DNA from: a virus
Length of the DNA: 64,000 bases
IMG/VR virus record: IMGVR_UViG_3300025121_000027
Span: 43,006-107,005 of that record
Strand: one strand, 5' to 3'
Shown here: positions 1-64,000 of the stretch, in pieces
How the letters are laid out: the number at the start of each line of letters is the position of its first letter
Numbering within the stretch: the stretch's first letter is position 1
The notes under the pieces: generated by a model
What the model was told of the DNA's origin: nothing
Databases searched by the model: none
Seen by the model: only the letters and a program-made list of their open reading frames with translations
Program-made: the position numbers and the translations under genes

Positions 1-83
1 AATCAACAATATACAAGCCAAAAATATGGTATTTTCCAAAAGCCCACCCATCTAAAACGAAAAAAAGAGCTATTATCACGTCA

Positions 84-158
84 TTAACAGTTAACACATG
101 TTAACTGAACTGTTAAAAACATTAACACATGTTAACCAATCAAATTAACACATTAACA
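84..158. repeat. Cluster of TTAAC(A) repeats and palindromes upstream of terS
   Basis: TTAACACATGTTAAC at 91-105 and 122-136, partial copies at 84, 145 and 153; CAGTTAAC-acat-GTTAACTG palindrome at 88-107. Confidence 0.6.
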
Positions 159-191
159 GAAGTATAAAACAATCATAAAATACTAATAACC

Positions 192-992
192 ATGCGAAAA
201 AGAAGAGACATTCCAATTATAAAACCTGCCGATGCTCCTAAGGGAAGAGGTAGGCCAAGCAAGAAGCCCAAAGTAAAGAAGAGTTATCTATATAAACCAC
301 CAGAAGCACGAGACTTATCCGATTTACAGATGCGATTCTGTGAAGAGTACATAGTAGATTTAAATGGTGTACAAGCGGCAATACGATCCGGCTATAGTCC
401 ATCAAGCGCAGGCATAACAGCAAGCAAACTTTTAGCAAATACTTCTATCATTAGATATGTACAACATCTTAAGATAGAACGCGCCAAAAAATTAGAAGTC
501 TCCCAGGATAGAATAGTACAAGAGTTAGCAAGAATAGCTTACAGCGACCATAGAACATTTTATGATAAAGAAGGTTGGCCGATACCGATAGAGCTATTGA
601 CAGACGATCAGCAAGCATCGGTAAGGGACATTCAGTGGGGAGAAGAAGTCCAGAAAGATAGAACTGGCGAAACAATAAAAGATCAAAATAACCAAGATAA
701 GATTTTTAGATATGTAAAGAAGTATGCTTTTTATAATAGAGTAGATGCGCTGAGAATGCTCGGGCACCATTTGGGAATGTCTCTTGATAAACCATCGGAA
801 AGATTTACTGGAAAAGATAAACCGCAGCAAGAGATAACATTCGAACATTTACTTAGAAGATTGGATGCAGCGAAGTTGGAACAATTAACACAATGGTTAG
901 TATCTGCCGCGCAGCCAATTAAAAGTGCTCATCCTGTAGATAAAGAAGATATTCCAGAATGGCCGGATGAAACCCTTGGCGGTATGCAATGA
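192..992 (+). CDS. terS: Terminase small subunit
   Basis: FCEEYIVDLNGVQAAIRSGYS Terminase_2-type HTH motif, ELARIAYSD, position upstream of terL. Confidence 0.9.
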   Translation: MRKRRDIPIIKPADAPKGRGRPSKKPKVKKSYLYKPPEARDLSDLQMRFCEEYIVDLNGVQAAIRSGYSPSSAGITASKLLANTSIIRYVQHLKIERAKKLEVSQDRIVQELARIAYSDHRTFYDKEGWPIPIELLTDDQQASVRDIQWGEEVQKDRTGETIKDQNNQDKIFRYVKKYAFYNRVDALRMLGHHLGMSLDKPSERFTGKDKPQQEITFEHLLRRLDAAKLEQLTQWLVSAAQPIKSAHPVDKEDIPEWPDETLGGMQ

Positions 993-1210
993 CAAAATGC
1001 CCAAGATGCAATGGTGAAGTTTTTAAGGTAATCTATTATGGATTGCCTTTTTCTTTATGCAAAGAAGAAGATTGCAGTTGTTTGTTTGGTTTCTTTGATT
1101 TCATTGCAAGATATCTTCCTTTTAATGGATGGTTTTATGCATATGAAGGAAGTTATCTGATTGCTTTAATATGTTGGTTGTTTGGGATGGAAACTGGAAA
1201 AGACGAATGA
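989..1210 (+). CDS. Small Cys-rich hypothetical protein
   Basis: CPRC...YYGLP...C..C motif; ATGA overlap with terS. Confidence 0.6.
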   Translation: MTKCPRCNGEVFKVIYYGLPFSLCKEEDCSCLFGFFDFIARYLPFNGWFYAYEGSYLIALICWLFGMETGKDE

Positions 1211-1359
1211 AAAAGAAATTCTTTATTGCATTTATCTTTATGCTATTTGTTTTTATAAGTATTGGCTTGAAGTGTTTTATCTTTTCCAATAGTTCTACTG
1301 GAATGATTGCGGATGATAGTAGTCATGTAATAGACAGTAGAGAGTATGGAAAGTAATTA

Positions 1360-2265
1360 ATGTTTAATGCTTTTGACATATCCAGCTATACACCAAGACA
1401 GCTAATGGATTCAATTCCACCGAATCCTATTCCGATAGCCGAAAGAATACTGGCAGAAAAATCATTAAAGCATTTTGTAATGCAAGCCTGGCATATACTT
1501 GAGCCGAGAAGCCCTTTGATTTGGAATTGGCATCTTGATGCAATCTGCCAACACTTAGAAGCAGTAACAAACACCTATCTTATTAAATCAGGAATAGCTG
1601 GAAGAGAAATAGACAACCATTTCTATGAAGCAAATTATTCCATTCCTTCTATAAACTACTTATGGATAAATATGCCGCCGAGACATGGTAAGAGTTTGCT
1701 TGTTTCTGTCTTCTGGCCATGTTGGGAGTGGGGTCCGAAAAACCTTCCAGACTTACGATATCTTTTCATCTCATATGCACAGCCACTATCTACCAGAGAC
1801 AATTTAAAACGAAGAAGATTGATAGAGTCCAATTGGTATAGAGAAAGATGGGGAGAGCGTTTTCATCTTACTACAGATCAGAATGCAAAAACTCGCTTCG
1901 ATAATGACAGAACAGGAGTAATGATTGCAACTTCTATCTCTGGTCTTGGAACGGGCGAAGGCGGGCAACGCGTTTGTCTACCATATAACCAGAAGATAGA
2001 TACAGAAATTGGTAGGGTCGAGATCGGAAAGATCGTCAAAGAAAAATTAGAAATCAAAGTTGTTAGTTTTAATCATAAGACAAATAAAACAGAACTTTCT
2101 AAAATAGAAAAGTATTTTGAAAATGAAGGCCGAGATATTTTTGAGATAGAACTTGAAGACGGCACGACATTTCGATGTACTGAAGATCATCCTGTATATG
2201 TTAATGGTAAAGGGTATATTCAAGCAAGAGAATTAACAGAAGAAGATGAGGTGGTCTGCTTATAA
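1360..2265 (+). CDS. terL: Terminase large subunit N-terminal part fused to split-intein N-fragment (IntN 1975-2262)
   Basis: Walker A INMPPRHGKS; extein ends GEGGQRV, then CLPYNQKIDT (intein block A), CTEDHPVY (block B) and an acidic tail. Confidence 0.92.
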   Translation: MFNAFDISSYTPRQLMDSIPPNPIPIAERILAEKSLKHFVMQAWHILEPRSPLIWNWHLDAICQHLEAVTNTYLIKSGIAGREIDNHFYEANYSIPSINYLWINMPPRHGKSLLVSVFWPCWEWGPKNLPDLRYLFISYAQPLSTRDNLKRRRLIESNWYRERWGERFHLTTDQNAKTRFDNDRTGVMIATSISGLGTGEGGQRVCLPYNQKIDTEIGRVEIGKIVKEKLEIKVVSFNHKTNKTELSKIEKYFENEGRDIFEIELEDGTTFRCTEDHPVYVNGKGYIQARELTEEDEVVCL

Positions 2266-3275
2266 TGGGTTGTTTATATCAAATAACTTCTCCATCTGGT
2301 AAGTCTTATATAGGCATTACTAATTTTACCGCTCAAGAAAGATGGTCTCAGCATGTAGGCGAAGCATTAGGGTCAAGGTCTAAAAGAGCAATTTCTAATG
2401 CTATAAGAAAATATAGCTCTGATTTGTTTGATGTTAAAACACTTCTTATTGCAAATGATGCGGCTTATTTAAAGTTGATGGAAGTTAAAGTAATTGCGGC
2501 ATTTAAAACGCATACACCTAATGGTTATAATATGACTGCTGGCGGAGATGGTGTTGTTGATTTAGATAGCGAGACTTTTAAAAATCTTCTTGAAAAACGC
2601 TTAAAAACTATAAGGTCGAAAGTATATAGAAAGAAAAATTCAGAAACTCAAAAGGCGCTTTGGACAGAAGAAAAAAGACAAGAAAGATCAAGAGTTGTTT
2701 CTGAATTGTGGGAAGATGAAAATTATCGCAATCATATGTCTGAAGTTCACAAAGGATGGCATTATTCTAAAAGAGAAAGAGAAAAAGCGTCTATACGTTC
2801 TAAAAAACGCTGGAGTAATCCGGAGTATGTCAAAAGACATAAACTTATGATGAAGAAACTTTGGCAAGATGATGAATTTAAAAAGAAAATGGCTGAAGCC
2901 ACAACCGATGAAGTAAAAAAGAAGATAGGTGTTGCTTCAAGAAAGATGTGGTCTGATCCAGAGTTTCATGCAAAAAGAAGTAAGCAAATGAAAGAGTATT
3001 TTAATTTGCCAGAAGTTAAAGAAAAAATAGCTGAAAAAACAAGACAACAAATGGCTGATCCAGAAGCAAGAAAAAAGATTGGTGAAGCCATGTGTAAGCA
3101 TCGAGGTTATATCTTTTCAAAAGGTATTAAACCAAAAAATCCGAGAAGCGTGTTTTATAAAATTTGGGACAAGATAGAAAGTAAGATAACATTCGCAGAG
3201 CTTTATCGTTTTGATATTGAAAGCCGTAGAATATCAGAAGCTGTTGATCGTGGCTATTTGGTGATTGTTAAATAA
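2265..3275 (+). mobile_element. Free-standing GIY-YIG homing endonuclease between the split-intein halves
   Basis: CLYQITSPSGKSYIGIT...R...GYNMTAGGDG followed by basic helical W-x-D-P-E-like repeats; TAATG overlaps at both ends. Confidence 0.88.
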
Positions 3276-4384
3276 TGAAGATTAAGAAGATAAAAAGTAT
3301 TAGACGAATCAGAAAAGACTCTGCTACTTATAATATTCAAGTAGCAGATAACTATAATTATTTTGCCAATGGTGTACTTGTTCATAATTGTATTGATGAC
3401 GCCCATAACGTGCTTGAAGTAGAATCAGAGCCAAAAAGACAAAAAGTATTAGCTGTCTGGGACGATACTCTTTCAACTCGTGTCAATGATGTAGAAGTCG
3501 GTGCTTATGTCGGCGTCATGCAAAGAACACATTCAAAAGATTTAACTGGTCATATTTTAGAAAAGAGAAAAGATGGGCAGATAGACAATCTTGTGCATGT
3601 ATGTCTTCCTGCAAGATACGAAAAGAATCATCCGCACCCTTCTGATACTCCATTAAACTTTACAGACCCAAGAACAGTAGAAGGCGAGCCTTTAGATAAA
3701 GGAAGACATCCAGAAGATAGTCTAAAGCAATTAGAGGGAAAACTTACTGCCTGGGGTAAGGCTGGTCAGTTACAGCAAAGACCAAGGCCAAAAGGTGGTC
3801 AGATTGTTCAAGCAGGAAAAATTAAGATAGTAGATAACTATAATCATAGATTAGTAAAGAAGATGGTGCGTTACTGGGACAAAGCTGCCTCTGAGGATAA
3901 AAGTGCTTCTCACTCAGTAGGTCTTCTGATGGCATCTATGAGAGATGAATGTATTGACTACGGCTTTATTGTTCTGGATGTTGTCTACGGCCAATGGACT
4001 TCTGGCGAGCGTGATGTAAGAATGCGTCAAACTGCTCAGATGGATGGAATAGAAGTTGAACATGTAGTAGAGCAAGAAGGTGGCTCCGGCGGTAAAGAAT
4101 CAGCACAAAACTCCATAAGAAAAGTATTTCTTGGTTATAAGTGTTCAGCAGATCACCCATCAGGCGCAAAAGATGTAAGACTTGAGCCGTTCGCTGGCCA
4201 AGTAGAAAACAACAATATTGCTATGTTATCTGCTCCTTGGAATAAAAAATATGTGGAAGCATTAGAAGAGTGCTCTGTTGGTTCCGTAACAGACTTTGGG
4301 GATGGTTCTTCTGGTGCTTTTAACTGGCTTAATGGTTTAACTGGTAAGGGAAAGTCTAAAGTAAGAATAGGAGTTGTAGGATAA
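3275..4384 (+). CDS. terL: Split-intein C-fragment (IntC 3275-3388, 38 aa) fused to terminase large subunit C-terminal part
   Basis: MKIKKIKSIRR...TYNIQVADNYNYFANGVLVHN|CIDD; VMQRTH, QLQQRP and RYWDKAA nuclease-domain motifs. Confidence 0.92.
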   Translation: MKIKKIKSIRRIRKDSATYNIQVADNYNYFANGVLVHNCIDDAHNVLEVESEPKRQKVLAVWDDTLSTRVNDVEVGAYVGVMQRTHSKDLTGHILEKRKDGQIDNLVHVCLPARYEKNHPHPSDTPLNFTDPRTVEGEPLDKGRHPEDSLKQLEGKLTAWGKAGQLQQRPRPKGGQIVQAGKIKIVDNYNHRLVKKMVRYWDKAASEDKSASHSVGLLMASMRDECIDYGFIVLDVVYGQWTSGERDVRMRQTAQMDGIEVEHVVEQEGGSGGKESAQNSIRKVFLGYKCSADHPSGAKDVRLEPFAGQVENNNIAMLSAPWNKKYVEALEECSVGSVTDFGDGSSGAFNWLNGLTGKGKSKVRIGVVG

Positions 4385-4621
4385 ATGAGTACTTTTGATG
4401 TGGACTTGAGAACAATCAATCCGCAAACAGGAGACATAATAGTTCTACAATTAGACGTGGATAACATTCCTTATTTTGATTTAGACGATTTTATGGAAAT
4501 GCAAGATAAGTTGAAAGAAGCATTTCCAAGGAACAAAATAATACTATTGGCTAAAAGCGATAATTTTTTGGTCTGTAAGAATAAGAAAGAAGTTCAAGAG
4601 ATATTAAACGAGTTGTCATAA
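4385..4621 (+). CDS. Hypothetical protein
   Basis: ORF abutting terL with GGAG upstream. Confidence 0.6.
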   Translation: MSTFDVDLRTINPQTGDIIVLQLDVDNIPYFDLDDFMEMQDKLKEAFPRNKIILLAKSDNFLVCKNKKEVQEILNELS

Positions 4622-5019
4622 ACATTGGATAGTTTGGATAGACAAGTGAATGGGTGCTACAGAACGCAAAGAGAAATAGAAGAAGGCATTTGCACTTGTC
4701 TACAATACGAGCAAGCAACAGGAAGATGTTTATCAAAGATAGATACAGTATCAAAAATAGATGGTCAGTCAACTTGCCCAAGAAACCCGTTGGCGATACC
4801 TTATAAAGAGTGGGAAAAAAGAAAATGAATCTTTTCTTTAATCCATTAAAAGCTTTCAGAAGATGCAAAGAACTTGAATGCAGGATTGCAAGAAAAGAAG
4901 AAATGTCCAGACTTTGCGAAGAGAAAGCAAAACTTCTTAAAAACGGAATAAGATGCGATCAAGAGCAGCTTGATAAATTAAGAATTAAAATAGCCAAGAA
5001 AACTAAAAGGAAATAAGCA

Positions 5020-5397
5020 ATGGCATTTACTCCAACATATCTTCCTAATAGCAGAAGCAAGTTTTTTCAGTTCTTTGCTACTGGTAACACAACGATGGTT
5101 GAAGCATTAAATCTTGGTAAAGCATTTGAACTTGCCGATATTAGATTGATTCTTTCTGCTGCTCATCCTTCTGTAACTTATTTCACCGCTAATTTATCTG
5201 CTGGTCAAGGTAGTGCTTATAACGTCGTGCTTGCTTCTTTTCTTGCAAGTACTCTAACCAATGTAACAGATAGAGTATGGACACCTTCTGCTGATAAAAT
5301 ATTATATCAACATAATGATACTATTCAATTTTCCATGCTTAACAGCGTTGGTGCGATTTGGGGGTTAGTTGTAACTGGTTGGGCAGTACAGGATTAA
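5020..5397 (+). CDS. Hypothetical, probably virion-associated beta-rich protein
   Basis: AAGGA RBS; Ala/Ser/Thr-rich composition. Confidence 0.55.
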   Translation: MAFTPTYLPNSRSKFFQFFATGNTTMVEALNLGKAFELADIRLILSAAHPSVTYFTANLSAGQGSAYNVVLASFLASTLTNVTDRVWTPSADKILYQHNDTIQFSMLNSVGAIWGLVVTGWAVQD

Positions 5398-5403
5398 TAC
5401 TTA

Positions 5404-7215
5404 ATGGCAGATATCATTCTATCACAAGAAGGCGAAGTAATACCTTCCAACGAAGGCGATACGGTATTCGATTATTCTGAATATACCTTATCTGCTGAAG
5501 CTGGTAGTATTACTCTTGCTGGTACTGCTGCTGATGTAGTTAAAAACTATGCTGTTTCCGCCGATGCAGGAAGTATTGCTTTAACTGGTACAGATGTAGG
5601 ATTAATTTCCGTATTTATAATTACAGCTGAAGCAAGTAGTATTGCCTTAACTGGTGCAGATGCAACATTAACAAAACAAATACCAATCGATGCTGAAGCT
5701 GGTGCTATATTTTTAACTGGTACCGACATCGATTTAACCGCTACTCGTTTAATTGATATTGAATCTGGAAGTATATCTTTAACAGGAACAGATGCCTCTC
5801 TTGAACGTCATCGAATATTTGACGCTGATTCATCTTCTATATCTATAACGGGTACTGCCGCCGATTTAGTTAAAAACTATGCTGTTGTTGCTGAAGTTGG
5901 AAGTATTGTCTTAACTGGTACAGACATTGATCTAACTGCTACTCGTTTAATCAGCGCGGAATCATCTTCTATATCTATTACTGGTACGGACGCAGCACTA
6001 ACAAGACAAATACCAGTCGATGCTGAAGCAAGTAGTATTGTTTTAACTGGTGCGGATGCAACATTTATTTATTTATATCAAATTCAAGCCGACGCTGGTT
6101 TATATTCTACATCTGGCCAAGATGCCTCTTTAGTTAAAAACTATGTTGTAGTAGCTGAAGCTGGAAGCATTTTAATAACTGGCATAGATGCTACCTTATC
6201 AAAGTCCGCTACTGAAAGCGGAGAAGTTGTTTGGGACACTCAAGGGGATAGAATCCCGTCAGATGATGGCGATAGAGTATTCGATGGAATAGATGCTCCA
6301 GATAGCTATGCTGTTTCCGCCGATGCTGGAAGTATTGCTTTAACTGGTACAGATGCTACTTTAACAAAAACAAAGACAATTTCCGCAGAATCATCCTCTT
6401 TTATTATTTCTGGTACAGATGCTTCTCTACAAAGACATATAGTATTTGCCGCCGAAGCTGCATCTGTATCTATTACAGGCACAGATGCTACACTTATAAG
6501 AAACCGTTCTGTTGCCGCTAATGCTACAAGCTTTATTGTTTCCTCTATTGGCGCAACTTTACAGAAAACGACTATATTTGATTGTGATAGCGCTCAAATT
6601 TCGCTTTCAGGAGAAGACGCTGCTCTTATACGCGCCTTTGTTCAATCGGCAGAATTTGGCTCGATTTCATTATCAGGTAATAATGTTGATTTATTAAAGT
6701 CTCTTTCTCTGTCTGCTAATGCAGGAAGTATCTTAATATCTGGCAAGGCCGCTGATTTATCTCAGCTTGCCGCTTTAAGTATTTCTGCTGATTCTGGAAG
6801 TATTGCTCTAACTGGTACTGATGCAAGTTTAGATTTTACTTTAAGAGTTCTTCAAGCAGAGCCAAGCAATATATCTATTATTGGTAAAGATGTAGAATTA
6901 ACAAGAGCACTAACTGTTCAATCCGATCCTGCATCTTATTCTATTGTTGGCAGCGATACCCCTCTTACCAGAGGAAGATATATTGCGGCTAATGTTGGCA
7001 ACATATTTTCTTCCGGCAAAGATGTTGATTTTATAAGAAGTTATGTTTTTGATGCAGAATTAGGACAATATGTTTTAACAGGAAGTAGTGTTAGTTTGGA
7101 TTTAGCAGTAGTTATGTTACCTCACGGGTTGGCAAGTCTTTCTGTTTCTGCAAAGCTACCAGTAATATCGGCAGAAGCAAGAAGACCTGGAATAACAGCG
7201 ACATTGAATTTATAA
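5404..7215 (+). CDS. Ser/Thr/Ala-rich tandem-repeat structural protein
   Basis: About 20 repeats of ~25 aa resembling A(E/D)AGSI.LTGTDA.L; GEVIPSNEGDTVFD and GDRIPSDDGDRVFD motifs occur twice. Confidence 0.75.
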   Translation: MADIILSQEGEVIPSNEGDTVFDYSEYTLSAEAGSITLAGTAADVVKNYAVSADAGSIALTGTDVGLISVFIITAEASSIALTGADATLTKQIPIDAEAGAIFLTGTDIDLTATRLIDIESGSISLTGTDASLERHRIFDADSSSISITGTAADLVKNYAVVAEVGSIVLTGTDIDLTATRLISAESSSISITGTDAALTRQIPVDAEASSIVLTGADATFIYLYQIQADAGLYSTSGQDASLVKNYVVVAEAGSILITGIDATLSKSATESGEVVWDTQGDRIPSDDGDRVFDGIDAPDSYAVSADAGSIALTGTDATLTKTKTISAESSSFIISGTDASLQRHIVFAAEAASVSITGTDATLIRNRSVAANATSFIVSSIGATLQKTTIFDCDSAQISLSGEDAALIRAFVQSAEFGSISLSGNNVDLLKSLSLSANAGSILISGKAADLSQLAALSISADSGSIALTGTDASLDFTLRVLQAEPSNISIIGKDVELTRALTVQSDPASYSIVGSDTPLTRGRYIAANVGNIFSSGKDVDFIRSYVFDAELGQYVLTGSSVSLDLAVVMLPHGLASLSVSAKLPVISAEARRPGITATLNL

Positions 7216-7233
7216 CGAAAGGATTTAAAGAAG

Positions 7234-7662
7234 ATGGCATCATTTAATAAATTTCAGGATTTCGCAGAGCAGTTGGCAAAAGGTATTCATCAGCTTCATG
7301 CTGCTGGTCATACTCTTAAGGTCTACTTGAGTAATGCTGCACCGTCTGCTTCTGCCGATGCGGTTAAAGTTGATCTTGCAGAAATTACCATGACTAATGA
7401 AACAACTCATGGTGCTGGTGGTGGAGATATTCAAAATGACTACACCGAGACTGCTGGCGTTGGGACTTTGACTGGTACTGATGTTACTTTTCTTGCTACC
7501 GGCGCTCTTGGCCCATTTAGATATGTAGTACTTTATAACGATACCCCTACCGATCCTGCTGATCCTTTGATTGGCTGGTGGGATTATGGTAGTGAAATCA
7601 CTCTAAACGCTGGCGAATCTTTTACTGTAAACTTTGGCGCATCTATTCTTACGATAGAGTAA
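7234..7662 (+). CDS. Putative virion structural protein
   Basis: MASFNKF...GPFRYVVLYNDT...LIGWWDYGSEITL..GESFTVNF resembles a widespread phage structural family. Confidence 0.65.
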   Translation: MASFNKFQDFAEQLAKGIHQLHAAGHTLKVYLSNAAPSASADAVKVDLAEITMTNETTHGAGGGDIQNDYTETAGVGTLTGTDVTFLATGALGPFRYVVLYNDTPTDPADPLIGWWDYGSEITLNAGESFTVNFGASILTIE

Positions 7663-7675
7663 TAGGTAAATAATA

Positions 7676-8026
7676 ATGATATCTATCTCTGAAACAGCAA
7701 AAGAAAACAGTACTATTATATTTGATGTTTCTTTTACAGATGAAGATGATGCAGATGTAACGCCAGAAAGCATTGCATGGACTCTTGTTGATTCTCAAGA
7801 CAATGTTATAAATAGTAGAGATGGTGTTTCTGTATCTGTACCAGCGCCGACTGTTTCAATAGTACTTACTGGAGACGATTTACAAATACAGACTTCAGAA
7901 AGATATCAGAAGAAGGTTTATAGATATCTTATAGTCGAAGCAATTTATAATAGCGACGCTGGAGATGGTTTATCTATTACAGAATCTATCAGATTTAAAG
8001 TTGAGAACTTGATCCATCTTGTTTAG
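7676..8026 (+). CDS. Ig-like/BppU-N-like acidic adaptor protein
   Basis: Beta-strand pattern, position next to the repeat protein. Confidence 0.45.
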   Translation: MISISETAKENSTIIFDVSFTDEDDADVTPESIAWTLVDSQDNVINSRDGVSVSVPAPTVSIVLTGDDLQIQTSERYQKKVYRYLIVEAIYNSDAGDGLSITESIRFKVENLIHLV

Positions 8027-8039
8027 AGGAAAACATATT

Positions 8040-9191
8040 ATGAAGAAAATGTTTTTTCTTATTTTAGCGTGTTTTGCGCTAATGCTGAATACAAGTACCC
8101 TTTTTGCTGCCGCGCGTCCTGACGGCAAAAAGACTATGTATTTAGCTACTGCTTTATCAGGCGGTGCTTCTGGCGCATTAGATGCTTTTGATATTACTGG
8201 AGCTGGCACTCCAAATACTTATGATTTGGTAGATGGCGACACTTGTATTGTTACTACTTTAAGTAGTACTACTGGTACTTCTTATAGTTATGTTTTTGAT
8301 GTTGATGGGACAGATGCAGAATCTTCTCCATCTATAATTAGGCCAGACGATTATGATACTGCTGGTGTGTGGCGTCTTGCAGTAGTATCAATGGAGTCTT
8401 TAGCTCTCGTTCCTTCTACTTCTCCAGGCTTTGATCTTTATGATTCTGATAATCCGGGTACAGATAAATGGACAGCATCATTTGAAGCAGCCTATGTGGA
8501 TGGAGCAGACGGAGCAGAAAATAGCGATATTTTGATTTATATCAATCAGGGCGGTACAAAAACGCTTGTTCTCCAGTTTGATGAATCAGATGATCAATGG
8601 GAGACTTCTAAAGCGATTAACTCTTCTGGTGGGTTTGTAGGGGCTTTAACTGGGAATGCTTCTACGGCTACGGCAGCAGCTTCTCAAGCAATCACGGATA
8701 ATGCTATCATCACGGCAGATGCGGCAGATATAGCAGATAATGACTATGCCAAGTTCACAGCAAATGGTGTAGAGGGCCGATCTTATTCCGAAGTACTTTC
8801 AGACATCGGAGCGGCGGCAACTGCACACACTACGCAGTACTCGGCAACTCCTGTAGTCGATGACGCCGATAACTTTGATGATAACTTCACCAGTGATAAT
8901 CTCTACGGCGGGACTTTCATCGCTAACGCTGCCGGAACCATTATACTTCCCGATCCCGCCGTTGGCATGAATTTCACAATAGTACTGGAAACGACCGGCG
9001 CAGTAATCGTTGACCCGCTCGACACCGGAACCGCCGACACAATCGTAATGAACGGGCTTGCTGCTGCCGCTGATGAAAACATCACGGCGGGCGCTACGGG
9101 TGCATTAGGGGATATGTGTGTCTTCCAATACAGAGCCGCAAATAGTTGGATGGCGACTTGTACCGGATGGGCTGAAGCTACACCTCCGTAA
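8040..9191 (+). CDS. Signal-peptide-bearing fibre-like protein
   Basis: Start refined to MKKMFFLILACFALMLNTSTLFAA (GAGGA RBS); fibre-like FVGALTGNASTATA motif. Confidence 0.65.
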   Translation: MKKMFFLILACFALMLNTSTLFAAARPDGKKTMYLATALSGGASGALDAFDITGAGTPNTYDLVDGDTCIVTTLSSTTGTSYSYVFDVDGTDAESSPSIIRPDDYDTAGVWRLAVVSMESLALVPSTSPGFDLYDSDNPGTDKWTASFEAAYVDGADGAENSDILIYINQGGTKTLVLQFDESDDQWETSKAINSSGGFVGALTGNASTATAAASQAITDNAIITADAADIADNDYAKFTANGVEGRSYSEVLSDIGAAATAHTTQYSATPVVDDADNFDDNFTSDNLYGGTFIANAAGTIILPDPAVGMNFTIVLETTGAVIVDPLDTGTADTIVMNGLAAAADENITAGATGALGDMCVFQYRAANSWMATCTGWAEATPP

Positions 9192-9203
9192 TAAGGGGAT
9201 TAT

Positions 9204-9977
9204 ATGAAAAGAATAACATCAGTAGTTTTAATACTTCTGGCTTTCGCGGCTCTGGCTTATGGCGGGTTGCTGCAAGAACGGCAGGCGGCTGTGGTTGCGG
9301 CGCGGTCGGTGCCGGTGGCTTCCAGTTATACTGATGTTCTATTCCATTGGGGCGCTGAGAACACCATGGACGCAGATAAGGGTAGTGTCACCGGCACAAA
9401 TAACGGCGCTGTTTTTGATTCGACAACCTACAAAGTTGGGTCTTATTCCATCGAGCGCGATGGTAATAATGATAATGTTGTTTTTGCTATATCTACTTCG
9501 CACTTAGAAAAGGAGGGCGGGCAGATAGGGTTTTGGTGGTACAACGGCAACGGCTATCAGGCAGCCTCCCTTAATCGCATCCTGACGATTGTAGACACAG
9601 GCGGTGACGATTCAATTGTTTTGAAAGTGCATTCCAGCGGCGGGCTTTCGCTTTATTGGGACTCGCAAGCCGCATCTTCGGACGCAGCAGAATATACAGC
9701 CGCCGCCCTATCGACATCAACATGGTATTACATCGTGCTTTTTTGGCATCAAGGCGATGCTGGAAATGATCTAATCCTGACAATCTATGATGAGGCGGGG
9801 TCGGTGGCTGGATCGGCTACCGATGCGAATATCACCGCCTTTACTGATGATCCGAGCACACTGACAATTTTTACTGCAACATCCGACGCTCACCGATCCA
9901 ATGTAGACAACTTCATAATTTCAAACGACGAAACCAGGGATATGTTGGCGGTGCGTGATGTTACGAATTTTAATTAA
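9204..9977 (+). CDS. Signal-peptide-bearing LamG/concanavalin-like domain protein
   Basis: MKRITSVVLILLAFAALAYG; G.IGFWW...LSTSTWYYIVLFW...VDNFIIS jelly-roll pattern. Confidence 0.65.
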   Translation: MKRITSVVLILLAFAALAYGGLLQERQAAVVAARSVPVASSYTDVLFHWGAENTMDADKGSVTGTNNGAVFDSTTYKVGSYSIERDGNNDNVVFAISTSHLEKEGGQIGFWWYNGNGYQAASLNRILTIVDTGGDDSIVLKVHSSGGLSLYWDSQAASSDAAEYTAAALSTSTWYYIVLFWHQGDAGNDLILTIYDEAGSVAGSATDANITAFTDDPSTLTIFTATSDAHRSNVDNFIISNDETRDMLAVRDVTNFN

Positions 9978-11430
9978 ACTTGCGGCTTTATGCCTGTTAC
10001 TGCCGGCTGTCTGCCTCGGGGAAACGTACCTTGACTTTGAGGAGTTTCCCGTAACAACCGGCAGCGTACCTGGCGATTCAACAAATTGGGAGTATAGTTC
10101 AAACACTACAAACAACTACCCAGCGAATGTCGAGTCTAACACTTCTGGATGGAAAACGAAGAGTTATTTATCCGATGGGTATAATTGGTTTTACAGGGTC
10201 CAATCTTTTCAGGGTGATGGGTGTGATGACCATTATGGCCTAAAGACCTTCGGATACTTAACGATTTCATCAAATGGGTATACCGGAAATGCTCTCCAAT
10301 ACACCGTAACAGGTGGTCTTAGGGACGGAAATTGCTCCACGCTCTATGGCACCGAACTATATTGCAGAGAGCAGTATAGCGGGCCTGAAGATGTCTATAC
10401 ATCTGGCGAAATCGGGCATCCTTATATCTATTTCAAAAAGCTGAATAGCACATTGACGGCGCGGAACACGTCGGCTTTTTCTCAGATCACAGATAAAAAC
10501 AGGTGGTCAGTTTATGTTTATCTGCCGAGTGGGTATGATAATGGGGCTGGTGGTAGTTCGCCGGTAGGTGCTTCTGCTGTTAGCAAGACTTCGCAGGTTG
10601 GTATATTCCGCGACCCTGCCAGCACCGCGTATCATCATTATTTCAACTTCTGCACGCAGGGCGGTGGTTGGGCAAAGTTCCAAATAGAAGAAACCACCAA
10701 CGGCGATAACGCTACAGACGGATCGACACGATACATCCCCAACCTCCTGACAAGCACATGGCAATTTTATATCACAACCTTGCCATATGCCGGAAATGCC
10801 ACTCCACCATATAATGTTCTTTACGATAATTTGTCTTTTGATTCGGACGCATACGCCAATCAGAACAACGAGACTATCTCGAACATCGCCATTATGTATA
10901 ACGGTAGCGGCGGGTGGGAAATTTCACTGAATGATAAATATAAAGATGCGACGACTGTCCGCTCGTATGCGACCTATGAACTTCGTTACTCCTTGTCAGG
11001 AGCTATAACAAACGAGAATTGGAATAGTGCCACTCCCGCTCAAATTACAGCAGACAGTAGATTCAGAATCCTCGCTCGGACTGACGGAAAATTCCAGAAG
11101 TGGGTAACGTACAGTCAATTTGTGTGGGCTCCATTTACCTTAGAGGTAGAAGACACGGCAGCTTTAACAGGTGGATCAACTGTGTACTTCGCGGTTAAAG
11201 ATATTAGTCAAAATCCGGCAGATTTAACAGACCCAGTTGACGGAATCAACGGCTATTGGGCGACAAGCCAAGGCGGTAGAGATTATGTCGCTCAGTCAGC
11301 ATACTTCGATTATGCGAACGACGAAGCCGCATTACCACTGATAAAAAGGATCAGCTACACCATCGCGGGGGTCGGAATCCGCCGCATGTCCGGCTCAGGC
11401 GCAGTAATACGCGGAGGAAGTTATAGATAG
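9955..11430 (+). CDS. Signal-peptide-bearing beta-rich exported-type protein
   Basis: Hydrophobic N-terminus ending AVCLG; YELRYS...ITNENWNSAT...YFAVK FN3-like segment. Confidence 0.6.
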   Translation: MMLRILIKLAALCLLLPAVCLGETYLDFEEFPVTTGSVPGDSTNWEYSSNTTNNYPANVESNTSGWKTKSYLSDGYNWFYRVQSFQGDGCDDHYGLKTFGYLTISSNGYTGNALQYTVTGGLRDGNCSTLYGTELYCREQYSGPEDVYTSGEIGHPYIYFKKLNSTLTARNTSAFSQITDKNRWSVYVYLPSGYDNGAGGSSPVGASAVSKTSQVGIFRDPASTAYHHYFNFCTQGGGWAKFQIEETTNGDNATDGSTRYIPNLLTSTWQFYITTLPYAGNATPPYNVLYDNLSFDSDAYANQNNETISNIAIMYNGSGGWEISLNDKYKDATTVRSYATYELRYSLSGAITNENWNSATPAQITADSRFRILARTDGKFQKWVTYSQFVWAPFTLEVEDTAALTGGSTVYFAVKDISQNPADLTDPVDGINGYWATSQGGRDYVAQSAYFDYANDEAALPLIKRISYTIAGVGIRRMSGSGAVIRGGSYR

Positions 11431-11484
11431 AAAGGCGAACATGAAATGAATAGCAGCAACTTTTACTTTTAGGACATTAAAATA

Positions 11485-11934
11485 ATGTTTTATCTTATAT
11501 CTTCAGAAGCAATAAGAAAAGAGTTGAAACAGTTTGATATCTTCTTTGGAAAGAAGATATCAACAACTGAAAGTTTACTTGATACAAAATTTATTCTCTT
11601 ATCAAAAGAAGAACTAAAAGAAACAATACAATGGGCTAATGGTAGAATAGCAGAAAATTACAATGTAAAACCAGAAGAAGTAAAGAGTTTGTGGAAATCA
11701 TTGAAACATGATTGTGATGATTTTGCTAACGAACTTTGTACTTTTTCAAATATGCGTTTTGCTTTAATGAAAGAAGCAACTGCTTCACCAGCAATTTTTA
11801 GAGTGATAGTAGATAGAAATCCACTTCCTCATGCTTTCAATATGTGTTTTACACAGCAAGGAATTTGGTATGCTGATCTTTCAAGAGGTGTAGATATATG
11901 GCAGGAAAATCCAACCATATTAGGATTCGGATGA
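11485..11934 (+). CDS. Papain/transglutaminase-like cysteine protease domain protein
   Basis: HDCDDFA ... PHAFN catalytic-type motifs. Confidence 0.55.
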   Translation: MFYLISSEAIRKELKQFDIFFGKKISTTESLLDTKFILLSKEELKETIQWANGRIAENYNVKPEEVKSLWKSLKHDCDDFANELCTFSNMRFALMKEATASPAIFRVIVDRNPLPHAFNMCFTQQGIWYADLSRGVDIWQENPTILGFG

Positions 11935-12761
11935 TGAAAAAGTATTTTATCATATCTTTTTTTATTCTACTTTGCGCTTGCGGAAAACAATACCAATTAG
12001 AGCGTACTGGTGTAGAGTTCGATGCAGACAACGATAATGTGTTCGACGACTCTTTCAAATTTGACGTGGATAATCTCTACGACGACGGCTCGGCGTTGTC
12101 TGCGGATATTCTTGCTTTACTTAAAGCAGACTCTGCTGCTGACACGGGAATAGCATTTTTCACAAATGCAAACGCTACGACTATTTTTGGGTTCACTTAC
12201 ACCGATCTTGATTTCGGCGCATTTACTGGCTCGACGATTCCAGACGATAGCGATGCGAAGGAAGCATTTCAAGCCCTTGAAACAGAAGTAGAGACAAAAG
12301 CAGACACCACAGGAACGGTTGGGGCTTTTACTCTTGCCGATCAAACAAGCCAAATAGTGGACTTTCTCAGCCTGACCGCTGGCGAAGCGATTACGGCAGG
12401 AAATCCCGTTTATGCCAAATGGGACGCCGGATTGGAAGAGATATGTATTTTTGCATACGACGCAGACGCGGCAGACGCGGCAGACTTCTTTATGCTTGGA
12501 ATAGCAAGCTCAAGCGCAAGCGCAGAAGCCGCAGTACAAGTATGGGTTGGCAAAGCGATGCTGATGAGACGCGATACCTTTTCTTTCCCCACGGCCACTT
12601 ACGGAAAGCCATTGTGGTCAACGACTACGGCGGGTGGGATTAGTTCAACACCACCTCCAACAGCCGGAGATCATGTAATCAAAATTGGTACTGCCGTTGC
12701 AGCAAACTACATTCTGTATCGCTTCAGTATTGATGATACTCAACGGGAGCCAGCCCCATGA
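11931..12761 (+). CDS. Predicted lipoprotein with a C-terminal capsid-cement-like (DUF2190-like) domain
   Basis: MMKKYFIISFFILLCAC lipobox-like start; AGEAITAGNPVY...GKPLW...AGGISST...KIGTAV. Confidence 0.55.
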   Translation: MMKKYFIISFFILLCACGKQYQLERTGVEFDADNDNVFDDSFKFDVDNLYDDGSALSADILALLKADSAADTGIAFFTNANATTIFGFTYTDLDFGAFTGSTIPDDSDAKEAFQALETEVETKADTTGTVGAFTLADQTSQIVDFLSLTAGEAITAGNPVYAKWDAGLEEICIFAYDADAADAADFFMLGIASSSASAEAAVQVWVGKAMLMRRDTFSFPTATYGKPLWSTTTAGGISSTPPPTAGDHVIKIGTAVAANYILYRFSIDDTQREPAP

Positions 12762-15451
12762 AGTATATCCTATCTCTTATTTTTTTACTCTTCGCGGCTC
12801 AAGCAAGTGCTGCAACCTATTACGTTACTCAAAGCGGAGATGGTTCTGGCGATGGTTCCACCTTAGGAAACGCCGCGAGCATAGCAACCCACAATGCCGG
12901 GACAGGGGTATTTGCCGACCTATCCGGCGATACCGTGAGCATGTCGGGAAATATCACAACAACCCTTCAAGCACGAACCGGAGCCACCTATGGCGGCACG
13001 GCTACCTTTACCACTTACAGCGCGAATTCCACTTCAATAAATATCTCCGGCGTCAGCAACGTCACGGTTCAAGACACCACAGTAGATTGGGACCACACCA
13101 CGGCGATGGGTTCGACCCTTATCAACTTGTATGGTATCAGGGTTATAAACAGCTCCAATATCTCAATTGATCATAATACCATCACCGAAACGCCCAATGC
13201 GATCCTTATTTATACTGATTCTGACACAGTGAGCATCACCCGCAATACTTTCCAAAGAAATACTGAAACCGGCATTTTCATGACGGCGACCTGGGACCAC
13301 CCGATAACCAACGTCACCATCGGCGGTTCGGCGGTCAACGCTAATACTTTTATCGAGAACACCTATAAGACTCTTTGGGGCAGTAATACAGTAGGTTACG
13401 ACATTCGGGCCGATCAATCTACTTCTCATTTGGTTGTCAGCCACAACCATCACTACTCCAATACCGCCAACTACATGATGTCCGCGCTACTTTTGCATGG
13501 GACTAAAAACGTGCTGGTCGAACACAACAAGATGCACGCCAACCGCGCTTTCAACGCAAGGCCGATGATCTCTATCAAGGGAGCGGACACCGCAACGACG
13601 ACAGACGCTTATAAGGCTCCATATAATATCATTATTCGCTTTAATGAGTTGTGGGACTTGGACGTAGCGTTGAATCCGTACACCGCTCCGGCTCAAGATG
13701 GTATATCGGTATCCGGCAACTGGCACGACATTTATATTTACGGCAACTGGATTCGTGACGCCGATATGGGGATTGATTTTAACCCCGGCAACTGGTCGTC
13801 TCCTGCGACAGATACAGACGGGGTGCATGTTTACAATGGGTTTGTTTGGGCCAATATAATTCAGGATTCCGTAACTGGCTTGTCGATCACTGAATACTCC
13901 GCGACTGACCGTTTCCAAAAGATTTACTACCTAAACAACACCGTCCACAATGCTGGCGCGTTTTTATTGGCAGCATCAGGCAATCGCCTGGAAAACGTCT
14001 ATGTGAAGAACAACATAATCCACACTTCTCCGAACGGTTCTTATACTTTCCGCGCTCCCGTTCCGACAAGCTACACGGTTGAAACAGATTATAATATGCA
14101 CTGGCCCTCAAGCCATGCCAATGTATACTGGCAAAATTCTGCCTCTTGTACTCCGTGCGCTTATAATTCTGCCAATGTACCAACAGGCCAAGGAGACAAT
14201 GACCTTTCAGCCGACCCTCTGTGGATGAACTGGCACCCAGGAGATTATCGACTTTCGGTCGGCTCCACGGCTATCGGCGCAGGCGTGACAGTAGCAAATA
14301 CAGATCTACCATCATTTGACAATCTAATTACGATTCAAGGTGTTACATATTGTAATAATAGTAGCGGCTCTTGCGATCAACTCTTATCTTTCGGCTATGG
14401 CCTGGGGGATGACTCTACTTTGACCATGGAGAGTTACGCTCCAACCTGGACGGCCAGATCGGGGGCATGGGACTTGGGCGCAGTTCTTCACGGTGGATCG
14501 GAAGCAGATATAACCCCACCAACGGTAACGAGCGCAACGATTGATTCGACCGGACTTTTACTGACCATTTTATTTGATGAGTCCTGCACTGGGAATGCCG
14601 GGTTTACTATCACGCCGTCTGGTGGCGCGGCCACACTGACCTATGCCAGCGGGACCGGGCCAAATCGAGTTTATGATATATCCCGCGCTATCGACTATGA
14701 CGAAACCGTTACCTTTTCTTATACAGCCGGTGATGTTGAGGACATAGCAACCAACGCACTCGCGACCATTACTACCGTAGCCGTTGTAAACAACTCCAAT
14801 GAGGGATATACGGCGGCAACGGGATTGATTCGGAACAAAGTGCCTGACCCGGTTTGTAACCTTGTGACAAACCCCACAATTAATAAAGTGGCATATGCTC
14901 CAGCGCCGTCACCTACTCCGTCATATGCATGTTCCGAAACTGCATACAGATCAGTTACACAAAGCGGAACACTCAAAGACTCTCTTGCTGATAGCTATCT
15001 GAGAATATTTTGGGGGCAAGTAATTACAGCCGGGGAAGCTGACAGGGATATTTGCACAGTCACTTGGGACATTTCCAGAACAGCGGGAGATACCAGTAGT
15101 AAAACGTATGTCACCGAAATCTGGTCACTCGGTGGAAGCAACGAACTTGATACTCTCTTGGGCCAGTCCGATACATTGACCGGGTTCAATTCTGCGTCCA
15201 CAACAAGAGTCACTTTTACTTTCAGCCCCGCCGTAACAGCAGCAGCGGGCAACGCTATAATTTTGCGAAGGTACAACACAACAGATGGAGATGCTTCAAA
15301 CTATATCTCGGTGCATTACGTGTCCTCAAATGCTGATAGCAGCTACAGTTCAAAGGCCAGATGGCGTGATACGGGTGCGCTTGGCACGTCGGGGATTGAA
15401 ACCACGGTGGATTTAAGTGGAACATTCCACGCGTACGTTTTGGTAGAATAG
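12758..15451 (+). CDS. Signal-peptide-bearing right-handed beta-helix (pectate-lyase-like) protein
   Basis: AAQASA|ATYYV; repeated N.(T/L)I..N beta-helix turns; DP...GDYRL..GS.AIGAG and WDLGA motifs; C-terminal Ig-like domains. Confidence 0.8.
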   Translation: MKYILSLIFLLFAAQASAATYYVTQSGDGSGDGSTLGNAASIATHNAGTGVFADLSGDTVSMSGNITTTLQARTGATYGGTATFTTYSANSTSINISGVSNVTVQDTTVDWDHTTAMGSTLINLYGIRVINSSNISIDHNTITETPNAILIYTDSDTVSITRNTFQRNTETGIFMTATWDHPITNVTIGGSAVNANTFIENTYKTLWGSNTVGYDIRADQSTSHLVVSHNHHYSNTANYMMSALLLHGTKNVLVEHNKMHANRAFNARPMISIKGADTATTTDAYKAPYNIIIRFNELWDLDVALNPYTAPAQDGISVSGNWHDIYIYGNWIRDADMGIDFNPGNWSSPATDTDGVHVYNGFVWANIIQDSVTGLSITEYSATDRFQKIYYLNNTVHNAGAFLLAASGNRLENVYVKNNIIHTSPNGSYTFRAPVPTSYTVETDYNMHWPSSHANVYWQNSASCTPCAYNSANVPTGQGDNDLSADPLWMNWHPGDYRLSVGSTAIGAGVTVANTDLPSFDNLITIQGVTYCNNSSGSCDQLLSFGYGLGDDSTLTMESYAPTWTARSGAWDLGAVLHGGSEADITPPTVTSATIDSTGLLLTILFDESCTGNAGFTITPSGGAATLTYASGTGPNRVYDISRAIDYDETVTFSYTAGDVEDIATNALATITTVAVVNNSNEGYTAATGLIRNKVPDPVCNLVTNPTINKVAYAPAPSPTPSYACSETAYRSVTQSGTLKDSLADSYLRIFWGQVITAGEADRDICTVTWDISRTAGDTSSKTYVTEIWSLGGSNELDTLLGQSDTLTGFNSASTTRVTFTFSPAVTAAAGNAIILRRYNTTDGDASNYISVHYVSSNADSSYSSKARWRDTGALGTSGIETTVDLSGTFHAYVLVE

Positions 15452-15459
15452 GAGATTAA

Positions 15460-16068
15460 ATGCAATATCTCTGGTTCATACTTCTTCTTGCTATCTATAC
15501 ACCTTCACAGGCAGCACAGGTGGTGCTCCAATGGGATGCTAATAATCCTACGCCGCAGGGCTACCGTATTTTCCAGCGGTCTGAAAATGGGCAGTATAAC
15601 TATCTTCAACCTGTATGGACTGGCACGGCTACTACAACTACTATAGAGAATTTATTTGAAGGTGTTCCGTATTACTTTGTAGCTCGCGCCTTTGTTGGTT
15701 CCGATGAAAGTGGAGACTCAAACGAAGTTATGTTTATTGCTCCTGTTATTCCAATTCCAGTAATTACTCCAGTTCCAAGCTCGGAGCCAACTCCAATGCC
15801 TCCGAAGTGCTTCCCGATTTCTGGATCAGCTGGATTTATTTCTACCATTGCTCCTGGTGAATATACTATCAAAGACAATGGTAAACTGTGGACATTGACT
15901 ATTGTTGATGTACTACCAAAGACTAACTTTTCCGGCAATATCATTACCAAGACGTTTCACAGAGAAGAGTGTAGATACTATAAATGTTTAACATGCACCG
16001 CTAATTTTGTGACCAGAGAAGCAGCTATTGCAGCAGGATATAAACCGTGCGGAACGTGTAAGCCATAA
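15460..16068 (+). CDS. Signal peptide + fibronectin type III + Pro linker + Ada-like metal-binding domain
   Basis: LQWD...GYRIF...YYFVARA...ESGDSNEV; FHREEC...TREAAIAAGYKPCGTCKP. Confidence 0.75.
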   Translation: MQYLWFILLLAIYTPSQAAQVVLQWDANNPTPQGYRIFQRSENGQYNYLQPVWTGTATTTTIENLFEGVPYYFVARAFVGSDESGDSNEVMFIAPVIPIPVITPVPSSEPTPMPPKCFPISGSAGFISTIAPGEYTIKDNGKLWTLTIVDVLPKTNFSGNIITKTFHREECRYYKCLTCTANFVTREAAIAAGYKPCGTCKP

Positions 16069-16087
16069 AAGTATAGGAGATTGGAAG

Positions 16088-16342
16088 ATGGGGTTTGATA
16101 AGTTAAGCGATGCAAAAATAAAATTGCTTCAGTGGATGATAGGAATACTTCTAACAACTCTGACAATTAGTGGCGCATGGACAATGCAGCAAATTTATCA
16201 ACTTAAATGCGATCTACCAAAAGAGTATGTTATGCTTGAAAGATATCAAGCGGATCATAACTCGTTAGAAAGAAGCATAGATAATATAGATAAAAAGTTG
16301 GATAGATTAATAGAGAGAAGCGGTTGTATTGATAAGCAATAA
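16088..16342 (+). CDS. Small membrane/coiled-coil protein (holin- or XhlA-like)
   Basis: One TM segment then IDNIDKKLDRLIE; start refined to the ATG after AGGAG. Confidence 0.5.
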   Translation: MGFDKLSDAKIKLLQWMIGILLTTLTISGAWTMQQIYQLKCDLPKEYVMLERYQADHNSLERSIDNIDKKLDRLIERSGCIDKQ

Positions 16343-16357
16343 AAAAGGAATACGGTT

Positions 16358-18859
16358 TTGACAATCTTCTCTAAAATATTTGGATCGAAAAACAAAAAAG
16401 AAAGTCGAATAGCTCGCTTGCTATTTTCTTCTGGTGGCGGTGCTATTTATAGTGAAAAGAACTATGAAAATTTCAGCAGAGAAACATATCTAAAAAATGT
16501 GATTGGTTTTAGATGTATTCTTGAAATTGCTCAAGCTTGTTCTTTTGTGGATTGGTATCTTGAAAAAAGAATATCTCAAGATCAAACAGAAATAGTAACA
16601 GATCATGAAGTAAATAATTTGCTACATAGACCAAATAGAGATAACTCTTGGTCTATGTTAATGTATAGATCGGCGGCATTTCTTGCTTTATCTGGTAATA
16701 CTTTTTTTGAGAAAGTACGATTACAAACAAGAAATGCAAAGTTTCCTTCTGAAATGTATGTACTTAGACCAGATAGAATTACTTTGGTTCCAGGCGATAA
16801 TGGAAGATTAAAACAATACGAATATACTACAAATCAAGGCAAAGAATATTTTGATATAGACCCTATAACTAATGAATGTGATTTACTTCATGTTCATACT
16901 TTTCATCCAACAAATGATTTTTGGGGCGCTGGTCCGGTTGAGCCAGCAAGTAGAGAAATAGATATCTCCAACGAAACAACTGATTGGAACATGTCTTTGA
17001 TTCGCAATCAGGGGCGACCAGGGATGGTTTTTACTATTGTTGGAGATATGGGAGATGATGATTTTGCAGCTTTTGAAAGAACTTTAAATGAAAAATTTAC
17101 TGGCCCATCTAATGCCGGAAAGAATATAGTAATTACAGGAGACAATGGAACAAAAGCAGAACCTTATTCTTTTACTCCACAAGAGATGGAGTTTGTAGAA
17201 GGAAGCAGAGAATCGGCAAGAAGAATTGCTTTATCTTTTGGTGTTCCGCCTATGCTTCTTGGTGTTCCTGGGGATAACACGTATTGTTTGCCTGCTGATG
17301 CAACAATATCTACTCCTAAAGGGCCAAAAGAGATTGTAAATCTTTCAAAAGGCGATTTTGTTTATTCTCTTGTAGATGGACAAATGAAGGCTATGTCTGT
17401 TTCTTGGCAAGGCAAGGTCGGCAGGAAACAACTTTATAAAGTAAAAACTAAGAATAGAGAAGTTGTTGCTACTTCTAATCATCCTTTTCTTGTTCGAGAA
17501 TCATTTAAAATTGAATCTCCTAATATTGGAAAAAGGCGCAGTAAAGAAATTGAATATCGTCTTGTCTATAAGGAACTTAAAGACATTAAAGTTGGCGATG
17601 TATTAGTTCAAGCCAGTAGCCTGCCAACTTTTGAGGAAAGCAATCCTTATAATATCTCTATAGAAGAGATGGAACTTTTAGGACTTTATCTCGGAGATGG
17701 GTATTGTTCTAAGCCGGTAATGATTGGAGACGGCAAAGGATATAAAAGAGGCGGTAGTTTTATTATAGCGGCAAGTCCAAATGCTTCTTATAGAAATTAT
17801 TATTTAAACATAGTGCAAAAACTTACTGGATCAGAAGGCCACATCGGGAAAAATTGTGTTGCTTTTGGAAGTTCTTCATATGTCAGGCGCATAGATTATC
17901 TTGGCTTTAGCGGTACTGCTCATCAAAAAAGAATACCGGAGTGGGTATTCTCGATGCCAGAAGAATATAAGCTTGCTTTACTTAGAGGTTTGATTGATTC
18001 TGATGGCAGTATTGATAAGAATGGCAGAGCTTCTTTTGCACTTTGTAATAAAAACCTTATCAAAGACATATGGAGCCTTTGTTTATCTTGTAGTTTGCAA
18101 GTCGGAAGTGTTTGTACAAGAGAAAGAGAAGCAACACTTCCGAATGGCAAAAAATTTAATCAAATATATCATATTTTTATGATTTCATGCGCTTCTGATG
18201 TTGCTAAAATAGGAACGCATACGACAGTTTATAAAGAAAGAATACAGGCTAATGTTTTTAAAGATAAAAAGCAACTTCTTTCTGCTACTGGAGGCAATTC
18301 GAGTTTTGAAAAAATTACTTCTCTTTTAAATACAAATGAGTTTCATTTTGCTAAAGTAGTTGATATAGAAAAGCAAGATGTTCAAGATGTTTATGACATT
18401 GAAGTAAATGGTAGCCACAATTTTATAGCCGAAGGCATTGTTGTTCATAACTCAAACCTCAAGGAAGCGCGTCAAGCATTTTATGAAGGAACAGTTCAAT
18501 TCTATTTAAATATGCTTTGTTCCGAATTAAACAATTGGTTGTTTAAGCCAGAGGATAAATTAGCTATCCGATATGATATGGATAATGTTCCCGCTCTTGA
18601 ACCAAGATGGGAAAGTAAATGGAAAAGAGCAGAGAACGCGGACTTCCTTACTATCAACGAAAAAAGAGAATTGACTGGTTATGAGAAGTATGAAGGTGGA
18701 GATGTAATTCTTGTTCCGATGGGGATGCAAACTCTTCAAATGGCAACTGAAGAAAAAGAAGAAGAAATAGAAAATATTGAAGATGATGCAAAAAAAGTAT
18801 CTGTAACTGATGAAGAGTTTGAACTTCTAATGGGTTTAAGAGAGAAATGGAATGAGTAA
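16358..18859 (+). CDS. HK97-family portal protein containing an intein
   Basis: LLHRPN, LSGN, LRPDR and FGVPP.LLG portal motifs; removing the intein restores GDNTY|SNLKEAR (444 aa). Confidence 0.93.
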   Translation: MTIFSKIFGSKNKKESRIARLLFSSGGGAIYSEKNYENFSRETYLKNVIGFRCILEIAQACSFVDWYLEKRISQDQTEIVTDHEVNNLLHRPNRDNSWSMLMYRSAAFLALSGNTFFEKVRLQTRNAKFPSEMYVLRPDRITLVPGDNGRLKQYEYTTNQGKEYFDIDPITNECDLLHVHTFHPTNDFWGAGPVEPASREIDISNETTDWNMSLIRNQGRPGMVFTIVGDMGDDDFAAFERTLNEKFTGPSNAGKNIVITGDNGTKAEPYSFTPQEMEFVEGSRESARRIALSFGVPPMLLGVPGDNTYCLPADATISTPKGPKEIVNLSKGDFVYSLVDGQMKAMSVSWQGKVGRKQLYKVKTKNREVVATSNHPFLVRESFKIESPNIGKRRSKEIEYRLVYKELKDIKVGDVLVQASSLPTFEESNPYNISIEEMELLGLYLGDGYCSKPVMIGDGKGYKRGGSFIIAASPNASYRNYYLNIVQKLTGSEGHIGKNCVAFGSSSYVRRIDYLGFSGTAHQKRIPEWVFSMPEEYKLALLRGLIDSDGSIDKNGRASFALCNKNLIKDIWSLCLSCSLQVGSVCTREREATLPNGKKFNQIYHIFMISCASDVAKIGTHTTVYKERIQANVFKDKKQLLSATGGNSSFEKITSLLNTNEFHFAKVVDIEKQDVQDVYDIEVNGSHNFIAEGIVVHNSNLKEARQAFYEGTVQFYLNMLCSELNNWLFKPEDKLAIRYDMDNVPALEPRWESKWKRAENADFLTINEKRELTGYEKYEGGDVILVPMGMQTLQMATEEKEEEIENIEDDAKKVSVTDEEFELLMGLREKWNE
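17285..18451 (+). mobile_element. LAGLIDADG intein (389 aa) in portal
   Basis: CLPADATI start, ATSNHPF, LLGLYLGDG and LLRGLIDSDG motifs, VYDIEV..SHNFIAEGIVVHN|S end. Confidence 0.93.
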
Positions 18860-19520
18860 AGTAGAAGTTTTTGAAGACTTAAATATAAATGATTTCCTGA
18901 AAGCCGGAAGAGCTAAAATTGGTTCTAATGATGGCTATACAGAGATAGAAGAAGATGGCACTCTTCGCTTTGATGGGGCTGCTGTTGTTTGGGATGATAT
19001 TAGAATAGTTCCTGGTGTTTTTGATTTTCCTGGCATTGCTGATCCGGTTCTTGATAACTGGCAACCAGGGGGGGCAGGAGCAACATATAAAGTATGGGTA
19101 TTTGCTCAAAATGACGAAGTACATACTACTGTTCAACTTCCACACAAATATAAAGAAGGCTCAGATATTTATGCTCATGTTCATTGGACACCAAGAACAA
19201 GAGGAAATGAAGAAATTGGAAAAACAGTTGCTTGGAAAATAGATGTTTCTTGGTCAAACAATGGAGAAGTATTTCCTTCATCTACAACGTATGATTTAAC
19301 CGATACTTGTACAGGTACAGATAATTTACACGAAAAGACTTCTGATGTTTTACTTAGTGGCGTAGATAAAAGAATATCTTCGATGCTTGAAATTAGATTA
19401 TATAGAGATGCAACCGATGATTGGGCAGGAGTATTAGCGGCGCAACTTCCAGCATTTCTTGAATTAGATTTTCATTTTCAAATTGATACAGCAGGAAGCA
19501 GAGAAAGTCATAGTAAATAA
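18852..19520 (+). CDS. Hypothetical virion-associated protein
   Basis: ORF between portal and minor head gene; QLPH.YKEG...HVHW motif. Confidence 0.55.
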   Translation: MSKVEVFEDLNINDFLKAGRAKIGSNDGYTEIEEDGTLRFDGAAVVWDDIRIVPGVFDFPGIADPVLDNWQPGGAGATYKVWVFAQNDEVHTTVQLPHKYKEGSDIYAHVHWTPRTRGNEEIGKTVAWKIDVSWSNNGEVFPSSTTYDLTDTCTGTDNLHEKTSDVLLSGVDKRISSMLEIRLYRDATDDWAGVLAAQLPAFLELDFHFQIDTAGSRESHSK

Positions 19521-20318
19521 ATGTTTAATGTTTCAGATGATAATGCAGCAAAATATCAAAAGTATTTACTGCGATTAATGGGTAAATTTGAAAGAGGCAT
19601 GATTCAAAGAATTTATCCAGTTCTTCAATCGACGTATGAAGAAGCATCTAAACTTGTAGAACATGGACAATCTGATTTTTCTATCGTTATAGAAAAACAT
19701 AGACAAGCAATGCAGAAACAATTACAGAAAGAATATGACAACCTATTAGCTTATTTTGGTACGTTTACTTTTGATCAATTTAAGAAAGCATACCAAAAAG
19801 AAATAACAGTTTTAGAGACAAAAGGAATGGAAGATATTTATTGGCAAAATATAAAACAGTGGTCTCAAATAAGTGTTTTATATAAGTCCAGAGAGATATC
19901 GAAAACAACGAACAAACTGATACAGTCCTTAATACGAAATGGAATGAGGGCTGGCTTATCTAATGCTGAGATAGTAAACGAGTTGATGGATAAAAGAAAG
20001 ACTTTTAACAAGGTAAGAGCTACAAGGATAGTAAGAACAGAAACACACTCGGCGGCAAACAAATCAATAGATGAAGCGGTAAGAAGCACCGGCTATGTTC
20101 ACGATAGAGTTTGGCGGGCAACATTAGATGATAGAGTTAGAGGGGCAAATCCAAAAGATAGATTTAATCATAAAATAGCAAATGGCCAAAAGAGAGATTT
20201 AAACACTCCTTTTGATGTATCTGGAGACAAGTTGATGTTTCCAGGTGATCCAAAAGGTAGAGCTGGAAATATTGTGAATTGTCGTTGCGTCACCAGCTAT
20301 CATACTAAAAGAGCATAG
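19521..20318 (+). CDS. Minor head morphogenesis protein (Mu F / SPP1 gp7 family)
   Basis: RATRIVRTET, W.ATLDDRVR..H, FPGDP...NIVNCRC. Confidence 0.9.
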   Translation: MFNVSDDNAAKYQKYLLRLMGKFERGMIQRIYPVLQSTYEEASKLVEHGQSDFSIVIEKHRQAMQKQLQKEYDNLLAYFGTFTFDQFKKAYQKEITVLETKGMEDIYWQNIKQWSQISVLYKSREISKTTNKLIQSLIRNGMRAGLSNAEIVNELMDKRKTFNKVRATRIVRTETHSAANKSIDEAVRSTGYVHDRVWRATLDDRVRGANPKDRFNHKIANGQKRDLNTPFDVSGDKLMFPGDPKGRAGNIVNCRCVTSYHTKRA

Positions 20319-20465
20319 TATTGTGCAAAATGAAGAAGATAAAGATAAAGAGAAAAAGAAATCATGCGACACTTGCGCTTATGTAGGTGTTGCATTTTGT
20401 GATAAATGTAAAGATTTCAGTCTTTGGTATCCAGGGGATAACAACAGCGATGAGGAGAAAAAAAG

Positions 20466-21224
20466 ATGAAAAAAGATTCTAATAATTACTTCGGCAAAGG
20501 TAACACTCCTCCGCCTTATAGTATTTTGGGTTTGCCTTTGGAAATTAAATCCGATGATGTTTCGGATGAAGGCAAATTCAAAGGATGGGGAAGTACTTTT
20601 GGCGGGAAACCAGATAGTTATGGTGATGTAGTTGTAAAAGGAGCATTCAAAGAAACATTAGAAAATGGAGGGAGAAACGGGACTGGAATTGCTATGCTTT
20701 ATCAACACAATTCCTATGAGCCAATTGGCGTTTGGACCGTAATGGAAGAAAGAGATAAAGGGCTTTGGGTAGAAGGCGAATTAGATTTAAATGTTCAAAG
20801 AGCAAAAGAAACACATTCTCTTCTTCGCAAAGGTGCTATGCGCGGCTTGTCTATTGGCTATGATCTTCCAAGACTACCTGATGGAACAAGAGATCCAGGT
20901 GCTTGTGAATTTATCGAACAAGTAAATGGTCAATACATTAGAGTATTAAAGAAGATTAATTTATGGGAAGTTTCCCCTGTTACTTTCCCTGCAAATATCC
21001 AAGCCACTATTACTTCGGTAAAGGATTTTGAGGGGTGTAAAACCGAGCGAGATTGGGAAAAAGCCTTGAGGGAATTAGGGCTTTCAAAGTCTGCCGCTCA
21101 GTATATAGTAAAGTTAATCAAGCCGTCTTTGAGGGAGTCAGGGGCGCAAGATGAAAGCCAAGATGAGCTTGGCGCAATGCTTGCAGAGCTGCGGAATAGA
21201 AGTAAACGCGCCTGCGATTTCTAA
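20466..21224 (+). CDS. HK97-family prohead protease
   Basis: DSYGDVV.KGAF, MLYQH, PIGVW, GLSIGY, LWEVS.VTFPAN. Confidence 0.93.
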   Translation: MKKDSNNYFGKGNTPPPYSILGLPLEIKSDDVSDEGKFKGWGSTFGGKPDSYGDVVVKGAFKETLENGGRNGTGIAMLYQHNSYEPIGVWTVMEERDKGLWVEGELDLNVQRAKETHSLLRKGAMRGLSIGYDLPRLPDGTRDPGACEFIEQVNGQYIRVLKKINLWEVSPVTFPANIQATITSVKDFEGCKTERDWEKALRELGLSKSAAQYIVKLIKPSLRESGAQDESQDELGAMLAELRNRSKRACDF

Positions 21225-21254
21225 CTAACTTATTTTATTTAAGGAGTAAACAAA

Positions 21255-22718
21255 ATGACTTGGGAAGTAAAAGACGGTTCCACCGAAAGAGAAGATGCAA
21301 TTAAGAAAAGCCAAAACCCGGAAGTTGTGAAGCAGGTTTTTGCCGAGATTGATCGGCAGAACGATGGTCTTAAAAAGAACTATGAGACTTTGCGAACTGA
21401 TTATACCGAGCTGAAGCATTTGGTCGGCGAAGTAGAAAAGTCCATCAAGGGTGTCGATCCTTTGCTTAAAGAGCAAGTAAAGAAATTTGAGGAAGCCATT
21501 GTCAATCGTCAAGCTGAAATGGACACCTTGAAAGCTGCTCAAGAAACTGCTTCTAAAGAACAGCAGAAACGTATGGATGCCTTGGAGCTTACTTTGCGCC
21601 GTCCTAATGGTTCTGGCGATATGTCTCCTGAAGATGTTCGCAAGCTGGAGAAGTCCGCTCTGGATTGGCAGATTAATGTTATGTCCATGCGCGAAGATGG
21701 TGCGAAGTGGCATAAAGTCAAAGGTGTAAAAGTCGATGTTGAACTTTTCAAGAAGTATCAACAGGGCTTGGAAGCCTTTATGCGCTCTAATAATGATTTG
21801 CCTGAGCGTACTATGGATGCAGAACTTTACAAAGCATTGACTGTTGGTTCTGATCCTGATGGTGGTTATACTGTGACCCCTGCTATGGGCAATCGTATCA
21901 TTACTCGTGTTTTTGAAGCCGATCCTATTCGTCAACTTTGTGCATTGGAAAGCATTACTACTGGCGCTATTGAGTGGATGGTTGACTTCGGTCAAGCTGG
22001 TTTTGGGTGGGAAGGCGAGACTTCTTCTGGTGCGGAAACTGGTACGCCTGATTTGAAGAAGAAAAGAATCCCTGTGCATGTTTGTTATGCCAAGCCTCGC
22101 GCCTCTCAAACTCTGCTGGAAGATAGCGGTATCAATATTGAGAATTGGCTTGCCGATCACGTTGCGAAGAGATTTGCTCGTGGTGAGGGCGCTTCCTTTG
22201 TTACTGGTGATGGTGTTGGCAAGCCTCGCGGTTTCTTGACTTATGACAATGTTACTACTGCTGGCACTCCTGAATGGGGAAAAGTAGAGCAGATTAATAT
22301 GGGTCATGCGACTGCTTTGACTGCTGATGGCTTTATCAACGTCAAATACTCCATGACCGAGTATTATCTTGGTCGCGGTACTTGGTTGATGAATCGTACT
22401 ACTGTTGCCGATGCCTTGCAGTTGAAAGACGGTCAGGGTCGTTACATTTGGCAGCCTGGTATGGAAATGGGTCAGCCCGGTCAGATTCTTGGCCTTCCCG
22501 TTCGCATGAGTACTACTATGCCGGTTGTTGCTGCTAATGCTCTTTCGGTTGCTCTTGCTGATTGGCAGGAATTCTATATGATCGTGGATCGTCTTGGAAT
22601 TACTATTCAGCGCGATCCATACACTGCTAAGCCCATGATCGAATTCTACACGAGAAAAAGAGTGGGTGCGGACGTAGTAAACTTTGAAGCTGGTAGAATT
22701 GGCGTTATTGCTGCTTAA
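21255..22718 (+). CDS. HK97-fold major capsid protein
   Basis: N-terminal coiled coil, DGGYTV, GDGVGKPRG, LKDGQGRYIWQP, RVGADV. Confidence 0.95.
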   Translation: MTWEVKDGSTEREDAIKKSQNPEVVKQVFAEIDRQNDGLKKNYETLRTDYTELKHLVGEVEKSIKGVDPLLKEQVKKFEEAIVNRQAEMDTLKAAQETASKEQQKRMDALELTLRRPNGSGDMSPEDVRKLEKSALDWQINVMSMREDGAKWHKVKGVKVDVELFKKYQQGLEAFMRSNNDLPERTMDAELYKALTVGSDPDGGYTVTPAMGNRIITRVFEADPIRQLCALESITTGAIEWMVDFGQAGFGWEGETSSGAETGTPDLKKKRIPVHVCYAKPRASQTLLEDSGINIENWLADHVAKRFARGEGASFVTGDGVGKPRGFLTYDNVTTAGTPEWGKVEQINMGHATALTADGFINVKYSMTEYYLGRGTWLMNRTTVADALQLKDGQGRYIWQPGMEMGQPGQILGLPVRMSTTMPVVAANALSVALADWQEFYMIVDRLGITIQRDPYTAKPMIEFYTRKRVGADVVNFEAGRIGVIAA

Positions 22719-22723
22719 TTAAA

Positions 22724-22760
22724 TTTGCTTCGGTTCTTTCTTCAAATTGAGCCGAAGCAA
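22724..22760 (+). terminator. Hairpin downstream of the capsid gene
   Basis: TTGCTTCGGTTC...GAGCCGAAGCAA inverted repeat. Confidence 0.5.
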
Positions 22761-22782
22761 TAACTTAACGGAGGTAAAATAA

Positions 22783-23310
22783 ATGTTGAGAGATAGTGTA
22801 TCGAATTTCAAGTTTTTCCAAGCGGTTTCCCCGCAGGATCTTGCTGCAACCGACATTACTGGTTTTGACATCGACACTCAAGGGTATGAGTCCTTGACTT
22901 TCATTATCAATGTTGGTCAACTGAGTCATGTCAATAGCGTTTCTTATGTTCAGTTTGTTATGCAACATGCGGATGCTTCTACTGCTGGCGGTGCTGGTAC
23001 TTATGCTGCCGTATCTATTACCGAAGTAATCGGTCTTGCTTCTACTATCACTGCTCTTTCTGGTGGTATTGTGAAGTCTCTTGGCCAACTTAACAGCGGG
23101 CTTGCTGCTTCTTTGGGTAGTGCCGTTCATGCTGTTGGCTATCGCGGTACCAGACGTTATGTGCGGCTTAATGTGGATTGCGTCGGTGCTGTTTGTTCTG
23201 CTGCCGCTGTATCCGCTGCCGCGATTGAGATTACTGCGATGCTTGGCTATCCTGGGGATTGGCCCGTTGTTGATAATGTAGAGCAAGCAGTTGATACTAA
23301 CAATGTGTAG
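22783..23310 (+). CDS. Putative head decoration protein
   Basis: IDTQGYES...VGYRGTRRYVRL pattern typical of the gene following the capsid gene. Confidence 0.65.
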   Translation: MLRDSVSNFKFFQAVSPQDLAATDITGFDIDTQGYESLTFIINVGQLSHVNSVSYVQFVMQHADASTAGGAGTYAAVSITEVIGLASTITALSGGIVKSLGQLNSGLAASLGSAVHAVGYRGTRRYVRLNVDCVGAVCSAAAVSAAAIEITAMLGYPGDWPVVDNVEQAVDTNNV

Positions 23311-23359
23311 TAATTAGGTGTTCGGCTGATAGGCAGTCTCCTCCTTGAAGCCGATTAAC

Positions 23360-23383
23360 GAGTGGGGAGTAAAATCCCCACTC
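23360..23383 (+). terminator. GC-rich hairpin
   Basis: GAGTGGGGA-gtaaaa-TCCCCACTC. Confidence 0.5.
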
Positions 23384-23414
23384 AATACAAAACAATAAGA
23401 AAAGGTAAAAAAAT

Positions 23415-23897
23415 ATGCCTCTTTTCCCTACTAAAGATGTTTCCTATAATAATCAAGATATCGGTATGTATCAAGGAGCAGACTTTGCTTTTTGGGATGA
23501 TGCAGTAATGGGGGCAAGAGCGATGAGAAATTTTCTTCGTTCTTTGCTTACTGTAACTGATCAGGCAATTAGCGATTCTGTTCTTGCTAATAGTCTTTTC
23601 TCTCCTGCTTATGGGGTGCATTGGTATTCTGCTCCGACTGGTCAATCTCTTTGTTCTATGTATCTTCCTATCCCAAGCGAAGGTATGGTTCTTGTTTTGG
23701 ACGGCACAAACCTTGTTACAGACGCAAATGTTTTTGTTTCTCTTGTCACTGGTGTTACTTTGCAAAGACCTTCTGGCTCTGCTATTTCAAGTATTAACAT
23801 GAGCGCCGCTGCATTCGCTAAATTGCTTTGTACTACAGATGGAACTTGGTCTGTAATTGAAGCGAATGCAAGTGCTACTTTGCAGGTTGCGTCTTAA
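23415..23897 (+). CDS. Hypothetical virion protein
   Basis: LP.PSEGM.L...L.C..DGTW.V fibre-type C-terminal motif. Confidence 0.55.
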   Translation: MPLFPTKDVSYNNQDIGMYQGADFAFWDDAVMGARAMRNFLRSLLTVTDQAISDSVLANSLFSPAYGVHWYSAPTGQSLCSMYLPIPSEGMVLVLDGTNLVTDANVFVSLVTGVTLQRPSGSAISSINMSAAAFAKLLCTTDGTWSVIEANASATLQVAS

Positions 23898-23916
23898 TTT
23901 TAATTAGAGGTGGATA

Positions 23917-24204
23917 ATGTTAGTAAGGATGACCAAAACAACAAAAGGCTCGCCAAATGGCATCAAAGTTATGGAGTATAAAGCGGGCGAGCAATATAAT
24001 TTGCCGGAAAATCTTTATCATGTTTTCAAGAAGATTGGCGCTTGTCAAGATGTAGAAGTAAAAGCAGTATCTAATGCACCGCAAAATAAAATGGCGCAAG
24101 TTCCAGAAAACAAAGTAGAAAAAGTTGAAGAGATTCCTGAGATTGAACAGGAAGATATTCAAGAAGTAGAAGACAAACAATCTTACAAACGCCGGAGACG
24201 GTAA
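23917..24204 (+). CDS. Small head-associated protein
   Basis: GE.Y.LP and APQNKM/VPENK motifs common before head-tail connector genes. Confidence 0.55.
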   Translation: MLVRMTKTTKGSPNGIKVMEYKAGEQYNLPENLYHVFKKIGACQDVEVKAVSNAPQNKMAQVPENKVEKVEEIPEIEQEDIQEVEDKQSYKRRRR

Positions 24205-24807
24205 ATGCCACTTATCGAGAAGCCCTTGCCGGGTCATGCAAATATGGTTTTTAAAGTTGTAATATCTCCAGAGTCCGAACCTATTACGGCTGAAGAAGTA
24301 CGTTCTCTGGGTAGAATTGAGACGGACGCTGAAGATACACTTATCGAAACTATGATTACTGCTGTTAGAGAAATAGCAGAGTCATGGCTTGGCAGGGCTA
24401 TTCTCGAACAAACGATAGAAGCATCGTTTGATTACTGGCCTGATAATCCAGTAAAGCTTCCAAGGCCACCACTTATATCTGTTGATTCTATTGTAACAGT
24501 AGACGAAGAGAATCAAGAAACGCTTTATAGTGTAGATAATTACTTTTTCAGAACAAGTTCAAATCAGAAAGGTGAAGTAATTATTAAAAATGGAGCGGCA
24601 GCTCCAACAAATACAGATAGATATTATGGTGGTTTTAAAATTACATATACTGCTGGATATGGAGATCAAGTAGATGATGTGCCACAAGGTATAAAGCACG
24701 GTTTAATGGAATGGGTATTACATGCAATAGAAAATAGAACTATAAGCAGAGAACCACCTGAAATGGCTATGCCTTTACTTGGAGCATATAGGATAAGAAA
24801 CATATGA
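24205..24807 (+). CDS. Head-tail connector (gp6 / phiE125 gp8-like)
   Basis: EPIT.EEV, ED.LI..MI.A.RE.AE..LGRA, LPRPPL.SV, YTAGYG...VP. Confidence 0.88.
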   Translation: MPLIEKPLPGHANMVFKVVISPESEPITAEEVRSLGRIETDAEDTLIETMITAVREIAESWLGRAILEQTIEASFDYWPDNPVKLPRPPLISVDSIVTVDEENQETLYSVDNYFFRTSSNQKGEVIIKNGAAAPTNTDRYYGGFKITYTAGYGDQVDDVPQGIKHGLMEWVLHAIENRTISREPPEMAMPLLGAYRIRNI

Positions 24808-24967
24808 GAGAAACACTTCAAATAGTTGATGCTTGTGAATTAAATTTATCCTACAAAGAATCTCTTCAATCAGCAAAAGAACTTCTTAAACGAAACGGTT
24901 ATTTTGTTGAAAGAGTATTGTTGGATATAAACACAGGCATTGCTTGGGCGCATGTAGGTAAACAATA

Positions 24968-25480
24968 ATGTATGCCTTCGGAAAGAAAAAACATACTTAC
25001 TTTTGGGATTTGAAAAATTCTCCTAAATGGCTTGCTCGAAATCTCGATAAGAGGATTCGTTTGTTCAATGCCGCTCAAGCAGAATCAGATGAAGGTGGCT
25101 TTGACCATACATATAACTTTTTAAAAGAGATATGGGCAGGATGCACGACATTATCTCACAATGCTTATATGCGATGGAGCAGTACAGAAAACACCGGCAA
25201 CATATCTCATGAAATAGTAATTAGAAAAAATGCCGTAGATGATTTACATTCTGAATTTACTTCTGCTTTTGGAACAGTATTTGATAATATAGCAGATATA
25301 AATCCAATCAAAAGCAATATGTTTATCATGCTTTTATCTACTTCAAGCACAGGTAAATTTTTCAGAGCAAGAAGAGTTATGGATAAAGATGAAAATGGAG
25401 AATATTTATCTATACTGTGCGAAGAGATAGAAGAGTTTGGAACTGGCGCTCCTAATCAAGATGAAGATGGAGTATTGTAA
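24968..25480 (+). CDS. Head closure / head-tail adaptor
   Basis: LDKRIRL...DEGGF...IWA...HEIVIR...L.ILCEE; synteny. Confidence 0.7.
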   Translation: MYAFGKKKHTYFWDLKNSPKWLARNLDKRIRLFNAAQAESDEGGFDHTYNFLKEIWAGCTTLSHNAYMRWSSTENTGNISHEIVIRKNAVDDLHSEFTSAFGTVFDNIADINPIKSNMFIMLLSTSSTGKFFRARRVMDKDENGEYLSILCEEIEEFGTGAPNQDEDGVL

Positions 25481-25948
25481 ATGCCAAAATACATATCTGT
25501 AAAAGTTGAGCCAGATGACAAGATAATAAGTATTAAATTAAATAAGTTTAATCAAAAAGCACTTGATGCTGTTCATTATAGATTAGTTTGGGGAGCAAAT
25601 AGAATTAGAAATCGCATGATTAACTTGATGCGACACACTCCAAAAACAGGGAAGAAATATAGAAGAGGAAAGAAGTGGCATATAGCATCAAGCCCTGGTA
25701 ATGCTCCTGCTGTTGATCGCGGTCAATTGATTAGAAGTATAGTAATGGATGAAGGCATTGACTATGTGGAAGTAGGAGTTAAAAGCGGTGCTCCTTATGC
25801 AGCAGCGTTAGAAGAAGGAACAAGCAAAGCTGGCAGAGGAAGAAAAACCAAAATACTTCCAAGGCCATTTTTAAAGCCTTCTGTAGCGGCAGAGATGCCA
25901 AGAATAGAATCAAGAATATATTACGATTTAAATAGATTGGGTTTATAA
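25481..25948 (+). CDS. HK97 gp10-like neck protein
   Basis: ASSPGNAPAVDRGQL..SI, YAAALEEGT, PRPFLKP. Confidence 0.85.
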   Translation: MPKYISVKVEPDDKIISIKLNKFNQKALDAVHYRLVWGANRIRNRMINLMRHTPKTGKKYRRGKKWHIASSPGNAPAVDRGQLIRSIVMDEGIDYVEVGVKSGAPYAAALEEGTSKAGRGRKTKILPRPFLKPSVAAEMPRIESRIYYDLNRLGL

Positions 25949-26563
25949 ATGAGACTTGGCGAACTTGTCATAAGATTAAGAGAAACAACTCAGCTTTTCC
26001 AAGGAAGAGTTGGCGGTACTGCTGAATATGCAATAGCGCAAGACAATACTCTTAACAACGAAATGGCTTTTGTTCTTCCTGTAACTGATGTTGCAGATGA
26101 AAATAAAAATGATACTTCTATTCAGCAAATTATAACAGAACAATTTGCTGTTATAGTAGCAATAAAAAATGATACAAACTTTAAAGATAAAACTGGTTTT
26201 ACTGCATATAATCGATTGCATGAAATTAGAAAAGATATGTTTAGGGCTTATTTAGGATATGACACTGGATTACTTTTTGAAGAAGATGATGAAAATACTA
26301 CAGAAACATTGATCTATTATCGTGGTGGTCAACTCTTAGATATAGATAGAGGATATTTATGGTATCAATTCACATTTGAATATAAGGTTGGGATAACTAC
26401 TCAAACAGTATTCGATCCTGTGACTGGTTATCTTGACAGAATATATGCTCAATGGGTTTTAGCAGAGAGTGATAATTTGCCGGTTACGGAAGACTTGCCA
26501 GTAGAATCATTCGCTCCTGATATGGAGCAGATGATTGATTTGCAAGTGCTTAGAGAATCATAA
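25949..26563 (+). CDS. Tail terminator / completion protein
   Basis: Position before sheath; RGGQLL....LWYQFTF. Confidence 0.7.
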   Translation: MRLGELVIRLRETTQLFQGRVGGTAEYAIAQDNTLNNEMAFVLPVTDVADENKNDTSIQQIITEQFAVIVAIKNDTNFKDKTGFTAYNRLHEIRKDMFRAYLGYDTGLLFEEDDENTTETLIYYRGGQLLDIDRGYLWYQFTFEYKVGITTQTVFDPVTGYLDRIYAQWVLAESDNLPVTEDLPVESFAPDMEQMIDLQVLRES

Positions 26564-26584
26564 ACAGCGAAACGGAGAAAAAGA

Positions 26585-26770
26585 ATGGAAAAGTTTTTGA
26601 AACCAAAGGAAGGATTGATAGTACGCGATCCAGTTACAATGACTCCTCTATCTAAAGATGGAGAATGGAAACCTTGGATCGGTCCACAAGGGAGATATTG
26701 GAGACGAAGAATAAACTGTGGAGATTGTTTTGACAGTACTCCGCAAAATCAGAGAAAGAGAAAGGAGTAA
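26585..26770 (+). CDS. Mu gp38-like (DUF2635) protein
   Basis: KPKEGLIVRDP...L..DGE...YWRRRI..GD. Confidence 0.85.
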   Translation: MEKFLKPKEGLIVRDPVTMTPLSKDGEWKPWIGPQGRYWRRRINCGDCFDSTPQNQRKRKE

Positions 26771-26778
26771 ACTAAACC

Positions 26779-28284
26779 ATGACAATTTCCTTCAATAATA
26801 TTCCAGATGCCGTCAGAACTCCGAATGTGTACACCGAGATTGATAATAGTAGAGCACTCGGCAATCGTCTTGTTCAGAATCCTCATAAAGCTTTGATTGT
26901 TGCACAGAGAACTACTGAAGGTTCTGTTGAGCCTTTGGTATTGACTGCTATTACAAACAATAATCTTGCAGATGGTTACTTTGGCCCTGGAAGTCAACTT
27001 GCTCGCATGTGTGCAGTATTTAAAAGTAATAACCCAAATACTGAATTGTGGGCTGTTGCTTTGAGCGATGAAGCGGCTGGTATAAAAGCATCTTGTGTTA
27101 TCAGAACTTCTGTTGCTTTGTCTGCTACTGGTGGTAGTTGTTCTGGTGGTGGTACTTATTTCCTACTTGTTAATGGTGTTAAATGCTATACTGCTATGAC
27201 AAGCGGTTGGAGTACTGCTGATGCCAATAGTGCTATCATAGCTAAAATCAATGCTGATTCTACTTTGCCTGTGGTCGCCTCTACTATTGCTACTTCTGCT
27301 GTTTGTATCACTGCTGTGAATAAAGGCGAAGCTGGCAATTATATTGATGTAAGGGCTAATTACTATATGGGGCAAAGCGATCCTGCTTGCTTTGTGGATT
27401 CCGCTCAGATTACAGCAATGGCTGGCGGTACTACTAACTCTGATCTTGGCGATGCTTGGGCTGTTATTGATAATGAAAGATTCAATTACATTATTCAGCC
27501 TTATGTTGATGCTGCCAACCTAACAGAAATAGAAACGGAACTTGAAGATAGATTTGGGCCAATGATTAATCTTCAAGGCCACGGTTTTGCTGCATTGCGT
27601 GGTACTGCTGCTTCTTGTACTACCTTAGGCAACACTCGTAATTCTCCGCATAATACTATTATGGGTTGTTACGATAGCCCAACTGATCCAGCAGAATGGG
27701 CCGCTTCTCTTGGAGCTGTTGCTGCTTGGAATTTGAATAACGATCCAGCAAGACCATTGCAATTCTTAAAGTTGAAAGGTGTGCTTGCGCCGCCTGTTGC
27801 AAATAGGTTCACCAGAAGTGAAAGAGACACTTTGCTTTACGACGGCATTGCTACTTATTATGTTGATCCAGGCGGTTATGTACTGATTGAACGATGTATT
27901 ACTACCTATCAACTTAATGCAGTAGGAATTGCAGACCCGAGCTATCTGGATATTCAGACGCTTGCAACGCTTGGAGAAATTAGGGATCAATTCCTTATTC
28001 GCATGACCAATAGATTTATTATTCCAAGATATAAGCTTGCGGATGATGGCTATCCAGTACAGCCTGGGGCTTATATCGTAACACCTGCGACTGTAAGGCA
28101 AGAATGTATCTCTCTTTTTACTGCCTTACGGGATGATGGCTTGGTAGAGAATCTGGATGACTTCATAGAGAATTTGATTGTCGAAAGAAATCAAACAGAT
28201 GTTAATCGTGTAGATGTTTTGCTCCCCCCGGATCTTGTGAACCAGTTCCGTGTACTTGCCAGCACAATTCGTTTTATATTGTAA
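26779..28284 (+). CDS. Tail sheath protein (Mu gpL-like)
   Basis: MTISFNNIP...YFGPGSQL..M, DPARPLQ.L.L.GV, LLYDGIAT, DLVNQFRV. Confidence 0.95.
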   Translation: MTISFNNIPDAVRTPNVYTEIDNSRALGNRLVQNPHKALIVAQRTTEGSVEPLVLTAITNNNLADGYFGPGSQLARMCAVFKSNNPNTELWAVALSDEAAGIKASCVIRTSVALSATGGSCSGGGTYFLLVNGVKCYTAMTSGWSTADANSAIIAKINADSTLPVVASTIATSAVCITAVNKGEAGNYIDVRANYYMGQSDPACFVDSAQITAMAGGTTNSDLGDAWAVIDNERFNYIIQPYVDAANLTEIETELEDRFGPMINLQGHGFAALRGTAASCTTLGNTRNSPHNTIMGCYDSPTDPAEWAASLGAVAAWNLNNDPARPLQFLKLKGVLAPPVANRFTRSERDTLLYDGIATYYVDPGGYVLIERCITTYQLNAVGIADPSYLDIQTLATLGEIRDQFLIRMTNRFIIPRYKLADDGYPVQPGAYIVTPATVRQECISLFTALRDDGLVENLDDFIENLIVERNQTDVNRVDVLLPPDLVNQFRVLASTIRFIL

Positions 28285-28301
28285 AATCAATAGGTTAGCT
28301 A

Positions 28302-29060
28302 ATGTATATTGTTTATCGAATGTACTGCGAAGCAAATAAGAAAAGCTATATTGGTATTACTGATAGCTTCAAAAGAAGAATGGCTGTTCATTGGAATACT
28401 TTTACAAACACTGTTCTTTCAAGAACTATTAAGAAATATGGTAAAGAAAGCTTCAAAGTATATAAGATAGACAATGCAGAAGATTGTATTGAGGCTTGCG
28501 ATAAAGAGAAATTATATATCGCAAGCCTCAATACTAAAGTTCCAAACGGCATGAATATGACCGATGGCGGAGAAGGAATTTTTGGATTAAAACATTCTGA
28601 TAAAACTCGTAGGCAGATGTCTGATTCTCATAAAGGAAAAGCTATCGGTGATAAAAACCCAATGTATGGCAAACCCGGATCAATGCTTGGTAAAAAATGG
28701 ACGGAAGAACAAAGAAGAAAATTATCTGAATCTTGTAAAGGCAGAATACCATGGAATAAAGGAAAGAAAGGTGTGCAGAAGGGGTGGAATAAAGGTTTAA
28801 AAGGAATACCAAGTCCAAAAAAAGGGAAACCTGGCAAGAAATGGACAGAAGAAACAAGAAAAAAAATGGAAATATCAAGAGTTGGTTGTTCTTTGGGTTG
28901 TAAGAATGCATCAGCAAAATTTGTTGAATTAGATATAATTGAAATAAGAAAAATATATGATTCTGGCAAAATGAATCAGCGTGAATTGGCTAAAAAATTT
29001 AATGTAACAGAACCAAATATACATTGTATTGTCAGGCGAAAAACTTGGACGCATATATAA
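28302..29060 (+). mobile_element. GIY-YIG homing endonuclease with NUMOD3-like repeats, between sheath and tube genes
   Basis: YIVY...KSYIGIT, NMTDGGEG, HSDKTRRQMS, PWNKG repeats, C-terminal HTH. Confidence 0.88.
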
Positions 29061-29076
29061 TAAAGGAGAGAAGTAA

Positions 29077-29469
29077 ATGAGAATCACAGGTCGAGTGGAA
29101 ATTTTACTGAATGGAGAAATGCTTTTGAATAAGGCTGGCGCTGTTGCTCGTGGTCTTGGCATTAGCGGTGAGCCTAACTTTGAGCTAAGTGCAATAGTCG
29201 GAGATACTGGCCTTCATGGCTATATTGAAAATCCGATTATGGCAGAATGTGAAGTAAAGATAACAGATACAGATGATAAAATGCTTTCTGATCTTGCAAG
29301 AATTAGAGAAAACGGCACTCTTATCTTTCGCTCTGCTCGTGGTGGTAAAGCTTATATTATGGATAGAGCAACTTGTATTCGTAATTTTGAATTGACTGGT
29401 GGCGAAGGAGAGACAACCATTAAATTTCAAGGTCCGTATTGGACTGAAACCGTTGAATCTGCTCTATAG
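29077..29469 (+). CDS. Tail tube protein (Mu gpM-like)
   Basis: RITG......NG, G..GLHGY.E.P, GEG...IKFQG; synteny. Confidence 0.85.
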   Translation: MRITGRVEILLNGEMLLNKAGAVARGLGISGEPNFELSAIVGDTGLHGYIENPIMAECEVKITDTDDKMLSDLARIRENGTLIFRSARGGKAYIMDRATCIRNFELTGGEGETTIKFQGPYWTETVESAL

Positions 29470-29497
29470 TTTTAAGTAAAGAATTTCTAAGGAGACA

Positions 29498-29824
29498 ATG
29501 ATGGATAGTATTAAAGTGTTACTTAAAAGTCCAGTAACAGTAAATGAGATAATATATACAGAACTTACAATAGGAAAGTTTAGAGCAAAGCATTTTCAAT
29601 ATCTTCCAGAAGAGGCTCTTGCTTTAGAGTATGATGATCCTAAAGCAATGGATAAAAAGCAAATGCTTAAACTTGCCATAGGAATGATGCCTTTAATTGC
29701 CGCTATGGCAAATGTTCCTAAAGAAGTTGTTGAAGAGTTAGAGATGCCCGATCTTATGGGGGTGATAGAAAAAGTTGGCCCTTTCTTAGCAGCGTCCCTA
29801 TCACAAGAGACTGGAAGCAAATGA
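29498..29824 (+). CDS. Tail assembly chaperone (Mu gp41 / P2 E-like)
   Basis: LKSPV......ELT, LIA.MANVP...VEEL...DL; position before tape measure gene. Confidence 0.85.
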   Translation: MMDSIKVLLKSPVTVNEIIYTELTIGKFRAKHFQYLPEEALALEYDDPKAMDKKQMLKLAIGMMPLIAAMANVPKEVVEELEMPDLMGVIEKVGPFLAASLSQETGSK

Positions 29825-29946
29825 TATGGGTGATAGCGGACGCATATCATTTTGCTCCAGTCTCTATATGGGAAATGAGCATAGAAGATTTACACTTTTG
29901 GATAGATGGTTCCAACTGGCTAAACAAGAAAAGGGGCAGTAATTAA
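29779..29946 (+). other. -1 frameshift site C_CCT_TTC and E'-like extension of the chaperone
   Basis: In-frame XXXYYYZ heptamer at 29779-29785; -1 frame reads FLSSVPITRDWKQMIWVIADAYHFAPVSIWEMSIEDLHFW...* and stops at TAA overlapping the tape-measure ATG. Confidence 0.8.
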
Positions 29947-31661
29947 TGAAGAATTTTGATCTATCTTTTATAATGAAGTTAGTGGATCGCTTCTCCAGTC
30001 CATTGAAGCAGTCTATGCATAACTTCAATAAATTCATGGATCAAGTTAAGAAGTCCGATACTGTCATGATGAAGTTTAGCGACAACATGAAAGACATCGG
30101 GCAGAAAGCTTCTCTTTATCTTACTGCTCCTATAGTTCTTGCTGGTGGTATGGCTGTAAAGACAGCTATCAGTTTTGAATCTGCTTGGACTGGTGTTGTT
30201 AAAACTGTGGATGCTTCCAAAGAAGAGCTTGACTCGATGAAGAAAAGCTTGGAAGCACTTGCAAGGGTTACGCCAATTCCGCAAGAAGATATAATGAGAA
30301 TTGCAGAAGCTGCTGGCCAGTTAAATATTAAAACACAGTTTATCCCAGGCTTTACAAGAGCAATGGCGGCGTTAGCGGCTACTACTAACTTAACAGTAGA
30401 AAGCGGCTCTGACGCTCTTGCTCGTTTTGCTAATGTCATGCAAATGCCCCAAGATCAATTTGAGAGACTTGCTTCTACTCTTGCAAGATTAGATGTTAAT
30501 GCTCAAACTTCTGCTTCTGAAATTATGAACATGGCAACTTATTTTGCTGGTTCTGCTGCTCTTATTAAAATGACAGAATCGCAAACGCTTGGCCTTGCTG
30601 CTGCTTTAAGTTCTTTAGGTATTAGAGCCGAACTTGGCGGCGGTGCCATGAGTAGATTTATCATGGAGTTAGGCAAAGAAATTGGCACTGGCAGTAAACG
30701 TATGCGAGCTTTTGCAAAGATATCTAATTCGTCTGTTAAAGATTTTGAGAAGTTATGGAAGAAAGACGCACTTGAAGCAATACTAAAATTTGCAAAAGGA
30801 TTGGATGGTCTTAATAAAAGCGGCAAGAATGTTTCTGCAATATTAGATGCTATGAAGTTTGACGGCGTAAGATTGGCTGAAACATTGCTTAAAATGGCAG
30901 AGGGTGGGGATTTAGTCAGAGAAATTATAACAACAGGCAACAAAGAATGGGAGAAGCAAGGAGAACTTGTAAAGCAAACAGGTTTAAGATATGGGACTAC
31001 TGAATCCAAATTACAAATTTTTATAAATAGAGTAAAACAACTTTCTGCTGCTTTTGGAGATGAGCTACTTCCAAAACTTAATGAAGTAATGGATGGGCTT
31101 GAGCCGTTCATTGAACAGCTAAAATCAATGGATTCTCAAACAAAAACTTCTACTATAAAGATGGCTGCACTTGCTGCTGCTATTGGCCCATTATTAGTTG
31201 GTCTTGCTATTGTAACTAAATCTCTTGCAATCATTGCTGCTTCTCCTGCTTTTGCTTTGATAGTTGCTTCCTTTGCTGGAATTGCACTACAGATTAAAAA
31301 TACTAATGATGAAATAGATAGATTTACTTTGAAGATAAAATCATTCAAAGAATTTTTAAACTTTATGAAAACAATTAAAGGTGCTAACTTCTTTTCTTCT
31401 CCTGTTACTATGGCAACTACTGCATATAGAGCATCTAAAAAATTGTCTGAATCGCTTTGGCCAAACGAACCAGGTTTAAAATCTTCTCATTCTATTGATG
31501 GTGCATTAGCTCAATCTCATTCAAAAGCAGATGTAACAATTAGAGTGCAAGCAGAACAAGGAACGAATGCTCAAGTAGAAGATGTCAAGAAGAGTAGTGA
31601 TTTTGGCCTAAAAATTTTAAGTGATTATATGCTTGGAAATCAACTTGGATATGGATATTAA
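29946..31661 (+). CDS. Tail tape measure protein (TP901-type core)
   Basis: LVDRFSSPL, LTAPIV, FESA..GV.KT, AELGGGAMS; helical. Confidence 0.92.
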   Translation: MKNFDLSFIMKLVDRFSSPLKQSMHNFNKFMDQVKKSDTVMMKFSDNMKDIGQKASLYLTAPIVLAGGMAVKTAISFESAWTGVVKTVDASKEELDSMKKSLEALARVTPIPQEDIMRIAEAAGQLNIKTQFIPGFTRAMAALAATTNLTVESGSDALARFANVMQMPQDQFERLASTLARLDVNAQTSASEIMNMATYFAGSAALIKMTESQTLGLAAALSSLGIRAELGGGAMSRFIMELGKEIGTGSKRMRAFAKISNSSVKDFEKLWKKDALEAILKFAKGLDGLNKSGKNVSAILDAMKFDGVRLAETLLKMAEGGDLVREIITTGNKEWEKQGELVKQTGLRYGTTESKLQIFINRVKQLSAAFGDELLPKLNEVMDGLEPFIEQLKSMDSQTKTSTIKMAALAAAIGPLLVGLAIVTKSLAIIAASPAFALIVASFAGIALQIKNTNDEIDRFTLKIKSFKEFLNFMKTIKGANFFSSPVTMATTAYRASKKLSESLWPNEPGLKSSHSIDGALAQSHSKADVTIRVQAEQGTNAQVEDVKKSSDFGLKILSDYMLGNQLGYGY

Positions 31662-31663
31662 TT

Positions 31664-33073
31664 ATGACTTGGCGAGCTAACTTACAATTTGCATCTTTTA
31701 GAGGTGTTCCTTTTCATGTTCTTTCGCATGAAGCCTCTATCGGAAGAAGGAATGTAGTTCATCAATATCCATTCAAGGATGATCCGTATATAGAAGATTT
31801 AGGATTGGATACAGATGAATTTACTATTGAAGGCTACGTAATAGCAAATGAAGAAAATGATTATGATTATTTTTCACAAAGAAATAATCTAATAACTGCT
31901 TTAAAACAAGCAGGGCCAGGAGCATTAAAACATCCTTATCTTGGAGAGAAATATGTTTCTCTTGTAGGCAAAGCAAGAATAAGAGAAATGTTTAATGAAG
32001 GCGGCATTGCTCGCTTTACTATGACTTTCATGGTAACGAGCGATGCAATCTTTCCAAAGGAATCAATTGATACTTCTGGAGCAGTAGATAAAGCATCGGA
32101 GAAGTTGATAGATACTGCGCTGGATTCTTTCTATGAGCAATATGATATGGAAGATGCTCCAGCTTTCAGTCTTGCGGGGATGATAGATGATTTTGATTCT
32201 TATGTTTCTTTTGCAAAAAATAAAGTAAGTGCAATGCGTAATGCTTCTGGTTCTTCTTTAAGTTATGTTAAATCGACTTTTGACGATGCAAGAGAAGTAA
32301 TGCTTGAAGTAGTTAGATACCCATGTCAAGTAGGTGCTTTGGTTTTTGATTGTGTTGATAGTATTTTAGAAGTAGCTAATATAGTAGGAAGTGGCTATCT
32401 TGGCCAAATACTCGGTCAATGTAGTGGGCAAATTATAAGCAGTAGATTGTCTTCGATAGGGGATAAAGTAAACGAAACCCTTGGGCAATCAATGGTGCTT
32501 TCTATGCTTGGCATAGTTGGCGTTAATGATGTAACAGGATTTGGAACAGCTTTCAATGCTTCCTCTGGTGGTGGTTCTCTTACAACTATCAACGTCTCTA
32601 CGCACTCAACTGCAAGACAAGCAGCAAATAGATTAGCTTTTATTAATATGACTAAGGCAATGTATTTGGCTGGCTCTGTTCGTGCTGCTATTCGTTCTGA
32701 ATATAGAAGTCTTTCGGATGTAGAAAAGATTAAGGCGCAGATTATAAATTCTATTGATTATATGATTGAAAAACTTGGAGACGAATCAGCAAGCGATCCA
32801 TATAAGAATTATGGCATCTATGTTGATAACAGAAATATTTATTCTGATATAGAAAATTTAAGAAGCGAATTTGCAAAAGCTATAAAGCAAAAGTTTATAA
32901 ATCTTCCGTATGAAGTTGAAGAGGAAATATCTCCAGAAGGAACAACAATACTGCATTTAGCTTATGGCAAGTATTTAGATATCAGTAGAGATGAAGAAGT
33001 TTTCAAGCGCAACCAGCCAACACTTAAACATCCTGGCTTTGTACTTGATAATGTAAGGATGTTGTCTGAATGA
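31664..33073 (+). CDS. DNA circularization protein (Mu N-like)
   Basis: W...L..ASFRGVPF.V, GRR.VVHQYP, EDLG, L.HPYLG, N....HPGFV. Confidence 0.92.
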   Translation: MTWRANLQFASFRGVPFHVLSHEASIGRRNVVHQYPFKDDPYIEDLGLDTDEFTIEGYVIANEENDYDYFSQRNNLITALKQAGPGALKHPYLGEKYVSLVGKARIREMFNEGGIARFTMTFMVTSDAIFPKESIDTSGAVDKASEKLIDTALDSFYEQYDMEDAPAFSLAGMIDDFDSYVSFAKNKVSAMRNASGSSLSYVKSTFDDAREVMLEVVRYPCQVGALVFDCVDSILEVANIVGSGYLGQILGQCSGQIISSRLSSIGDKVNETLGQSMVLSMLGIVGVNDVTGFGTAFNASSGGGSLTTINVSTHSTARQAANRLAFINMTKAMYLAGSVRAAIRSEYRSLSDVEKIKAQIINSIDYMIEKLGDESASDPYKNYGIYVDNRNIYSDIENLRSEFAKAIKQKFINLPYEVEEEISPEGTTILHLAYGKYLDISRDEEVFKRNQPTLKHPGFVLDNVRMLSE

Positions 33074-34158
33074 GTGAAATTATACTAAAAGTAAATGGTA
33101 AAGAATTTTCTGGATGGAAAGAACTTGAGATCAATCAATCTCTGGACCAGCTTGCTTCTTCTTTTGCTTTTTCTTATACAGAAAAATATCCAAATCAATT
33201 TGATTCTTTTGATTTTACCATGGGCGAAGAAGCAGTTGTAGAAATCAATGGAACAAGATTAATAACTGGATATGTAGAAGAAATAGATAAGAATTATGAT
33301 AGCTCTAATCATGTTCTGCAAATAAGAGGTAGAGATAAATTAGGTGATCTTGTTGATTGCTCTTATTATCAAGAAGGTAAAAGCGGGGAGTGGCTTAATC
33401 AAACAGTAGAAACATTAGTAAAGAATTTGGTTGCTCCTTTTGGCATATCTGTTGTTGTAGATGAAACAGTAAGAAGTACAGCGAACGAAAGACATTCTTT
33501 TAAAATCAAAGAAGGAGATACTGTTGCTGATTCTCTTTCAAGATTAATGCGCTTATATGCTTTTCTTCCTGTTAGCTATGGCGATGGTAAATTGACAATG
33601 ACTCGCGCAGCATCAAATAGAAAAGCGGTCAATGCAATTGAAAGCGGAAAGAATGTTCTTGCTGGCAATTCTTATCAAAGCAATACGGAAAGATTTAGTA
33701 AGTATATAGTAAAAGGCTCTAATACCGGCGATCCTTTCCATGAATTAGAAACTTATATAGGCCCAAGTAGATATGCAGTGGACCCTATTATATCCAGAAG
33801 TAGACCGATAGTAATTATTCATGAAGATAAATCAGATAAAGCTAATTGCCAGAACAGAGCAGATTGGGAATCAATGGTTAGGGCTGGAAAGTCCAGATCA
33901 TATAAGTATGTTATAAACGATTGGCTTCAAAAAGACGGAACGCCTTGGCCTTTAAATGCCACCTATTCGGTTGTTGATAGTATCAACAAAGTAAATGGTT
34001 CTTTTCTTTCTTCTTCTATTATTTTTCGTTTGGGTGGTTGGGGAAAGATAACAGAAATTACTCTTGTAGATGAGAAGACATATAAGTTGATTAGAATGCC
34101 AGAAAAGATAACTGGCTCAAATGACGACGTAGACATATTAGGAATGATAGGCGCATGA
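33070..34158 (+). CDS. Baseplate hub (Mu P / gp44-like)
   Basis: LKVNG.EFSGW, ITGYV, GRDK.GDLVDCS, ERFS.Y.VKG. Confidence 0.92.
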   Translation: MSEIILKVNGKEFSGWKELEINQSLDQLASSFAFSYTEKYPNQFDSFDFTMGEEAVVEINGTRLITGYVEEIDKNYDSSNHVLQIRGRDKLGDLVDCSYYQEGKSGEWLNQTVETLVKNLVAPFGISVVVDETVRSTANERHSFKIKEGDTVADSLSRLMRLYAFLPVSYGDGKLTMTRAASNRKAVNAIESGKNVLAGNSYQSNTERFSKYIVKGSNTGDPFHELETYIGPSRYAVDPIISRSRPIVIIHEDKSDKANCQNRADWESMVRAGKSRSYKYVINDWLQKDGTPWPLNATYSVVDSINKVNGSFLSSSIIFRLGGWGKITEITLVDEKTYKLIRMPEKITGSNDDVDILGMIGA

Positions 34159-34862
34159 TTGAACCAATTTCCAGATTGCTTGCTCCGATAAAGAGACAAA
34201 TCTATATGCTTATAGGTAGGGCCATTGTCTCTTATATCGATAATTCAAAAAGTACTCAACTCTTACAATTAAGATTACTTGCAGATGAAATATCGAGCAA
34301 TGTTGAAAGATTTGAGGAATATGGATTCACTACTTATCCATTGGTAAATTCTGAAGCATTGGCATCTTTCGTAAACGGCAATCGTAATCACGGAATTATA
34401 CTTTGTGTTCATGATAGAAGATATAGGCCAACTGATTTAGCTTCTGGAGAAGTGGCTATTTATACTCACGAGGATTTATCATCTCCTAACCATAGAATAC
34501 ACTTAAAATCCGGCAATGAAATAGAAACCAAGTGTCAAGATAAGGTAGATATTATCGGCGGAAATAAAACGGAAACCATTACAGGTAATAAGCAAGTAAC
34601 TATAACAGGCAACCAGGGAAAGAACGCTGCCAATGATACAGAAACAATAACAACAAGCAAGCAAATTGTTGCCGCTGTTATTATTCTGAATGCTCCTTCT
34701 GTAACTCTTGGTGGCGCTTCTGGCACAGGGAAAACATTAGCTACAAGTGATATTGTATCTATCTTTAATAATCATACACATAATGAAACTGGCTCTGTAA
34801 CAAATGCTCCAAATACTACTTTAGCCGCCGCCAATATGACTGCTAATGTAAAGGGTGTATAA
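34155..34862 (+). CDS. Baseplate spike (Mu gp45-like)
   Basis: VERFEEYGFT, DRRYRP..L..GEVAIY, terminal HTH metal-binding motif NHTH. Confidence 0.9.
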   Translation: MIEPISRLLAPIKRQIYMLIGRAIVSYIDNSKSTQLLQLRLLADEISSNVERFEEYGFTTYPLVNSEALASFVNGNRNHGIILCVHDRRYRPTDLASGEVAIYTHEDLSSPNHRIHLKSGNEIETKCQDKVDIIGGNKTETITGNKQVTITGNQGKNAANDTETITTSKQIVAAVIILNAPSVTLGGASGTGKTLATSDIVSIFNNHTHNETGSVTNAPNTTLAAANMTANVKGV

Positions 34863-35423
34863 ATGGCTGATGAAATCAAACTTTCTTGGGATGAGATTTT
34901 TCTTGAAGCAGATATGTCTTATCTTAATGGAGACTTAGAGTCAGAAGCTGGATTTGCTTCTGCTGCTTTAATATCTCTTTTTACAGATAGAAGGGCATTA
35001 GATGATGATGAATTACCGGATTCAAATAGTCTTGATAAGCGCGGCTGGTGGGGGGATTTAGCTTCTCCAGAAGTTGATAATGATAGAATAGGTTCAAGGC
35101 TTTGGCTTTTAGAAAGATCAAAAACAATTCCTTCTATAGTTGTTAGTGCAAAGCAGTATGCAGAAGAATGTCTTCAGTGGATGATAGATGATAAAATAGC
35201 CTATAAGATAGAAGTAGAATCAGAAAGACAAGAGCCTGTTGGAAGTGACAGACTTGCTTTAAGTGTTAAGATATACTTAATAAGCGGAACAACAATAGCA
35301 ATCTCTTTTAATAACGAATTAATAGTTCTATCTTCTAACTCTGCAAGAACTTTAATTGGAGTATATGGAGATAGTTGGCAAGGTACTGTTGCTACATGGC
35401 AAGATGGTCCTATAACGTGGTAG
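34863..35423 (+). CDS. Baseplate protein (Mu gp46-like)
   Basis: ISLFTDRRA, RGWWGD, GSRLWLL.R.K, YAEECLQWMIDD. Confidence 0.92.
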   Translation: MADEIKLSWDEIFLEADMSYLNGDLESEAGFASAALISLFTDRRALDDDELPDSNSLDKRGWWGDLASPEVDNDRIGSRLWLLERSKTIPSIVVSAKQYAEECLQWMIDDKIAYKIEVESERQEPVGSDRLALSVKIYLISGTTIAISFNNELIVLSSNSARTLIGVYGDSWQGTVATWQDGPITW

Positions 35424-35443
35424 GGTTTTGAGGAGAATTTGAT

Positions 35444-36538
35444 ATGCCTTTTACAAGACCAACTCTAACTGAATTGGTAGATAGAATCCAAAGCGATATA
35501 GAGACTCATGTCACTAATGGGCAGTCTTTGCTTCGTAGAAGTGTTTTAAAAGTTTTGGCAAGAGTATATGCTGGCGTTGTTCATCTGTTATATAGTTATC
35601 TTGGATTCCAAGCAGAACAATTATTTGCTACTACTGCTGATGTTGAAGGTTTAGAAGCAATAGCGGATGAATATGGCATAAATAGAGTTGCTGCAAGTAA
35701 AGCTACGGGCTTACTGACTTTAACTGGAAGTGTTGGATTGATAATTCTTGCGGCTACAGAATTTCAATCTTCTGATGGGGTTACTTATGTTTCGGATGAA
35801 GATGAGATTTTTGTTGGAACAAGTTTATCTATAGAAATAACAGCGAGCGAAGGTGGCGATAGTGGCAATCAAGATGCTGGCGCAATTCTATCTTTTGTTT
35901 CTCCTATTGCTGAAGTATCTTCTCAAGCAACAGTAGCTACTGGTGGCTTGACTGGCGGAGCGGATGAAGAAACAGACGATGATTTAAGGGAAAGAGTTCT
36001 TTTAAGGAAGCAATATCCTCCTTATGGTGGTTGCTCTTATGACTATTGGCGGTGGATGTTAGAGTATGCAGGGGTAACAAGAGCATGGGTTTTTCCAGCC
36101 TATAATGGCGCTGGTACTGTTGGTTGTGCTTTTGTTATGGATGATTCTACTCCTTATATTCCAAATGCTGCAACTGTTGCGCTTGTAAGAGCATATCTTG
36201 TAGAGCATACAGATCCAGCAACAGATAGAACTGTTGGGATACCAGTTACAGCCGAGCCTGGTTTGTTCATGATTACTATTACAGAATTAACTATTAATAT
36301 GACGATAAACATTTATCCAAATACAGCAGCGGTTCAAACCTTGGTTGAAGCAGAGATACAAGATTTAATCGACAGGCAAGGTGGGCTTGGCTCGACAATA
36401 TATTTATCAGATATACAAGCTGCATTAGGAAGAGTGTCCGACCTTGAATACTTTTCTCTTGTACTGCCTGTTGCTGATGTTACTACACTTACCAATCAAA
36501 TACATGCTCTTGGCACAATTACTTTTGGAGACTATTAA
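35444..36538 (+). CDS. Baseplate J-like wedge protein (Mu gp47)
   Basis: MPFTRPTL.EL, GGADEETDDDLRER, DY..W.....GVTRAW. Confidence 0.93.
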   Translation: MPFTRPTLTELVDRIQSDIETHVTNGQSLLRRSVLKVLARVYAGVVHLLYSYLGFQAEQLFATTADVEGLEAIADEYGINRVAASKATGLLTLTGSVGLIILAATEFQSSDGVTYVSDEDEIFVGTSLSIEITASEGGDSGNQDAGAILSFVSPIAEVSSQATVATGGLTGGADEETDDDLRERVLLRKQYPPYGGCSYDYWRWMLEYAGVTRAWVFPAYNGAGTVGCAFVMDDSTPYIPNAATVALVRAYLVEHTDPATDRTVGIPVTAEPGLFMITITELTINMTINIYPNTAAVQTLVEAEIQDLIDRQGGLGSTIYLSDIQAALGRVSDLEYFSLVLPVADVTTLTNQIHALGTITFGDY

Positions 36539-37305
36539 TGGCATATTCAGTTTCCGAATATTTAAAAATGTTTCTAAGCTTGTTCCCTCGTGGTAGAGCA
36601 TGGTCCAGAGATGTAAATAGTGTTCTCTATAAACTATCAAATGCTCACGCCGAAGAACTTACAAGAATAGATATAAGAAGTGGCGATCTTCTTATAGAAA
36701 GAGACACAAGAAAAACTTATGATCTTCTTACAGATCATGAAAGAGATTTAGGTTTGCCGGATGAATGTTCTTCTGTTAGTAGTACAATTACAGAAAGAAG
36801 ATCAACTGCTTTCGCTAAATTTGTTTCAGAAGGGGGGTTAAATAAACAAGCCTATATTGATCTTGCAGAAGATTTAGGCTTTACCATTACTATTACAGAA
36901 TTTAAGCCATTCTGGTGCGGGTTAGGTGTTTCAGGAGAAGGGTGTGGAAATCAATCTAATATATTTTATTGGCAAGTAAACACTTATATAAATCCAGATG
37001 ATTGGATTTACTTTACAAGTGGTAGCAGTCAGTGTGGAGATATGTTATCTGTTGTTGCTGGAACAGTAGAGCAACAATGTGTTTTAAATAAACACAAGCC
37101 AGCGCATACGATTATTATTTTTGAATACTTTGGTCCAGAATACTCAGCAGCATTTAGTGGTGCTTTTAATTCTCTGCCATCAAGTGATCAAGCTTGGTTG
37201 CAAGGAGCATTTGATAGAAGTTTTGATAATTCTTTCACTGCATATTATGGCGGTGGTGAATTTGATAAACCAGCATTTGATGAAGCATTCTACAAACCAT
37301 TATAG
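36538..37305 (+). CDS. Baseplate protein (Mu gp48 / YmfQ-like)
   Basis: L.SLFPRGRAW, ER.LGLPDEC, C.LN.HKPAHT. Confidence 0.88.
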   Translation: MAYSVSEYLKMFLSLFPRGRAWSRDVNSVLYKLSNAHAEELTRIDIRSGDLLIERDTRKTYDLLTDHERDLGLPDECSSVSSTITERRSTAFAKFVSEGGLNKQAYIDLAEDLGFTITITEFKPFWCGLGVSGEGCGNQSNIFYWQVNTYINPDDWIYFTSGSSQCGDMLSVVAGTVEQQCVLNKHKPAHTIIIFEYFGPEYSAAFSGAFNSLPSSDQAWLQGAFDRSFDNSFTAYYGGGEFDKPAFDEAFYKPL

Positions 37306-37320
37306 AAAGGAAAACTAACA

Positions 37321-37872
37321 ATGGCCGATACGCAACGCACGAGAGCAGCAATTTTAGCTTTGTTCGCAGACAATGTAACAGGGCAGATTAGTGCTCAAGA
37401 TTTAAGAGATTTTGTTGTAACTCTAATGAACTCTGAATTTGCTTATGAAGGCGATTTCTGGAGCCAGCCAGCTACTGCTCAACTTACGGCAGAAGGCGGC
37501 AGAGGATGGAAGATTTATAGTCAAGTAGTAGACAGCAATATTAGCTTTGGCAATATTCTTTATATGACTATCTCTGGTACTTGGAAAAATGCTGATGTTA
37601 TTTCCAACCCAAAGAATTGCTTGCTTGCTGCTGCAATGAGCAACATTACAAGTGGTGATAGCGGTATTCTGCTTAGAAGAGGATTGATCTTTAAAAGCGC
37701 ATACAGCGGCATATTCAGTGGTTTTCTCGGTCAGCCAGTCTATTTAGCTTCTGTTGCCGGTGGTAGTATTTCTGTTACAATTACTACAAGCGTAAAGATC
37801 ATTGGTGTTGTAGAAAATGAAGCAAATGGTATCTATCGCTTTGAGCCTGATTGGAGTGTTGTCGGTTCTTAA
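37321..37872 (+). CDS. Putative tail/virion protein
   Basis: DN.TGQISAQDLRD N-terminal motif; C-terminal cement-like GQPVYL...GG. Confidence 0.6.
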   Translation: MADTQRTRAAILALFADNVTGQISAQDLRDFVVTLMNSEFAYEGDFWSQPATAQLTAEGGRGWKIYSQVVDSNISFGNILYMTISGTWKNADVISNPKNCLLAAAMSNITSGDSGILLRRGLIFKSAYSGIFSGFLGQPVYLASVAGGSISVTITTSVKIIGVVENEANGIYRFEPDWSVVGS

Positions 37873-37896
37873 TAGTTTTTTAAAAGGAGACAATAT

Positions 37897-38124
37897 ATGC
37901 ATAGAACAGAAGGAACAAATCATAATTTAGGAATGTTTACCAACGGCCCTCCTGCAACTTGCGTCGAAGAAGATTGGCTAAATGCTGTTCAAGAAGAAAT
38001 AGCAAAAGTAATAGAAGATTCAGGATTAGCATTGAAAACAGCGACAACTGAAACAAGAGATCAACTATCAGCAGCAATTACAGCTTTGATAGATGCAAGG
38101 TTATCTTACCATAGTTTGATTTAA
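37897..38124 (+). CDS. Stand-alone tail-fibre N-terminal (anchor) domain
   Basis: MHRTEG...DWLNAVQEEI..VIE...QL..AI; near-duplicate of the N-terminus of the next gene. Confidence 0.8.
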   Translation: MHRTEGTNHNLGMFTNGPPATCVEEDWLNAVQEEIAKVIEDSGLALKTATTETRDQLSAAITALIDARLSYHSLI

Positions 38125-38138
38125 AGTGGAGACAATAT

Positions 38139-39020
38139 ATGCATAGAACAGAAGGTGAAAATAATAGTGGAGGAATGTTTATTGATGGTCCTCCAGGCAC
38201 AAGAGTTGAAGAAGATTGGCTTAATTCTGTTCAAGAAGAAATAATCAAAGTAATAGAAGAAGGAGGGGAAACTCTTAAAGTAGCAACTACAGACACAAGA
38301 GATCAATTGTATACAGCTATTTCAAACTTGATTGATGATGAAGCGGCAATTAGAGCTTCTTCTGGTTTAAGGACTATATCTGTATTGACTTCTGGCGTTG
38401 CTGCTACATATAGCGTTCCTTCTGGTTGTACTCGTTTAATGGTAACGGTCATTGGCGCAGGTGGTGGCGCCGGTGGAATTGATGGCCAAGGAGCAAGTAC
38501 TTCTGCTGCAAGTGCTGCTGGCGGTGGTGGTGGATGGTGTCGTAAATTGATAACAAGTCCAGCAAGTTCATACACTTATACAATTGGCGCTGGCGGCGCT
38601 GGCGGTGCTTCTGGAGACAATGCAGGGTCAGCAGGTGGTAGCACTTCTTTTGCTGGTGGTAGTATTTCTCTATCTGCTACTGGAGGCGGGTTAGGACTTG
38701 GTCATACTGGTTTTGCTGGTAATCAAGTTGGGAATGGTACTGCTGCTTCTCCAGGGGCTGGCTCTGGTGGCGACATTAACGGAAGAGGTCTTCCGTCTCA
38801 TGGGCGATCTATTGTTGGTGGATATATAGCTGGTATTCCTGTATCTGGATGTTGTCCTGTTATTGGTGGTGGTAAATTGCCAAAGCTTGACGACAATGGA
38901 GAAAACGCAACAGCATACGGAGAAGGCGGCGGTGCTGCATTTTCAAGAGATGCTTCTGATAATTATTCTGGTGGCAATGGTTTTCAAGGAGTAATTATTG
39001 TTGAGGAGTATTATAACTAA
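38139..39020 (+). CDS. Tail fibre protein with Gly-rich domain
   Basis: MHRTEG...WLNSVQEEI anchor; VIGAGGGAGG Gly-rich domain ending GVIIVEEY. Confidence 0.85.
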   Translation: MHRTEGENNSGGMFIDGPPGTRVEEDWLNSVQEEIIKVIEEGGETLKVATTDTRDQLYTAISNLIDDEAAIRASSGLRTISVLTSGVAATYSVPSGCTRLMVTVIGAGGGAGGIDGQGASTSAASAAGGGGGWCRKLITSPASSYTYTIGAGGAGGASGDNAGSAGGSTSFAGGSISLSATGGGLGLGHTGFAGNQVGNGTAASPGAGSGGDINGRGLPSHGRSIVGGYIAGIPVSGCCPVIGGGKLPKLDDNGENATAYGEGGGAAFSRDASDNYSGGNGFQGVIIVEEYYN

Positions 39021-39520
39021 TGCTTAAAGTAGCAGTATTAGACAAAAACAATATAGTAACAAACATAGGAATAATTAATAGTATTAATGAGCGTCCAAAC
39101 AATGCTGTTGTCATTCAAGATAGACAAGCTTGCAATATTGGATGGAGATATAATGGTAGTTCTTTTTCTTCTGTCAATTCACAATCTGAAATTCCTATTG
39201 GGAAAAGAAGAGAGAATGCTTGGAAGCGCTTAGAATTTAATATGCATTCTTATATTTTTGTTGCTTGTGATTTTCCACAGCCTACTCAAATTACTTTACA
39301 GGCAATTTTTGTTGATCCAGATAGTAACAACCAACAGCGAGCAGCTTGTAAATCTATTTTTGATTGGATTAAAAATACTGTTTTGTTGTATTATTATACT
39401 AAAAAAATAGAGATAATGACATCTGAAAATCCAGAAAGTGTAACTTGGAATTTCCCTGCAAATTGCAATTCGTCCGCACCAAAGATCACGTTAGCACAAA
39501 TACTGCGAATGGGTATGTAA
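39020..39520 (+). CDS. Tail fibre assembly-like protein
   Basis: AVLD.NNIV.N...IGWRYNG..F motif; follows the fibre gene. Confidence 0.6.
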   Translation: MLKVAVLDKNNIVTNIGIINSINERPNNAVVIQDRQACNIGWRYNGSSFSSVNSQSEIPIGKRRENAWKRLEFNMHSYIFVACDFPQPTQITLQAIFVDPDSNNQQRAACKSIFDWIKNTVLLYYYTKKIEIMTSENPESVTWNFPANCNSSAPKITLAQILRMGM

Positions 39521-39525
39521 TTAAT

Positions 39526-40059
39526 ATGGACCTATACTACAAATATCAAAGCCAATTTGGCCACGCAGATTTAATAGAGTTTGCTCCAGACACTTTAGTT
39601 GGTTTTGCAATTAGAATGTTTACTGGGAAAAATGTTAGCCATACTGCCGGTGTTGCTTTGATGCAGCTTGTAGGAGATAACGAAGAAAGAAGATATATTT
39701 GGGAAGCAGATAAGAACGGTTTTCATTTATCTTATCTTTCTGATGTTGTTAGTGGATATAATGGTACTGTTTATTGGCTTCAATTAAAAGAAGAATACAA
39801 AGACTATAGATTAAAGATAGTGCAACAAGCAAAGAAACTTGAAGGCAAACATTATGATTATATAAACCTAATTCGTAATGCAAGAAGACCAGTAAAACTT
39901 GATGATAAAGATATCTTCTGCTCTGAAGGCTGGCATATTTCGATTGTTAGAACTGGATTAATTACAGAAGAACTTACAGGCGGATATGCTTTACGCCCTG
40001 GAGAATTTGATAGAATAGGAATATATAATTCTCCTATATGTATACACAATAAGGAGTAA
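39526..40059 (+). CDS. Permuted papain-like NlpC/P60 (YiiX/YebB-type) amidase
   Basis: SHTA...EA...G..YDY...FCSE with His before Cys; start refined to MDLYY. Confidence 0.75.
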   Translation: MDLYYKYQSQFGHADLIEFAPDTLVGFAIRMFTGKNVSHTAGVALMQLVGDNEERRYIWEADKNGFHLSYLSDVVSGYNGTVYWLQLKEEYKDYRLKIVQQAKKLEGKHYDYINLIRNARRPVKLDDKDIFCSEGWHISIVRTGLITEELTGGYALRPGEFDRIGIYNSPICIHNKE

Positions 40060-40061
40060 TT

Positions 40062-40289
40062 ATGGAATGGAAAGAAATTTTATATTGGTTTTCTGATGTA
40101 AGTATTATGTCGATATTAGATATAATCAGAAAAGACTTTTTGATAATGGTTTTTATGTTTGGTGGTGCCGTTGTTTATCTTATCAAGAAATTTACTACTT
40201 GGACTCCGTGGACGAGCGATGACGATATAGCAGATAAGATAGGGAAATACTTTGGTCTTAATAAAAAAGAAGAAGATAAAAAGGAATGA
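40062..40289 (+). CDS. Holin-like small membrane protein
   Basis: TM segment then TPWTSDDDI and a charged tail; last gene of the + arm. Confidence 0.55.
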   Translation: MEWKEILYWFSDVSIMSILDIIRKDFLIMVFMFGGAVVYLIKKFTTWTPWTSDDDIADKIGKYFGLNKKEEDKKE

Positions 40290-40320
40290 AAAATATATTA
40301 GTTTGTTTTATGTGTAGATA

Positions 40321-40361
40321 AAATAGTGCTTGCATTAATAATAAGTACGCAAGCACTATTT
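40321..40361. terminator. Bidirectional terminator between the convergent arms
   Basis: Perfect 13-bp inverted repeat AAATAGTGCTTGC / GCAAGCACTATTT. Confidence 0.75.
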
Positions 40362-40377
40362 AGCTATGATTTTGCTA

Positions 40378-40650
40378 TTATCTTTTAGTTCCAGATGCTC
40401 CGTGGCTTTGCATCCAGCGAACCAAATGAAAGTGAAAGTTACGATGTACATCATTAACAGCAGCAGACCATACTTGCGGAGATATACTTCCGCGAAGTCT
40501 ACTATCATTAGCCATGCGTTCACTTTCATATCTTAGTATATCTAAAATTTCAGTGAACCGTTCTTCTTCGATTATAATCGCTCTCATTATTTCACCTTTC
40601 TTTATGACTCGTTCTTGTCGTTTGGTCTTGTAAGTAACTGCCGAAAGCAC
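40378..40650 (-). CDS. Hypothetical protein (true start probably MRAIIIEE)
   Basis: ORF track; AGGTG upstream of the internal ATG. Confidence 0.5.
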   Translation of the reverse strand: MLSAVTYKTKRQERVIKKGEIMRAIIIEEERFTEILDILRYESERMANDSRLRGSISPQVWSAAVNDVHRNFHFHLVRWMQSHGASGTKR

Positions 40651-40855
40651 ATAAAAAATCCCCTAATTTGCGCTATCCACATCCATGAAGGGTTGCCTCT
40701 GATTATGTGCTTTTTCGCAGATTTGGCGAATTGAATCATCCCCATTATGTTTATTTTAATATGACTATTCTTGATATTGTTGAACACCCAAAAGTACATA
40801 CATTCTCCCTATCATTATGTACCTTAATATTGTTTTTTCAATCATTCTATTGGTT

Positions 40856-41149
40856 TTAATCGCATTTAATTTTATCAAAATCTTCTATTGCGGATTTAAT
40901 TGCTTCTTCAAGATTCCTATTGCATTCAAATACTGCTATATTGTCCGAGCATCTACAACCTTTAATAGCCACAGACCATCTACAATTATCTCTATCTATA
41001 TCGTGCGAAACTGATATTCTATATGCTTTTTCATAGTTAAAAATCTTTAGTAATGATTCTGCCGATACTGGTTCGTCCGAATCGGCACAAGCCACACCAA
41101 TAAAACAAAACATCAACATAAACAATAAAGTACTTTTAATCTTTTTCAT
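40856..41149 (-). CDS. Small exported or lipoprotein-like protein
   Basis: MKKIKSTLLFMLMFCFIGVACA signal-like N-terminus. Confidence 0.55.
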   Translation of the reverse strand: MKKIKSTLLFMLMFCFIGVACADSDEPVSAESLLKIFNYEKAYRISVSHDIDRDNCRWSVAIKGCRCSDNIAVFECNRNLEEAIKSAIEDFDKIKCD

Positions 41150-41565
41150 GTTTTTTTATTTCCTTTCTTTCTCTTTAGAAAGTCTTGTTTCCAAAAGCAA
41201 TTCTCAAATATTCTAATTATTCTATGCCTTGCTGCTTCCATTTCTAATTCTGTTGTAAATCTACTGTTGGCAAGATACCATAAATCCCCGAATAGAATTT
41301 CAAGTACTTCATGAAAAGCAATCTTCTCTATCTCTGTTTCTTCTGGTGTCGCATTCCAATCCTTTTGTAATGTAATGCAGCAAGTTTTAGACTCCATATC
41401 GCTTGTTGCAAATGCTCTTGCATCTTCTTCTGTTTGGCAATGTTCTATGCATAATTCTATATCAAACATGCCAAATCTCTCTATCCAATATTCTGCTTCT
41501 TTCTTAAATCGCACAAAATCTTGTGCTGTTGTTTTGTAATTATTTTCATAGTTCTTTTCTATCAT
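41146..41565 (-). CDS. Zincin-like hypothetical protein
   Basis: IAFHEVLE (HExxE variant of HExxH). Confidence 0.45.
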   Translation of the reverse strand: MIEKNYENNYKTTAQDFVRFKKEAEYWIERFGMFDIELCIEHCQTEEDARAFATSDMESKTCCITLQKDWNATPEETEIEKIAFHEVLEILFGDLWYLANSRFTTELEMEAARHRIIRIFENCFWKQDFLKRKKGNKKT

Positions 41566-44258
41566 TCGGATATTCCTTTTATTGCTTTTGCTTTTGCTTT
41601 TGCTTCAATCGCTAAATCTTCTTTATCACAGACAAGAGCGGCAGAAGATAACTTTAGCCATACTTCATAATCGGCAGGATACTTTTTAAGATATTCTTTA
41701 TAGTGAACAATTGCTTCGCCGTGTTTTTTTAGATTGCAAAGTAAATCCGCAATTATAGGAAGAAACGAATCAAATTCTTCTGCACCATTCATTGCTTCTA
41801 AAATGGTATCAATTCCGTATATAATTTTAGATGTATCTTCTTTTGTTTCTCCGTCGCATACAAGTACTTGCCCAAGTTCAAATTTATATCTTTTCTTTTC
41901 TGGATATTCTTTAACGAGTTGATTGTAAATAGGAATTGATTTTTCATATTCCTTGATTTGGAAATGTACCGTAGCAAGCCCCCACCTTGCTACTTCGTTT
42001 GTTGGAGATTTATCAACTGCTTTTTCGAGCATCTCTTTTGCTTTTGTGAAGTCTTTTTCTTTTCTACCTATCTCTTGTGCGTCAAACATTAATTGGATAG
42101 ATTCAATTGTATCGCTATTATCTGGAAGTTCTTTTGCTTTTTTAATTGCTTCATTAAATAGGCGATATGCTTTTAATAAAACATCAGTCGCATTTTCATC
42201 TATAAGTTTAAATTTACTTGCTTCAAGCATAGGTCTTGCGAAATTACCAACAGCAAAGTATTGTTCCGCATCTTCTATATTTGGCTCTGGTTCTTTCTGT
42301 TTTGGAATAAGTAAAGATAAATCTCTTGCTTCGGATACTTTTGTTAATTGTTGTAGTGTCTCTTTATAGGATTGCTTCAATTGTTTACAGGCATCAAATG
42401 CCGCTTGCAATATAATTCTATTTCTTTCAATTCTAATTTTAGCATCTTCTAATGAAGTAAGAATATGATCTTGATTACCATCAACTTTCATTGCTGCATG
42501 GTTAATCTTTCTTGTTGCGCCATACAAAGCGAGAATAACAAGAGGCAATCTAACAGCTATATTATGTGCGTTATCACTATAGAGTTTATTGCTTGAAAGA
42601 AGTTTATTGAATTTGTCTGTTTGATCTTTCTTCAATTTTTTTAAAGTTAGTGCTTTCAGTTTTGAATTTGTATCAAGTGCTTTCTTTGCATTTACTTGAC
42701 ATTCGTTCAAAAGAGATATTTCTTTTTCAAGAAGAGGTATTGATTCATCTACAAGTTCTAATGCATTACTACAATTAGAAAGCAATGGTTTAAGTTTATC
42801 TCTTTTATCTTCAATTTTATCTTTACAATATGTTTCCAATGCTCTCTTCAAAGACATTCTTTTTGCGCCTTGAATATTAGCACCACCTTCAGTCGCATTG
42901 ATTACATGAGAATCCATTCCTTTAATGAATCGTTCAAACGAAGTAATGAAAGAAGCAAGGCCAACATTCGTTATAACTTCACCACCAAAATATCCAGCGA
43001 CAGGAATAGGTGGCCCCATAGAAATATCTTGTACTTTGTTCAAATGACAACGTGGGTCTTGCACTTCCCATTTAATATCGCCTTGCTCGCTTCGTTTTAA
43101 AATACCCCTGCTATCTGCTTGTTGGAAATGAGATTGCTCGGAATCATATGCTAAATCTTGGCCGATCATAATCAAAGGAGAACAACCCAAGAGAATACTT
43201 AGGCCGTAGCACATATGAGCAACTGAACCGCCTTGCAAAGTCCATCCTTTATCAGAAAGGATTTTGTGTATTCTATTCTTATGATCTGGATGCATATCTA
43301 TTTGCGGCGAGCAAGCGACAAACATAGGCCCTTGCCATCTTTTAAGTAATGGGGCAAAAGACCTATTCAAAGCAACAAGTGGAATATTGCTTTCCATCAA
43401 TCCTTCATAATGCGTTAGATTGACTTCGCCATAATCAACAGAGCAAATGAAATCTGGATTGATACCATAAGCAAGCAACGGCCTTAATGCTTGTCCTACT
43501 GCAATAATGATTGCATTTTCTTGAGCCTCGATTAACAGATGAAGATTTTTAGAAAGAGAAGGGCCAGTAGAAACAAGAATGGCGGGAAGTCCTTTGTACA
43601 GCCCTTCAAGTTCTCTAACGCCTCTTCTATGGATAACGTATGGCAAATTGCTTATATCGTTATCGGCAATTTGTTTCCCTGCATTAGCAACCGTTCCGAT
43701 ATTGCATCTTGTTTGATTCAGAATAGATAATGCTTCAAAAGAAATTTGCTGATATGCATGATTGTCTATTGTATAACCTTCAATACAAGTTGCCCAATCG
43801 TCAATAACGTACTTCTCATTAATCAACTCCAACATATAAGATAGATCATCGATAGTTGGAGCAATCATCAACTTTTCTTCTTTTATTGCTTTTGAAATAT
43901 CTATTCTTTGTAGAGCCGCTTTCAATAGTCCTGGTTCGGATTCTACTACAATAATAATATGTTTATCTTCTGCTTTGTTTAATGCTTCTTGCAGAAAATA
44001 ACCAAGGCCAATGCCGATAATCATTGTCGCATTGGAACTATTGAAAGAAAAATCTTTTAGTCTTGCATCCGCTTCTTTTTTCCATCCTTCAATTGGATAC
44101 AGAGATTTTCTTTTTGTTCCTTTAACAATTAGAAGATTGTCTGTATTGTCTTCACTCTTGATTAGTTCTACCCATTCTGGAAGATTTGCTTTTTCTATCT
44201 TTTCAATAAACTCTGGAATAAGATGGTGCTTTAATGCTTCGATATTTCTATTGAACAA
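41562..44258 (-). CDS. maf: Maf-family (DUF115/MAF_flag10) nonulosonate glycosyltransferase with C-terminal TPRs
   Basis: GIGLGY, AILVSTGPSLSKN, GINPDF..SVD, GGSVAH, LGC.P..MIGQDLAY, INATEGGA.I.G; TPR-like helices after about aa 720. Confidence 0.85.
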   Translation of the reverse strand: MFNRNIEALKHHLIPEFIEKIEKANLPEWVELIKSEDNTDNLLIVKGTKRKSLYPIEGWKKEADARLKDFSFNSSNATMIIGIGLGYFLQEALNKAEDKHIIIVVESEPGLLKAALQRIDISKAIKEEKLMIAPTIDDLSYMLELINEKYVIDDWATCIEGYTIDNHAYQQISFEALSILNQTRCNIGTVANAGKQIADNDISNLPYVIHRRGVRELEGLYKGLPAILVSTGPSLSKNLHLLIEAQENAIIIAVGQALRPLLAYGINPDFICSVDYGEVNLTHYEGLMESNIPLVALNRSFAPLLKRWQGPMFVACSPQIDMHPDHKNRIHKILSDKGWTLQGGSVAHMCYGLSILLGCSPLIMIGQDLAYDSEQSHFQQADSRGILKRSEQGDIKWEVQDPRCHLNKVQDISMGPPIPVAGYFGGEVITNVGLASFITSFERFIKGMDSHVINATEGGANIQGAKRMSLKRALETYCKDKIEDKRDKLKPLLSNCSNALELVDESIPLLEKEISLLNECQVNAKKALDTNSKLKALTLKKLKKDQTDKFNKLLSSNKLYSDNAHNIAVRLPLVILALYGATRKINHAAMKVDGNQDHILTSLEDAKIRIERNRIILQAAFDACKQLKQSYKETLQQLTKVSEARDLSLLIPKQKEPEPNIEDAEQYFAVGNFARPMLEASKFKLIDENATDVLLKAYRLFNEAIKKAKELPDNSDTIESIQLMFDAQEIGRKEKDFTKAKEMLEKAVDKSPTNEVARWGLATVHFQIKEYEKSIPIYNQLVKEYPEKKRYKFELGQVLVCDGETKEDTSKIIYGIDTILEAMNGAEEFDSFLPIIADLLCNLKKHGEAIVHYKEYLKKYPADYEVWLKLSSAALVCDKEDLAIEAKAKAKAIKGISE

Positions 44259-44368
44259 AATTTATTCTCCTTTTCATAAATCAGAATCCCTACTCAACAT
44301 GAGAACTATGAGAAGTGAGCATGTATCTTGTAGGGATTTTCAGCGGGTACCTCGCCTATCTGATATTG

Positions 44369-45031
44369 TTATTTCGATGCTGTATATTTTGCTGCAAAAT
44401 CTCTCATTTCAACATAAGATAATTCGCTATATTTCATTGCCGCTTCTCTAAATACTTCTGGAGTATAGAAAACAGGCGGCGGCATTGGAAATTCAGAATC
44501 GCTTACAACAACATTATATTTTTCATCAAGACGATAATAAACAATTCCCAATTCTTCATTTTCTTCATTGTTTTGTTTGTTTAACTTTACAACTTGAACA
44601 TGCCATGCAGCAATAGCATCTCCAACAGCAAGATAAATGGTATCGTCCAGCTTATTATTTCTTTCGAGAATAGAAAGAATAGATAATGCTTTGTCTACAC
44701 AAGCGCCATAAGCAACAATTTTTACTCCAGCTTTATTACTTTCTGCTGTCCATCCAGTAGCCCCATCCGGCATAGTAAAAGTTGCTGTTCCATCTGGCGC
44801 AATACTTACATTAGTATATTGATTTTCTGTTGCTCCTGAATAATTAGAATATGAATATTTTCTTACAAGTCTTTTTGCATTATAATAATTATAAATACCG
44901 GTTGTTATTAGCGTAGCAATTAAAGCTATAACCAAACACTTAATACTGTGTTTTAAATCACTACATTCTTCTTCTTTCTCTGCAAGATGTTTTCTCAATA
45001 TGACAAAAGACATAGGATTCATAATATTCAT
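44369..45031 (-). CDS. Membrane-anchored hypothetical protein
   Basis: One TM segment near the N-terminus. Confidence 0.55.
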   Translation of the reverse strand: MNIMNPMSFVILRKHLAEKEEECSDLKHSIKCLVIALIATLITTGIYNYYNAKRLVRKYSYSNYSGATENQYTNVSIAPDGTATFTMPDGATGWTAESNKAGVKIVAYGACVDKALSILSILERNNKLDDTIYLAVGDAIAAWHVQVVKLNKQNNEENEELGIVYYRLDEKYNVVVSDSEFPMPPPVFYTPEVFREAAMKYSELSYVEMRDFAAKYTASK

Positions 45032-45360
45032 CCTCTCGCTTGCCTGTTTTTATAGTTATTGATAAACTTCTTTTCTACCTCTGTAAGATCAGAAGGCATA
45101 TAGTAACCTTTATAAAAAGAAATATAATATGGATGATTGTGTTTTACAGAAGGATTGTCGTTTTTAAAAGAACTTCTTGTAAACAATGCTTGTCTTGCTC
45201 TTTCAAAAGCAATTTTCCTTCCTGTCAATTTGCAAGGATTATCTCCGTAAGAACAAACAGAAATACCCCTTGCATATTCATCGCCATCAATTAGAAAGCA
45301 TTCAGTAATCATCGGCTTGTTATCTTCTGTTCTCTCGTACAGATAATAATCTTTCATCAT
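45028..45360 (-). CDS. Hypothetical phage protein
   Basis: T.C....ARG.S.CS..DN..K..GR.IA..RA motif seen in small phage proteins. Confidence 0.6.
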   Translation of the reverse strand: MMKDYYLYERTEDNKPMITECFLIDGDEYARGISVCSYGDNPCKLTGRKIAFERARQALFTRSSFKNDNPSVKHNHPYYISFYKGYYMPSDLTEVEKKFINNYKNRQARG

Positions 45361-45387
45361 TGATTTTTCTCCTTTTAGTTTGTTGGA

Positions 45388-45756
45388 TTATCTGGCCATC
45401 CTTATAAGATCTTTCAACGCTTGGTATTCTGGATTAAATAAATCTGGAACTTCGGAAATAGTAGCAATGCCAGAAGCAATCAATCCAATTAATGAAGCAA
45501 TACAAAGAATGGAGAAAAAATAGACATATTTGTTCCCCTCATCCCAATCAAATAATTTGTATTTATCTCCAATAAACAAAAATGCGATTGTTATTAGTGT
45601 AAGAATAATAAAGAAACCAAATAAAATCAAAGCAGAATATGCTTCAACAATTTGTTGTTTAACCAACCATGGCCAAACTTGTTCTACAGTAACTCCGATT
45701 TTTTCGGCAATTTTATCAAGATAATTTGTAACAAGTTCTACATATTCTTTTTCCAT
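45388..45756 (-). CDS. Two-TM membrane protein
   Basis: LDKIAEKIGVT.E.VW..LVKQ...FNPEY.AL. Confidence 0.65.
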   Translation of the reverse strand: MEKEYVELVTNYLDKIAEKIGVTVEQVWPWLVKQQIVEAYSALILFGFFIILTLITIAFLFIGDKYKLFDWDEGNKYVYFFSILCIASLIGLIASGIATISEVPDLFNPEYQALKDLIRMAR

Positions 45757-45757
45757 G

Positions 45758-46120
45758 TCATTCTCTCCTTCTTCGTTTTGGTTTTTCTTCCGTTGTTTCC
45801 GTTGTTTCTTCTATGGCATCTTCTGTAACTTCTATCTTTTCATTATCATCTTTTGCTTTGAATGAAGGCAGGATTACATTGTTGTTTACCAAATATGAAT
45901 CTCTTTCGTATTGCGTTTCTTTGCAGAAAGATAAATATCTTTCACATTGATTTTTGCAAATAGTTTTAGATTGACAACATCCTAAATCAACCCACAATCC
46001 TCCTGTTAAATTCTTTTTATGTTGACATTCTTCTGGTGGGTTAAGAAGAAACCCTCCCCAGTTAGTTATTCTTTTAACAACTTTTCTTATTGGTTGTAAG
46101 CCGTCTCTTCGCTTTTTCAT
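45758..46120 (-). CDS. Cys-rich hypothetical protein
   Basis: ORF track; compact packing with neighbours. Confidence 0.5.
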   Translation of the reverse strand: MKKRRDGLQPIRKVVKRITNWGGFLLNPPEECQHKKNLTGGLWVDLGCCQSKTICKNQCERYLSFCKETQYERDSYLVNNNVILPSFKAKDDNEKIEVTEDAIEETTETTEEKPKRRRRE

Positions 46121-46336
46121 TTGTTACTCCCACATGTGCCGATAAAAACATACACTTGAGAAACTTGAATAGTTGATATAAAATCTTCTTTCTCTTTCGC
46201 TGAAATCATCCCATCTTTTTGTTTTGTTTAAACTATCCCAATTTTCTCTTCTGCTTAAATCACTCCAAAAACAATCTTTTTCAAAGGCTTCAGAGCCTAA
46301 ATACCAATGTTTGAATAAATGATTTATTCTCATTTG

Positions 46337-46624
46337 TTACCTCCACATATTCTTATATTTGATTTTATCTTCCCAATTTTCTATCAACTTCCATACGACA
46401 TGATTTTCTTTGTAATATTGTTTTTTTAATGGTGTTTTAAAATCTGCTTTCAGAAATTCAAATCCATAATAAGGATTGAAATGCCATCTATATACTTTGC
46501 CTTTATCTGCTGTTGCCCACCCTAAAAAATAGGCATGTGAACATTCTTCGCAGTAATTGCATGGATAAGAATTACAATGCAGACTTGAGCATATCGTTGG
46601 TGTTATCATATTCTTTCTTCCCAA
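46337..46624 (-). CDS. Cys-rich hypothetical protein
   Basis: ORF track. Confidence 0.5.
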   Translation of the reverse strand: MGRKNMITPTICSSLHCNSYPCNYCEECSHAYFLGWATADKGKVYRWHFNPYYGFEFLKADFKTPLKKQYYKENHVVWKLIENWEDKIKYKNMWR

Positions 46625-46853
46625 TCTTCTGTGTATTCATACTTTTCACAACTCCACATAGTAGTCCAAGACCAATGCTCGAAAAAGCAATGATAATGAT
46701 CTGGAAAGTCTCTCCACTTAGGATCAATACCGAGACAATCTGCTTTAACTTGCTGGAATAAACATTGTCTACATGCTGGCATTTGTCTATCCTCTTGCTT
46801 TACACTTAGGACATATCGGAGCGATGTTTAAAGTAAGATACTTTCATATATCA

Positions 46854-46882
46854 ATTATAATAAGAATAGAGCTAAAAATAAA
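46854..46882 (-). promoter_or_regulatory. Conserved sigma70-like phage promoter, copy 1
   Basis: Minus strand TTTATT-N17-TATAAT; same motif at 50181, 50506 and 62748. Confidence 0.75.
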
Positions 46883-46920
46883 GCCAAGGGCAAAGATACA
46901 TACTTGCCCTTGGCTTTATT
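46877..46920 (-). terminator. Intrinsic terminator closing the Ro-like operon
   Basis: 17-bp inverted repeat AATAAAGCCAAGGGCAA / TTGCCCTTGGCTTTATT followed by a T-run on the minus strand. Confidence 0.75.
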
Positions 46921-46979
46921 CTCTGCAACGTCAGAACAGCTTCTAATTGAGTTTAAACGCATATTCGGTTTCTTTTAAA

Positions 46980-47102
46980 ATACCGCATTGTTGGACTCGA
47001 ACCAACTCCTTTCTCATATGCTGTTCAAGCATGATCACCATTGGCCGTCGTGCTGTCTTACTGCATCATGTTGACTATTCTTCCCAGAACTAAATGCGGC
47101 AT
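46980..47102 (-). ncRNA. Enlarged tRNA-like RNA (~123 nt) with extended anticodon arm and no CCA
   Basis: 10-bp terminal stem AUGCCGCAUU/AAUGCGGUAU, UA linker, D-like arm GUUC/GAAU, long stem UCAACAUGAU/AUCAUG(C)UUGA, T arm GUUGG-UUCGAGU-CCAAC. Confidence 0.7.
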
Positions 47103-47107
47103 ATTTG

Positions 47108-47410
47108 TTACTTCAACCTTGCTTCTAGTTCCGCCACTTCTGCATCTACACTTTGCCGAATCTCTCTCCTGGACAATAGAGAAGCTTGCCGCGCTTTTGC
47201 CGCCTTCAACCTTCGGAGCAATTCATCTTTAGTGCGTCTGCTGATTTCAGAAACAATAGCAGAACTTTGAACCAAAACCCAATCAGGCGCATCGACTTTC
47301 AACTCTTCGTAGCCATCAGACAGTACTTTCAATTGTGCTTTGCCAAGAATCAATTCTTCCAAAGACAAGTTTTCCAAACAAGTAGTTTCGCTAATAATCA
47401 AGTTTCTCAT
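47108..47410 (-). CDS. Small alpha-helical coiled-coil protein, probable partner of the Ro-like protein
   Basis: LEEL...YEEL.V.APDWV...EISRR....L...LK....R...L.SR.E; same operon. Confidence 0.6.
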   Translation of the reverse strand: MRNLIISETTCLENLSLEELILGKAQLKVLSDGYEELKVDAPDWVLVQSSAIVSEISRRTKDELLRRLKAAKARQASLLSRREIRQSVDAEVAELEARLK

Positions 47411-47664
47411 TTTTGCTTTTCTCCTTTTTTGAGTTCTTTTATGGTAGATACCATTTTGCAGAAATCAAATAAGTATTTACGATCATTAAGAACTAAAACA
47501 ACATTAGTTTTCTTTTCTATTGAAAGAATCATACACTCTTCTTCACAAACATTTTGACTGCTTCCAGGAATCGCACTAACTACAATTTCTCTTATATGAA
47601 TTGTATTAAGTTTTCTTTCTTTTCTTTCTGCATACATTTTACCTTCCCTCCTTTTTAAATACAT
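47407..47664 (-). CDS. Hypothetical protein
   Basis: Overlaps both neighbours; GGAGG RBS before MYAERK. Confidence 0.55.
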   Translation of the reverse strand: MYLKRREGKMYAERKERKLNTIHIREIVVSAIPGSSQNVCEEECMILSIEKKTNVVLVLNDRKYLFDFCKMVSTIKELKKGEKQK

Positions 47665-49105
47665 CTTTAAGAGTCAACAAGGGAATCTGCATGATCTCAT
47701 CCACCAAACTATACTTACTTGTTCGCATGGTCTTAATCAAATTGGGAAGTGAATAATAATCTACATTATTCCCAAGCTCAAACTTTTGCAATTGAATATC
47801 TGCACTCTCGCAGTAAGAAGACATTCTATCATTTTCGCCAGGAACATGAAACATATAAACAGTTGGCTCAATACCAATATCTCTTCTATAATCATCATAA
47901 GCATTGTGAAAATAAGGAGAGCGATTATCACCGCCATCAGTACAGACAGCAATTCCGTTTACCACAATTCCTTTTTCTTTAATTAGCTCCAAGCCACAAC
48001 CAATAGAAGTGCTGCCAGTTGCAGTCAATCGTTTTGTATCATTCTTAATTTGCTCCAATGTCTTTCCTGTAACATCAAAATAAATCGGAGTATCATTAAA
48101 AAAAACAAGATGAACATTACCCTTAACTTGTCTTGCAATCAAAGCAGCAACATTTCTTGCAACTTCAATAGAAGTCTGCATAGAGCCAGAGCGATCCCCG
48201 AGCACAAGCCAATCACCATCAATACTACTATTGTCCAACTTATCTTCTTGCGCTTTGTGAAGTTTAGCGGAAAGCTTCTTATCTGTCTTTGCTACCGCTT
48301 CAGCAGCTTTCGTTATCTTCATCGAAGGTGTTTTCTTATCTTTCTGCATCCTTACTATACCATTATCATAAGCAGCTTTCAATGCAGGGTTTTCAAATAC
48401 TCCCATTTTTTGAAGCATGTTTGTATTTGTAATAAGTTCTGCTCCTGTCATGCGTTCAATCAGAGCAAGAATAACATCGGACTTTCCCTTAATACCACCA
48501 AGAGCACCAACAGCAATAAGATATGGTATCTTATGATTAAGAATTGCACCAGCGGCTTCTTGCGCTTTCATGTTTTTTAAATCTTTGACAACTTGAAAAA
48601 CACTATTCTTTGGATATTTCTTTTCAAATAGAATCTCTTGTGCTCGTTTATTTGGCTTGACATGATAGATAGCATAAAGACTTTTCATGGATTCTCTATG
48701 CTGCAATACAGTTCTATCCCACCAACCAATAGACTTTTCTCTTTCTCTGATAAACATTCTAACAGCTTGCTTTAACCAAGTACCGCCACCCTCTTGACAT
48801 AGCGGCAATTCTCTATGGTATCTACAAGCCCTCAAGAAGTCTTTAGGGGAAAGCTTGCAGAGATGAGCGGCGGCATTTTCATATAGTTCATCATCTTTGC
48901 TGCTGCGTAAAGATAGAATAGGAAAAGCCACTTTACTATCTCTTACTTCGCCCTTCAGTTCATTCCACGCAATGATATGTGCAAACAGTTCTGGCTCATG
49001 CTTTACTGCTTTCAAACCGATATCATTGTAAATAGAGAGATTGCCATGACCGACGCGCAGGAGTTGATTCACAATTTGATTTTGCGATGCTGCGATCTTT
49101 TCCAT
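47639..49105 (-). CDS. Divergent Ro60/TROVE-like helical domain plus vWA (MIDAS) protein
   Basis: Start refined to MEKIAAS (488 aa); ~290 aa helical N-domain then vWA with LGDRSGSM, TGSTS and CTDGGDN; flanked by tRNA-like RNAs as Ro60 loci are. Confidence 0.7.
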   Translation of the reverse strand: MEKIAASQNQIVNQLLRVGHGNLSIYNDIGLKAVKHEPELFAHIIAWNELKGEVRDSKVAFPILSLRSSKDDELYENAAAHLCKLSPKDFLRACRYHRELPLCQEGGGTWLKQAVRMFIREREKSIGWWDRTVLQHRESMKSLYAIYHVKPNKRAQEILFEKKYPKNSVFQVVKDLKNMKAQEAAGAILNHKIPYLIAVGALGGIKGKSDVILALIERMTGAELITNTNMLQKMGVFENPALKAAYDNGIVRMQKDKKTPSMKITKAAEAVAKTDKKLSAKLHKAQEDKLDNSSIDGDWLVLGDRSGSMQTSIEVARNVAALIARQVKGNVHLVFFNDTPIYFDVTGKTLEQIKNDTKRLTATGSTSIGCGLELIKEKGIVVNGIAVCTDGGDNRSPYFHNAYDDYRRDIGIEPTVYMFHVPGENDRMSSYCESADIQLQKFELGNNVDYYSLPNLIKTMRTSKYSLVDEIMQIPLLTLKDVFKKEGR

Positions 49106-49106
49106 T

Positions 49107-49217
49107 TTATTTTTCCTTTTGGTTGTTAGATTTTTTACAATAGAACAAATTATAGTGCTTTGTCGCTCTAACAGCAATTCTTAATCTTTTTGCTGCTTTT
49201 CTTTTATGTTTATTCAT
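49107..49217 (-). CDS. 36-aa basic peptide MNKHKRKAAKRLRIAVRATKHYNLFYCKKSNNQKEK
   Basis: Read manually; its stop is 1 nt before the ATG of the Ro-like gene. Confidence 0.4.
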   Translation of the reverse strand: MNKHKRKAAKRLRIAVRATKHYNLFYCKKSNNQKEK

Positions 49218-49239
49218 GATTTATTCTTTCCGTTTAAAG

Positions 49240-49317
49240 TGGCGCGCCTGGCAGGGCTCGAACCTGCGACCTAATGATTAGAAGTCATTTGCTCGTATCC
49301 AACTGAGCTACAGGCGC
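49240..49317 (-). tRNA. tRNA-Arg(UCU)
   Basis: GCGCCUG/CAGGCGC acceptor, D arm, AAUGA-CUUCUAA-UCAUU, GCAGG-UUCGAGC-CCUGC, encoded CCA. Confidence 0.95.
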
Positions 49318-49335
49318 ATAAATTTTTTCTAAAAA

Positions 49336-49378
49336 AATAGGCTTGAGAATCAGAATACTATTGTTTCTCAAGCCTATT
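49336..49378 (-). terminator. 14-bp hairpin followed by a U-tract
   Basis: AATAGGCTTGAGAA / TTCTCAAGCCTATT; A-run at 49331-49337 gives the U-tract on the minus strand. Confidence 0.55.
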
Positions 49379-49559
49379 AAAATTTGAGTGCGGATGCATT
49401 GTTCCTTCGATGTCCTTCGATAAAGGATTAGCACTCATATTCCTAAACTCATCAGCCGTTTTTAGCCATCCTCATATATTACTTTTGAGCATAATGATTT
49501 GCCTATGAGGACTGAAGGTATAAAACAAATCATATGTGACGTCTCAAAAGAAATCTAAC

Positions 49560-49634
49560 TGGTCGCCGAAGAAGGACTCGAACCTTGCATGAATGTTCCC
49601 AAAACACTCGTGTTACCACTACACTACTTCGGCG
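49560..49634 (-). tRNA. tRNA-Pro(UGG), apparently 8-bp acceptor / 4-bp T stem
   Basis: CGCCGAAG/CUUCGGCG, A73, CCA; AGUGU-UUUGGGA-ACAUU; AAGG-UUCGAGU-CCUU. Confidence 0.85.
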
Positions 49635-49644
49635 TAAAACTAAA

Positions 49645-49774
49645 AAAAGGGGAAAGTCGAAAAAGTTTTATACTACTTTTGATACAGGACTTGAACCTGC
49701 TACCGATTGCTTGGAATGCAATTGCTCTACCAAATTGAGCTAATCATGTAAACTTTTAAGCGGTATCCCCTTTT
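49645..49774 (-). ncRNA. Y-RNA-like element E1 carrying a UCC-anticodon tRNA module (49680-49746)
   Basis: Outer stem AAAAGGGGA/UCCCCUUUU, loop UACCGCUU/UCGACUU, inner stem AAAAGUUU/AAACUUUU, ACA, then a cloverleaf with 4-bp acceptor. Confidence 0.8.
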
Positions 49775-49783
49775 GTGTTCAAA

Positions 49784-49925
49784 TTAGCAAGAAGTCGTAT
49801 AAGCTATGTTGATTATACAGATTGATTTAGAGTCAATTGCGTATACCATTCCGCCTTATTCTCCGAAGAAAATAGAAGGAGTCGAACCTTCAAGTATCAT
49901 GTAAGCTTAATGCGGTGCTTGCTAA
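49784..49925 (-). ncRNA. Y-RNA-like element E2 carrying a circularly permuted CUA-anticodon tRNA (49810-49899)
   Basis: Outer stem UUAGCAAG/CUUGCUAA, CACCGCAU/UACGACUU, UAAGCU/AGCUUA, ACA; arm order T arm, UUCG-capped acceptor, D arm, anticodon arm. Confidence 0.82.
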
Positions 49926-49936
49926 ACTTTTTAAAA

Positions 49937-50007
49937 ATGGCGAGAAGTTATATAAGCTCTCTATTGTTTACTCCAGAAACATGTAAGCTTAAGATGATAC
50001 CCGCCAT
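49937..50007 (-). ncRNA. Y-RNA-like element E3, scaffold only
   Basis: AUGGCGGG/CUCGCCAU, UAUCAUCU/UAUAACUU, UAAGCUU/GAGCUUA, ACA, short apical hairpin. Confidence 0.72.
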
Positions 50008-50016
50008 AAGAACTTT

Positions 50017-50150
50017 TAAATCAGTAAGTCGAATAAGCTTTTTACTTTGGTTGCAATTGTTGGATTTGAACCAACTACTTATTCTTTATGAGAGAATCGC
50101 TCTACCAAATTGAGCTAAGTTGCGTGTAGGCTTAATCTGTAACTGATTTA
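50017..50150 (-). ncRNA. Y-RNA-like element E4 carrying a complete CAU-anticodon tRNA with CCA (50048-50124)
   Basis: UAAAUCAGU/ACUGAUUUA, UACAGAU/UUCGACUU, UAAGC/GCUUA, ACA; 77-nt tRNA CGCAACU...AAUUGCA-ACCA. Confidence 0.82.
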
Positions 50151-50161
50151 ATTTTCAAAGA
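50150..50161 (-). promoter_or_regulatory. boxA-like antitermination element
   Basis: UCUUUGAAAAUU between promoter and RNA array; identical copy at 50470-50481. Confidence 0.65.
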
Positions 50162-50180
50162 TCAATTGTTATTCTGAAAT

Positions 50181-50209
50181 ACTATAATAGAAAAGTTTTA
50201 AAAAATAAA
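50181..50209 (-). promoter_or_regulatory. Conserved promoter, copy 2 (drives the ncRNA array)
   Basis: TTTATT-N17-TATAGT. Confidence 0.72.
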
Positions 50210-50226
50210 GAGTAGATAAAATTTTT

Positions 50227-50465
50227 GTTTGCATGGCTGCCAGGATTCGAACCTGGACAACCGATTTGCGTAGCTTCTGCCCTACGCTCGTACGCTGCTG
50301 CGCGAGTAAATCCTCGATTGATCCGCACAGTTCGTCAGCAGATCCTTCTCGGCCAAAGTGCGGTGCGTTTCCGTGGGTTATTCAGCGTCATTTTGGAAGA
50401 TTGTTCATGCAATCTTTTGTCTACCCAAATGTCCTTTCGCCAACTTTCCGCCACAGCCAGCAAAC
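50227..50465 (-). ncRNA. Giant (~239 nt) tRNA-like RNA
   Basis: 12-bp terminal stem GUUUGCUGGCUG/CAGCCA(U)GCAAAC, UGGCGGAA D-arm start, T arm CCAGG-UUCGAAU-CCUGG, several internal hairpins; GC-rich; has its own promoter and boxA. Confidence 0.72.
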
Positions 50466-50469
50466 TATT

Positions 50470-50481
50470 AATTTTCAAAGA
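50470..50481 (-). promoter_or_regulatory. boxA-like antitermination element
   Basis: UCUUUGAAAAUU, identical to 50150-50161. Confidence 0.65.
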
Positions 50482-50505
50482 CCATCTTAAACTTGATTCT
50501 GACTT

Positions 50506-50534
50506 ATTATAATAGAGACTTTTAGAAAAATAAA
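50506..50534 (-). promoter_or_regulatory. Conserved promoter, copy 3
   Basis: TTTATT-N17-TATAAT. Confidence 0.75.
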
Positions 50535-50546
50535 GCCAAGCTAAAA

Positions 50547-51365
50547 TTAATTTCCAGTATAGCTTTTCGGCATAGGTATCTTATCCGAATTTGCCAACTT
50601 AGAACTTGCTTCCTGTATTTGCTTATCACAATCAACAATTTTCTTCATTATATCTTTGGCCTTTTCCGGTACAGAATCAAAAGCAAGCCTTACCAAATCC
50701 ATCCATCGTTTATTATTTTTCCCTCTAATTTCTTCTATCTTATTGATTAATTCTTGATCGCTTTGTTTTTCAGAAGATATGCCAAAAACTTTTTCAAAAG
50801 GATCTATATTTTTCTGTTCTTTCAACAATCCATATTCATAAACATCTACAAATTCACCATTAAGAAACATTGCTTCCTTAAAGATACCCTCTTTTTTAAA
50901 CCCGAGTTTTTCAAATACTTTTTGCATACCGATATTTGTTGCTGCTGTGCCACTCCAGATTCGATTCAATCCAAGTTTTTTAAATCCATGCTCGCATATC
51001 TCTTTAACCGCAAAAGTCGCAACTCCTTTACCATAATAATCTGGTTCACCAATTACAATGGCAATTTCAGCAGACCTATTAATTAGATCAATTCTTTGAA
51101 GTGAAACATTACCGATATGCTTAGGTCCTTTAACTAAGATACTCCAAATTATTCTTGATTCGTCATATTGCAATGTTTCTTTTATGTCTGTATCTGGAGA
51201 GTACGGGAAAAGTCCATGACTGTTTTTTGAAACTACTTCTGGACGATTAAACCAAAACTTATAATCAGAATTAATATTTTTGTTGTCGTATACTTCACAG
51301 AATGGAGCAAGATGAATAGTTCCTGCTTTTTCACTATAGGTTGTTGCTAAGACATTATAATTCAT
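50547..51365 (-). CDS. RimJ/RimL-type GNAT acetyltransferase (PseH-like) with an extra C-terminal helical domain
   Basis: HIGNVSL..ID..NRSAE..I.IGE..Y.GKG.A, N.GM..V.EKLGF.KEG. Confidence 0.8.
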   Translation of the reverse strand: MNYNVLATTYSEKAGTIHLAPFCEVYDNKNINSDYKFWFNRPEVVSKNSHGLFPYSPDTDIKETLQYDESRIIWSILVKGPKHIGNVSLQRIDLINRSAEIAIVIGEPDYYGKGVATFAVKEICEHGFKKLGLNRIWSGTAATNIGMQKVFEKLGFKKEGIFKEAMFLNGEFVDVYEYGLLKEQKNIDPFEKVFGISSEKQSDQELINKIEEIRGKNNKRWMDLVRLAFDSVPEKAKDIMKKIVDCDKQIQEASSKLANSDKIPMPKSYTGN

Positions 51366-51733
51366 TAACCATTCTCCTTTAACATCTCTTCTATTTTATT
51401 CCAATATAAATGTTCAACTGGTATTCCAAATTCATCCGCATTTACTTTTTCAATATGAATACCAAATGATTCTGTCCAGCCAGGAGCGCAAACAATAATC
51501 ATCTTATCCGCCCACTCTACAAGGATTGGCAAATCTTGAGCAAGCCAAAAGTTATGATCTAAATGACTGACTCCTTTTAATACTTTTGAAATCGGGTGGC
51601 TGTGAGATAAAGGAGAAAATACTACATGACCCGCTTTCATTAAAATGCCAGCAATCTTATCTGCTATATCAACGCGATATTCACAAACAGAATAATCCTT
51701 ATGAGAATAAGGGCAAGCCAAATAGATTTTCAT
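51365..51733 (-). CDS. Nucleoside 2-deoxyribosyltransferase-like protein (DUF1937-like)
   Basis: KIYLACPYSH, VFSPLSHSH, GW.ES.G...E. Confidence 0.8.
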   Translation of the reverse strand: MKIYLACPYSHKDYSVCEYRVDIADKIAGILMKAGHVVFSPLSHSHPISKVLKGVSHLDHNFWLAQDLPILVEWADKMIIVCAPGWTESFGIHIEKVNADEFGIPVEHLYWNKIEEMLKENG

Positions 51734-51735
51734 TT

Positions 51736-51996
51736 TTAAATCCTTTTCAGTTTAATTGCTTCATGTTTGTTTAGTTTGTCAATAAATACATCTACCATAT
51801 CTGGATGGCATACAACCAAATTAGCGCTTACAAAATAATAAAATTCAGAAGATGGAACTTGTTTAGTATATTTCTTTCTATACTTCTTAATCCATCTTGC
51901 ATTACTTTTCTTTTTAGGATGTTTAGTTTGAATAACTTCTAAAAGATTATTGTTTGTTTTTATTCTTATATTTGTTGGAAGAGGGTTAATCACCAT
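51736..51996 (-). CDS. Hypothetical basic protein
   Basis: ORF track; packed between neighbours. Confidence 0.55.
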   Translation of the reverse strand: MVINPLPTNIRIKTNNNLLEVIQTKHPKKKSNARWIKKYRKKYTKQVPSSEFYYFVSANLVVCHPDMVDVFIDKLNKHEAIKLKRI

Positions 51997-52957
51997 TTAA
52001 CAATCCTTTAATTACTTCAATATTGTCTGTATACAAAGGATTTCTATCGTCGCTGTATAGGCAATCCTTTAAAGAAGTTATCCACAAAGAAATTCCTTGC
52101 GGCGCTATAATATACTTATCTTCTTTCTCATTTGTTCTGAATATCTCTTCTTGATTGATTAACATTTCATGCGCTTTTTCCCCAGGTCTTCTTCCTACAA
52201 TTTTCCAATTACTTTCATCTGTTCCTGTCGTCGCTTTTATAAATACTTCTAACGAACAAGAAATCATCTTTGGAATATAAGTATACCCAGGCATACAGCT
52301 ATCAAGACAATCTAAAACAAACTTTGCAACTTTAGGAAGCGGAATCCAAAAGCGAGTCATTTCAGGATCAGTAATTGGTATTTTCTTTCCTTTATCAAGA
52401 AGTTTAATCATGTCTAAAATACTACCTCTTGAACCAATTACATTTCCATATCTAACAACAGCAAAATTAGTTCCCCACCCACCGCTATAAATGCTACCTC
52501 TTGACCATAATTTTTCAGCGCACATTTTGCTTGCGCCATATAGATTGATACTCTCCACCGCCTTATCGGTGCTAATAAACATTGCGCTTTTTACATTGGC
52601 AGCAATGCAAGCCATCATAACATTTTCTGTCCCATATACATTTGTCTTGATATATTCTAATGGATTATCTTCTGCTATCGGTACATGTTTCAATGCAGCA
52701 GTATGAATAACATGAGTAACACCTTTCAATGCTTCCGCTAATCTTCGATAGTCTCTAACGTCTCCTATAATAAAAGCAATAGGAGGCATGTCTTTTCCTT
52801 CTAATTGTTTCTTTAAATTATACTGCTTTAATTCGTCCCTACTATAAATCCGTATCCCTTTAATGTTTTTATTTCCTTCAAGTTGATTGAGAATTGCTTT
52901 TCCTAATGAACCAGTACCACCAGTTATTAGATATTCGCGTTTATATTCTATTTTCAT
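51986..52957 (-). CDS. pseB: UDP-N-acetylglucosamine 4,6-dehydratase (PseB/FlaA1-like)
   Basis: ITGGTGSLG, YSRDELKQ, HTAALKHVP, STDKA...NLYGASK, RYGNV.GSRGS, ITDPEMTRFW, RPGEK.HE. Confidence 0.9.
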   Translation of the reverse strand: MKIEYKREYLITGGTGSLGKAILNQLEGNKNIKGIRIYSRDELKQYNLKKQLEGKDMPPIAFIIGDVRDYRRLAEALKGVTHVIHTAALKHVPIAEDNPLEYIKTNVYGTENVMMACIAANVKSAMFISTDKAVESINLYGASKMCAEKLWSRGSIYSGGWGTNFAVVRYGNVIGSRGSILDMIKLLDKGKKIPITDPEMTRFWIPLPKVAKFVLDCLDSCMPGYTYIPKMISCSLEVFIKATTGTDESNWKIVGRRPGEKAHEMLINQEEIFRTNEKEDKYIIAPQGISLWITSLKDCLYSDDRNPLYTDNIEVIKGLLNGD

Positions 52958-53178
52958 TTAGCCTCTTTCGTTCTATCGTCTGCTGAAACAACAGTATCTA
53001 TAATACAGTATTTACAGAAACGGCCTTGATTAAAGTATTTACCGTTGCCAGTAATAATCTTTATAGATAGTTGTTTGTTAGTTATTGGGTCTTTATAAAT
53101 TATAAATGTAAGATCTGGATGACTGAAATTTTTATTGGTAATCTCCATGCCGCATATATCGCAAAATGTTTTAACCAT
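52954..53178 (-). CDS. Small zinc-finger protein
   Basis: FCDICG ... FCKYC. Confidence 0.6.
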   Translation of the reverse strand: MVKTFCDICGMEITNKNFSHPDLTFIIYKDPITNKQLSIKIITGNGKYFNQGRFCKYCIIDTVVSADDRTKEAK

Positions 53179-53180
53179 AG

Positions 53181-53729
53181 TTATACTTTCTGATAACTTT
53201 GTTGAAGCATCCTGAATATCTTTGCTTTAATAGAAGCAGAAGAGCGACCAAGAGTTTTAGATGTTTCTTGAATAAAATGATTTAATCCACTACGCAAACA
53301 TGCTTCTTCTACTACCGCCCACTTTATCTTCTCACTTAAATTCATTGCTTCTTTCTTATCGTCTTCAACATAGCTTACAGTTTGTTTTCCTGTAATGCGT
53401 TCCGTAATTGCTGCTTGAACATATCCTTTAGAAGCAAGATGTTTATTAGCAAGCTTCTCTTCAATCTTTTCTTCTACCCATTGCTGAATAGACTTAGGTC
53501 TTGATTTATTATAAAACTTTTTTTCTACTTCATTATATTCTTCTACAAGAGGATAAGTATCAAATGGTCCTTTAAAAGACATAAACTTTTCATCCCAAAC
53601 AATCCATCCGGCTTTATATCTATGGATGTTGCCAATCTTTTCTATCGGTTCTTCATTTGCAATTTGAGAATAAATTTCAGTATTCACTTTTACTTCTCCT
53701 TTCGCACTTTGATTGATGGTCTTTTGCAA
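53181..53729 (-). CDS. Hypothetical protein with C-terminal HTH-like segment
   Basis: SKTLGRSSASIKAK. Confidence 0.5.
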   Translation of the reverse strand: MQKTINQSAKGEVKVNTEIYSQIANEEPIEKIGNIHRYKAGWIVWDEKFMSFKGPFDTYPLVEEYNEVEKKFYNKSRPKSIQQWVEEKIEEKLANKHLASKGYVQAAITERITGKQTVSYVEDDKKEAMNLSEKIKWAVVEEACLRSGLNHFIQETSKTLGRSSASIKAKIFRMLQQSYQKV

Positions 53730-54565
53730 TCTTTTTCATCTGCTCTTAAATCAATATCTTTTCTATCTTCTCTCGACATAAAATTATCAATCCAGTTTTG
53801 CTCTACATCTGCTTTCTTCATTGCATTTGCAATATCGATTGTTTTAAATGCTGTTTCTGGATACCAGCAATGGCCATGCCTTGATTCATTACCTTTCAAA
53901 TCTACAAGATCAAAATGCATTTCAATTACTTTTGCCCCAGCATTAATAGCCGCAAGAATAGAGCCGATGTTTCTTGTATGGTCTGAATACCCAATCGCTC
54001 CACATACATGAGAAAAAGACTGAATGATTCCTTTTAGAATATCTATTCTTGCATCTTCTGCCGGATAAGAACTAATGCAATGGAAAATACAATCTTCATC
54101 ATTAGGTTTCATCTCTTTTGTAATAGAATAGATTTCAGAACGAGTACACATACCAGTAGAGACAAAAACAGGAAGATTTGTTTCTTTGCATTTACTAATC
54201 AATTCAGAGTTCATACATTCATAACTTGATACTTTTAGAAAGTCTACATACTTCGATACTACTTCAATATCTTCTACATTAAAAACAGAACAGCCAAAAC
54301 CAATCTTATGTAAATTGCAAAGTTGTTTTGTGTGAGCAAGAACTTCTTCTGTAATTTCTCCTCTCTTCGCCATTGCTATCCTATCTGGAAATTCTTTTGA
54401 CCATAATTTTTCTGCTTTATAGTATTGTAATTTGATAGCATCAAAGCCACAAATTCTTGCCGCTTCTACAAGCAAAGAAAGTCTATCTGGATCTTGATTA
54501 TGATTGCTGCCTAATTCAGCTACAAAATAAACGTCGTTATTTTGAGAATAAGGAAATGCTTTCAT
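53690..54565 (-). CDS. NeuB/PseI-family nonulosonic acid synthase
   Basis: VAELGSNHN, DAIKLQ, KVSSYE, STGM, HCISSYP, GYSDHT, GA.VIEMHF. Confidence 0.92.
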   Translation of the reverse strand: MKAFPYSQNNDVYFVAELGSNHNQDPDRLSLLVEAARICGFDAIKLQYYKAEKLWSKEFPDRIAMAKRGEITEEVLAHTKQLCNLHKIGFGCSVFNVEDIEVVSKYVDFLKVSSYECMNSELISKCKETNLPVFVSTGMCTRSEIYSITKEMKPNDEDCIFHCISSYPAEDARIDILKGIIQSFSHVCGAIGYSDHTRNIGSILAAINAGAKVIEMHFDLVDLKGNESRHGHCWYPETAFKTIDIANAMKKADVEQNWIDNFMSREDRKDIDLRADEKDCKRPSIKVRKEK

Positions 54566-54864
54566 AGTTTAATCCTTGTTTTATCAGTAGTATTTTCCAA
54601 AGTAATAGAAATTTTTCTATCTCCTATTTTAGTAATTACTACAACATAAATAGGAGCTAAGTACCCAGGTTCCGTAACAGGAAGTTTTTCATGGAAAGCA
54701 TGATATTCAATAGTATTGCCAAAGTCTGTAAATTCTGCTTTATAAATTATAAGACCAGAAGAAAATAACTTCTTTGCAACTTCATAACTATTTTCAAGAC
54801 AATATTTTGTGATAGCAAATTTACAACATCTATTATTTATAACAGGATTGCTCATATCTTTCAC
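54562..54864 (-). CDS. Hypothetical protein
   Basis: ORF track. Confidence 0.55.
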   Translation of the reverse strand: MKDMSNPVINNRCCKFAITKYCLENSYEVAKKLFSSGLIIYKAEFTDFGNTIEYHAFHEKLPVTEPGYLAPIYVVVITKIGDRKISITLENTTDKTRIKL

Positions 54865-54867
54865 CTA

Positions 54868-55170
54868 TTAGTTAAAGTTGAATTTGATTTTTAGAATGTT
54901 GGTAATATACTCTTTGATCTTTACTTTGATATAGTTCTCCAAAGGAAGATAATCGTCCATGTCTTCTATGTATCTATCGCTATAATTATCATCTTCTGAG
55001 TTCCAAATTTCTTCCCCGAGAAACTTTATTGCGACACCTTCGCCATCTGAATGAATTTCCAATAATCCACTTCTATCCATTACAAATTTATTCTCTGAGT
55101 TCTCTTCATAGATTTCAAGATTGATATTCTCCACAGTATTAAATGCTTCTTCAAGTAGTTTCCAACTCAT
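54868..55170 (-). CDS. Acidic hypothetical protein
   Basis: ORF track; ATGA overlap. Confidence 0.55.
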   Translation of the reverse strand: MSWKLLEEAFNTVENINLEIYEENSENKFVMDRSGLLEIHSDGEGVAIKFLGEEIWNSEDDNYSDRYIEDMDDYLPLENYIKVKIKEYITNILKIKFNFN

Positions 55171-56444
55171 ACTAATTCACTCCTATATTCCCAAACTTTA
55201 TTGAATGCTTTTCCGATATCTATCATGTCATTTGTTGTACTGTTTGGAGCATGAGCGATTGTCAAAAATAGCTTCTCTTTATATAGAGATTCTACAACTG
55301 GTCTATGAATTGCTTCTTGATCTTTTCTCCAAGGCATTTGATAGATAGGCTTAATATAGCCGCATCCAATTTGAACACCTTCGCCATCTCTCCCATCTCT
55401 TGGAGTTAATTCCGCTTTAACCACTTCAATAAACTTATCTCTATGTAGGCTATTTGCTTTGCTTTTATCCCACAAATAAGCAGCAACATAATATGAATGA
55501 GTACATCCGCATCTAATTTTTGCAGGAGTAATTGCAGGAATTTGACTTAACATAATATTAAGATTCATAACGTTTTCGCGTCTTGTTTCAATGTTATAAT
55601 CTAACTTTTTCAATTGCTCTCTTGCTACTGCTGCTTGAAATTCTGTCATGCGAAGATTAAGACCAATCATATTATAATGAATAGATTCCTCGCCAGAATC
55701 ATAAATGTCATTCATTACTGATTCTGCATGATTCATAATCAGCCTGCATCTATTTTCTAAATTTCCACTGTTTGTAACAATCATCCCACCTTCGCCGCAA
55801 GTCATATGCTTGCCAAAGTTCAAAGAGAAAACACTTATATCCGCAATTGTTCCTGAATATCTATCGAAGTATTTTGAGCCTGGTGCCTGAGCACAATCTG
55901 AAATAAGATATATTTCTTTTTTGTACTTCTCTTCTGCTTCCCTAATAATAGATTTCAAATTAGAATAGTCACAAGGTTGGCCGAAAATATCTACTGCAAT
56001 AATTGCTTTTGTTTTCTCTGTAATTAATGATACAACACTTTTAGGATCGATACAAAAATAATCCTCTTCTACATCTGCAAAGACAGGAGTTGCTCCAAAC
56101 CATAGGGGAACAGTAGCAGAACAAGTCATACTATAAGGAGTTACAATAACTTCATCTCCTTGTTTCAAGCCGATTGCGGCGCAAGCAATAAACAAACCAG
56201 ACGTAGCACTATTACAAGCAATAGCTTGTCCGTTGACATTAAATTTATAAGACCAAGACAATTCAAGCCCTTGAATTTCTGGTCCACCCATAGAATGAGG
56301 ACCTTTGTTTGCTCTATATCCAGATGGTCTCCCAAAATTAAAAACTCGCTTTAGTGCTTCTTTTTCATTTTCATTATATGTATTTTGGCTCGGAAAATTT
56401 GTAGTTCTGATTTTTCGCCCACCAAAAATAGCAAGTTCAGACAT
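55167..56444 (-). CDS. DegT/DnrJ/EryC1/StrS aminotransferase (PseC-like)
   Basis: NSATSGL, GDEVIV, DCAQAPG, FSLNFGKHMTCGEGG (PLP-binding Lys), G.NLRMTEFQAA. Confidence 0.92.
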   Translation of the reverse strand: MSELAIFGGRKIRTTNFPSQNTYNENEKEALKRVFNFGRPSGYRANKGPHSMGGPEIQGLELSWSYKFNVNGQAIACNSATSGLFIACAAIGLKQGDEVIVTPYSMTCSATVPLWFGATPVFADVEEDYFCIDPKSVVSLITEKTKAIIAVDIFGQPCDYSNLKSIIREAEEKYKKEIYLISDCAQAPGSKYFDRYSGTIADISVFSLNFGKHMTCGEGGMIVTNSGNLENRCRLIMNHAESVMNDIYDSGEESIHYNMIGLNLRMTEFQAAVAREQLKKLDYNIETRRENVMNLNIMLSQIPAITPAKIRCGCTHSYYVAAYLWDKSKANSLHRDKFIEVVKAELTPRDGRDGEGVQIGCGYIKPIYQMPWRKDQEAIHRPVVESLYKEKLFLTIAHAPNSTTNDMIDIGKAFNKVWEYRSELV

Positions 56445-56462
56445 AGTTTTAATCCTTTCTTT

Positions 56463-57089
56463 TTAATATTTTGAATAAGCAAAATTATTTTCTTGCCCTT
56501 TTTTGTTTTTGACTCTGTTGCACATTTTTCTTATAATATATTCTGATTTATTCAATTCTTTTGCAGCAGCATTTGCGCTTGAAAATTCTTTACCATCAAT
56601 TATCCATATTAAAGATTTTCTTGTGTTTCTTCCATTTGTTTTATGTGTTACAAATCTACAGTTGCCTGGTTCGTAATTCCCATTATTGTCTTCTCTATCT
56701 ATCTCTAACCCTTTCTTCCAACCATTAGACATACACCAGTCATAGAATGTTTTAACGTCATCTTTCCATTCATCACATATCTTAATGCCGCGTCCACCAT
56801 AATATTTATAATCTTTACTTTTAACATTTGTACATCTTTCTTTGATATGCTTCCATGTTTTGTATAACAAATGATATCTTAACCCATGTATAGTATTTCT
56901 TTTGATTATCTCTTCTTTAAATAAACAACCACAACTTTTAGTATTTCCACTTTTGATATTTTCTCCAATGGCTATAAAATCATTTCCGCAGTCGCACTTA
57001 CATTTCCATAAAAGTTTACCCATTTTATTCTTTCCAGTGAGTTGAATTACAATAAATCTCCCATATCTTTTGTTGGTAATATCAATCAC
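56463..57089 (-). mobile_element. HNH-type homing endonuclease inside the sugar cluster
   Basis: W.C.CDCG, TKSCGC, YGGRGI.ICDEW, IDR.DNNGNYEPGNCRF. Confidence 0.82.
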
Positions 57090-58102
57090 AATTTTTCCTT
57101 TCTATCTTTATCAATCAATAGTTTATCAATCACATTATGAACTCTTAAAGCATTACTCATGTTGCAAATAGAAGAGTATTCTTCTTTCATAAGTACTTTA
57201 TAAACGTGTTGATATAAATTCCGTAAAGAGAACTTTAAATCAGTTTCAAAGAAACAACTTGATACTCTTTCTTGAATTGATGGAAGAGAATAATAATCTC
57301 CATACGTTTCTTCTTTTTTACAAAGAGTAGTTGATATATTCAAAAAATGATTATCAAAAATCCATCTTCTCTTTCCTGTCAAAAGATGCATTTCAAAACA
57401 ATCAAACTTCCTACCGTCAACAGGAACAATAAAGATATTATCACACTTAGAATACTTCAATCTAACTGCATATGTAGGGTCTGAAGAGTTATAATCAAGA
57501 ATTGGTTTTGTATCTACAATCTCTCCTTCTATAAATGTTCCTGCTACCCAATTTAAAATGTCGATTGCATGGCTCGCATCCCTTACAAACCCCCTTGTAT
57601 AGTAAAAGACAATACTTTGAATATCATTTTCTTTCTGGATATGTTCTATTGCATATCTTATATATTGAGAAAATCTTCTTCCATAATTGACGATAACTTG
57701 AATATTAGATTCTCTACAAAGCCAATCTATTCTTGTTGCTTCATAGATATTTTGTCCTGCTGGCTTTTCAAGGATGATAACTTTAGGTAGGGTATTTGGT
57801 CCTGCATGTTGTCTTGATATTTCTTCTATCATTGCTAAGTGCGTAGAAGTAGGAGAAGCAATAACAATAACATCTGCTATCGTTTCATGAAAGCCAAGAG
57901 CGATTTTGCAATTCCATTTATCTGCTGCTCGTTCTGCTTTTACTTCATCTACATCTCTTACCCATGTAAGTTCAAAATTAGGATCAGAATAAACAGCATG
58001 GGCATGAGTCAATGGAAATTCTGTATTTGGAGAATCTAAATGATCCAGTTTTAAACCACCGATTGACCCTGCACCTATTAGACCAACGGTAAATTTATTC
58101 AT
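57086..58102 (-). CDS. Gfo/Idh/MocA-family oxidoreductase
   Basis: LIGAGSIG, IASPT.TH, EKP, VNY.RRF, SHAID. Confidence 0.88.
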   Translation of the reverse strand: MNKFTVGLIGAGSIGGLKLDHLDSPNTEFPLTHAHAVYSDPNFELTWVRDVDEVKAERAADKWNCKIALGFHETIADVIVIASPTSTHLAMIEEISRQHAGPNTLPKVIILEKPAGQNIYEATRIDWLCRESNIQVIVNYGRRFSQYIRYAIEHIQKENDIQSIVFYYTRGFVRDASHAIDILNWVAGTFIEGEIVDTKPILDYNSSDPTYAVRLKYSKCDNIFIVPVDGRKFDCFEMHLLTGKRRWIFDNHFLNISTTLCKKEETYGDYYSLPSIQERVSSCFFETDLKFSLRNLYQHVYKVLMKEEYSSICNMSNALRVHNVIDKLLIDKDRKEKL

Positions 58103-58104
58103 TT

Positions 58105-58854
58105 TTATTCTCCTGGTTGTTTTGACTGCAACTTTCTGTTGACAAGTATTTGTGGATTGTCAAGTATGAAATCTACAATTTCATCTACTGTAATTGTTTC
58201 CCATCTATTTTGAGAAACAAAATGCTCTATGAGAGTTTTGATAACTTCAAAATCTTCTTTATAGTCTAACGTCAATCTCAATCCTGGCCAATTATAAATT
58301 CCTTCTGCTGCAAGATTTTTAAATACAGTAAATTTTGGAGCTAATCTAATTAAGTTCCATCCTGTATGTTGACGAAAACTTCCATTAACTCTTTTGTTTA
58401 TTTCTTTCAATACTTCTGTATTGTATATTTGAATATCGCTACCATCAAACCATGATCTTGGATTTATATTGCTTACATGCACATCATATAAAATATGAGT
58501 TATATAGCGTTTATAAATTTCATGCAACTTATCTATTTGAAGTGGGTCTAAAAGTGGACAGTCTGAAGTAACATCAACAATAGTATCAATGTTGTAAAAC
58601 GTAGTGCAACAAATTACTCTTTGCATTACGTCTTCTTCACTACCAACAAAAAAATCAATTCCATTATCTCTACAATAATAAATTATCTCTTGACTGTTTA
58701 CAGTCGTTGCTACAATAATTTTATCTAAACACTTTGCTTGCTTAACTCTATCTATCATCCATTGAAGTATCGGCTTGCCTAAAACTTCCATCATTACTTT
58801 GCCGGGAAGTCTACTGCTGCCCATCCTCGCTTGGATTATTGCTGCTGTTGTCAA
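58105..58854 (-). CDS. Cytidylyltransferase (SpsF/PseF/NeuA family)
   Basis: IIQARMGSSRLPGKV, GSEEDV, TSDCPL.DP, RLTLDY.ED. Confidence 0.92.
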   Translation of the reverse strand: MTTAAIIQARMGSSRLPGKVMMEVLGKPILQWMIDRVKQAKCLDKIIVATTVNSQEIIYYCRDNGIDFFVGSEEDVMQRVICCTTFYNIDTIVDVTSDCPLLDPLQIDKLHEIYKRYITHILYDVHVSNINPRSWFDGSDIQIYNTEVLKEINKRVNGSFRQHTGWNLIRLAPKFTVFKNLAAEGIYNWPGLRLTLDYKEDFEVIKTLIEHFVSQNRWETITVDEIVDFILDNPQILVNRKLQSKQPGE

Positions 58855-58855
58855 T

Positions 58856-59398
58856 TTACAATCTCCTTGTAGAAGTTTTGTAAAGCATTATTTCAATAAT
58901 TAAATCTTTATCTTCATTAGATAAAGTTACTTGTCTTGCATTTATTCCGTACTCTTTAAACTTGTCTTTCCAAAAACTATCTCTTTTCTTATCGTTGCTT
59001 TCGTATTCTAATTCAAAAATAACTTCTCTAATTCCTACAGAAGCAATATTTTTTAAACAAATAATGCACGGTTCGAGAGTACAATATAAAATTGAACCAA
59101 ACGGAATTTCACTTGACTGCATTGCCATTTGATTGATAGCGTTTTGTTCTGCATGAATAGATCTACACTCTTGGTATTTTATCGATCCGCTATCATCTGG
59201 AAGTGTCAATCTTCTAAGGCAATACTTATCTCCATCATCAGTGCATTGTGGTTGACCAGGAAGACTTCCGTTGTATCCTGTTGCTAATATCCTATGGTTA
59301 AATACAATAACTGCTCCTGTTGGTCTACTATTACAACCAGAACGAGAAGCAGCAAGTTTAGCCATAGCCAAAAAGTATTTATCCCAGGATAGTCTCAT
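58856..59398 (-). CDS. dCMP deaminase
   Basis: WD.YF, ATGYNG, HAEQNA, PCIIC. Confidence 0.92.
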   Translation of the reverse strand: MRLSWDKYFLAMAKLAASRSGCNSRPTGAVIVFNHRILATGYNGSLPGQPQCTDDGDKYCLRRLTLPDDSGSIKYQECRSIHAEQNAINQMAMQSSEIPFGSILYCTLEPCIICLKNIASVGIREVIFELEYESNDKKRDSFWKDKFKEYGINARQVTLSNEDKDLIIEIMLYKTSTRRL

Positions 59399-59721
59399 TA
59401 TTGTACTAACTCCAAATTAGAATAGTTGACCAATACTGGTTTTTCTCTTTCTGAAAAAACAACAAGAGCTGCTTTAAAATATTCTTTTGGAAAAAAGATA
59501 TTGCCAACTTCATCTTCCCATTCGATAAAGCCATTTGAAAGTGTTCTATATCCAATAAACAAACCAATTCTTTCTTCGATTGGTTTTTCTTCCCATGATT
59601 TATATTTCTTTAATGGTTTGCCTGGTTTTGCTTCTCTGCGCTGCCACATTCTTTGTAAAGTACTTTTTACAATTACTTTATCGCCAAGTTTAAAATTGCT
59701 TGATCCAATAATTTTTACCAT
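59398..59721 (-). CDS. Hypothetical protein
   Basis: G.FIGYRTL.NG motif; ORF track. Confidence 0.6.
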   Translation of the reverse strand: MVKIIGSSNFKLGDKVIVKSTLQRMWQRREAKPGKPLKKYKSWEEKPIEERIGLFIGYRTLSNGFIEWEDEVGNIFFPKEYFKAALVVFSEREKPVLVNYSNLELVQ

Positions 59722-61443
59722 TTATTCTTTCCTTAAATATTCTTTCACTATATCAATTTGAAAACCATAACAGTGAAGTCCTTGACTATAAAAAGTAAGC
59801 GGCCCTGGCTCAACTCCTAATTCATTTGCAATGTATTCGTTAAGCAAAGTAAAGCCGCCCATGTTTTCTGGAAAGCCGCAATTACCAGTTATTGAGATTA
59901 AGTTGTTTCTTCGCATAACAAAATTAGTATTTTTATTATTTACACACCAAACAAAACCACTATAATTTTGTTTTTTCAAACCATTGTTATCAAAATGTTG
60001 CCTTTGAATCATAGACTCTTTTCTTTTTGAAAGATAAATTGCTCCATCGCCTTCATTTATGATAGAGTGATATCCTAATGAATAAGATAACTTTTGGAAC
60101 CATTGAAGTCTATCTTTTTTAATTGAATAAAATATTTTGTTTGTATCGCTTCTGATAGATCCGTCTGCCATAATCATGGTGTCAAACAAAGCTTTTCTGT
60201 CTTCATAAACCAAATCCAATAATTTTTCTATAGGTTCTCTTTTTGGAATTAGATTAAAAATCCATTTAGAATATTCTACAGGTATATAGAAAACATAACT
60301 TTCAACATTAATACCATTTGGATATTCCTTGTTGGCAATTTTATATTTTGTTGTTTCAACAAATCTTTCTGAAAAATTGATGTTTAATTTGTTTAAAATA
60401 TCTCTAATTTCTTTATGATATTTCTTTTTTGTTTGATATATTTCTATCGCATTGCAATCCTGTTTATAAGAAGCATCTGTCAAAACCCATCCGAGTAACG
60501 ATGCCTTGTCAGATCCTATAGACCAAGATCCTCCAAAATACGGAGCTGCTAATGGTATAAAAGATCCATCTTTTGGTTGGATTTTTTCCGCTTGAGTATA
60601 TTGATATTCTTGTATGATTCTTTTGCGTCCTGAATGCGTTACATATTTATGTAAAACTCTATGATTAGCGGTAACAAGTTGATCAACTCTTTCCGTTTTT
60701 AAATGGTACATTGTTTCATTAACAACTGGATACTTAACTATGTTTGAAATATCGCAATATTCCAGTTGCCATTTATCTAAATTTAATGAACAAACAGTAT
60801 CTTTATTTTGGTTTATTGTATTTATATTTTTCCATCCGTTGTTTGTTAATACTTCTGAATCATCACTTATGCAATACAAGTCCCATGATCGATAAATGAT
60901 ACCAAGACAAACTTTATTCTCTTTCACTTTGATATCTATACCCCTAAGGCACGGAGAAGTCCTACGTTCCGTTTCATTTTTATATGGCTTGTCATATCCA
61001 AAGTTAGTATCTGGATCGCCTACAGTAATAAAAGGATGGTTATTACCGTATCCTTTTTCTTTTAAATGCCGAATGCTCCATTCAAGTTGAGACTCGTATT
61101 TATTAGAATAAACATTTCGCACCTTGCCATTGATCCAAGTAGCGTATCTATACTCTTCATTAGTAGATAGATTAGGGTCCATAAGATAGTTGGCAAAGTA
61201 TTGCTCTATCTTTTCATCTGTAGTTGTTGGTGATACTCCTTGAGGCATAATCGGCGCAAGCGGTCTTGTATGTGGAAATTGAATAATACCAGCAGCAACA
61301 GGAAGTTCAAGTCTGTAATCTCCTTTCATACTGCCTTCTGTAATTTCATATTTAATTCCGTATTTCCAACAACAAGAAAGAAGCATGAAATATGCTTCGT
61401 CTAAAGTATTTGCATTGACAAATCCTGGCATAAATTTATCCAT
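59722..61443 (-). CDS. thyA: Thymidylate synthase (ThyA fold, short archaeal-like type) containing an intein
   Basis: SPCLR catalytic Cys; spliced RSWDLY|CGFPEN; GLHCY; 242 aa after intein removal. Confidence 0.85.
   Translation of the reverse strand: MDKFMPGFVNANTLDEAYFMLLSCCWKYGIKYEITEGSMKGDYRLELPVAAGIIQFPHTRPLAPIMPQGVSPTTTDEKIEQYFANYLMDPNLSTNEEYRYATWINGKVRNVYSNKYESQLEWSIRHLKEKGYGNNHPFITVGDPDTNFGYDKPYKNETERRTSPCLRGIDIKVKENKVCLGIIYRSWDLYCISDDSEVLTNNGWKNINTINQNKDTVCSLNLDKWQLEYCDISNIVKYPVVNETMYHLKTERVDQLVTANHRVLHKYVTHSGRKRIIQEYQYTQAEKIQPKDGSFIPLAAPYFGGSWSIGSDKASLLGWVLTDASYKQDCNAIEIYQTKKKYHKEIRDILNKLNINFSERFVETTKYKIANKEYPNGINVESYVFYIPVEYSKWIFNLIPKREPIEKLLDLVYEDRKALFDTMIMADGSIRSDTNKIFYSIKKDRLQWFQKLSYSLGYHSIINEGDGAIYLSKRKESMIQRQHFDNNGLKKQNYSGFVWCVNNKNTNFVMRRNNLISITGNCGFPENMGGFTLLNEYIANELGVEPGPLTFYSQGLHCYGFQIDIVKEYLRKE
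59881..60873 (-). mobile_element. LAGLIDADG intein (331 aa) in thymidylate synthase
   Basis: CISDDSEVLT..GWK, VTANHR, LLGWVLTDAS, DTMIMADGS, VWCV...NFV.RRN....ITGN|C. Confidence 0.9.
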
Positions 61444-61547
61444 TAACTATTCCTCTTCTTTTTCATTTCTTCATATCCTTCTTTGAAAAACCATCCTATG
61501 ATAAGTCCGCAAATAAACATTATCAAAAGTTCTTCTGTCATTTTTGT

Positions 61548-61793
61548 TTATCCTTTTTCTGTGAAGGAGTTTACCATTGCTTTGTCTAATTGGTTGCAAA
61601 GTCTATCAAGACATAAACGGCAAATAAAAACACGACTTTTGAATATATCAAACTCTCTAACATTTGGAATTTCTACAACTTGCGGAACATAACTACTACA
61701 GAAAGAACACGAAGCATTTACATTTTCAAATACGTTTGGCTCTGGTCTTGGATTTGAAATTACTTTTGCTTTACTTAGATCAATTTTATTCAA
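61548..61793 (-). CDS. ClpX-like C4 zinc-finger small protein
   Basis: CSFC...VFICRLC. Confidence 0.55.
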   Translation of the reverse strand: MNKIDLSKAKVISNPRPEPNVFENVNASCSFCSSYVPQVVEIPNVREFDIFKSRVFICRLCLDRLCNQLDKAMVNSFTEKG

Positions 61794-61828
61794 GTTATAT
61801 TCTCCTTTTAGTTTTGCTTTTCTGGTCG

Positions 61829-62443
61829 TTACGCGGCCTGCCGCGAATGTTCAGCGAGCCTCAAAAGTTCGTCCCTGAAAGCGATGGGTGTTGCGTTCGC
61901 TTCCTTCTTGCCTAAGGTCGGCTTGTTGCGATCTTTTCCACGCTGATCGTGGAAACCAATCTGATATGCGCCCATAGGGCGCGCCCATCTGAGTTCAAAC
62001 GGCGCTACCTTGCCGACGTAATAAAGCCATGTTGCCTTGTTCGCTTTGTGACCATAAGCCGACTGCCAGACCTCGCAAGTCCAACCGATACCATCAACAG
62101 ACTTCACCCACGCGCCTTTTTTTGGCTTCGTTAAACCGAAGAAATTCCAAGCATATGTTTGTGCAGGGTGCTCCAATACACCGCCGTTGATTCTTACGGC
62201 GGCAAGCGCTGCATAAAAACAGCCACCATCTAACCACGGCACGTTGTGCTTGCCTCCCCATCGAGTGAAATTCACCTTAGCCATCTTCCCCCACTTCTGG
62301 CATGGTGGATGCGCAACAACAGGATTGAATCCTACATATTTTCTTGCGTCTCTGCCCACGTCCCAAGGATCGACAAAATTGAGTCCGAAATAGACGCCAT
62401 TTTTCTCCACAAACAAAGCTGAAATCATAGGCCAGTCCTCCAT
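61829..62443 (-). CDS. Putative DNA cytosine methyltransferase-like protein
   Basis: VAHPPCQ (motif IV), VLEHP (motif VI-like), QSAYGH...K.TWL, TP..F; visibly more GC-rich than its flanks. Confidence 0.6.
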   Translation of the reverse strand: MEDWPMISALFVEKNGVYFGLNFVDPWDVGRDARKYVGFNPVVAHPPCQKWGKMAKVNFTRWGGKHNVPWLDGGCFYAALAAVRINGGVLEHPAQTYAWNFFGLTKPKKGAWVKSVDGIGWTCEVWQSAYGHKANKATWLYYVGKVAPFELRWARPMGAYQIGFHDQRGKDRNKPTLGKKEANATPIAFRDELLRLAEHSRQAA

Positions 62444-62747
62444 ATCATTACTATACCTTTAATTTCTCCTTCTACCTACGAAGCAAAGTTCGCAGGTAGG
62501 TAGAGCATTATAGGCACATCAGCCGGTCGCTCTGAATCTTCATATATGAAGATTATAGTTTGCGAAGAAGAGCGGAGCCCGATCAAGGGCCAGTGTCACC
62601 TTGCGGCTCCATATGTATTCTATACTATTAATCTTACCCCTCCTATTTAATGGATTTTGAAATCGTTTGGTTGGCTTTTACCAACCGCGTTTCATAAAGC
62701 ACCTCCATCGTTTGTCAATGAGCGATTAATCATATGGTATACAGCTT

Positions 62748-62776
62748 ATTATAATAAGATTTTTTGAAAAAATAAA
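62748..62776 (-). promoter_or_regulatory. Conserved promoter, copy 4
   Basis: TTTATT-N17-TATAAT. Confidence 0.75.
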
Positions 62777-62786
62777 AGACGATTGG

Positions 62787-63413
62787 CTATTTTTTGACGT
62801 AGCTTTTATCAAGCTTTTTATCTATATGGAAAACTTTATCTCCTGCCTCACACAATATATCATTTTGTGTAACGATAATAATTTGCAAGCTAAGTTTTTC
62901 GCTTATCTCTTTTACCATTTTAGCCGCTCGTTTATGCAGATTGCCAGCAGCAGAATTAAGATGGCGAAATGGTTCATCGAATAAAAAGCAATTCATTTTC
63001 TTTGGTTCTTCTAAAGACCATAGGGTTGGCCGAAGCGCAAAAGATGCCACATCTACAATACCAAAACCAGTCCCATACATCGGTCTTCTTTCTTTGCCAT
63101 CTTTAACAAACAAAGGAGATGCTTCTGTTCTGCCTCTTTTAATATCGAATCTGAGTTTTAATTCATATGCATCTTCTCGAAAGATGGCTGTCATAGCAAG
63201 AGAAGCTAATTCGTTCAATCTAAATTCTAACAAAGATTGAGTTTGAAGTGCTATCAACTGGATTATAGTTTGTGCTTTTTGACAGTTTATCAAATGCTCT
63301 TTGTTTTTCTCTATTGATATCTTATAACTTTTTACTTGCTCTAATATAGCATCTCTTTTTCCTTTTGCTCTATCTAATTTAGACCTTAGCCTTGAAGTTG
63401 AATCGTATCCCAT
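62787..63413 (-). CDS. SbcC/Rad50-like ATPase, C-terminal half
   Basis: Coiled coil, signature-like TGFG..DVASFALR, Walker B FLFDEPF, IIIVTQ; no Walker A. Confidence 0.8.
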   Translation of the reverse strand: MGYDSTSRLRSKLDRAKGKRDAILEQVKSYKISIEKNKEHLINCQKAQTIIQLIALQTQSLLEFRLNELASLAMTAIFREDAYELKLRFDIKRGRTEASPLFVKDGKERRPMYGTGFGIVDVASFALRPTLWSLEEPKKMNCFLFDEPFRHLNSAAGNLHKRAAKMVKEISEKLSLQIIIVTQNDILCEAGDKVFHIDKKLDKSYVKK

Positions 63414-63649
63414 GAATACTTCCTCTCAAGAGATTGAACACCATTTTCAAATTTGACTTCAAGTTTTTTTAACGATGCTTCTTTTTCGTCTATTAGTTTA
63501 GATAATTGTTCTACTGTTTTTATCTTATCTCTTTTTTCAAGGTCTTGCATAATAGCAGATAAAGCACCTTCTGCTCTGGACTTTGCAGTATCGGCTTTAT
63601 CAACTACAGATTTCATCTTAAGAAGTTTTTCTGCTAATTTGTTATCCAT
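63386..63649 (-). CDS. Small coiled-coil protein
   Basis: RAEG...M..L.......VE.....I; overlaps the SbcC-like gene. Confidence 0.6.
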   Translation of the reverse strand: MDNKLAEKLLKMKSVVDKADTAKSRAEGALSAIMQDLEKRDKIKTVEQLSKLIDEKEASLKKLEVKFENGVQSLERKYSWDTIQLQG

Positions 63650-63660
63650 TATTATTTCCT

Positions 63661-63882
63661 TTATTTAAAAACAATATCTACAATCTTCTGTTGTATTTCA
63701 TGTCTTGCTCTGGATTCTGCAATATACAAAGTAGCATCTGCTATATTTCCTTCTGCCGAGATAACTCCTTTAATCATTTTAATGGCATCGACAATAGGTT
63801 TTATATCTTCTTCTTTTAATCCCTTTTCAATTGCTACTGTTACAGAATGATATTTATTACTCATTGTTGCATCCACCTCCAT
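63661..63882 (-). CDS. Hypothetical protein (true start probably 63864)
   Basis: I..AI.MIKGV motif; ATGA overlap with an upstream ORF that runs off the window. Confidence 0.55.
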   Translation of the reverse strand: MEVDATMSNKYHSVTVAIEKGLKEEDIKPIVDAIKMIKGVISAEGNIADATLYIAESRARHEIQQKIVDIVFK

Positions 63883-64000
63883 ATAATATTTTTTACATTA
63901 TCTTCTGTCTTATTCGCATTTGTATGCTCTTGCATATTCTTTCTAAAATTTAATTTAATGGAGTAATCCATTTTCATCGAATCGATATAAGTATCTATTC

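What the first reader, a model, noticed from the sequence alone, without database searches (positions are those of the whole stretch)
46980..50534. Phage Ro60/TROVE-like protein with an array of modular Y-like RNAs carrying different tRNA cargo
Seen: four tandem minus-strand elements (50017-50150, 49937-50007, 49784-49925, 49645-49774) share one architecture. Each has an 8-9 bp outer stem whose sequence differs completely between copies yet still pairs, a conserved internal loop (5' YACCGC/UACAGA-like; 3' U.CGACUU), an inner AAGCUU-like stem, and an invariant ACA. The insert after ACA differs: a full CAU tRNA, a short hairpin, a permuted CUA tRNA, and a UCC tRNA with a 4-bp acceptor. The array has its own promoter and boxA and lies upstream of a helical+vWA(MIDAS) gene and two small genes, bracketed by two enlarged tRNA-like RNAs. 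Known: bacterial Ro60 (Rsr) binds the stem of adjacent Y RNAs, and YrlA-type Y RNAs mimic tRNA but lack an anticodon arm. Inference: this is a programmable RNP in which one protein-binding handle displays several anticodon-bearing tRNA mimics. Possible roles are decoys for host anticodon nucleases, protected tRNA reserves, or adaptors recruiting tRNA-binding enzymes. I do not know of a described array of this form.
Basis: partly seen in the sequence, partly recalled or inferred. Interest (0 to 1): 0.96.

Follow-up and report, generated by a model that had tools for sequence, protein, structure and literature searches.

The report
Phage Ro60-like protein, Y-RNA array
A complete 107-kb phage from groundwater encodes a hidden relative of the RNA-binding ring protein Ro60. 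Just upstream lie four small RNAs that share one conserved "handle" but carry different tRNA look-alikes; this pairing recurs in dozens of uncultured phages, and I found no paper or RNA catalogue that describes it.

Summary
Four tandem minus-strand RNAs (50017-50150, 49937-50007, 49784-49925, 49645-49774) share an outer stem, an internal loop, an inner stem and UACAYG, and carry four different inserts.

- **RNA specificity.** A covariance model seeded mostly on other phages finds exactly these four in the 64-kb window. It finds 120-212 more copies in related viral loci, all on the protein gene's strand and mostly within 2.5 kb upstream. It finds none in 666 kb of unrelated viral DNA.
- **Covariation.** The outer stem is 98% paired, and all 7 pairs change on both sides.
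- **Protein.** The 488-aa protein has no Pfam TROVE hit. Its model matches Ro60 structures full length (Z about 20, about 430 residues), and its MIDAS residues are invariant.
- **Partner.** A 100-aa three-helix protein follows the gene in at least 33 loci.

I read this as a phage Ro60/Y-RNA particle with a new Y-RNA subfamily. It is not Rfam YrlA: the score is 21.5 bits against a cut-off of 69, and the conserved CGACUU sits on the 3' strand. RNA binding and function are untested, and the decoy idea remains speculation. The promoter/boxA claim and the two flanking "enlarged tRNA-like" RNAs are only partly supported.

This scan has already found related handle-RNA arrays beside Ro60-like genes on other DNA.

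The parts
47639..49105 (-). Gene for a 488-aa divergent Ro60-like protein: N-terminal helical-repeat ring plus C-terminal vWA domain with MIDAS (D304, S306, S308, T366, D390 invariant)
   Evidence: AF2 model pLDDT 86. The top 13 Foldseek PDB hits are all Ro60, E 8e-12 to 1.5e-7. VIA Z 18-20.5 over about 430 residues. Family profile against Xenopus Ro60 sequence: E 5.4e-5. phrog_850 'RNA-binding protein' 1.4e-10. No Pfam TROVE hit. Invariant columns.
47108..47410 (-). Gene for a 100-aa three-helix protein, the conserved downstream partner of the Ro60-like gene
   Evidence: tblastn finds it directly after the Ro60-like gene on the same strand in 33 related loci. Alignment A7. AF2 pLDDT 90, three helices. 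No Pfam, PDB or fold match.
47407..47664 (-). 85-aa ORF between the two conserved genes; not conserved, so membership is doubtful
   Evidence: No tblastn match in any related locus and no family hit.
50017..50150 (-). Y-like RNA E1: handle plus a complete standard-order tRNA (CAU anticodon, encoded ACCA, two C-A mismatches in the acceptor stem)
   Evidence: R1 32.7 bits, E 8.5e-7. ARAGORN tRNA-Met 50048-50124. Rfam tRNA 60.1 bits. Fold. The mismatches are my reading of the sequence.
49937..50007 (-). Y-like RNA E2: handle plus a short hairpin (minimal form)
   Evidence: R1 55.3 bits, E 2.3e-13; fold. About 30 of 103 distinct family members have this short form.
49784..49925 (-). Y-like RNA E3: handle joined at the variable-arm position of a circularly permuted tRNA-like body (T arm, UUCG-capped 7-bp acceptor stem, D arm, CUA anticodon arm)
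   Evidence: R1 32.8 bits. After re-permutation ARAGORN calls a class-II-like tRNA (cta) in 272 of the tested cuts. Ten relatives share this layout, six of which ARAGORN also calls.
49645..49774 (-). Y-like RNA E4: handle plus a standard-order tRNA-like body with a 4-bp acceptor stub, UCC anticodon and no CCA
   Evidence: R1 35.0 bits. Rfam tRNA 47.8 bits over model positions 4-67. Not called by ARAGORN.
49560..49634 (-). Ordinary tRNA-Pro (UGG), 10 nt after E4 in the same transcription direction
   Evidence: ARAGORN; Rfam 57.3 bits. The relative L002 also has tRNA-Pro(UGG) between its array and the gene.
49331..49376 (-). Terminator-like hairpin of about 13 bp followed by a U run, between the RNA array and tRNA-Arg plus the Ro60-like gene
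   Evidence: Read from the sequence and seen in the fold. Missed by the consensus scan because its loop is longer than 8 nt. Function not tested.
49240..49317 (-). Ordinary tRNA-Arg (UCU) just upstream of the Ro60-like gene
   Evidence: ARAGORN; Rfam 67.6 bits.
50148..50191 (-). Leader of the array: TCTATTATAGTA (50180-50191) and the boxA-like GATCTTTGAAAATTAA (50148-50163), which overlaps the first bases of E1
   Evidence: Both motifs occur again only at 50505-50516 and 50468-50483, before the 239-nt RNA. Promoter and antitermination roles are inferred, not tested.

Best explanation
This is a phage-encoded Ro60/Y-RNA-type ribonucleoprotein system.

**Components.** The 488-aa protein is a very divergent Ro60: a helical-repeat ring plus a vWA domain with an intact metal site. 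The four RNAs upstream are its Y-RNA-like partners.

**Handle (shown).** Each RNA pairs its 5' and 3' ends into a handle made of:
- an outer stem of free sequence;
- a conserved internal loop, YAC(U)G on the 5' strand and CGACUU on the 3' strand;
- an inner stem;
- a nearly invariant UACAYG.

**Binding (inferred).** The handle is the protein's docking site, as the conserved stem and bulge are in known Y RNAs.

**Body (shown).** The body grafted onto the handle differs between copies: a complete tRNA, a bare hairpin, a sealed permuted tRNA with an anticodon arm, and an acceptor-truncated tRNA. All bodies except the hairpin keep the tRNA elbow.

**Function (inferred).** By analogy with Rsr-YrlA-PNPase and phage phiLo Ro60-Yrl-PNPase, each body tethers the ring to a different tRNA-binding or RNA-processing host or phage factor. 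This would direct or block RNA decay, surveillance or repair during infection in phages that carry their own tRNA sets. The units lie 9-11 nt apart in one orientation, which suggests a polycistronic precursor cut into single RNAs. The conserved 100-aa three-helix protein is probably a further subunit.
For: - **Protein fold.** Full-length match to Ro60 structures from human, Xenopus, Deinococcus and Thermus phage phiLo. Collinear profile match to Xenopus Ro60. MIDAS residues invariant in 35 homologues.
- **RNA specificity.** R1 finds only the four elements in the window and 120 copies in 43 related viral loci, all on the gene strand. Of these, 115 are upstream at a median of 725 nt and 111 lie within 2.5 kb.
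- **Wider search.** R2 finds 212 copies, all on the gene strand, in arrays of up to 7, and does not hit the many ordinary tRNAs in those loci. Weak same-strand upstream hits appear in loci that were negative before.
- **Negative control.** 0 hits in 666 kb of unrelated viral contigs.
- **Covariation.** The outer helix is 98% paired and 7/7 pairs change on both sides. The score is 0.78 against 0.17 for shuffles (0/500) and 0.09-0.18 for slid partners.
- **Conserved unpaired bases.** A9, C25, A26 and A245 are 100% conserved and G28 is 99%, while the stems vary freely. This is the pattern expected of a protein-binding site.
- **Bodies.** They fall into recurrent classes, including a hairpin-T-acceptor-D layout with YrlA topology.
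- **Precedent.** YrlA near Rsr in 254 bacteria and 22 phages (PMC4201824). Two Yrl RNAs upstream of phiLo Ro60 that bind it and host PNPase (PMC12135203).
Against: - No binding, expression or processing data exist. No RNA run is listed for this phage.
- The protein has no Pfam TROVE signature.
- The RNAs fail the Rfam YrlA model (21.5 bits against 69). They also lack the published Ro-binding motif GNCGAAN0-1G on the 5' strand; the conserved CGA lies on the 3' strand.
- No consistent enzymatic neighbour such as PNPase, RtcB or a ligase was found, so the effector is unknown.
- E1 and several relatives are complete tRNAs with CCA. These could simply be released as tRNAs.
Confidence: 0.75

Rival explanations
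1. The handles are processing or 'caging' signals of phage pre-tRNAs. Leader and trailer pair into a stem that a nuclease recognises, so that tRNAs with special anticodons are released in a controlled way. On this view the Ro60-like gene merely lies in the tRNA region, or chaperones the precursors.
For: - E1 is a complete tRNA with ACCA.
- Three relatives carry 7-bp acceptor stems with an encoded CCA, one of them a perfect UUA-anticodon tRNA.
- The arrays sit in tRNA operons with tRNA-like spacing.
- M. smegmatis YrlA is cut by RNase P and receives CCA.
- Many capped acceptor loops in relatives begin with NCCA.
Against: - About 30 of 103 distinct handles carry only a hairpin.
- Most other bodies are sealed or permuted. 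The hairpin-T-acceptor-D class and the three-hairpin class also lack an anticodon arm.
- The anticodons include AAU, ACU, AUC and AAA, which by general knowledge bacterial decoders do not use.
- The tens of ordinary tRNAs in the same loci never carry the handle.
- No stop-codon recoding would call for the CUA body.
Confidence: 0.12
2. The repeats act at the DNA level or as cis-regulatory RNA and are not stable RNAs. They would be either mobile repeats or homing-endonuclease targets, or leader/attenuator structures that control the Ro60-like gene.
For: - HNH endonuclease genes lie inside or next to the arrays: 13 of the 140 neighbouring ORFs scanned, drawn from 35 related loci.
- The elements lie mostly upstream of the gene.
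Against: - Strict strand specificity, with compensatory changes that keep pairing while the sequence is free.
- The tRNA-like bodies keep T- and D-loop signatures.
- Up to 7 tandem copies occur, and in one phage all copies lie downstream of the gene (L005).
- A terminator-like hairpin separates the array from the gene in this window.
Confidence: 0.04

Closest known systems
Bacterial and phage Rsr (Ro60) with YrlA/YrlB Y RNAs (Chen et al. 2014, PMC4201824; Wang et al. 2018, bioRxiv 10.1101/312249; Rfam RF02553)
   Same: - A Ro60-fold protein with small RNAs encoded within a few kb.
- The RNA 5' and 3' ends pair into a stem with an internal loop.
- The bodies mimic tRNA through the T/D elbow.
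- A closed acceptor stem and the T-acceptor-D order occur in E3, and in many relatives that have exactly the YrlA topology.
- Short forms without a tRNA body (YrlB-like) coexist.
   Different: - The protein is too divergent for Pfam TROVE.
- The RNAs score 21.5 bits against the 69-bit cut-off, and no related locus reaches it.
- The conserved handle bases differ and the CGA motif is on the opposite strand.
- Arrays hold 4-7 copies rather than 1-2.
- The handle is grafted at different points: the acceptor end, the variable arm or the anticodon stem.
- Many bodies keep a canonical anticodon loop, which YrlA lacks.
- Some bodies are complete tRNAs with CCA.
Thermus phage phiLo Ro60 with Yrl1/Yrl2 (NAR 2025, PMC12135203; PDB 9KOP, 9L5Y)
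   Same: - A phage-encoded Ro60 with Y-like RNAs directly upstream of the gene.
- It is among the best structural matches to this protein.
- A stem-bulge-stem handle with a conserved CGA-containing motif.
   Different: - Sequence identity is only about 16%.
- phiLo has two RNAs, which that paper does not describe as tRNA-like.
- The phiLo motif is CGAA.
- Binding to Ro60 and host PNPase is shown for phiLo and untested here.
Circularly permuted tRNA genes of Cyanidioschyzon merolae and some archaea (cited in Wang et al. 2018)
   Same: E3 and its relatives have a T arm, a closed acceptor stem and a D arm, with the transcript ends paired outside the tRNA body. Many relatives encode NCCA at the start of the acceptor loop.
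   Different: In those genes the ends pair as the anticodon stem and are spliced to give real tRNAs. Here the join is at the variable-arm position and carries a conserved protein-type handle. E3's acceptor stem is sealed by UUCG with no CCA. I know of no bacterial splicing endonuclease that could process it.

Membership tests
Ro60 / TROVE (Rsr) proteins | Helical-repeat ring followed by a vWA domain, in one chain of about 500 aa | tested here: met
   The AF2 model (pLDDT 86) aligns over residues 9-466 to ten Ro60 entries with Z 16.8-20.5. vWA-only chains reach Z<=14.6 over about 160 residues. Foldseek E 8e-12 to 1.5e-7.
Ro60 / TROVE (Rsr) proteins | MIDAS motif (DxSxS ... T ... D) in the vWA domain | tested here: met
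   D304, S306, S308, T366 and D390 are invariant in 35 homologues.
Ro60 / TROVE (Rsr) proteins | Sequence signature of the TROVE domain (Pfam) | tested here: not met
   Pfam lists only weak VWA_2 and VWA_CoxE matches at E<=0.1. None of the 120 listed homologues carries a precomputed TROVE hit. The family profile does reach the Xenopus Ro60 sequence at E 5.4e-5 in two collinear stretches.
Ro60 / TROVE (Rsr) proteins | Binds Y RNA on the outer ring surface and single-stranded RNA ends in the hole | not testable with these tools
   Needs EMSA, RIP or a solved complex.
YrlA (Rfam RF02553) | Reaches the Rfam gathering score | tested here: not met
   The best match in the window is 21.5 bits (E 0.38) against a cut-off of 69, and it is driven by the D arm. 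There is no YrlA hit at gathering score in 13 related loci, 144 kb.
YrlA (Rfam RF02553) | Encoded within about 4 kb of a Ro60 gene | tested here: met
   The window elements lie 0.5-1.0 kb upstream. In relatives, 111 of 115 upstream copies lie within 2.5 kb.
YrlA (Rfam RF02553) | Ro-binding motif GNCGAAN0-1G on the 5' strand of the terminal stem (Chen et al. 2014) | tested here: not met
   The 5' strand consensus is YACUG. The conserved CGACUU lies on the 3' strand.
YrlA (Rfam RF02553) | tRNA-like module in T-acceptor-D order with a closed acceptor stem and no anticodon loop, joined through the anticodon stem | tested here: not met
   None of the four window RNAs has this layout. E3 has the T-acceptor-D order but keeps an anticodon arm and joins at the variable arm. 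E1 and E4 are in standard order. About 20 relatives do have the YrlA layout.
Functional tRNA genes | Complete cloverleaf with a 7-bp acceptor stem, free ends and a usable anticodon | tested here: inconclusive
   - E1 passes ARAGORN and Rfam and has ACCA, but has two acceptor-stem mismatches and is enclosed by the handle.
- E4 has a 4-bp acceptor stub and no CCA.
- E3 is sealed and permuted.
- E2 has no tRNA body.

The most novel reading that the evidence does not exclude
One ring protein and its helical partner use a universal handle to load a set of interchangeable tRNA mimics, including anticodon-loop displays with fast-changing triplets and CCA-end mimics. The phage uses these as decoys or sponges for host tRNA-targeting defences such as anticodon nucleases, or as a platform that shelters and repairs its own tRNAs. 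That would be a new counter-defence principle built on a Y-RNA scaffold.
Probability: 0.1. Interest if true: 0.9.

Novelty: new variant of a known kind. Interest (0 to 1): 0.62.

Why it matters
- **Open question.** After 40 years, what the variable module of Y RNAs recruits is still largely unknown. For bacterial YrlA the tRNA-like domain has no known partner.
- **What this family offers.** It is a natural series in which one handle is fused to at least five body types: a full tRNA, an acceptor-truncated tRNA, two permuted layouts with or without an anticodon arm, and CCA-bearing minihelices. That makes the question directly testable by pull-downs with single bodies.
- **Ro60 is wider in phages than annotation shows.** This clade has over 700 homologues in protein collections. 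In the searches run here it had no Pfam TROVE hit or functional name, and its only match among GenBank phage records is one uncultured huge phage.
- **tRNA-based arms races.** If the bodies act on host tRNA nucleases or tRNA enzymes, the system would bear on current work on phage-host conflicts over tRNA.

Tried and rejected
- **Rfam over the region at E<=1.** Only tRNA hits, one weak YrlA match and chance hits. No hit for the 239-nt RNA, the 3' tRNA-like RNA or the 49376-49560 region.
- **Sigma-70 and terminator consensus scan.** Fewer promoter-like sites than in shuffles, and none at the array start.
- **Expression.** No RNA holder is listed among public runs. Laying DNA contigs of four groundwater/soil runs gave only identical low-depth pieces and unrelated tRNA-Arg matches, so there was no natural variation to read.
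The metagenome scan returned only relatives of 63% identity or less.
- **Loose DNA pattern over IMG/VR** (ACTG..TACATG..CGACTT). It gave over 119 stretches, none of which the handle model accepts. I kept this only as a negative control.
- **Cultured phages and genomes.** GenBank phages hold one hit, a 595-kb uncultured phage at 30% identity with no handle nearby. Prokaryote genomes give four short MAG contigs.
- **Stop-codon recoding** as a reason for the CUA body: no sign.
- **The 100-aa partner.** No Pfam, NCBIfam, PHROG, PDB-sequence, atlas or fold match.
- **Neighbourhood enrichment.** Among 140 flanking ORFs, only HNH endonucleases (13) and RF-1-domain proteins (4) recur. RNA ligase and a cyclic-phosphate receiver domain occur once each.
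- **Homologues of the two large flanking RNAs** in related loci: none.

Full report
**Setting.** The window is bases 43006-107005 of a complete 107,005-bp virus record with direct terminal repeats. The DNA occurs in groundwater and soil metagenomes. Everything discussed here lies on the minus strand.

**The four RNAs.** Each of the four stated intervals folds on its own into the same frame: an 8-9 bp terminal stem, an internal loop of 7-9 nt on each side, and a 5-8 bp inner stem that encloses the insert (z about -3). I then built covariance model R1 from seven short-insert copies, six of them from other phages, giving it only the two handle helices as structure. Searched over both strands of the 64-kb window at E<=10, R1 returns exactly four matches.

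- **E1** is a complete CAU tRNA with ACCA (ARAGORN; Rfam tRNA 60.1 bits). By my reading of the sequence, its acceptor stem has two C-A mismatches.
- **E2** is a 17-nt hairpin.
- **E3** has a T arm, a UUCG-capped 7-bp acceptor stem, a D arm and a CUA anticodon arm. When I cut the cap and joined the sequence through the handle side, ARAGORN called a class-II-like tRNA (cta) in 272 of the tested cuts.
- **E4** matches the tRNA model over positions 4-67 only, meaning a 4-bp acceptor stub and no CCA, with a UCC anticodon.

**The protein.** Pfam sees only a weak vWA match. PHROGs gives phrog_850 'RNA-binding protein' at 1.4e-10. More than 700 homologues exist, and none of the 120 listed carries a functional name or a TROVE hit. 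A profile of 35 of them reaches the Xenopus Ro60 sequence at E 5.4e-5 in two collinear stretches.

The AlphaFold model (pLDDT 86) matches Ro60 structures full length. The top 13 Foldseek hits are all Ro60, from human, Xenopus, Deinococcus and Thermus phage phiLo (E 8e-12 to 1.5e-7, TM about 0.6-0.65). The second-look aligner gives Z 16.8-20.5 over about 415-438 residues spanning 9-466. Chains that are only vWA stop at Z 14.6 over about 160 residues. The MIDAS residues D304, S306, S308, T366 and D390 are invariant. This is a Ro60-fold protein that sequence annotation misses.

**Linkage and covariation.** I fetched 73 viral loci that encode homologues, each oriented with the gene on the plus strand.
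- **R1** finds 120 handles at E<0.01 in 43 loci, and all 120 are on the plus strand. Of these, 115 are upstream at a median of 725 nt from the start codon, and 111 lie within 2.5 kb. The 5 downstream copies are all in one phage.
- **R2**, rebuilt from these hits, finds 212 copies, again all on the gene strand, in arrays of up to seven. The tens of ordinary tRNAs in the same loci are not hit.
- **Previously negative loci** show weak same-strand hits just upstream of the gene.
- **Control.** 80 unrelated viral contigs (666 kb), preselected to contain the loose sequence motifs, give no hit.

On the 99 distinct sequences the outer helix is 98% paired, and all 7 pairs change on both sides. The covariation score is 0.78, against 0.17 for shuffles (0 of 500 reach it) and 0.09-0.18 when the partners are slid. 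The alignment was fitted to the model, which favours pairing, but the slid controls and the free stem sequences make the helix secure.

The unpaired bases show the opposite pattern. A9, C25, A26 and A245 are 100% conserved, G28 is 99%, and C10, U11, G244, C246 and U247 are 92-96% conserved. Free stems combined with fixed loop bases are what a protein docking site looks like.

**Bodies.** Among 103 distinct handles I see six recurrent types:
- **(A) Hairpin only**, about 30 copies.
- **(B) Standard-order tRNA or tRNA-like.** Some have a 7-bp acceptor stem and CCA, others a 3-4 bp stub. The anticodons include CAU, GAA, UUC, UGC and UGA, but also UUA, AAU, ACU, AUC and AAA.
- **(C) Permuted: T arm, capped acceptor stem, D arm, anticodon arm.** This is E3's type. 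Loops read CU-NNN-AA with varying triplets.
- **(D) Hairpin, T arm, capped acceptor stem, D arm.** This is the YrlA topology and the most common type.
- **(E) Variants of D** with extra hairpins.
- **(F) Three hairpins**, including a G/C-rich acceptor-like minihelix.

In capped acceptor loops, CCA is the most frequent trinucleotide right after the first loop base (27 of 290 hairpins, in 18 elements). This amounts to a closed copy of a tRNA 3' end.

The triplets differ between the closest relatives: class C reads CUA here and CAU in L002, and class B reads CAU here and UGA in L002. The genome shows no stop-codon recoding. Most bodies therefore look like mimics rather than decoders. E1 and three relatives with an encoded CCA could still be released as tRNAs.

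**Other conserved parts.** A 100-aa protein follows the Ro60-like gene on the same strand in 33 related loci. It models as three helices (pLDDT 90) and has no recognisable relatives. The 85-aa ORF between the two genes is not conserved. Among 140 neighbouring ORFs, only HNH endonucleases (13) and RF-1-domain proteins (4) recur, and no PNPase or RtcB recurs.

**Claims that are only partly supported.** The consensus promoter scan does not support a promoter there, and the boxA likeness is from my memory. The two large flanking RNAs fold with closing stems and T-arm-like hairpins. They have no family match and no homologues in related loci, so they are not demonstrably part of the system.

**Comparison with what is known.**
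- Chen et al. 2014 described YrlA next to Rsr in 254 bacteria and 22 phages. It is a permuted T-acceptor-D tRNA mimic with the motif GNCGAAN0-1G on the 5' strand.
- Wang et al. 2018 showed that YrlA lacks an anticodon loop and has a closed acceptor stem.
- The phiLo study found two Yrl RNAs upstream of a phage Ro60 that bind it and host PNPase.
- Iyer et al. 2021 note TROVE proteins in some jumbo phages in the context of RNA repair.

The present system works like these but fails the YrlA membership tests. It scores 21.5 bits against 69, none of 13 related loci reaches the cut-off, and its conserved CGA is on the other strand. It also differs in copy number, in where the handle is attached, and in keeping anticodon loops and complete tRNAs. 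My literature searches found no description of such arrays.

Earlier notes of this same scan report related Ro60-like genes with handle-RNA arrays, mostly with an ACAGCAA-type handle, on many other genomes. One unfollowed note on another genome describes the handle seen here. I did not test those notes.

**Verdict.** The reading as a Ro60-like protein with modular Y-like RNAs is well supported by fold, linkage and covariation. Binding and function remain inferred. I rate it a new variant of a known kind.

Noticed in passing
window 50227-50465 (-): A GC-rich structured RNA of about 239 nt with a 12-bp closing stem and a canonical T arm next to the 3' strand. It is preceded by the same two leader motifs as the array. 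There is no CCA, no ARAGORN tmRNA or tRNA call, no Rfam hit at E<=1, and no homologue in the related loci.
   Followed up: partly
window 46980-47102 (-): A tRNA-like RNA starting 5 nt after the stop of the 100-aa gene. It has a 7-10 bp acceptor-like stem, a D arm and a T arm, but about 60 nt in place of the anticodon arm, and that stretch contains ACAUG. It is not called by ARAGORN or Rfam, its fold z is only -1.8, and it has no homologue in related loci.
   Followed up: partly
window 49376-49560 (-): The roughly 185 nt between tRNA-Pro and the terminator-like hairpin fold unusually well together with that hairpin (z -4.2 for 49318-49560). The stretch contains CUGAUGAG and CGAA strings reminiscent of a hammerhead core, but there is no Rfam hit. 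Its identity is unknown.
   Followed up: partly
window 49107-49217 (-): A 36-aa, very basic ORF (MNKHKRKAAKRL...) whose stop codon is separated from the start codon of the Ro60-like gene by a single base. I did not examine its conservation.
   Followed up: no
related loci, e.g. L014:4346-4987, L018:4418-4957, L030:4436-4987, L034:4189-4725: HNH endonuclease genes sit inside or beside the handle-RNA arrays: 13 of the 140 neighbouring ORFs scanned, drawn from 35 related loci. RF-1-domain (peptidyl-tRNA hydrolase-like) proteins are neighbours in 4.
   Followed up: partly
related loci, e.g. L026:4637-4774, L030:3185-3321, L042:3877-3995: The capped acceptor-like stems of permuted bodies often start their loop with NCCA, a closed copy of a tRNA 3' end. 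CCA is the top trinucleotide at that position. A separate body class has a CCCCCC-U-CCA...GGGGGG minihelix and no T arm.
   Followed up: partly
window handles (UACAUG in E2-E4, UACACG in E1) and all relatives: The nearly invariant UACAU(G) at the junction of inner stem and body equals, from my memory, the UACAU recognition sequence of MazF-type endoribonucleases of Gram-positive bacteria. This could be coincidence, since the motif is constant across loci of 33-64% GC.
   Followed up: no
window 50547-51365 (-) and beyond: A GNAT acetyltransferase gene lies directly upstream of the RNA region. Another first-reader note places it in a nonulosonic-acid/glycosylation gene set at 41562-58854. I did not examine this.
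   Followed up: no

What the first reader, a model, noticed from the sequence alone, without database searches (positions are those of the whole stretch)
49645..49774. tRNA module with UCC anticodon and acceptor stem cut to 4 bp; D arm identical to E4
Seen: UGAU/AUCA mini-acceptor, D arm UAGCUCAAUUUGGUAGAGC identical to that of E4, anticodon arm AUUGC-AUUCCAA-GCAAU, T arm GCAGG-UUCAAGU-CCUGU, no CCA. It would look like a pseudo-tRNA, but all arms pair and the same UGAU/AUCA helix also closes the E2 cargo. Inference: duplication of a unit followed by anticodon diversification, with selection on the elbow and anticodon rather than on charging.
Basis: partly seen in the sequence, partly recalled or inferred. 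Interest (0 to 1): 0.7.

Follow-up and report, generated by a model that had tools for sequence, protein, structure and literature searches.

The report
tRNA-shaped head on Ro60-linked RNA handle
This is not a decaying tRNA gene: it is one of four small phage RNAs that share a conserved double-helix "handle", here carrying an uncharged tRNA look-alike, next to a hidden relative of the RNA-binding ring protein Ro60, a new variant of the known Ro60/Y-RNA pairing.

Summary
On the minus strand, 49645-49774 is a 130-nt unit. It has a 9-bp outer helix, a conserved internal loop (5' UAC / 3' ACUU), an 8-bp middle helix and an invariant UACAUG. On top sits a tRNA body with D, anticodon (UCC) and T arms, joined by a 4-bp acceptor remnant and lacking CCA. 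Rfam tRNA scores it 47.8 bits over model positions 4-67.

It is the last of four such units, which lie 540 nt upstream of a 488-aa gene. That protein's predicted fold matches Ro60/Rsr, although Pfam TROVE misses it. A covariance model of the unit finds full-length copies beside this protein in 58 of 72 viral contigs, always on the gene's strand, and every helix covaries. Acceptor stems of 0-4 bp are the majority class (39 of 66). A roughly 91%-identical groundwater relative carries two compensatory double changes in the T stem and keeps UCC.

Best reading: a Y-RNA-like tRNA mimic, with a probable Ro60 docking handle and a tRNA-shaped effector head. Binding is inferred, not shown.

Selection on anticodon identity is not shown. 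This scan has noted similar Ro60-like/handle-RNA arrays on other DNA. I found no paper describing this handle.

The parts
49645..49774 (-).
   Evidence: Fold. R1 model match of 99 bits over positions 1-128, though this unit is a seed sequence. Rfam tRNA hit inside it.
49766..49774 (-). Outer helix, 5' strand AAAAGGGGA. It pairs with 49645-49653.
   Evidence: The family outer helix covaries, with all 5 pairs showing double changes.
49645..49653 (-). Outer helix, 3' strand UCCCCUUUU.
49761..49765 (-). 5' side of the conserved internal loop (UAC) plus two basal pairs (CG). The family consensus is YAC-UG.
   Evidence: Column counts in 72 distinct units: A 59, C 53, U 53, G 52.
49654..49659 (-). 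3' side: basal CG plus the conserved ACUU loop. The family consensus is CG-ACUY.
   Evidence: Column counts: C 50, G 62, A 64, C 59, U 59 of 72.
49745..49757 (-). Middle helix 5' strand (AAAAGUUU), running into the near-invariant UACAUG motif.
   Evidence: UACAYG column counts: U 69, A 67, C 70, A 70, Y 70, G 69 of 72. It is invariant in the 11 seed sequences.
49661..49668 (-). Middle helix 3' strand AAACUUUU.
49680..49746 (-). tRNA-shaped head: 4-bp acceptor remnant, D arm, anticodon arm (UCC at 49715-49713), 5-nt variable region and T arm. No discriminator or CCA.
   Evidence: Rfam RF00005, 47.8 bits, model positions 4-67. Compensatory changes at 49699/49685 and 49698/49686 in a related contig.
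49784..49925 (-). Neighbouring unit U3: same handle. The cargo is a circularly permuted tRNA-like body, in the order T arm, 7-bp acceptor capped by UUCG, D arm, anticodon arm (CUA).
   Evidence: Sequence, fold, R1 29.4 bits. Same type in L002 and L004.
49937..50007 (-). Neighbouring unit U2: handle with only a short loop as cargo.
   Evidence: R1 25.5 bits.
50016..50151 (-). Neighbouring unit U1: handle enclosing a complete tRNA (CAU). The acceptor has 7 positions with two mismatches, followed by A-CCA.
   Evidence: ARAGORN and Rfam. R1 112.8 bits, seed sequence.
47639..49105 (-). Gene for a 488-aa Ro60/Rsr-like protein: a helical-repeat ring plus a vWA domain with a MIDAS DxSxS motif. It is the presumed partner of the handles.
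   Evidence: AF2 model, pLDDT 85.4. The top 13 Foldseek hits are all Ro60/TROVE, E down to 3.5e-11, TM 0.57-0.65. D304, S306 and S308 are invariant. PHROG 850 'RNA-binding protein', E 1.4e-10.
50171..50223 (-). Repeated upstream element in front of the array, with a TATAGT-type box followed by UCUUUGAAAAUUAA. A second copy lies at 50496-50548.
   Evidence: Direct repeats D3 (77%) and D11. No sigma-70 consensus site was called.

Best explanation
The element is one module of a phage-encoded array of Y-RNA-like small RNAs.

The lower part is a conserved handle. It runs outer helix, asymmetric loop 5' YAC / 3' ACUY flanked by a U.G or C-G pair and a G-C pair, middle helix, then the single-stranded UACAYG motif. 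It is most likely the docking site for the Ro60-like ring protein encoded just downstream.

The upper part is a tRNA-shaped head with an intact elbow and an intact anticodon loop. Its acceptor end is buried in the handle, so it cannot be aminoacylated and is likely a poor RNase P substrate.

By analogy with Y RNAs, the head presents a tRNA surface that brings a tRNA-binding factor to Ro60, or keeps that factor away from real tRNAs.

Shown here: the sequence anatomy, covariation of all helices, linkage to the protein family across many phages, the Ro60 fold of the protein, and maintenance of pairing in a close relative.

Inferred: that Ro60 binds the handle, that the unit is a stable RNA, and what the head recruits.
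For: 1. The neighbour gene has a Ro60/Rsr fold. The top 13 Foldseek hits are all Ro60/TROVE, including Thermus phage phiLo, Xenopus, human and D. radiodurans. Its MIDAS motif is invariant.
2. Covariance model R1 gives full-length hits of at least 58 bits in 58 of 72 IMG/VR loci chosen only for carrying the protein. All 196 hits are on the gene's strand and most lie upstream. Many strong hits were not seeds, for example L038 and L025 at 105 bits.
3. In the phage's own 107-kb genome the handle occurs only in this array. In five whole related records, all hits above 85 bits lie beside the Ro60-like gene.
4. Covariation: 94.8% of cells are paired, all 27 pairs show double changes, and no shuffle in 500 reached the observed score. 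Slid controls give 30-48%.
5. The handle consensus comes from 72 distinct units.
6. Short acceptors (0-4 bp) occur in 39 of 66 units. Only 3 of those 39 have CCA.
7. A related contig in run X11 has C-G to U-A and A-U to G-C changes in the T stem. UCC is kept and the acceptor pair U-A becomes U.G.
8. Precedent: Y RNAs with tRNA-like domains lie within 4 kb of Ro60, on the same strand, in more than 250 bacteria and 22 phages (PMC4201824). Phage phiLo Ro60 binds two upstream Y-like RNAs (PMC12135203).
Against: - No binding or expression data exist: no RNA run is listed.
- The canonical Ro60-site motifs are absent. There is no GNCGAAN0-1G on the 5' strand, and Rfam YrlA does not match this unit. 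The sister unit U1 reaches only 21.5 bits against a cut-off of 69.
- Pfam TROVE does not hit the protein.
- A hairpin followed by a T run (49336-49378) and tRNA-Arg lie between the array and the gene, so they may be separate transcripts.
- The loci were selected through the protein, so the reverse test (RNA predicts protein) rests on six whole records only.
- The 4-bp acceptor is not in the minimum-energy fold.
Confidence: 0.68

Rival explanations
1. It is a precursor form of a working tRNA. The handle is a leader-trailer processing or quality-control signal, for example for RNase III-type or RNase P/Z cuts, and the head ends up as a non-canonical tRNA-Gly(UCC).
For: - Sister units in the family hold complete tRNAs. 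Of 27 units with a 5-8 bp acceptor, 13 have N-CCA after it, and this phage's U1 carries A-CCA.
- M. smegmatis YrlA, which has a 7-bp stem, is cut by RNase P and receives CCA (PMC4201824).
- The array sits in a tRNA cluster with tRNA-Pro and tRNA-Arg.
Against: - This unit has only 4 acceptor pairs, no discriminator and no CCA.
- The short-acceptor class usually lacks CCA (3 of 39) and often carries an extra hairpin instead (27 of 39).
- The ordinary tRNAs of the same cluster have no handle.
- No CCA-adding enzyme, RtcB or RNA ligase was found in the phage genome.
Confidence: 0.12
2. The handle is real and functional, but it is read by some factor other than the Ro60-like protein, either another phage protein or a host RNase. 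Alternatively the units act in cis on expression of the downstream gene. In either case the linkage to the gene reflects a shared RNA-metabolism gene block.
For: - The handle lacks the known Ro60-binding motifs.
- A terminator-like hairpin separates the array from the gene (repeat I3).
- The synteny was measured only around the protein.
Against: - The pairing persists down to 37-45% protein identity, in 58 of 72 loci and on the same strand, although surrounding genes differ.
- In six whole records the handles lie only beside this gene.
- This is the same linkage criterion that found the validated Y RNAs (PMC4201824).
Confidence: 0.15
3. It is a decaying tRNA-Gly pseudogene, or a tRNA fragment left by integration or recombination.
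For: The acceptor is truncated, there is no CCA, and ARAGORN does not call it.
Against: - All arms pair, and there are compensatory changes in a close relative.
- The same truncated design recurs with covariation in dozens of phages.
- Both flanks form the conserved handle.
- The genome has direct terminal repeats and is rated complete.
Confidence: 0.03

Closest known systems
D. radiodurans Yrn1 (Y RNA bound by Rsr, tethers PNPase)
   Same: It is encoded beside Ro60. The 5' and 3' ends form the protein-binding stem. The head can be drawn in the normal tRNA order (D-like, anticodon-like arm, T arm), with the acceptor position continuous with the stem (PMC4201824).
   Different: Yrn1's resemblance to tRNA is weak: it has no full D arm, a 6-nt 'anticodon' loop and no variable region. 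This unit scores as a tRNA in Rfam and has a canonical 7-nt loop with U33 and A37. Yrn1 keeps the metazoan-type Ro site; this handle has its own motifs (YAC/ACUY, UACAYG).
YrlA-type bacterial and phage Y RNAs (Rfam RF02553; crystal structure 6CU1)
   Same: It is a Ro60-linked RNA whose second module is a close tRNA mimic with D/T-loop tertiary contacts and no free CCA end. Acceptor length varies between species (PMC4201824; bioRxiv 10.1101/312249).
   Different: YrlA is circularly permuted (T arm, closed acceptor stem-loop, D arm). Its anticodon stem is replaced by the Ro stem and it has no anticodon loop. This unit is not permuted, keeps the anticodon arm and joins through the acceptor. RF02553 gives no match to it.
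Thermus phage phiLo Ro60 with Yrl1/Yrl2
   Same: A phage Ro60 with Y-like RNAs immediately upstream. The protein is among the top structural matches (9kop, 9l5y). In vitro it forms complexes with host PNPase (PMC12135203).
   Different: The phiLo RNAs were picked by the CGAA motif and are not described as tRNA-like arrays. Here there are four units with a different handle and tRNA-shaped cargo.
Canonical tRNA-Gly(UCC) / Rfam RF00005
   Same: The D arm, anticodon arm, 5-nt variable region, T arm, G18G19, the U54-U55-C56 region, U8 and A14 are all present.
   Different: Acceptor pairs 1-3 with 70-72, the discriminator and CCA are missing. Both ends continue into a 19-bp interrupted stem.
Dictyostelium Class I RNAs
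   Same: The design is shared: a short stem joining the two ends, a conserved single-stranded motif next to the 5' stem strand, and a variable remainder (PMC7919456). The motif, which I recall as CCUUACAGCAA, shares UUACA with this handle's YUUACAYG.
   Different: They are eukaryotic, 42-65 nt long and have no tRNA-like cargo. Positions 8-11 of the motif differ. No Class I model matched at E <= 10. This is a lead from earlier scan notes, not a tested homology.

Membership tests
Y RNA (Ro60-associated small RNA) | Encoded close to a Ro60 gene, on the same strand | tested here: met
   The unit ends 540 nt upstream of the Ro60-fold gene on the same strand. The same arrangement holds in 58 of 72 related loci.
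Y RNA (Ro60-associated small RNA) | The 5' and 3' ends pair into a stem that carries a conserved protein-binding site | tested here: met
   An interrupted stem of 9 + 2 + 8 bp, with conserved loop and wobble positions and covariation.
Y RNA (Ro60-associated small RNA) | Canonical Ro60 site: metazoan bulged helix, or the bacterial GNCGAAN0-1G on the 5' strand | tested here: not met
   No such motif in the unit. The family consensus is YAC-UG ... CG-ACUY.
Y RNA (Ro60-associated small RNA) | Physically bound by Ro60 | not testable with these tools
   Needs co-immunoprecipitation or a gel shift.
YrlA (Rfam RF02553) | Score at or above the Rfam gathering cut-off (69 bits) | tested here: not met
   No match to this unit at E <= 10. 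U1 scores 21.5 bits. There was no YrlA hit in 20 related loci.
YrlA (Rfam RF02553) | Permuted order T arm, closed acceptor stem-loop, D arm, with no anticodon loop | tested here: not met
   The order here is D, anticodon, T, with a 7-nt anticodon loop. The neighbouring unit U3 is permuted but keeps an anticodon arm.
tRNA (functional, chargeable) | Cloverleaf body scoring above the Rfam RF00005 cut-off | tested here: met
   47.8 bits against 29, but only as a local match to positions 4-67.
tRNA (functional, chargeable) | 7-bp acceptor stem with free ends, a discriminator, and CCA either present or addable | tested here: not met
   4 bp only. The flanks ACA and AAAG do not pair, there is no CCA, and ARAGORN makes no call.
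Ro60/Rsr (TROVE + vWA) protein, for the neighbouring gene | Helical-repeat ring plus a C-terminal vWA domain with MIDAS | tested here: met
   Full-length Foldseek matches to Ro60 structures, probability 1.00. DxSxS is invariant.
Ro60/Rsr (TROVE + vWA) protein, for the neighbouring gene | Pfam TROVE (PF05731) sequence match | tested here: not met
   No hit in the protein or in the genome. PDB sequence searches found no Ro60 chain.

The most novel reading that the evidence does not exclude
The handle-tethered, unchargeable tRNA heads keep canonical anticodon loops but carry many different triplets. They could be a phage decoy or sensor set. They would display anticodon loops to host tRNA-targeting defence nucleases, or to tRNA-modifying enzymes, while the Ro60-like ring, perhaps with a host exonuclease, holds or disposes of them. 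That would be a counter-defence use of Ro60/Y-RNA particles built from interchangeable cargo on one handle.
Probability: 0.15. Interest if true: 0.85.

Novelty: new variant of a known kind. Interest (0 to 1): 0.62.

Why it matters
Ro60 and its Y RNAs are conserved from bacteria to humans, yet what the tRNA-like module of bacterial Y RNAs recruits is still unknown.

This phage family offers a natural series on one handle: a complete tRNA, a tRNA with a shortened acceptor (this unit), a permuted sealed tRNA, and an empty handle. All sit beside a Ro60 relative so divergent that sequence profiles miss it.

That series makes two questions directly testable. Which part docks the protein? Which tRNA features the partner reads: the elbow, the anticodon loop or the acceptor?

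It also shows that tRNA scanners and Pfam-based surveys undercount both halves of the system in viral genomes.

Tried and rejected
- No RNA holder is listed for the region, so nothing can be said about expression or RNA ends.
- GenBank phages gave only tRNA-level similarity.
- Pfam TROVE, PDB sequence searches and NCBIfam gave nothing for the protein. The fold search was needed.
- Rfam YrlA and all other Rfam families gave no convincing match.
- RtcB, CCA-adding enzyme and RNA ligase were not found in the phage. This lowers, but does not exclude, a repair or ligation route.
- The sigma-70 promoter scan found none.
- My own regex and duplex unit finder mis-set some boundaries. It gave about 12% as many hits on the reverse strand, so its counts are rough: about 200 units, arrays of 1-8, 186 upstream against 23 elsewhere. 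The unit counts rest on the covariance model instead.
- An attP or integration remnant was rejected: both tRNA ends are missing and the flanks form the handle.
- Only 3 MAG contigs in 185,579 species genomes carry the protein, so no host could be named.

Full report
**What is there**

The window is the right-hand 64 kb of a complete 107-kb virus record with direct terminal repeats.

On the minus strand, 49645-49774 reads as follows:
- outer helix AAAAGGGGA / UCCCCUUUU
- internal loop 5' UAC / 3' ACUU, next to two C-G/G-C pairs
- middle helix AAAAGUUU / AAACUUUU
- the motif UACAUG
- a tRNA body

Rfam's tRNA model matches it at 47.8 bits over model positions 4-67, E 4e-07 for the whole window. 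ARAGORN does not call it. The unit folds well below shuffled controls, z = -3.0. The minimum-energy fold, however, swaps the 4-bp acceptor for an extension of the T arm.

**Context**

The unit is the last of four back-to-back units with the same handle (fold of the whole array):
- 50016-50151 encloses a complete tRNA(CAU) with A-CCA.
- 49937-50007 has only a short loop.
- 49784-49925 holds a circularly permuted tRNA-like body, in the order T arm, 7-bp acceptor sealed by UUCG, D arm, anticodon arm with CUA. It is closed by the same UGAU/AUCA.
- 49645-49774 is this finding.

After the array come ordinary, handle-less tRNA-Pro and tRNA-Arg. Next is a 488-aa gene at 49105-47639.

Pfam sees only a weak vWA signal in that protein. 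TROVE is not found in the protein or the genome.

An AlphaFold model built on 32 homologues has pLDDT 85. Over its full length it matches Ro60 structures and nothing else comparably. These include the phiLo phage Ro60, Xenopus and human Ro60, and D. radiodurans Rsr, at E 3.5e-11 to 2.8e-07 and TM 0.57-0.65. The MIDAS DxSxS motif is invariant. PHROG 850 'RNA-binding protein' also matches.

**Relatives**

The protein family is large, with 724 database hits, and almost confined to viruses: 72 IMG/VR loci against 3 short MAG contigs.

Rfam's tRNA model found acceptor-truncated local matches next to the gene in 9 of the first 20 loci. With flanks added, each of these folds into the same handle.

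I built a covariance model from 11 units:
- It finds full-length matches of at least 58 bits in 58 of the 72 loci.
- All 196 matches are on the gene's strand, and most lie upstream.
- Ordinary tRNAs reach only about 45-51 bits.
- In the phage's own genome the handle is found only in this array.
- In five whole related records, every match above 85 bits lies beside the Ro60-like gene.

On the aligned matches, 94.8% of cells pair and all 27 pairs show double changes. No shuffle in 500 reaches the observed score, and sliding the partners drops pairing to 30-48%. The alignment was fitted to the model, which inflates these figures somewhat.

The handle consensus from 72 distinct units is: outer helix, YAC, U.G and G-C pairs, middle helix, UACAYG, cargo, middle helix, CG, ACUY, outer helix.

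**The truncated acceptor is a class, not a defect**

Among 66 distinct units with the normal arm order:

| Feature | Acceptor 0-4 bp (n = 39) | Acceptor 5-8 bp (n = 27) |
|---|---|---|
| CCA after the stem | 3 | 13 |
| Extra hairpin after the T arm | 27 | 5 |

Within the short-acceptor class:
- 30 of 39 keep GG in the D loop.
- 29 of 39 keep a UUCRANY T loop.
- 30 of 39 have a 7-nt anticodon loop. Of those 30, 25 have U33 and 29 have a purine at position 37.
- The 30 loops carry 16 different triplets.

Units with the T arm first (permuted) are also common. There were 46 pattern hits, and several have ACCA inside the cap loop.

A groundwater run (X11) holds a contig about 91% identical across 49592-49863. 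Within this unit it differs as follows:
- 49699 with 49685: C-G becomes U-A in the T stem.
- 49698 with 49686: A-U becomes G-C in the T stem.
- 49680: the acceptor pair U-A becomes U.G.
- 49717: loop position 32.
- 49705: variable region.
- 49678 and 49679: linker.

UCC is unchanged, though three unchanged bases at this divergence prove little. Pairing is kept by compensation, which is the opposite of pseudogene decay.

The same contig skips 49992-50045. Array architecture therefore differs even between close relatives.

**Duplication**

The tRNA body is 71% identical to that of the tRNA-Met unit, but up to 78% identical to units of other phages. The D-stem sequence is nearly invariant across the family.

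The exact 19-nt D arm, including its loop, occurs in none of 133 D arms in the 72 loci. A local copy or gene conversion of the D arm is therefore possible. A recent duplication of the whole unit is not indicated.

**Mechanism**

The best-supported reading is a Y-RNA-like particle. The handle docks the Ro60-like ring, and the head shows a tRNA surface that cannot be charged.

This follows the known logic of Y RNAs. Yrn1 tethers Rsr to PNPase. YrlA's tRNA-like domain is modified by TruB and DusA. Y RNAs lie within 4 kb of Ro60 on the same strand (PMC4201824; bioRxiv 10.1101/312249). Phage phiLo Ro60 binds two upstream Y-like RNAs and forms complexes with host PNPase in vitro (PMC12135203).

Binding, stability and the partner of the head are inferences.

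Points against:
- The canonical Ro-site motifs and the Rfam YrlA model do not match.
- A hairpin with a T run (49336-49378, repeat I3) lies between the array and the gene.
- No RNA data exist.
- No RtcB, CCA-adding enzyme or RNA ligase was found in the phage.

**Comparison and novelty**

Ro60 with tRNA-mimicking Y RNAs in phages is a known kind. This is a new variant in four respects:
- The protein is a divergent Ro60 branch invisible to Pfam.
- The handle has its own motifs.
- The head of this unit is attached through the acceptor and keeps a full anticodon arm, unlike permuted, loop-less YrlA.
- Units come in arrays with interchangeable cargo.

My literature searches found no paper describing this handle.

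Earlier notes of this scan describe similar Ro60-like/handle-RNA arrays on other DNA, and a parent note exists for this window. I reached the Ro60 reading before opening those notes and tested it here.

Those notes also point to a resemblance with Dictyostelium Class I RNAs. The shared design is a stem plus an adjacent conserved motif (PMC7919456). Here the resemblance is limited to UUACA and stays an untested lead.

Noticed in passing
window 50227-50470 (-): A GC-richer RNA-like stretch of about 240 nt, with its own copy of the upstream repeat. Its ends pair (GCUGGCUG / CAGCCAUGC), there is a canonical T arm just before the 3' strand, and GGCGAAAGG (about 50441-50433) fits the bacterial Y-RNA motif GNCGAAN0-1G. 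ARAGORN and Rfam give nothing, and the fold z-score is only -1.7. In the X11 relative the central 138 nt are replaced by 87 other letters while both ends are kept.
   Followed up: partly
window 49784-49925 (-); L002:2742-2881, L004:300-448, L010 from 1940, L034 from 1203: Circularly permuted tRNA-like cargo on the same handle recurs in relatives. Some are sealed by UUCG. Others have the discriminator plus CCA inside the cap loop, which raises the question of whether some can be opened into real tRNA ends.
   Followed up: partly
window 49992-50045: A roughly 91%-identical groundwater contig joins 49991 directly to 50046. This removes the 3' handle strand of the tRNA-Met unit and the 5' outer strand of the empty unit, so array architecture varies between close relatives (table 5).
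   Followed up: no
window 50171-50223 and 50496-50548 (-): Two copies (77%) of a 53-nt element precede the array and the 240-nt RNA. Each has a TATAAT/TATAGT-type box and is followed by UCUUUGAAAAUUAA, a boxA-like sequence. No sigma-70 consensus promoter was called.
   Followed up: partly
window 49400-49559 (-) and 49336-49378: About 160 nt of unassigned sequence lies between tRNA-Pro and a 17-bp hairpin followed by a T run, which is likely a terminator (repeat I3). The scanner missed the hairpin because its loop is 9 nt.
   Followed up: no
window 49107-49217 (-): A possible 36-codon, lysine/arginine-rich small ORF (MNKHKRKAAKRL...) ends just at the start codon of the Ro60-like gene. It was read by eye and not tested.
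   Followed up: no
window 41562-44258 and 50547-56444 (-): A nonulosonic-acid (pseudaminic-type) sugar pathway in a phage: PseB-like dehydratase (51986-52957), NeuB-type synthase (53690-54565), DegT aminotransferase (55167-56444), GNAT (50547-51365), and an 898-aa MptE/Maf-like TPR protein (41562-44258).
   Followed up: no
related loci, 3' of short-acceptor heads (e.g. L009, L020, L023, L015, L064): Most short-acceptor units carry an extra GNRA- or UNCG-capped hairpin between the T arm and the handle (27 of 39). This phage's unit has only an unpaired AAAGUAGUAU linker there.
   Followed up: partly

What the first reader, a model, noticed from the sequence alone, without database searches (positions are those of the whole stretch)
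49784..49925. Circularly permuted tRNA with a UUCG-sealed acceptor stem and amber (CUA) anticodon, attached through its variable arm
Seen, 5' to 3' on the minus strand: T arm GAAGG-UUCGACU-CCUUC, 7-bp acceptor UAUUUUC-UUCG-GAGAAUA closed by a C(UUCG)G tetraloop, D arm GCG-GAAUGGUAUA-CGC (Leu-like), anticodon arm AUUGA-CUCUAAA-UCAAU. The scaffold joins where a class II variable arm would be. It cannot be aminoacylated without cleavage, yet it keeps a perfect anticodon arm whose loop reads CUA, the same loop sequence as tRNA-Pyl. YrlA RNAs are also permuted, but their stem replaces the anticodon arm, so this topology differs. Inference: a non-chargeable tRNA mimic acting as a decoy or a ribosome/synthetase ligand.
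Basis: partly seen in the sequence, partly recalled or inferred. Interest (0 to 1): 0.88.

Follow-up and report, generated by a model that had tools for sequence, protein, structure and literature searches.

The report
Permuted whole-tRNA head on phage Y-RNA
This is a real, conserved small phage RNA in which a complete tRNA body (all four arms) is circularly permuted, sealed at its acceptor end and carried on a double-helical handle next to a hidden Ro60 gene. It is a new variant of the known Ro60/Y-RNA tRNA mimics, not an amber-suppressor tRNA.

Summary
The order is T arm, 7-bp acceptor sealed by a C(UUCG)G tetraloop, D arm, then anticodon arm with loop CUCUAAA, with both RNA ends leaving as a two-tier stem between the anticodon stem and position 48.

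About 20 homologues in uncultured phages keep all four arms. 97.5% of cells are paired, 17 of 20 pairs show double compensatory changes, and the tertiary 15-48 pair covaries. Un-permuted in silico, 16 of 16 are called as tRNAs by ARAGORN.

The adjacent 488-aa gene is a Ro60 that Pfam misses; its 13 best PDB fold hits are all Ro60. The element is one of four tandem RNAs sharing the same handle. I read it as a Y-RNA-type partner of phage Ro60 with a non-chargeable whole-tRNA mimic as its head.

It differs from known YrlA RNAs in keeping a full anticodon stem-loop and attaching through the variable-arm position.

The amber reading is not supported. CUA occurs only in this phage, homologues carry at least ten other anticodons, and TAG is an ordinary stop here. 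The loop framework (C32, U33, R37, A38) is nevertheless conserved, which is unexplained. A sister subtype encodes N-CC(A) where this one has UUCG.

Earlier notes of this scan had flagged the same array and the Ro60 link; I re-tested both.

The parts
49918..49925 (-). handle, outer stem 5' strand (pairs with 49784-49791)
   Evidence: Direct reading; folds. In homologues the outer stem sequence differs completely but still pairs.
49910..49917 (-). handle, 5' internal loop (8 nt; most homologues have a 3-nt UAC bulge here)
49904..49909 (-). handle, inner stem 5' strand (pairs with 49800-49805)
49896..49903 (-). conserved junction motif UACAUG, plus the 5' strand of a 4-bp mini-helix (49899-49896 pairs with 49813-49810) at the base of the head
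   Evidence: The motif recurs in window units B, C and D and in homologues.
49875..49891 (-). T arm (5 bp, loop UUCGACU). The U at 49892 acts as position 48.
49857..49874 (-). acceptor stem, 7 bp, sealed by a C(UUCG)G tetraloop; no discriminator or CCA
49839..49854 (-). D arm (3-bp stem, class-II-like; A14, G18, G19, A21 present)
49821..49837 (-). anticodon arm (5 bp, 7-nt loop with anticodon CUA)
49792..49799 (-). handle, 3' internal loop containing the conserved (C)GACUY motif
49784..49791 (-). handle, outer stem 3' strand
47639..49105 (-). 488-aa divergent Ro60 (helical ring plus vWA with DxSxS), the presumed protein partner
   Evidence: Pfam gives only a weak VWA hit; the TROVE model gives no hit; family profile versus PDB has Ro60 as best hit, E = 0.02; AF2 pLDDT 85; Foldseek's top 13 hits are all Ro60, TM 0.58-0.66.
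50018..50149 (-). sibling unit A: same handle carrying a near-complete tRNA in normal order (CAU, C1:A72, encoded ACCA)
49937..50007 (-). sibling unit B: same handle with a small hairpin head
49646..49773 (-). sibling unit D: same handle carrying a tRNA-like head in normal order (UCC, acceptor only 4 bp)
49330..49378 (-). intrinsic terminator (14-bp stem plus U7) ending the RNA array after tRNA-Pro
   Evidence: z = -5.0
50148..50223 (-). promoter-like block upstream of unit A, duplicated at 50468-50548 (inferred promoter)
   Evidence: repeat families D3 and D8; direct reading

Best explanation
The element is one of four tandem Y-RNA-type small RNAs made by this phage for its own divergent Ro60 protein. 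The two-tier handle (outer stem, asymmetric internal loop with a conserved GACUY on the 3' side, inner stem, UACAUG junction) is the shared module and is inferred to dock on Ro60. The head is a complete tRNA body folded into the L shape, circularly permuted so that the acceptor end is sealed by an ultra-stable UUCG tetraloop and the RNA ends leave where a class II variable arm would be. As encoded it cannot be aminoacylated. It presents a tRNA elbow and a canonical anticodon loop to tRNA-binding factors while tethered to Ro60, as proposed for the tRNA-like module of YrlA. Shown here: the structure and its conservation, the Ro60 fold of the neighbouring gene, the recurrence of the pairing, and the absence of amber recoding. 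Inferred: Ro60 binding through the handle, the tether or mimic role, and transcription of the array as one unit.
For: All four arms covary, as does the tertiary 15-48 pair (A-U 12 times, G-C 3 times); A14, G18, A21 and the T loop are invariant and G19 is present in 15 of 16. 16 of 16 heads become ARAGORN tRNAs when un-permuted and 0 of 16 in native order. The neighbouring gene has a Ro60 fold. The same head lies beside homologues of that gene in 10 of about 33 viral loci and 7 of about 15 metagenome loci. Units found by DNA pattern alone also sit near Ro60-fold genes: L002/L003 about 4 kb from a protein matching the family profile at 2e-14; L090 75 nt from a distant relative (hhalign 3e-4); L100 424 nt from a DUF2828/DUF7788 protein whose model's top 12 PDB hits are all Ro60. 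Four window units share the handle while their outer stems differ but still pair. Known precedent: Y-like RNAs lie upstream of phage and bacterial Ro60, and YrlA is a permuted tRNA mimic with a closed acceptor (PMC4201824; bioRxiv 10.1101/312249; PMC12135203). The Rfam YrlA consensus has the same module order and an ACUU-containing 3' loop at the same place.
Against: There is no binding or expression data. The Rfam YrlA model does not hit the element, and the proposed Ro-binding motif GNCGAAN0-1G is absent from the 5' strand. One complete phage genome (G005, unit in L145) has a four-arm permuted unit but no TROVE, A1-family or DUF7788 gene detectable. A simple tether model does not explain why the anticodon-loop framework is conserved in about 15 of 23 members. 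A strong terminator lies between the RNA array and the Ro60 gene, so co-expression is not guaranteed.
Confidence: 0.6

Rival explanations
1. It is a decoy or substrate mimic for tRNA-targeting enzymes. The head, held on Ro60, offers a canonical anticodon loop to host anticodon nucleases or other tRNA-directed defence or modification enzymes. The free variation of the anticodon between phages reflects different targets. This refines the mimic model rather than excluding it.
For: The loop framework (C32, U33, R37, A38) is kept while the triplet varies among at least ten anticodons. The Ro60-like gene sits inside phage tRNA arrays in most loci. Bacterial Ro60/YrlA lie in the RtcB repair operon that responds to damaged tRNA (PMC7790460, listed, not read in detail).
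Against: No nuclease, ligase or repair enzyme is linked here: no RtcB or CCA-adding enzyme in the phage. Nothing ties CUA to a known nuclease target. Sibling heads without anticodon arms exist (unit B).
Confidence: 0.17
2. It is a permuted tRNA gene that yields a working two-piece amber suppressor. RNase P cuts 5' of G1 inside the sealed acceptor, the 3' side is trimmed and CCA is added, as happens to M. smegmatis YrlA. The two halves, held together by the handle, are then charged and read UAG.
For: The acceptor has 7 bp, the length that makes M. smegmatis YrlA an RNase P substrate with CCA addition in vivo (PMC4201824). A sister subtype of this family encodes N-CC(A) plus a short spacer right after the acceptor 3' strand in 8 of 9 long-loop members, and the ninth has CCA directly. 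The anticodon loop is canonical.
Against: The window copy has a C(UUCG)G seal with no discriminator or CC, and A instead of U at position 8. CUA is unique to this phage. TAG is a normal stop in 17 of 124 genes, and reading it as sense gains nothing. Suppression would extend those proteins.
Confidence: 0.08
3. It is only a processing or regulatory scaffold in a polycistronic tRNA and Ro60 transcript, for example a Ro60 autoregulatory site or an RNase entry site, with no trans-acting role for the head.
For: It has the same orientation as, and lies upstream of, the Ro60 gene. It sits among real tRNA genes.
Against: A strong terminator separates the array from the Ro60 gene. In L011 the array lies downstream of the gene. 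Selection on every tRNA tertiary contact is not expected for a mere processing site.
Confidence: 0.08
4. It is a decaying or rearranged tRNA pseudogene, or a chance arrangement.
For: Phage tRNA clusters do contain degenerate copies. ARAGORN and Rfam do not call it.
Against: There are compensatory changes in 17 of 20 pairs across about 20 divergent phages, and shuffled and slid controls fail.
Confidence: 0.02

Closest known systems
YrlA (Y RNA-like A, Rfam RF02553) of bacteria and some phages
   Same: It is encoded next to Ro60. A terminal stem with an internal loop carries a tRNA-like module in the order T arm, closed acceptor hairpin, D arm. It has the same tertiary-contact nucleotides and the Levitt pair, and has been described as resembling a circularly permuted tRNA (bioRxiv 10.1101/312249). 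The 3' internal loop contains ACUU at the same place.
   Different: YrlA has no anticodon loop, and its Ro-binding stem continues from the anticodon stem. Here a full anticodon stem-loop is present and the stem leaves between it and position 48. The GNCGAAN0-1G motif is absent, the Rfam model does not score the element, and the partner Ro60 belongs to a clade that Pfam TROVE misses.
M. smegmatis YrlA
   Same: It has a 7-bp closed acceptor stem. That RNA is cut by RNase P and receives CCA in vivo (PMC4201824).
   Different: The window copy is capped by UUCG with no encoded C after the stem. Whether it is cut is unknown.
D. radiodurans Yrn1
   Same: It is a Ro60-bound Y RNA with T-like and D-like elements and a possible anticodon-like hairpin, with the handle at the acceptor position. 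This resembles sibling units A and D of the window.
   Different: It has normal rather than permuted order, a 6-nt loop and no clear D arm (PMC4201824).
Thermus phage phiLo Yrl1/Yrl2 with phage Ro60
   Same: Two Y-like RNAs lie just upstream of a phage Ro60. They are shown to bind it, and to bind host PNPase (PMC12135203). The phiLo Ro60 structure is among the best fold matches of the window's protein.
   Different: The paper never uses the terms 'tRNA-like', 'YrlA' or 'anticodon' for Yrl1/Yrl2 (0 occurrences in a term search of its text). They carry a CGAA motif in a large bulge.
Circularly permuted tRNA genes of Cyanidioschyzon merolae and some algae and archaea
   Same: The 3' half (T arm and acceptor 3' strand) is encoded upstream of the 5' half.
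   Different: Those are matured into ordinary tRNAs through a circular intermediate made by the splicing endonuclease and ligase (my own knowledge). Here the junction is a long stem at the variable region, the acceptor is sealed by a tetraloop, and the host is bacterial.

Membership tests
YrlA (Rfam RF02553) | Scores at or above the family's gathering threshold (69 bits) | tested here: not met
   There is no YrlA hit on 49784-49925 even at E <= 10. Neighbouring units score 15-21 bits.
YrlA (Rfam RF02553) | Module order: stem, T arm, closed acceptor hairpin, D arm, stem | tested here: met
   Model consensus compared.
YrlA (Rfam RF02553) | Ro-binding stem continues from the anticodon stem; no anticodon loop | tested here: not met
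   A full covarying anticodon arm is present. The handle leaves between it and position 48, which covaries with position 15.
YrlA (Rfam RF02553) | GNCGAAN0-1G motif near the 5' end (PMC4201824) | tested here: not met
   The 5' strands carry a UAC-type bulge instead. A CGA-containing motif, (C)GACUY, sits on the 3' strand.
Y RNA (functional class) | Encoded adjacent to a Ro60 orthologue | tested here: met
   The Ro60-fold gene is at 49105-47639. The pairing recurs in more than 20 loci and with three Ro60-fold clades.
Y RNA (functional class) | Bound by Ro60 through the terminal bulged stem | not testable with these tools
   Needs RNP immunoprecipitation or EMSA.
Functional tRNA (RF00005) | Four covarying arms with tRNA tertiary nucleotides | tested here: met
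   ARAGORN of 16 after un-permuting.
Functional tRNA (RF00005) | Free acceptor ends with discriminator and CCA (encoded or addable) | tested here: not met
   The acceptor is sealed by UUCG directly on the G1-C72 pair. Not detected in native order.
Functional tRNA (RF00005) | U8 | tested here: not met
   The window has A8; 12 of 16 homologues have U8.
Amber suppressor or tRNA-Pyl | CUA anticodon conserved and matched by in-frame TAG use | tested here: not met
   CUA occurs only in the window copy. TAG is an ordinary stop. ARAGORN's 'Pyl' label follows the anticodon only.
Permuted tRNA genes (C. merolae type) | Bulge-helix-bulge junction processed by the splicing endonuclease into a circular intermediate | not tested
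   The junction here is a long two-tier stem. I made no BHB search. Bacteria lack that endonuclease (my own knowledge).
Ro60/TROVE (protein next door) | Pfam TROVE (PF05731) match | tested here: not met
Ro60/TROVE (protein next door) | Helical-repeat ring plus C-terminal vWA with MIDAS, full-length fold match to Ro60 | tested here: met
   Foldseek's top 13 hits are Ro60, E 1e-11 to 2e-7, over about 500 aligned columns. D304, S306 and S308 are invariant.

The most novel reading that the evidence does not exclude
The family is a set of Ro60-docked two-piece tRNAs. The closed acceptor is opened by RNase P and repaired to CCA, as in M. smegmatis YrlA and as the N-CC(A)-encoding sister subtype suggests. 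This would give chargeable tRNAs whose variable arm is the Ro60 handle. The window copy would then deliver an amino acid at UAG, or enter the ribosome as a Ro60-tethered probe. It would be the first case of a permuted, protein-tethered decoding tRNA in a virus.
Probability: 0.08. Interest if true: 0.92.

Novelty: new variant of a known kind. Interest (0 to 1): 0.62.

Why it matters
Y RNAs with tRNA-like modules are known, but what the tRNA mimic is for is still an open question.

This family shows three new things:
- The mimic can be a whole tRNA including a canonical anticodon loop.
- The same handle can be joined to a tRNA body at the acceptor, as an open variable arm, or (in L003) as a closed variable arm.
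- A sealed subtype and an N-CC(A)-bearing subtype coexist.

That gives concrete, testable handles on the function of the tRNA module: elbow versus anticodon loop versus acceptor end. It also gives direct sequence evidence bearing on the model that YrlA arose from tandem tRNA transcripts.

The work also uncovers a large, unannotated phage clade of Ro60 proteins (at least 755 sequences) embedded in phage tRNA arrays, and indicates that DUF2828/DUF7788 proteins are Ro60-fold proteins with the same kind of RNA neighbour.

Tried and rejected
- **Amber recoding:** rejected. TAG ends 17 of 124 genes, and coverage and ORF length do not improve with TAG as sense.
- **Known RNA family:** Rfam at gathering and at E <= 10 gives only a 26-bit half-tRNA hit on the element and no YrlA, tmRNA, GOLLD or ROOL hit.
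- **BLAST of the cluster against GenBank phages:** found only ordinary tRNAs. Only one uncultured 595-kb phage record carries the protein, at 30% identity.
- **Pfam TROVE and single-sequence PDB search of the protein:** nothing. Profile and fold searches were needed.
- **RtcB and CCA-adding enzyme in the phage:** absent.
- **MAFFT alignment of whole units including handles:** failed with three sequences. I used core alignment plus separate handle folding instead.
- **Covariance model alone:** does not separate permuted units from abutting ordinary tRNAs. False positives reach about 48 bits in Ro60-anchored loci and about 67 bits in pattern-selected loci. I therefore required a pairing acceptor hairpin and no overlapping ARAGORN tRNA. 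L031 and L038:7872 were rejected this way.
- **Two Y RNA reviews (PMC10870794, PMC6047535):** not held.
- **My handle descriptor:** loose (51 hits in one shuffled pass). Only units with long perfect stems next to the gene were used.

Full report
**1. What is there**

The window is the last 64 kb of a complete 107,005-bp virus record with terminal repeats. On the minus strand between about 50,150 and 49,240 lies a cluster that ARAGORN and Rfam read as tRNA-Met, a truncated tRNA, tRNA-Pro and tRNA-Arg.

The finding's stretch, 49925-49784, is not called by either tool. The spacers are of tRNA length (2 nt, 1 nt).

The flanks form a 4-bp mini-helix, a 6-bp inner stem and an 8-bp outer stem separated by internal loops. 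Rfam's tRNA model gives 26 bits to the 5' half alone.

**2. It is conserved, not chance**

A DNA pattern for "T loop, short hairpin with UUCG, D arm" found the same arrangement in two jumbo-phage contigs with different stem sequences. There the MFE fold gives all four arms on a two-tier stem.

Homologues of the neighbouring protein brought in 35 viral and 28 metagenome loci. A descriptor scan and then a covariance model found the permuted head in 10 of about 33 distinct viral loci and 7 of about 15 usable metagenome loci.

The structure was tested on a MAFFT alignment made without structural information (A3, 16 cores):
- 97.5% of cells pair, against 64% in shuffles and 30-44% with slid partners.
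- 17 of 20 pairs change on both sides.
- Every arm is supported.

The base just 5' of the T stem covaries with D-loop position 15: A-U 12 times, G-C 3 times, one exception. A14, G18, A21 and the T loop are invariant, and G19 is present in 15 of 16. This argues for a true L-shaped fold, with the handle leaving between the anticodon stem and position 48.

Rejoining the halves in silico makes ARAGORN of 16 as tRNAs, against 0 of 16 in native order.

**3. The neighbouring gene is a hidden Ro60**

A note from an earlier agent of this scan on the adjacent unit proposed a Ro60 link. I tested it.
- The 488-aa product of 49105-47639 has only a sub-threshold VWA hit in Pfam and no TROVE hit.
- It has at least 755 unannotated relatives.
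- A family profile has Ro60 as its best PDB hit, weakly but in two collinear pieces.
- The AlphaFold model (pLDDT 85) matches full-length Ro60 structures in its 13 best Foldseek hits, with TM 0.58-0.66 over about 500 columns. These include D. radiodurans Rsr and the Ro60 of Thermus phage phiLo.
- The clade is essentially phage-only: one small MAG contig among 185,579 species genomes.

**4. The element is one of four handle-bearing RNAs**

Units A (50149-50018), B (50007-49937), C (this finding) and D (49773-49646) share one architecture:
- an outer stem whose sequence differs between units but pairs;
- an internal loop with (C)GACUY on the 3' side;
- an inner stem;
- a UACAUG junction.

Their heads differ. 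Unit A carries a near-complete tRNA in normal order with an encoded ACCA. Unit B carries a hairpin. Unit C carries the permuted tRNA. Unit D carries a tRNA-like body with a 4-bp acceptor.

A duplicated promoter-like block precedes the array, and a strong terminator follows tRNA-Pro. Tandem arrays of 2-5 such units flank the Ro60-like gene in most other loci. The handle descriptor itself is loose, so I used only units with long perfect stems.

**5. Is the Ro60 link general?**

A pattern scan that did not use the protein returned mostly abutting ordinary tRNAs. It also returned 12 closed-acceptor units outside called tRNAs, three of them with canonical anticodon arms (L090, L100, L145). Their records have no TROVE or A1-family gene by profile search. 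On closer inspection:
- The L100 unit lies 424 nt downstream of a DUF2828/DUF7788 protein. Its model's top 12 PDB hits are all full-length Ro60.
- The L090 unit lies 75 nt downstream of a 610-aa protein that aligns with the window's family beyond the vWA domain (hhalign E = 3e-4).
- L002 and L003 lie about 4 kb from a protein matching the family profile at 2e-14.
- Only L145, in a genome rated complete, has no detectable Ro60-fold gene.

So four of the five lineages found independently of the protein are next to a Ro60-fold gene.

**6. The anticodon**

CUA is unique to the window. Other members have CAU, UGA (five times), UCA, UGU, UAA, CAG, UAU, GAA, GGU and several non-canonical loops. The phage uses TAG as a normal stop. 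The amber and Pyl reading therefore has no support.

What is conserved is the loop framework: C32, U33, purine 37 and A38 in about 15 of 23 members, while all five stem pairs have turned over. A simple tether model does not explain this. It suggests that something reads the shape of the anticodon loop.

**7. Two cap subtypes**

Eleven members are not of the N-CC(A) type. Ten are capped by a tetraloop: UUCG seven times, GUGA, GCAA and UCUA. L039 has a 9-nt loop without CC.

In nine others the acceptor 3' strand is followed by N-CC(A) and a spacer of a few to about 70 nt. Eight of the nine have N-CC and one has CCA directly.

This is the junction expected if the head arose from a tandem tRNA dimer, the origin model quoted in bioRxiv 10.1101/312249. 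It also recalls M. smegmatis YrlA, which is cut by RNase P and given CCA in vivo. The window copy belongs to the sealed subtype and also has A8, so I rate processing into a chargeable form as unlikely here but not excluded.

**8. Comparison with what is known**

YrlA is described as resembling a circularly permuted tRNA with a closed acceptor and as lacking the anticodon loop. Phage Ro60 genes with upstream Y-like RNAs are documented.

The present element works like a YrlA but fails three of its defining tests: the Rfam score, the 5' motif, and stem exit at the anticodon stem. I found no description of this topology in the held literature. Two reviews could not be read.

**9. Verdict**

- The best explanation is a Ro60-associated Y-type RNA with a sealed whole-tRNA head (confidence 0.6).
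- It is a new variant of a known kind.

Noticed in passing
window 50227-50465 (minus strand): A GC-rich RNA candidate of about 240 nt lies between the two promoter-like repeats. It is closed by a long terminal stem with a perfect T arm next to the 3' strand, has no CCA, and is not called by ARAGORN or Rfam. Fold z = -2.8.
   Followed up: partly
window 50018-50149 (minus strand): The ARAGORN 'tRNA-Met' has a C1:A72 mismatch, a second acceptor mismatch and an encoded ACCA. Its leader and trailer pair into the same handle as the other units, so it may be a caged tRNA rather than a free one.
   Followed up: partly
L003 4907-5039: This is a tRNA-like RNA with an open 7-bp acceptor. Its long variable arm is a closed copy of the handle, with the same junction motif before the T arm. 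It is the un-permuted counterpart of the permuted unit 30 nt upstream, so one locus holds three ways of joining the same two modules.
   Followed up: partly
L194 580-2211 (G004), and G006, G008, G009: DUF2828 plus DUF7788 proteins (472-548 aa) model as Ro60-like, with the top 12 PDB fold hits all Ro60. In L100 one lies 424 nt upstream of a permuted four-arm unit. This family appears to be an unrecognised Ro60-fold clade.
   Followed up: partly
L083, L105, L117, L119, L139: A related phage RNA type has a T arm, closed acceptor and D arm but no anticodon arm (YrlA-like). It sits on a stem with a UUACAGCA junction motif, and DUF7788 genes occur elsewhere in the same records.
   Followed up: partly
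L145 3586-3657 (G005, rated 100% complete): A four-arm permuted unit sits inside a 17-tRNA array in a genome where no TROVE, A1-family or DUF7788 gene was found.
   Followed up: partly
window 50547-52957 and 41562-44258 (minus strand): The genes just upstream of the RNA array include a GNAT acetyltransferase, a DUF1937 protein and a PseB-like polysaccharide dehydratase, which looks like a sugar-modification set in a phage.
   Followed up: no
L011 5948-6023, L017 6952-7037, L040 2474-2548: ARAGORN calls tRNAs with anticodon UUA (reading the UAA stop) in several related loci. The one in L011 sits on a handle.
   Followed up: no
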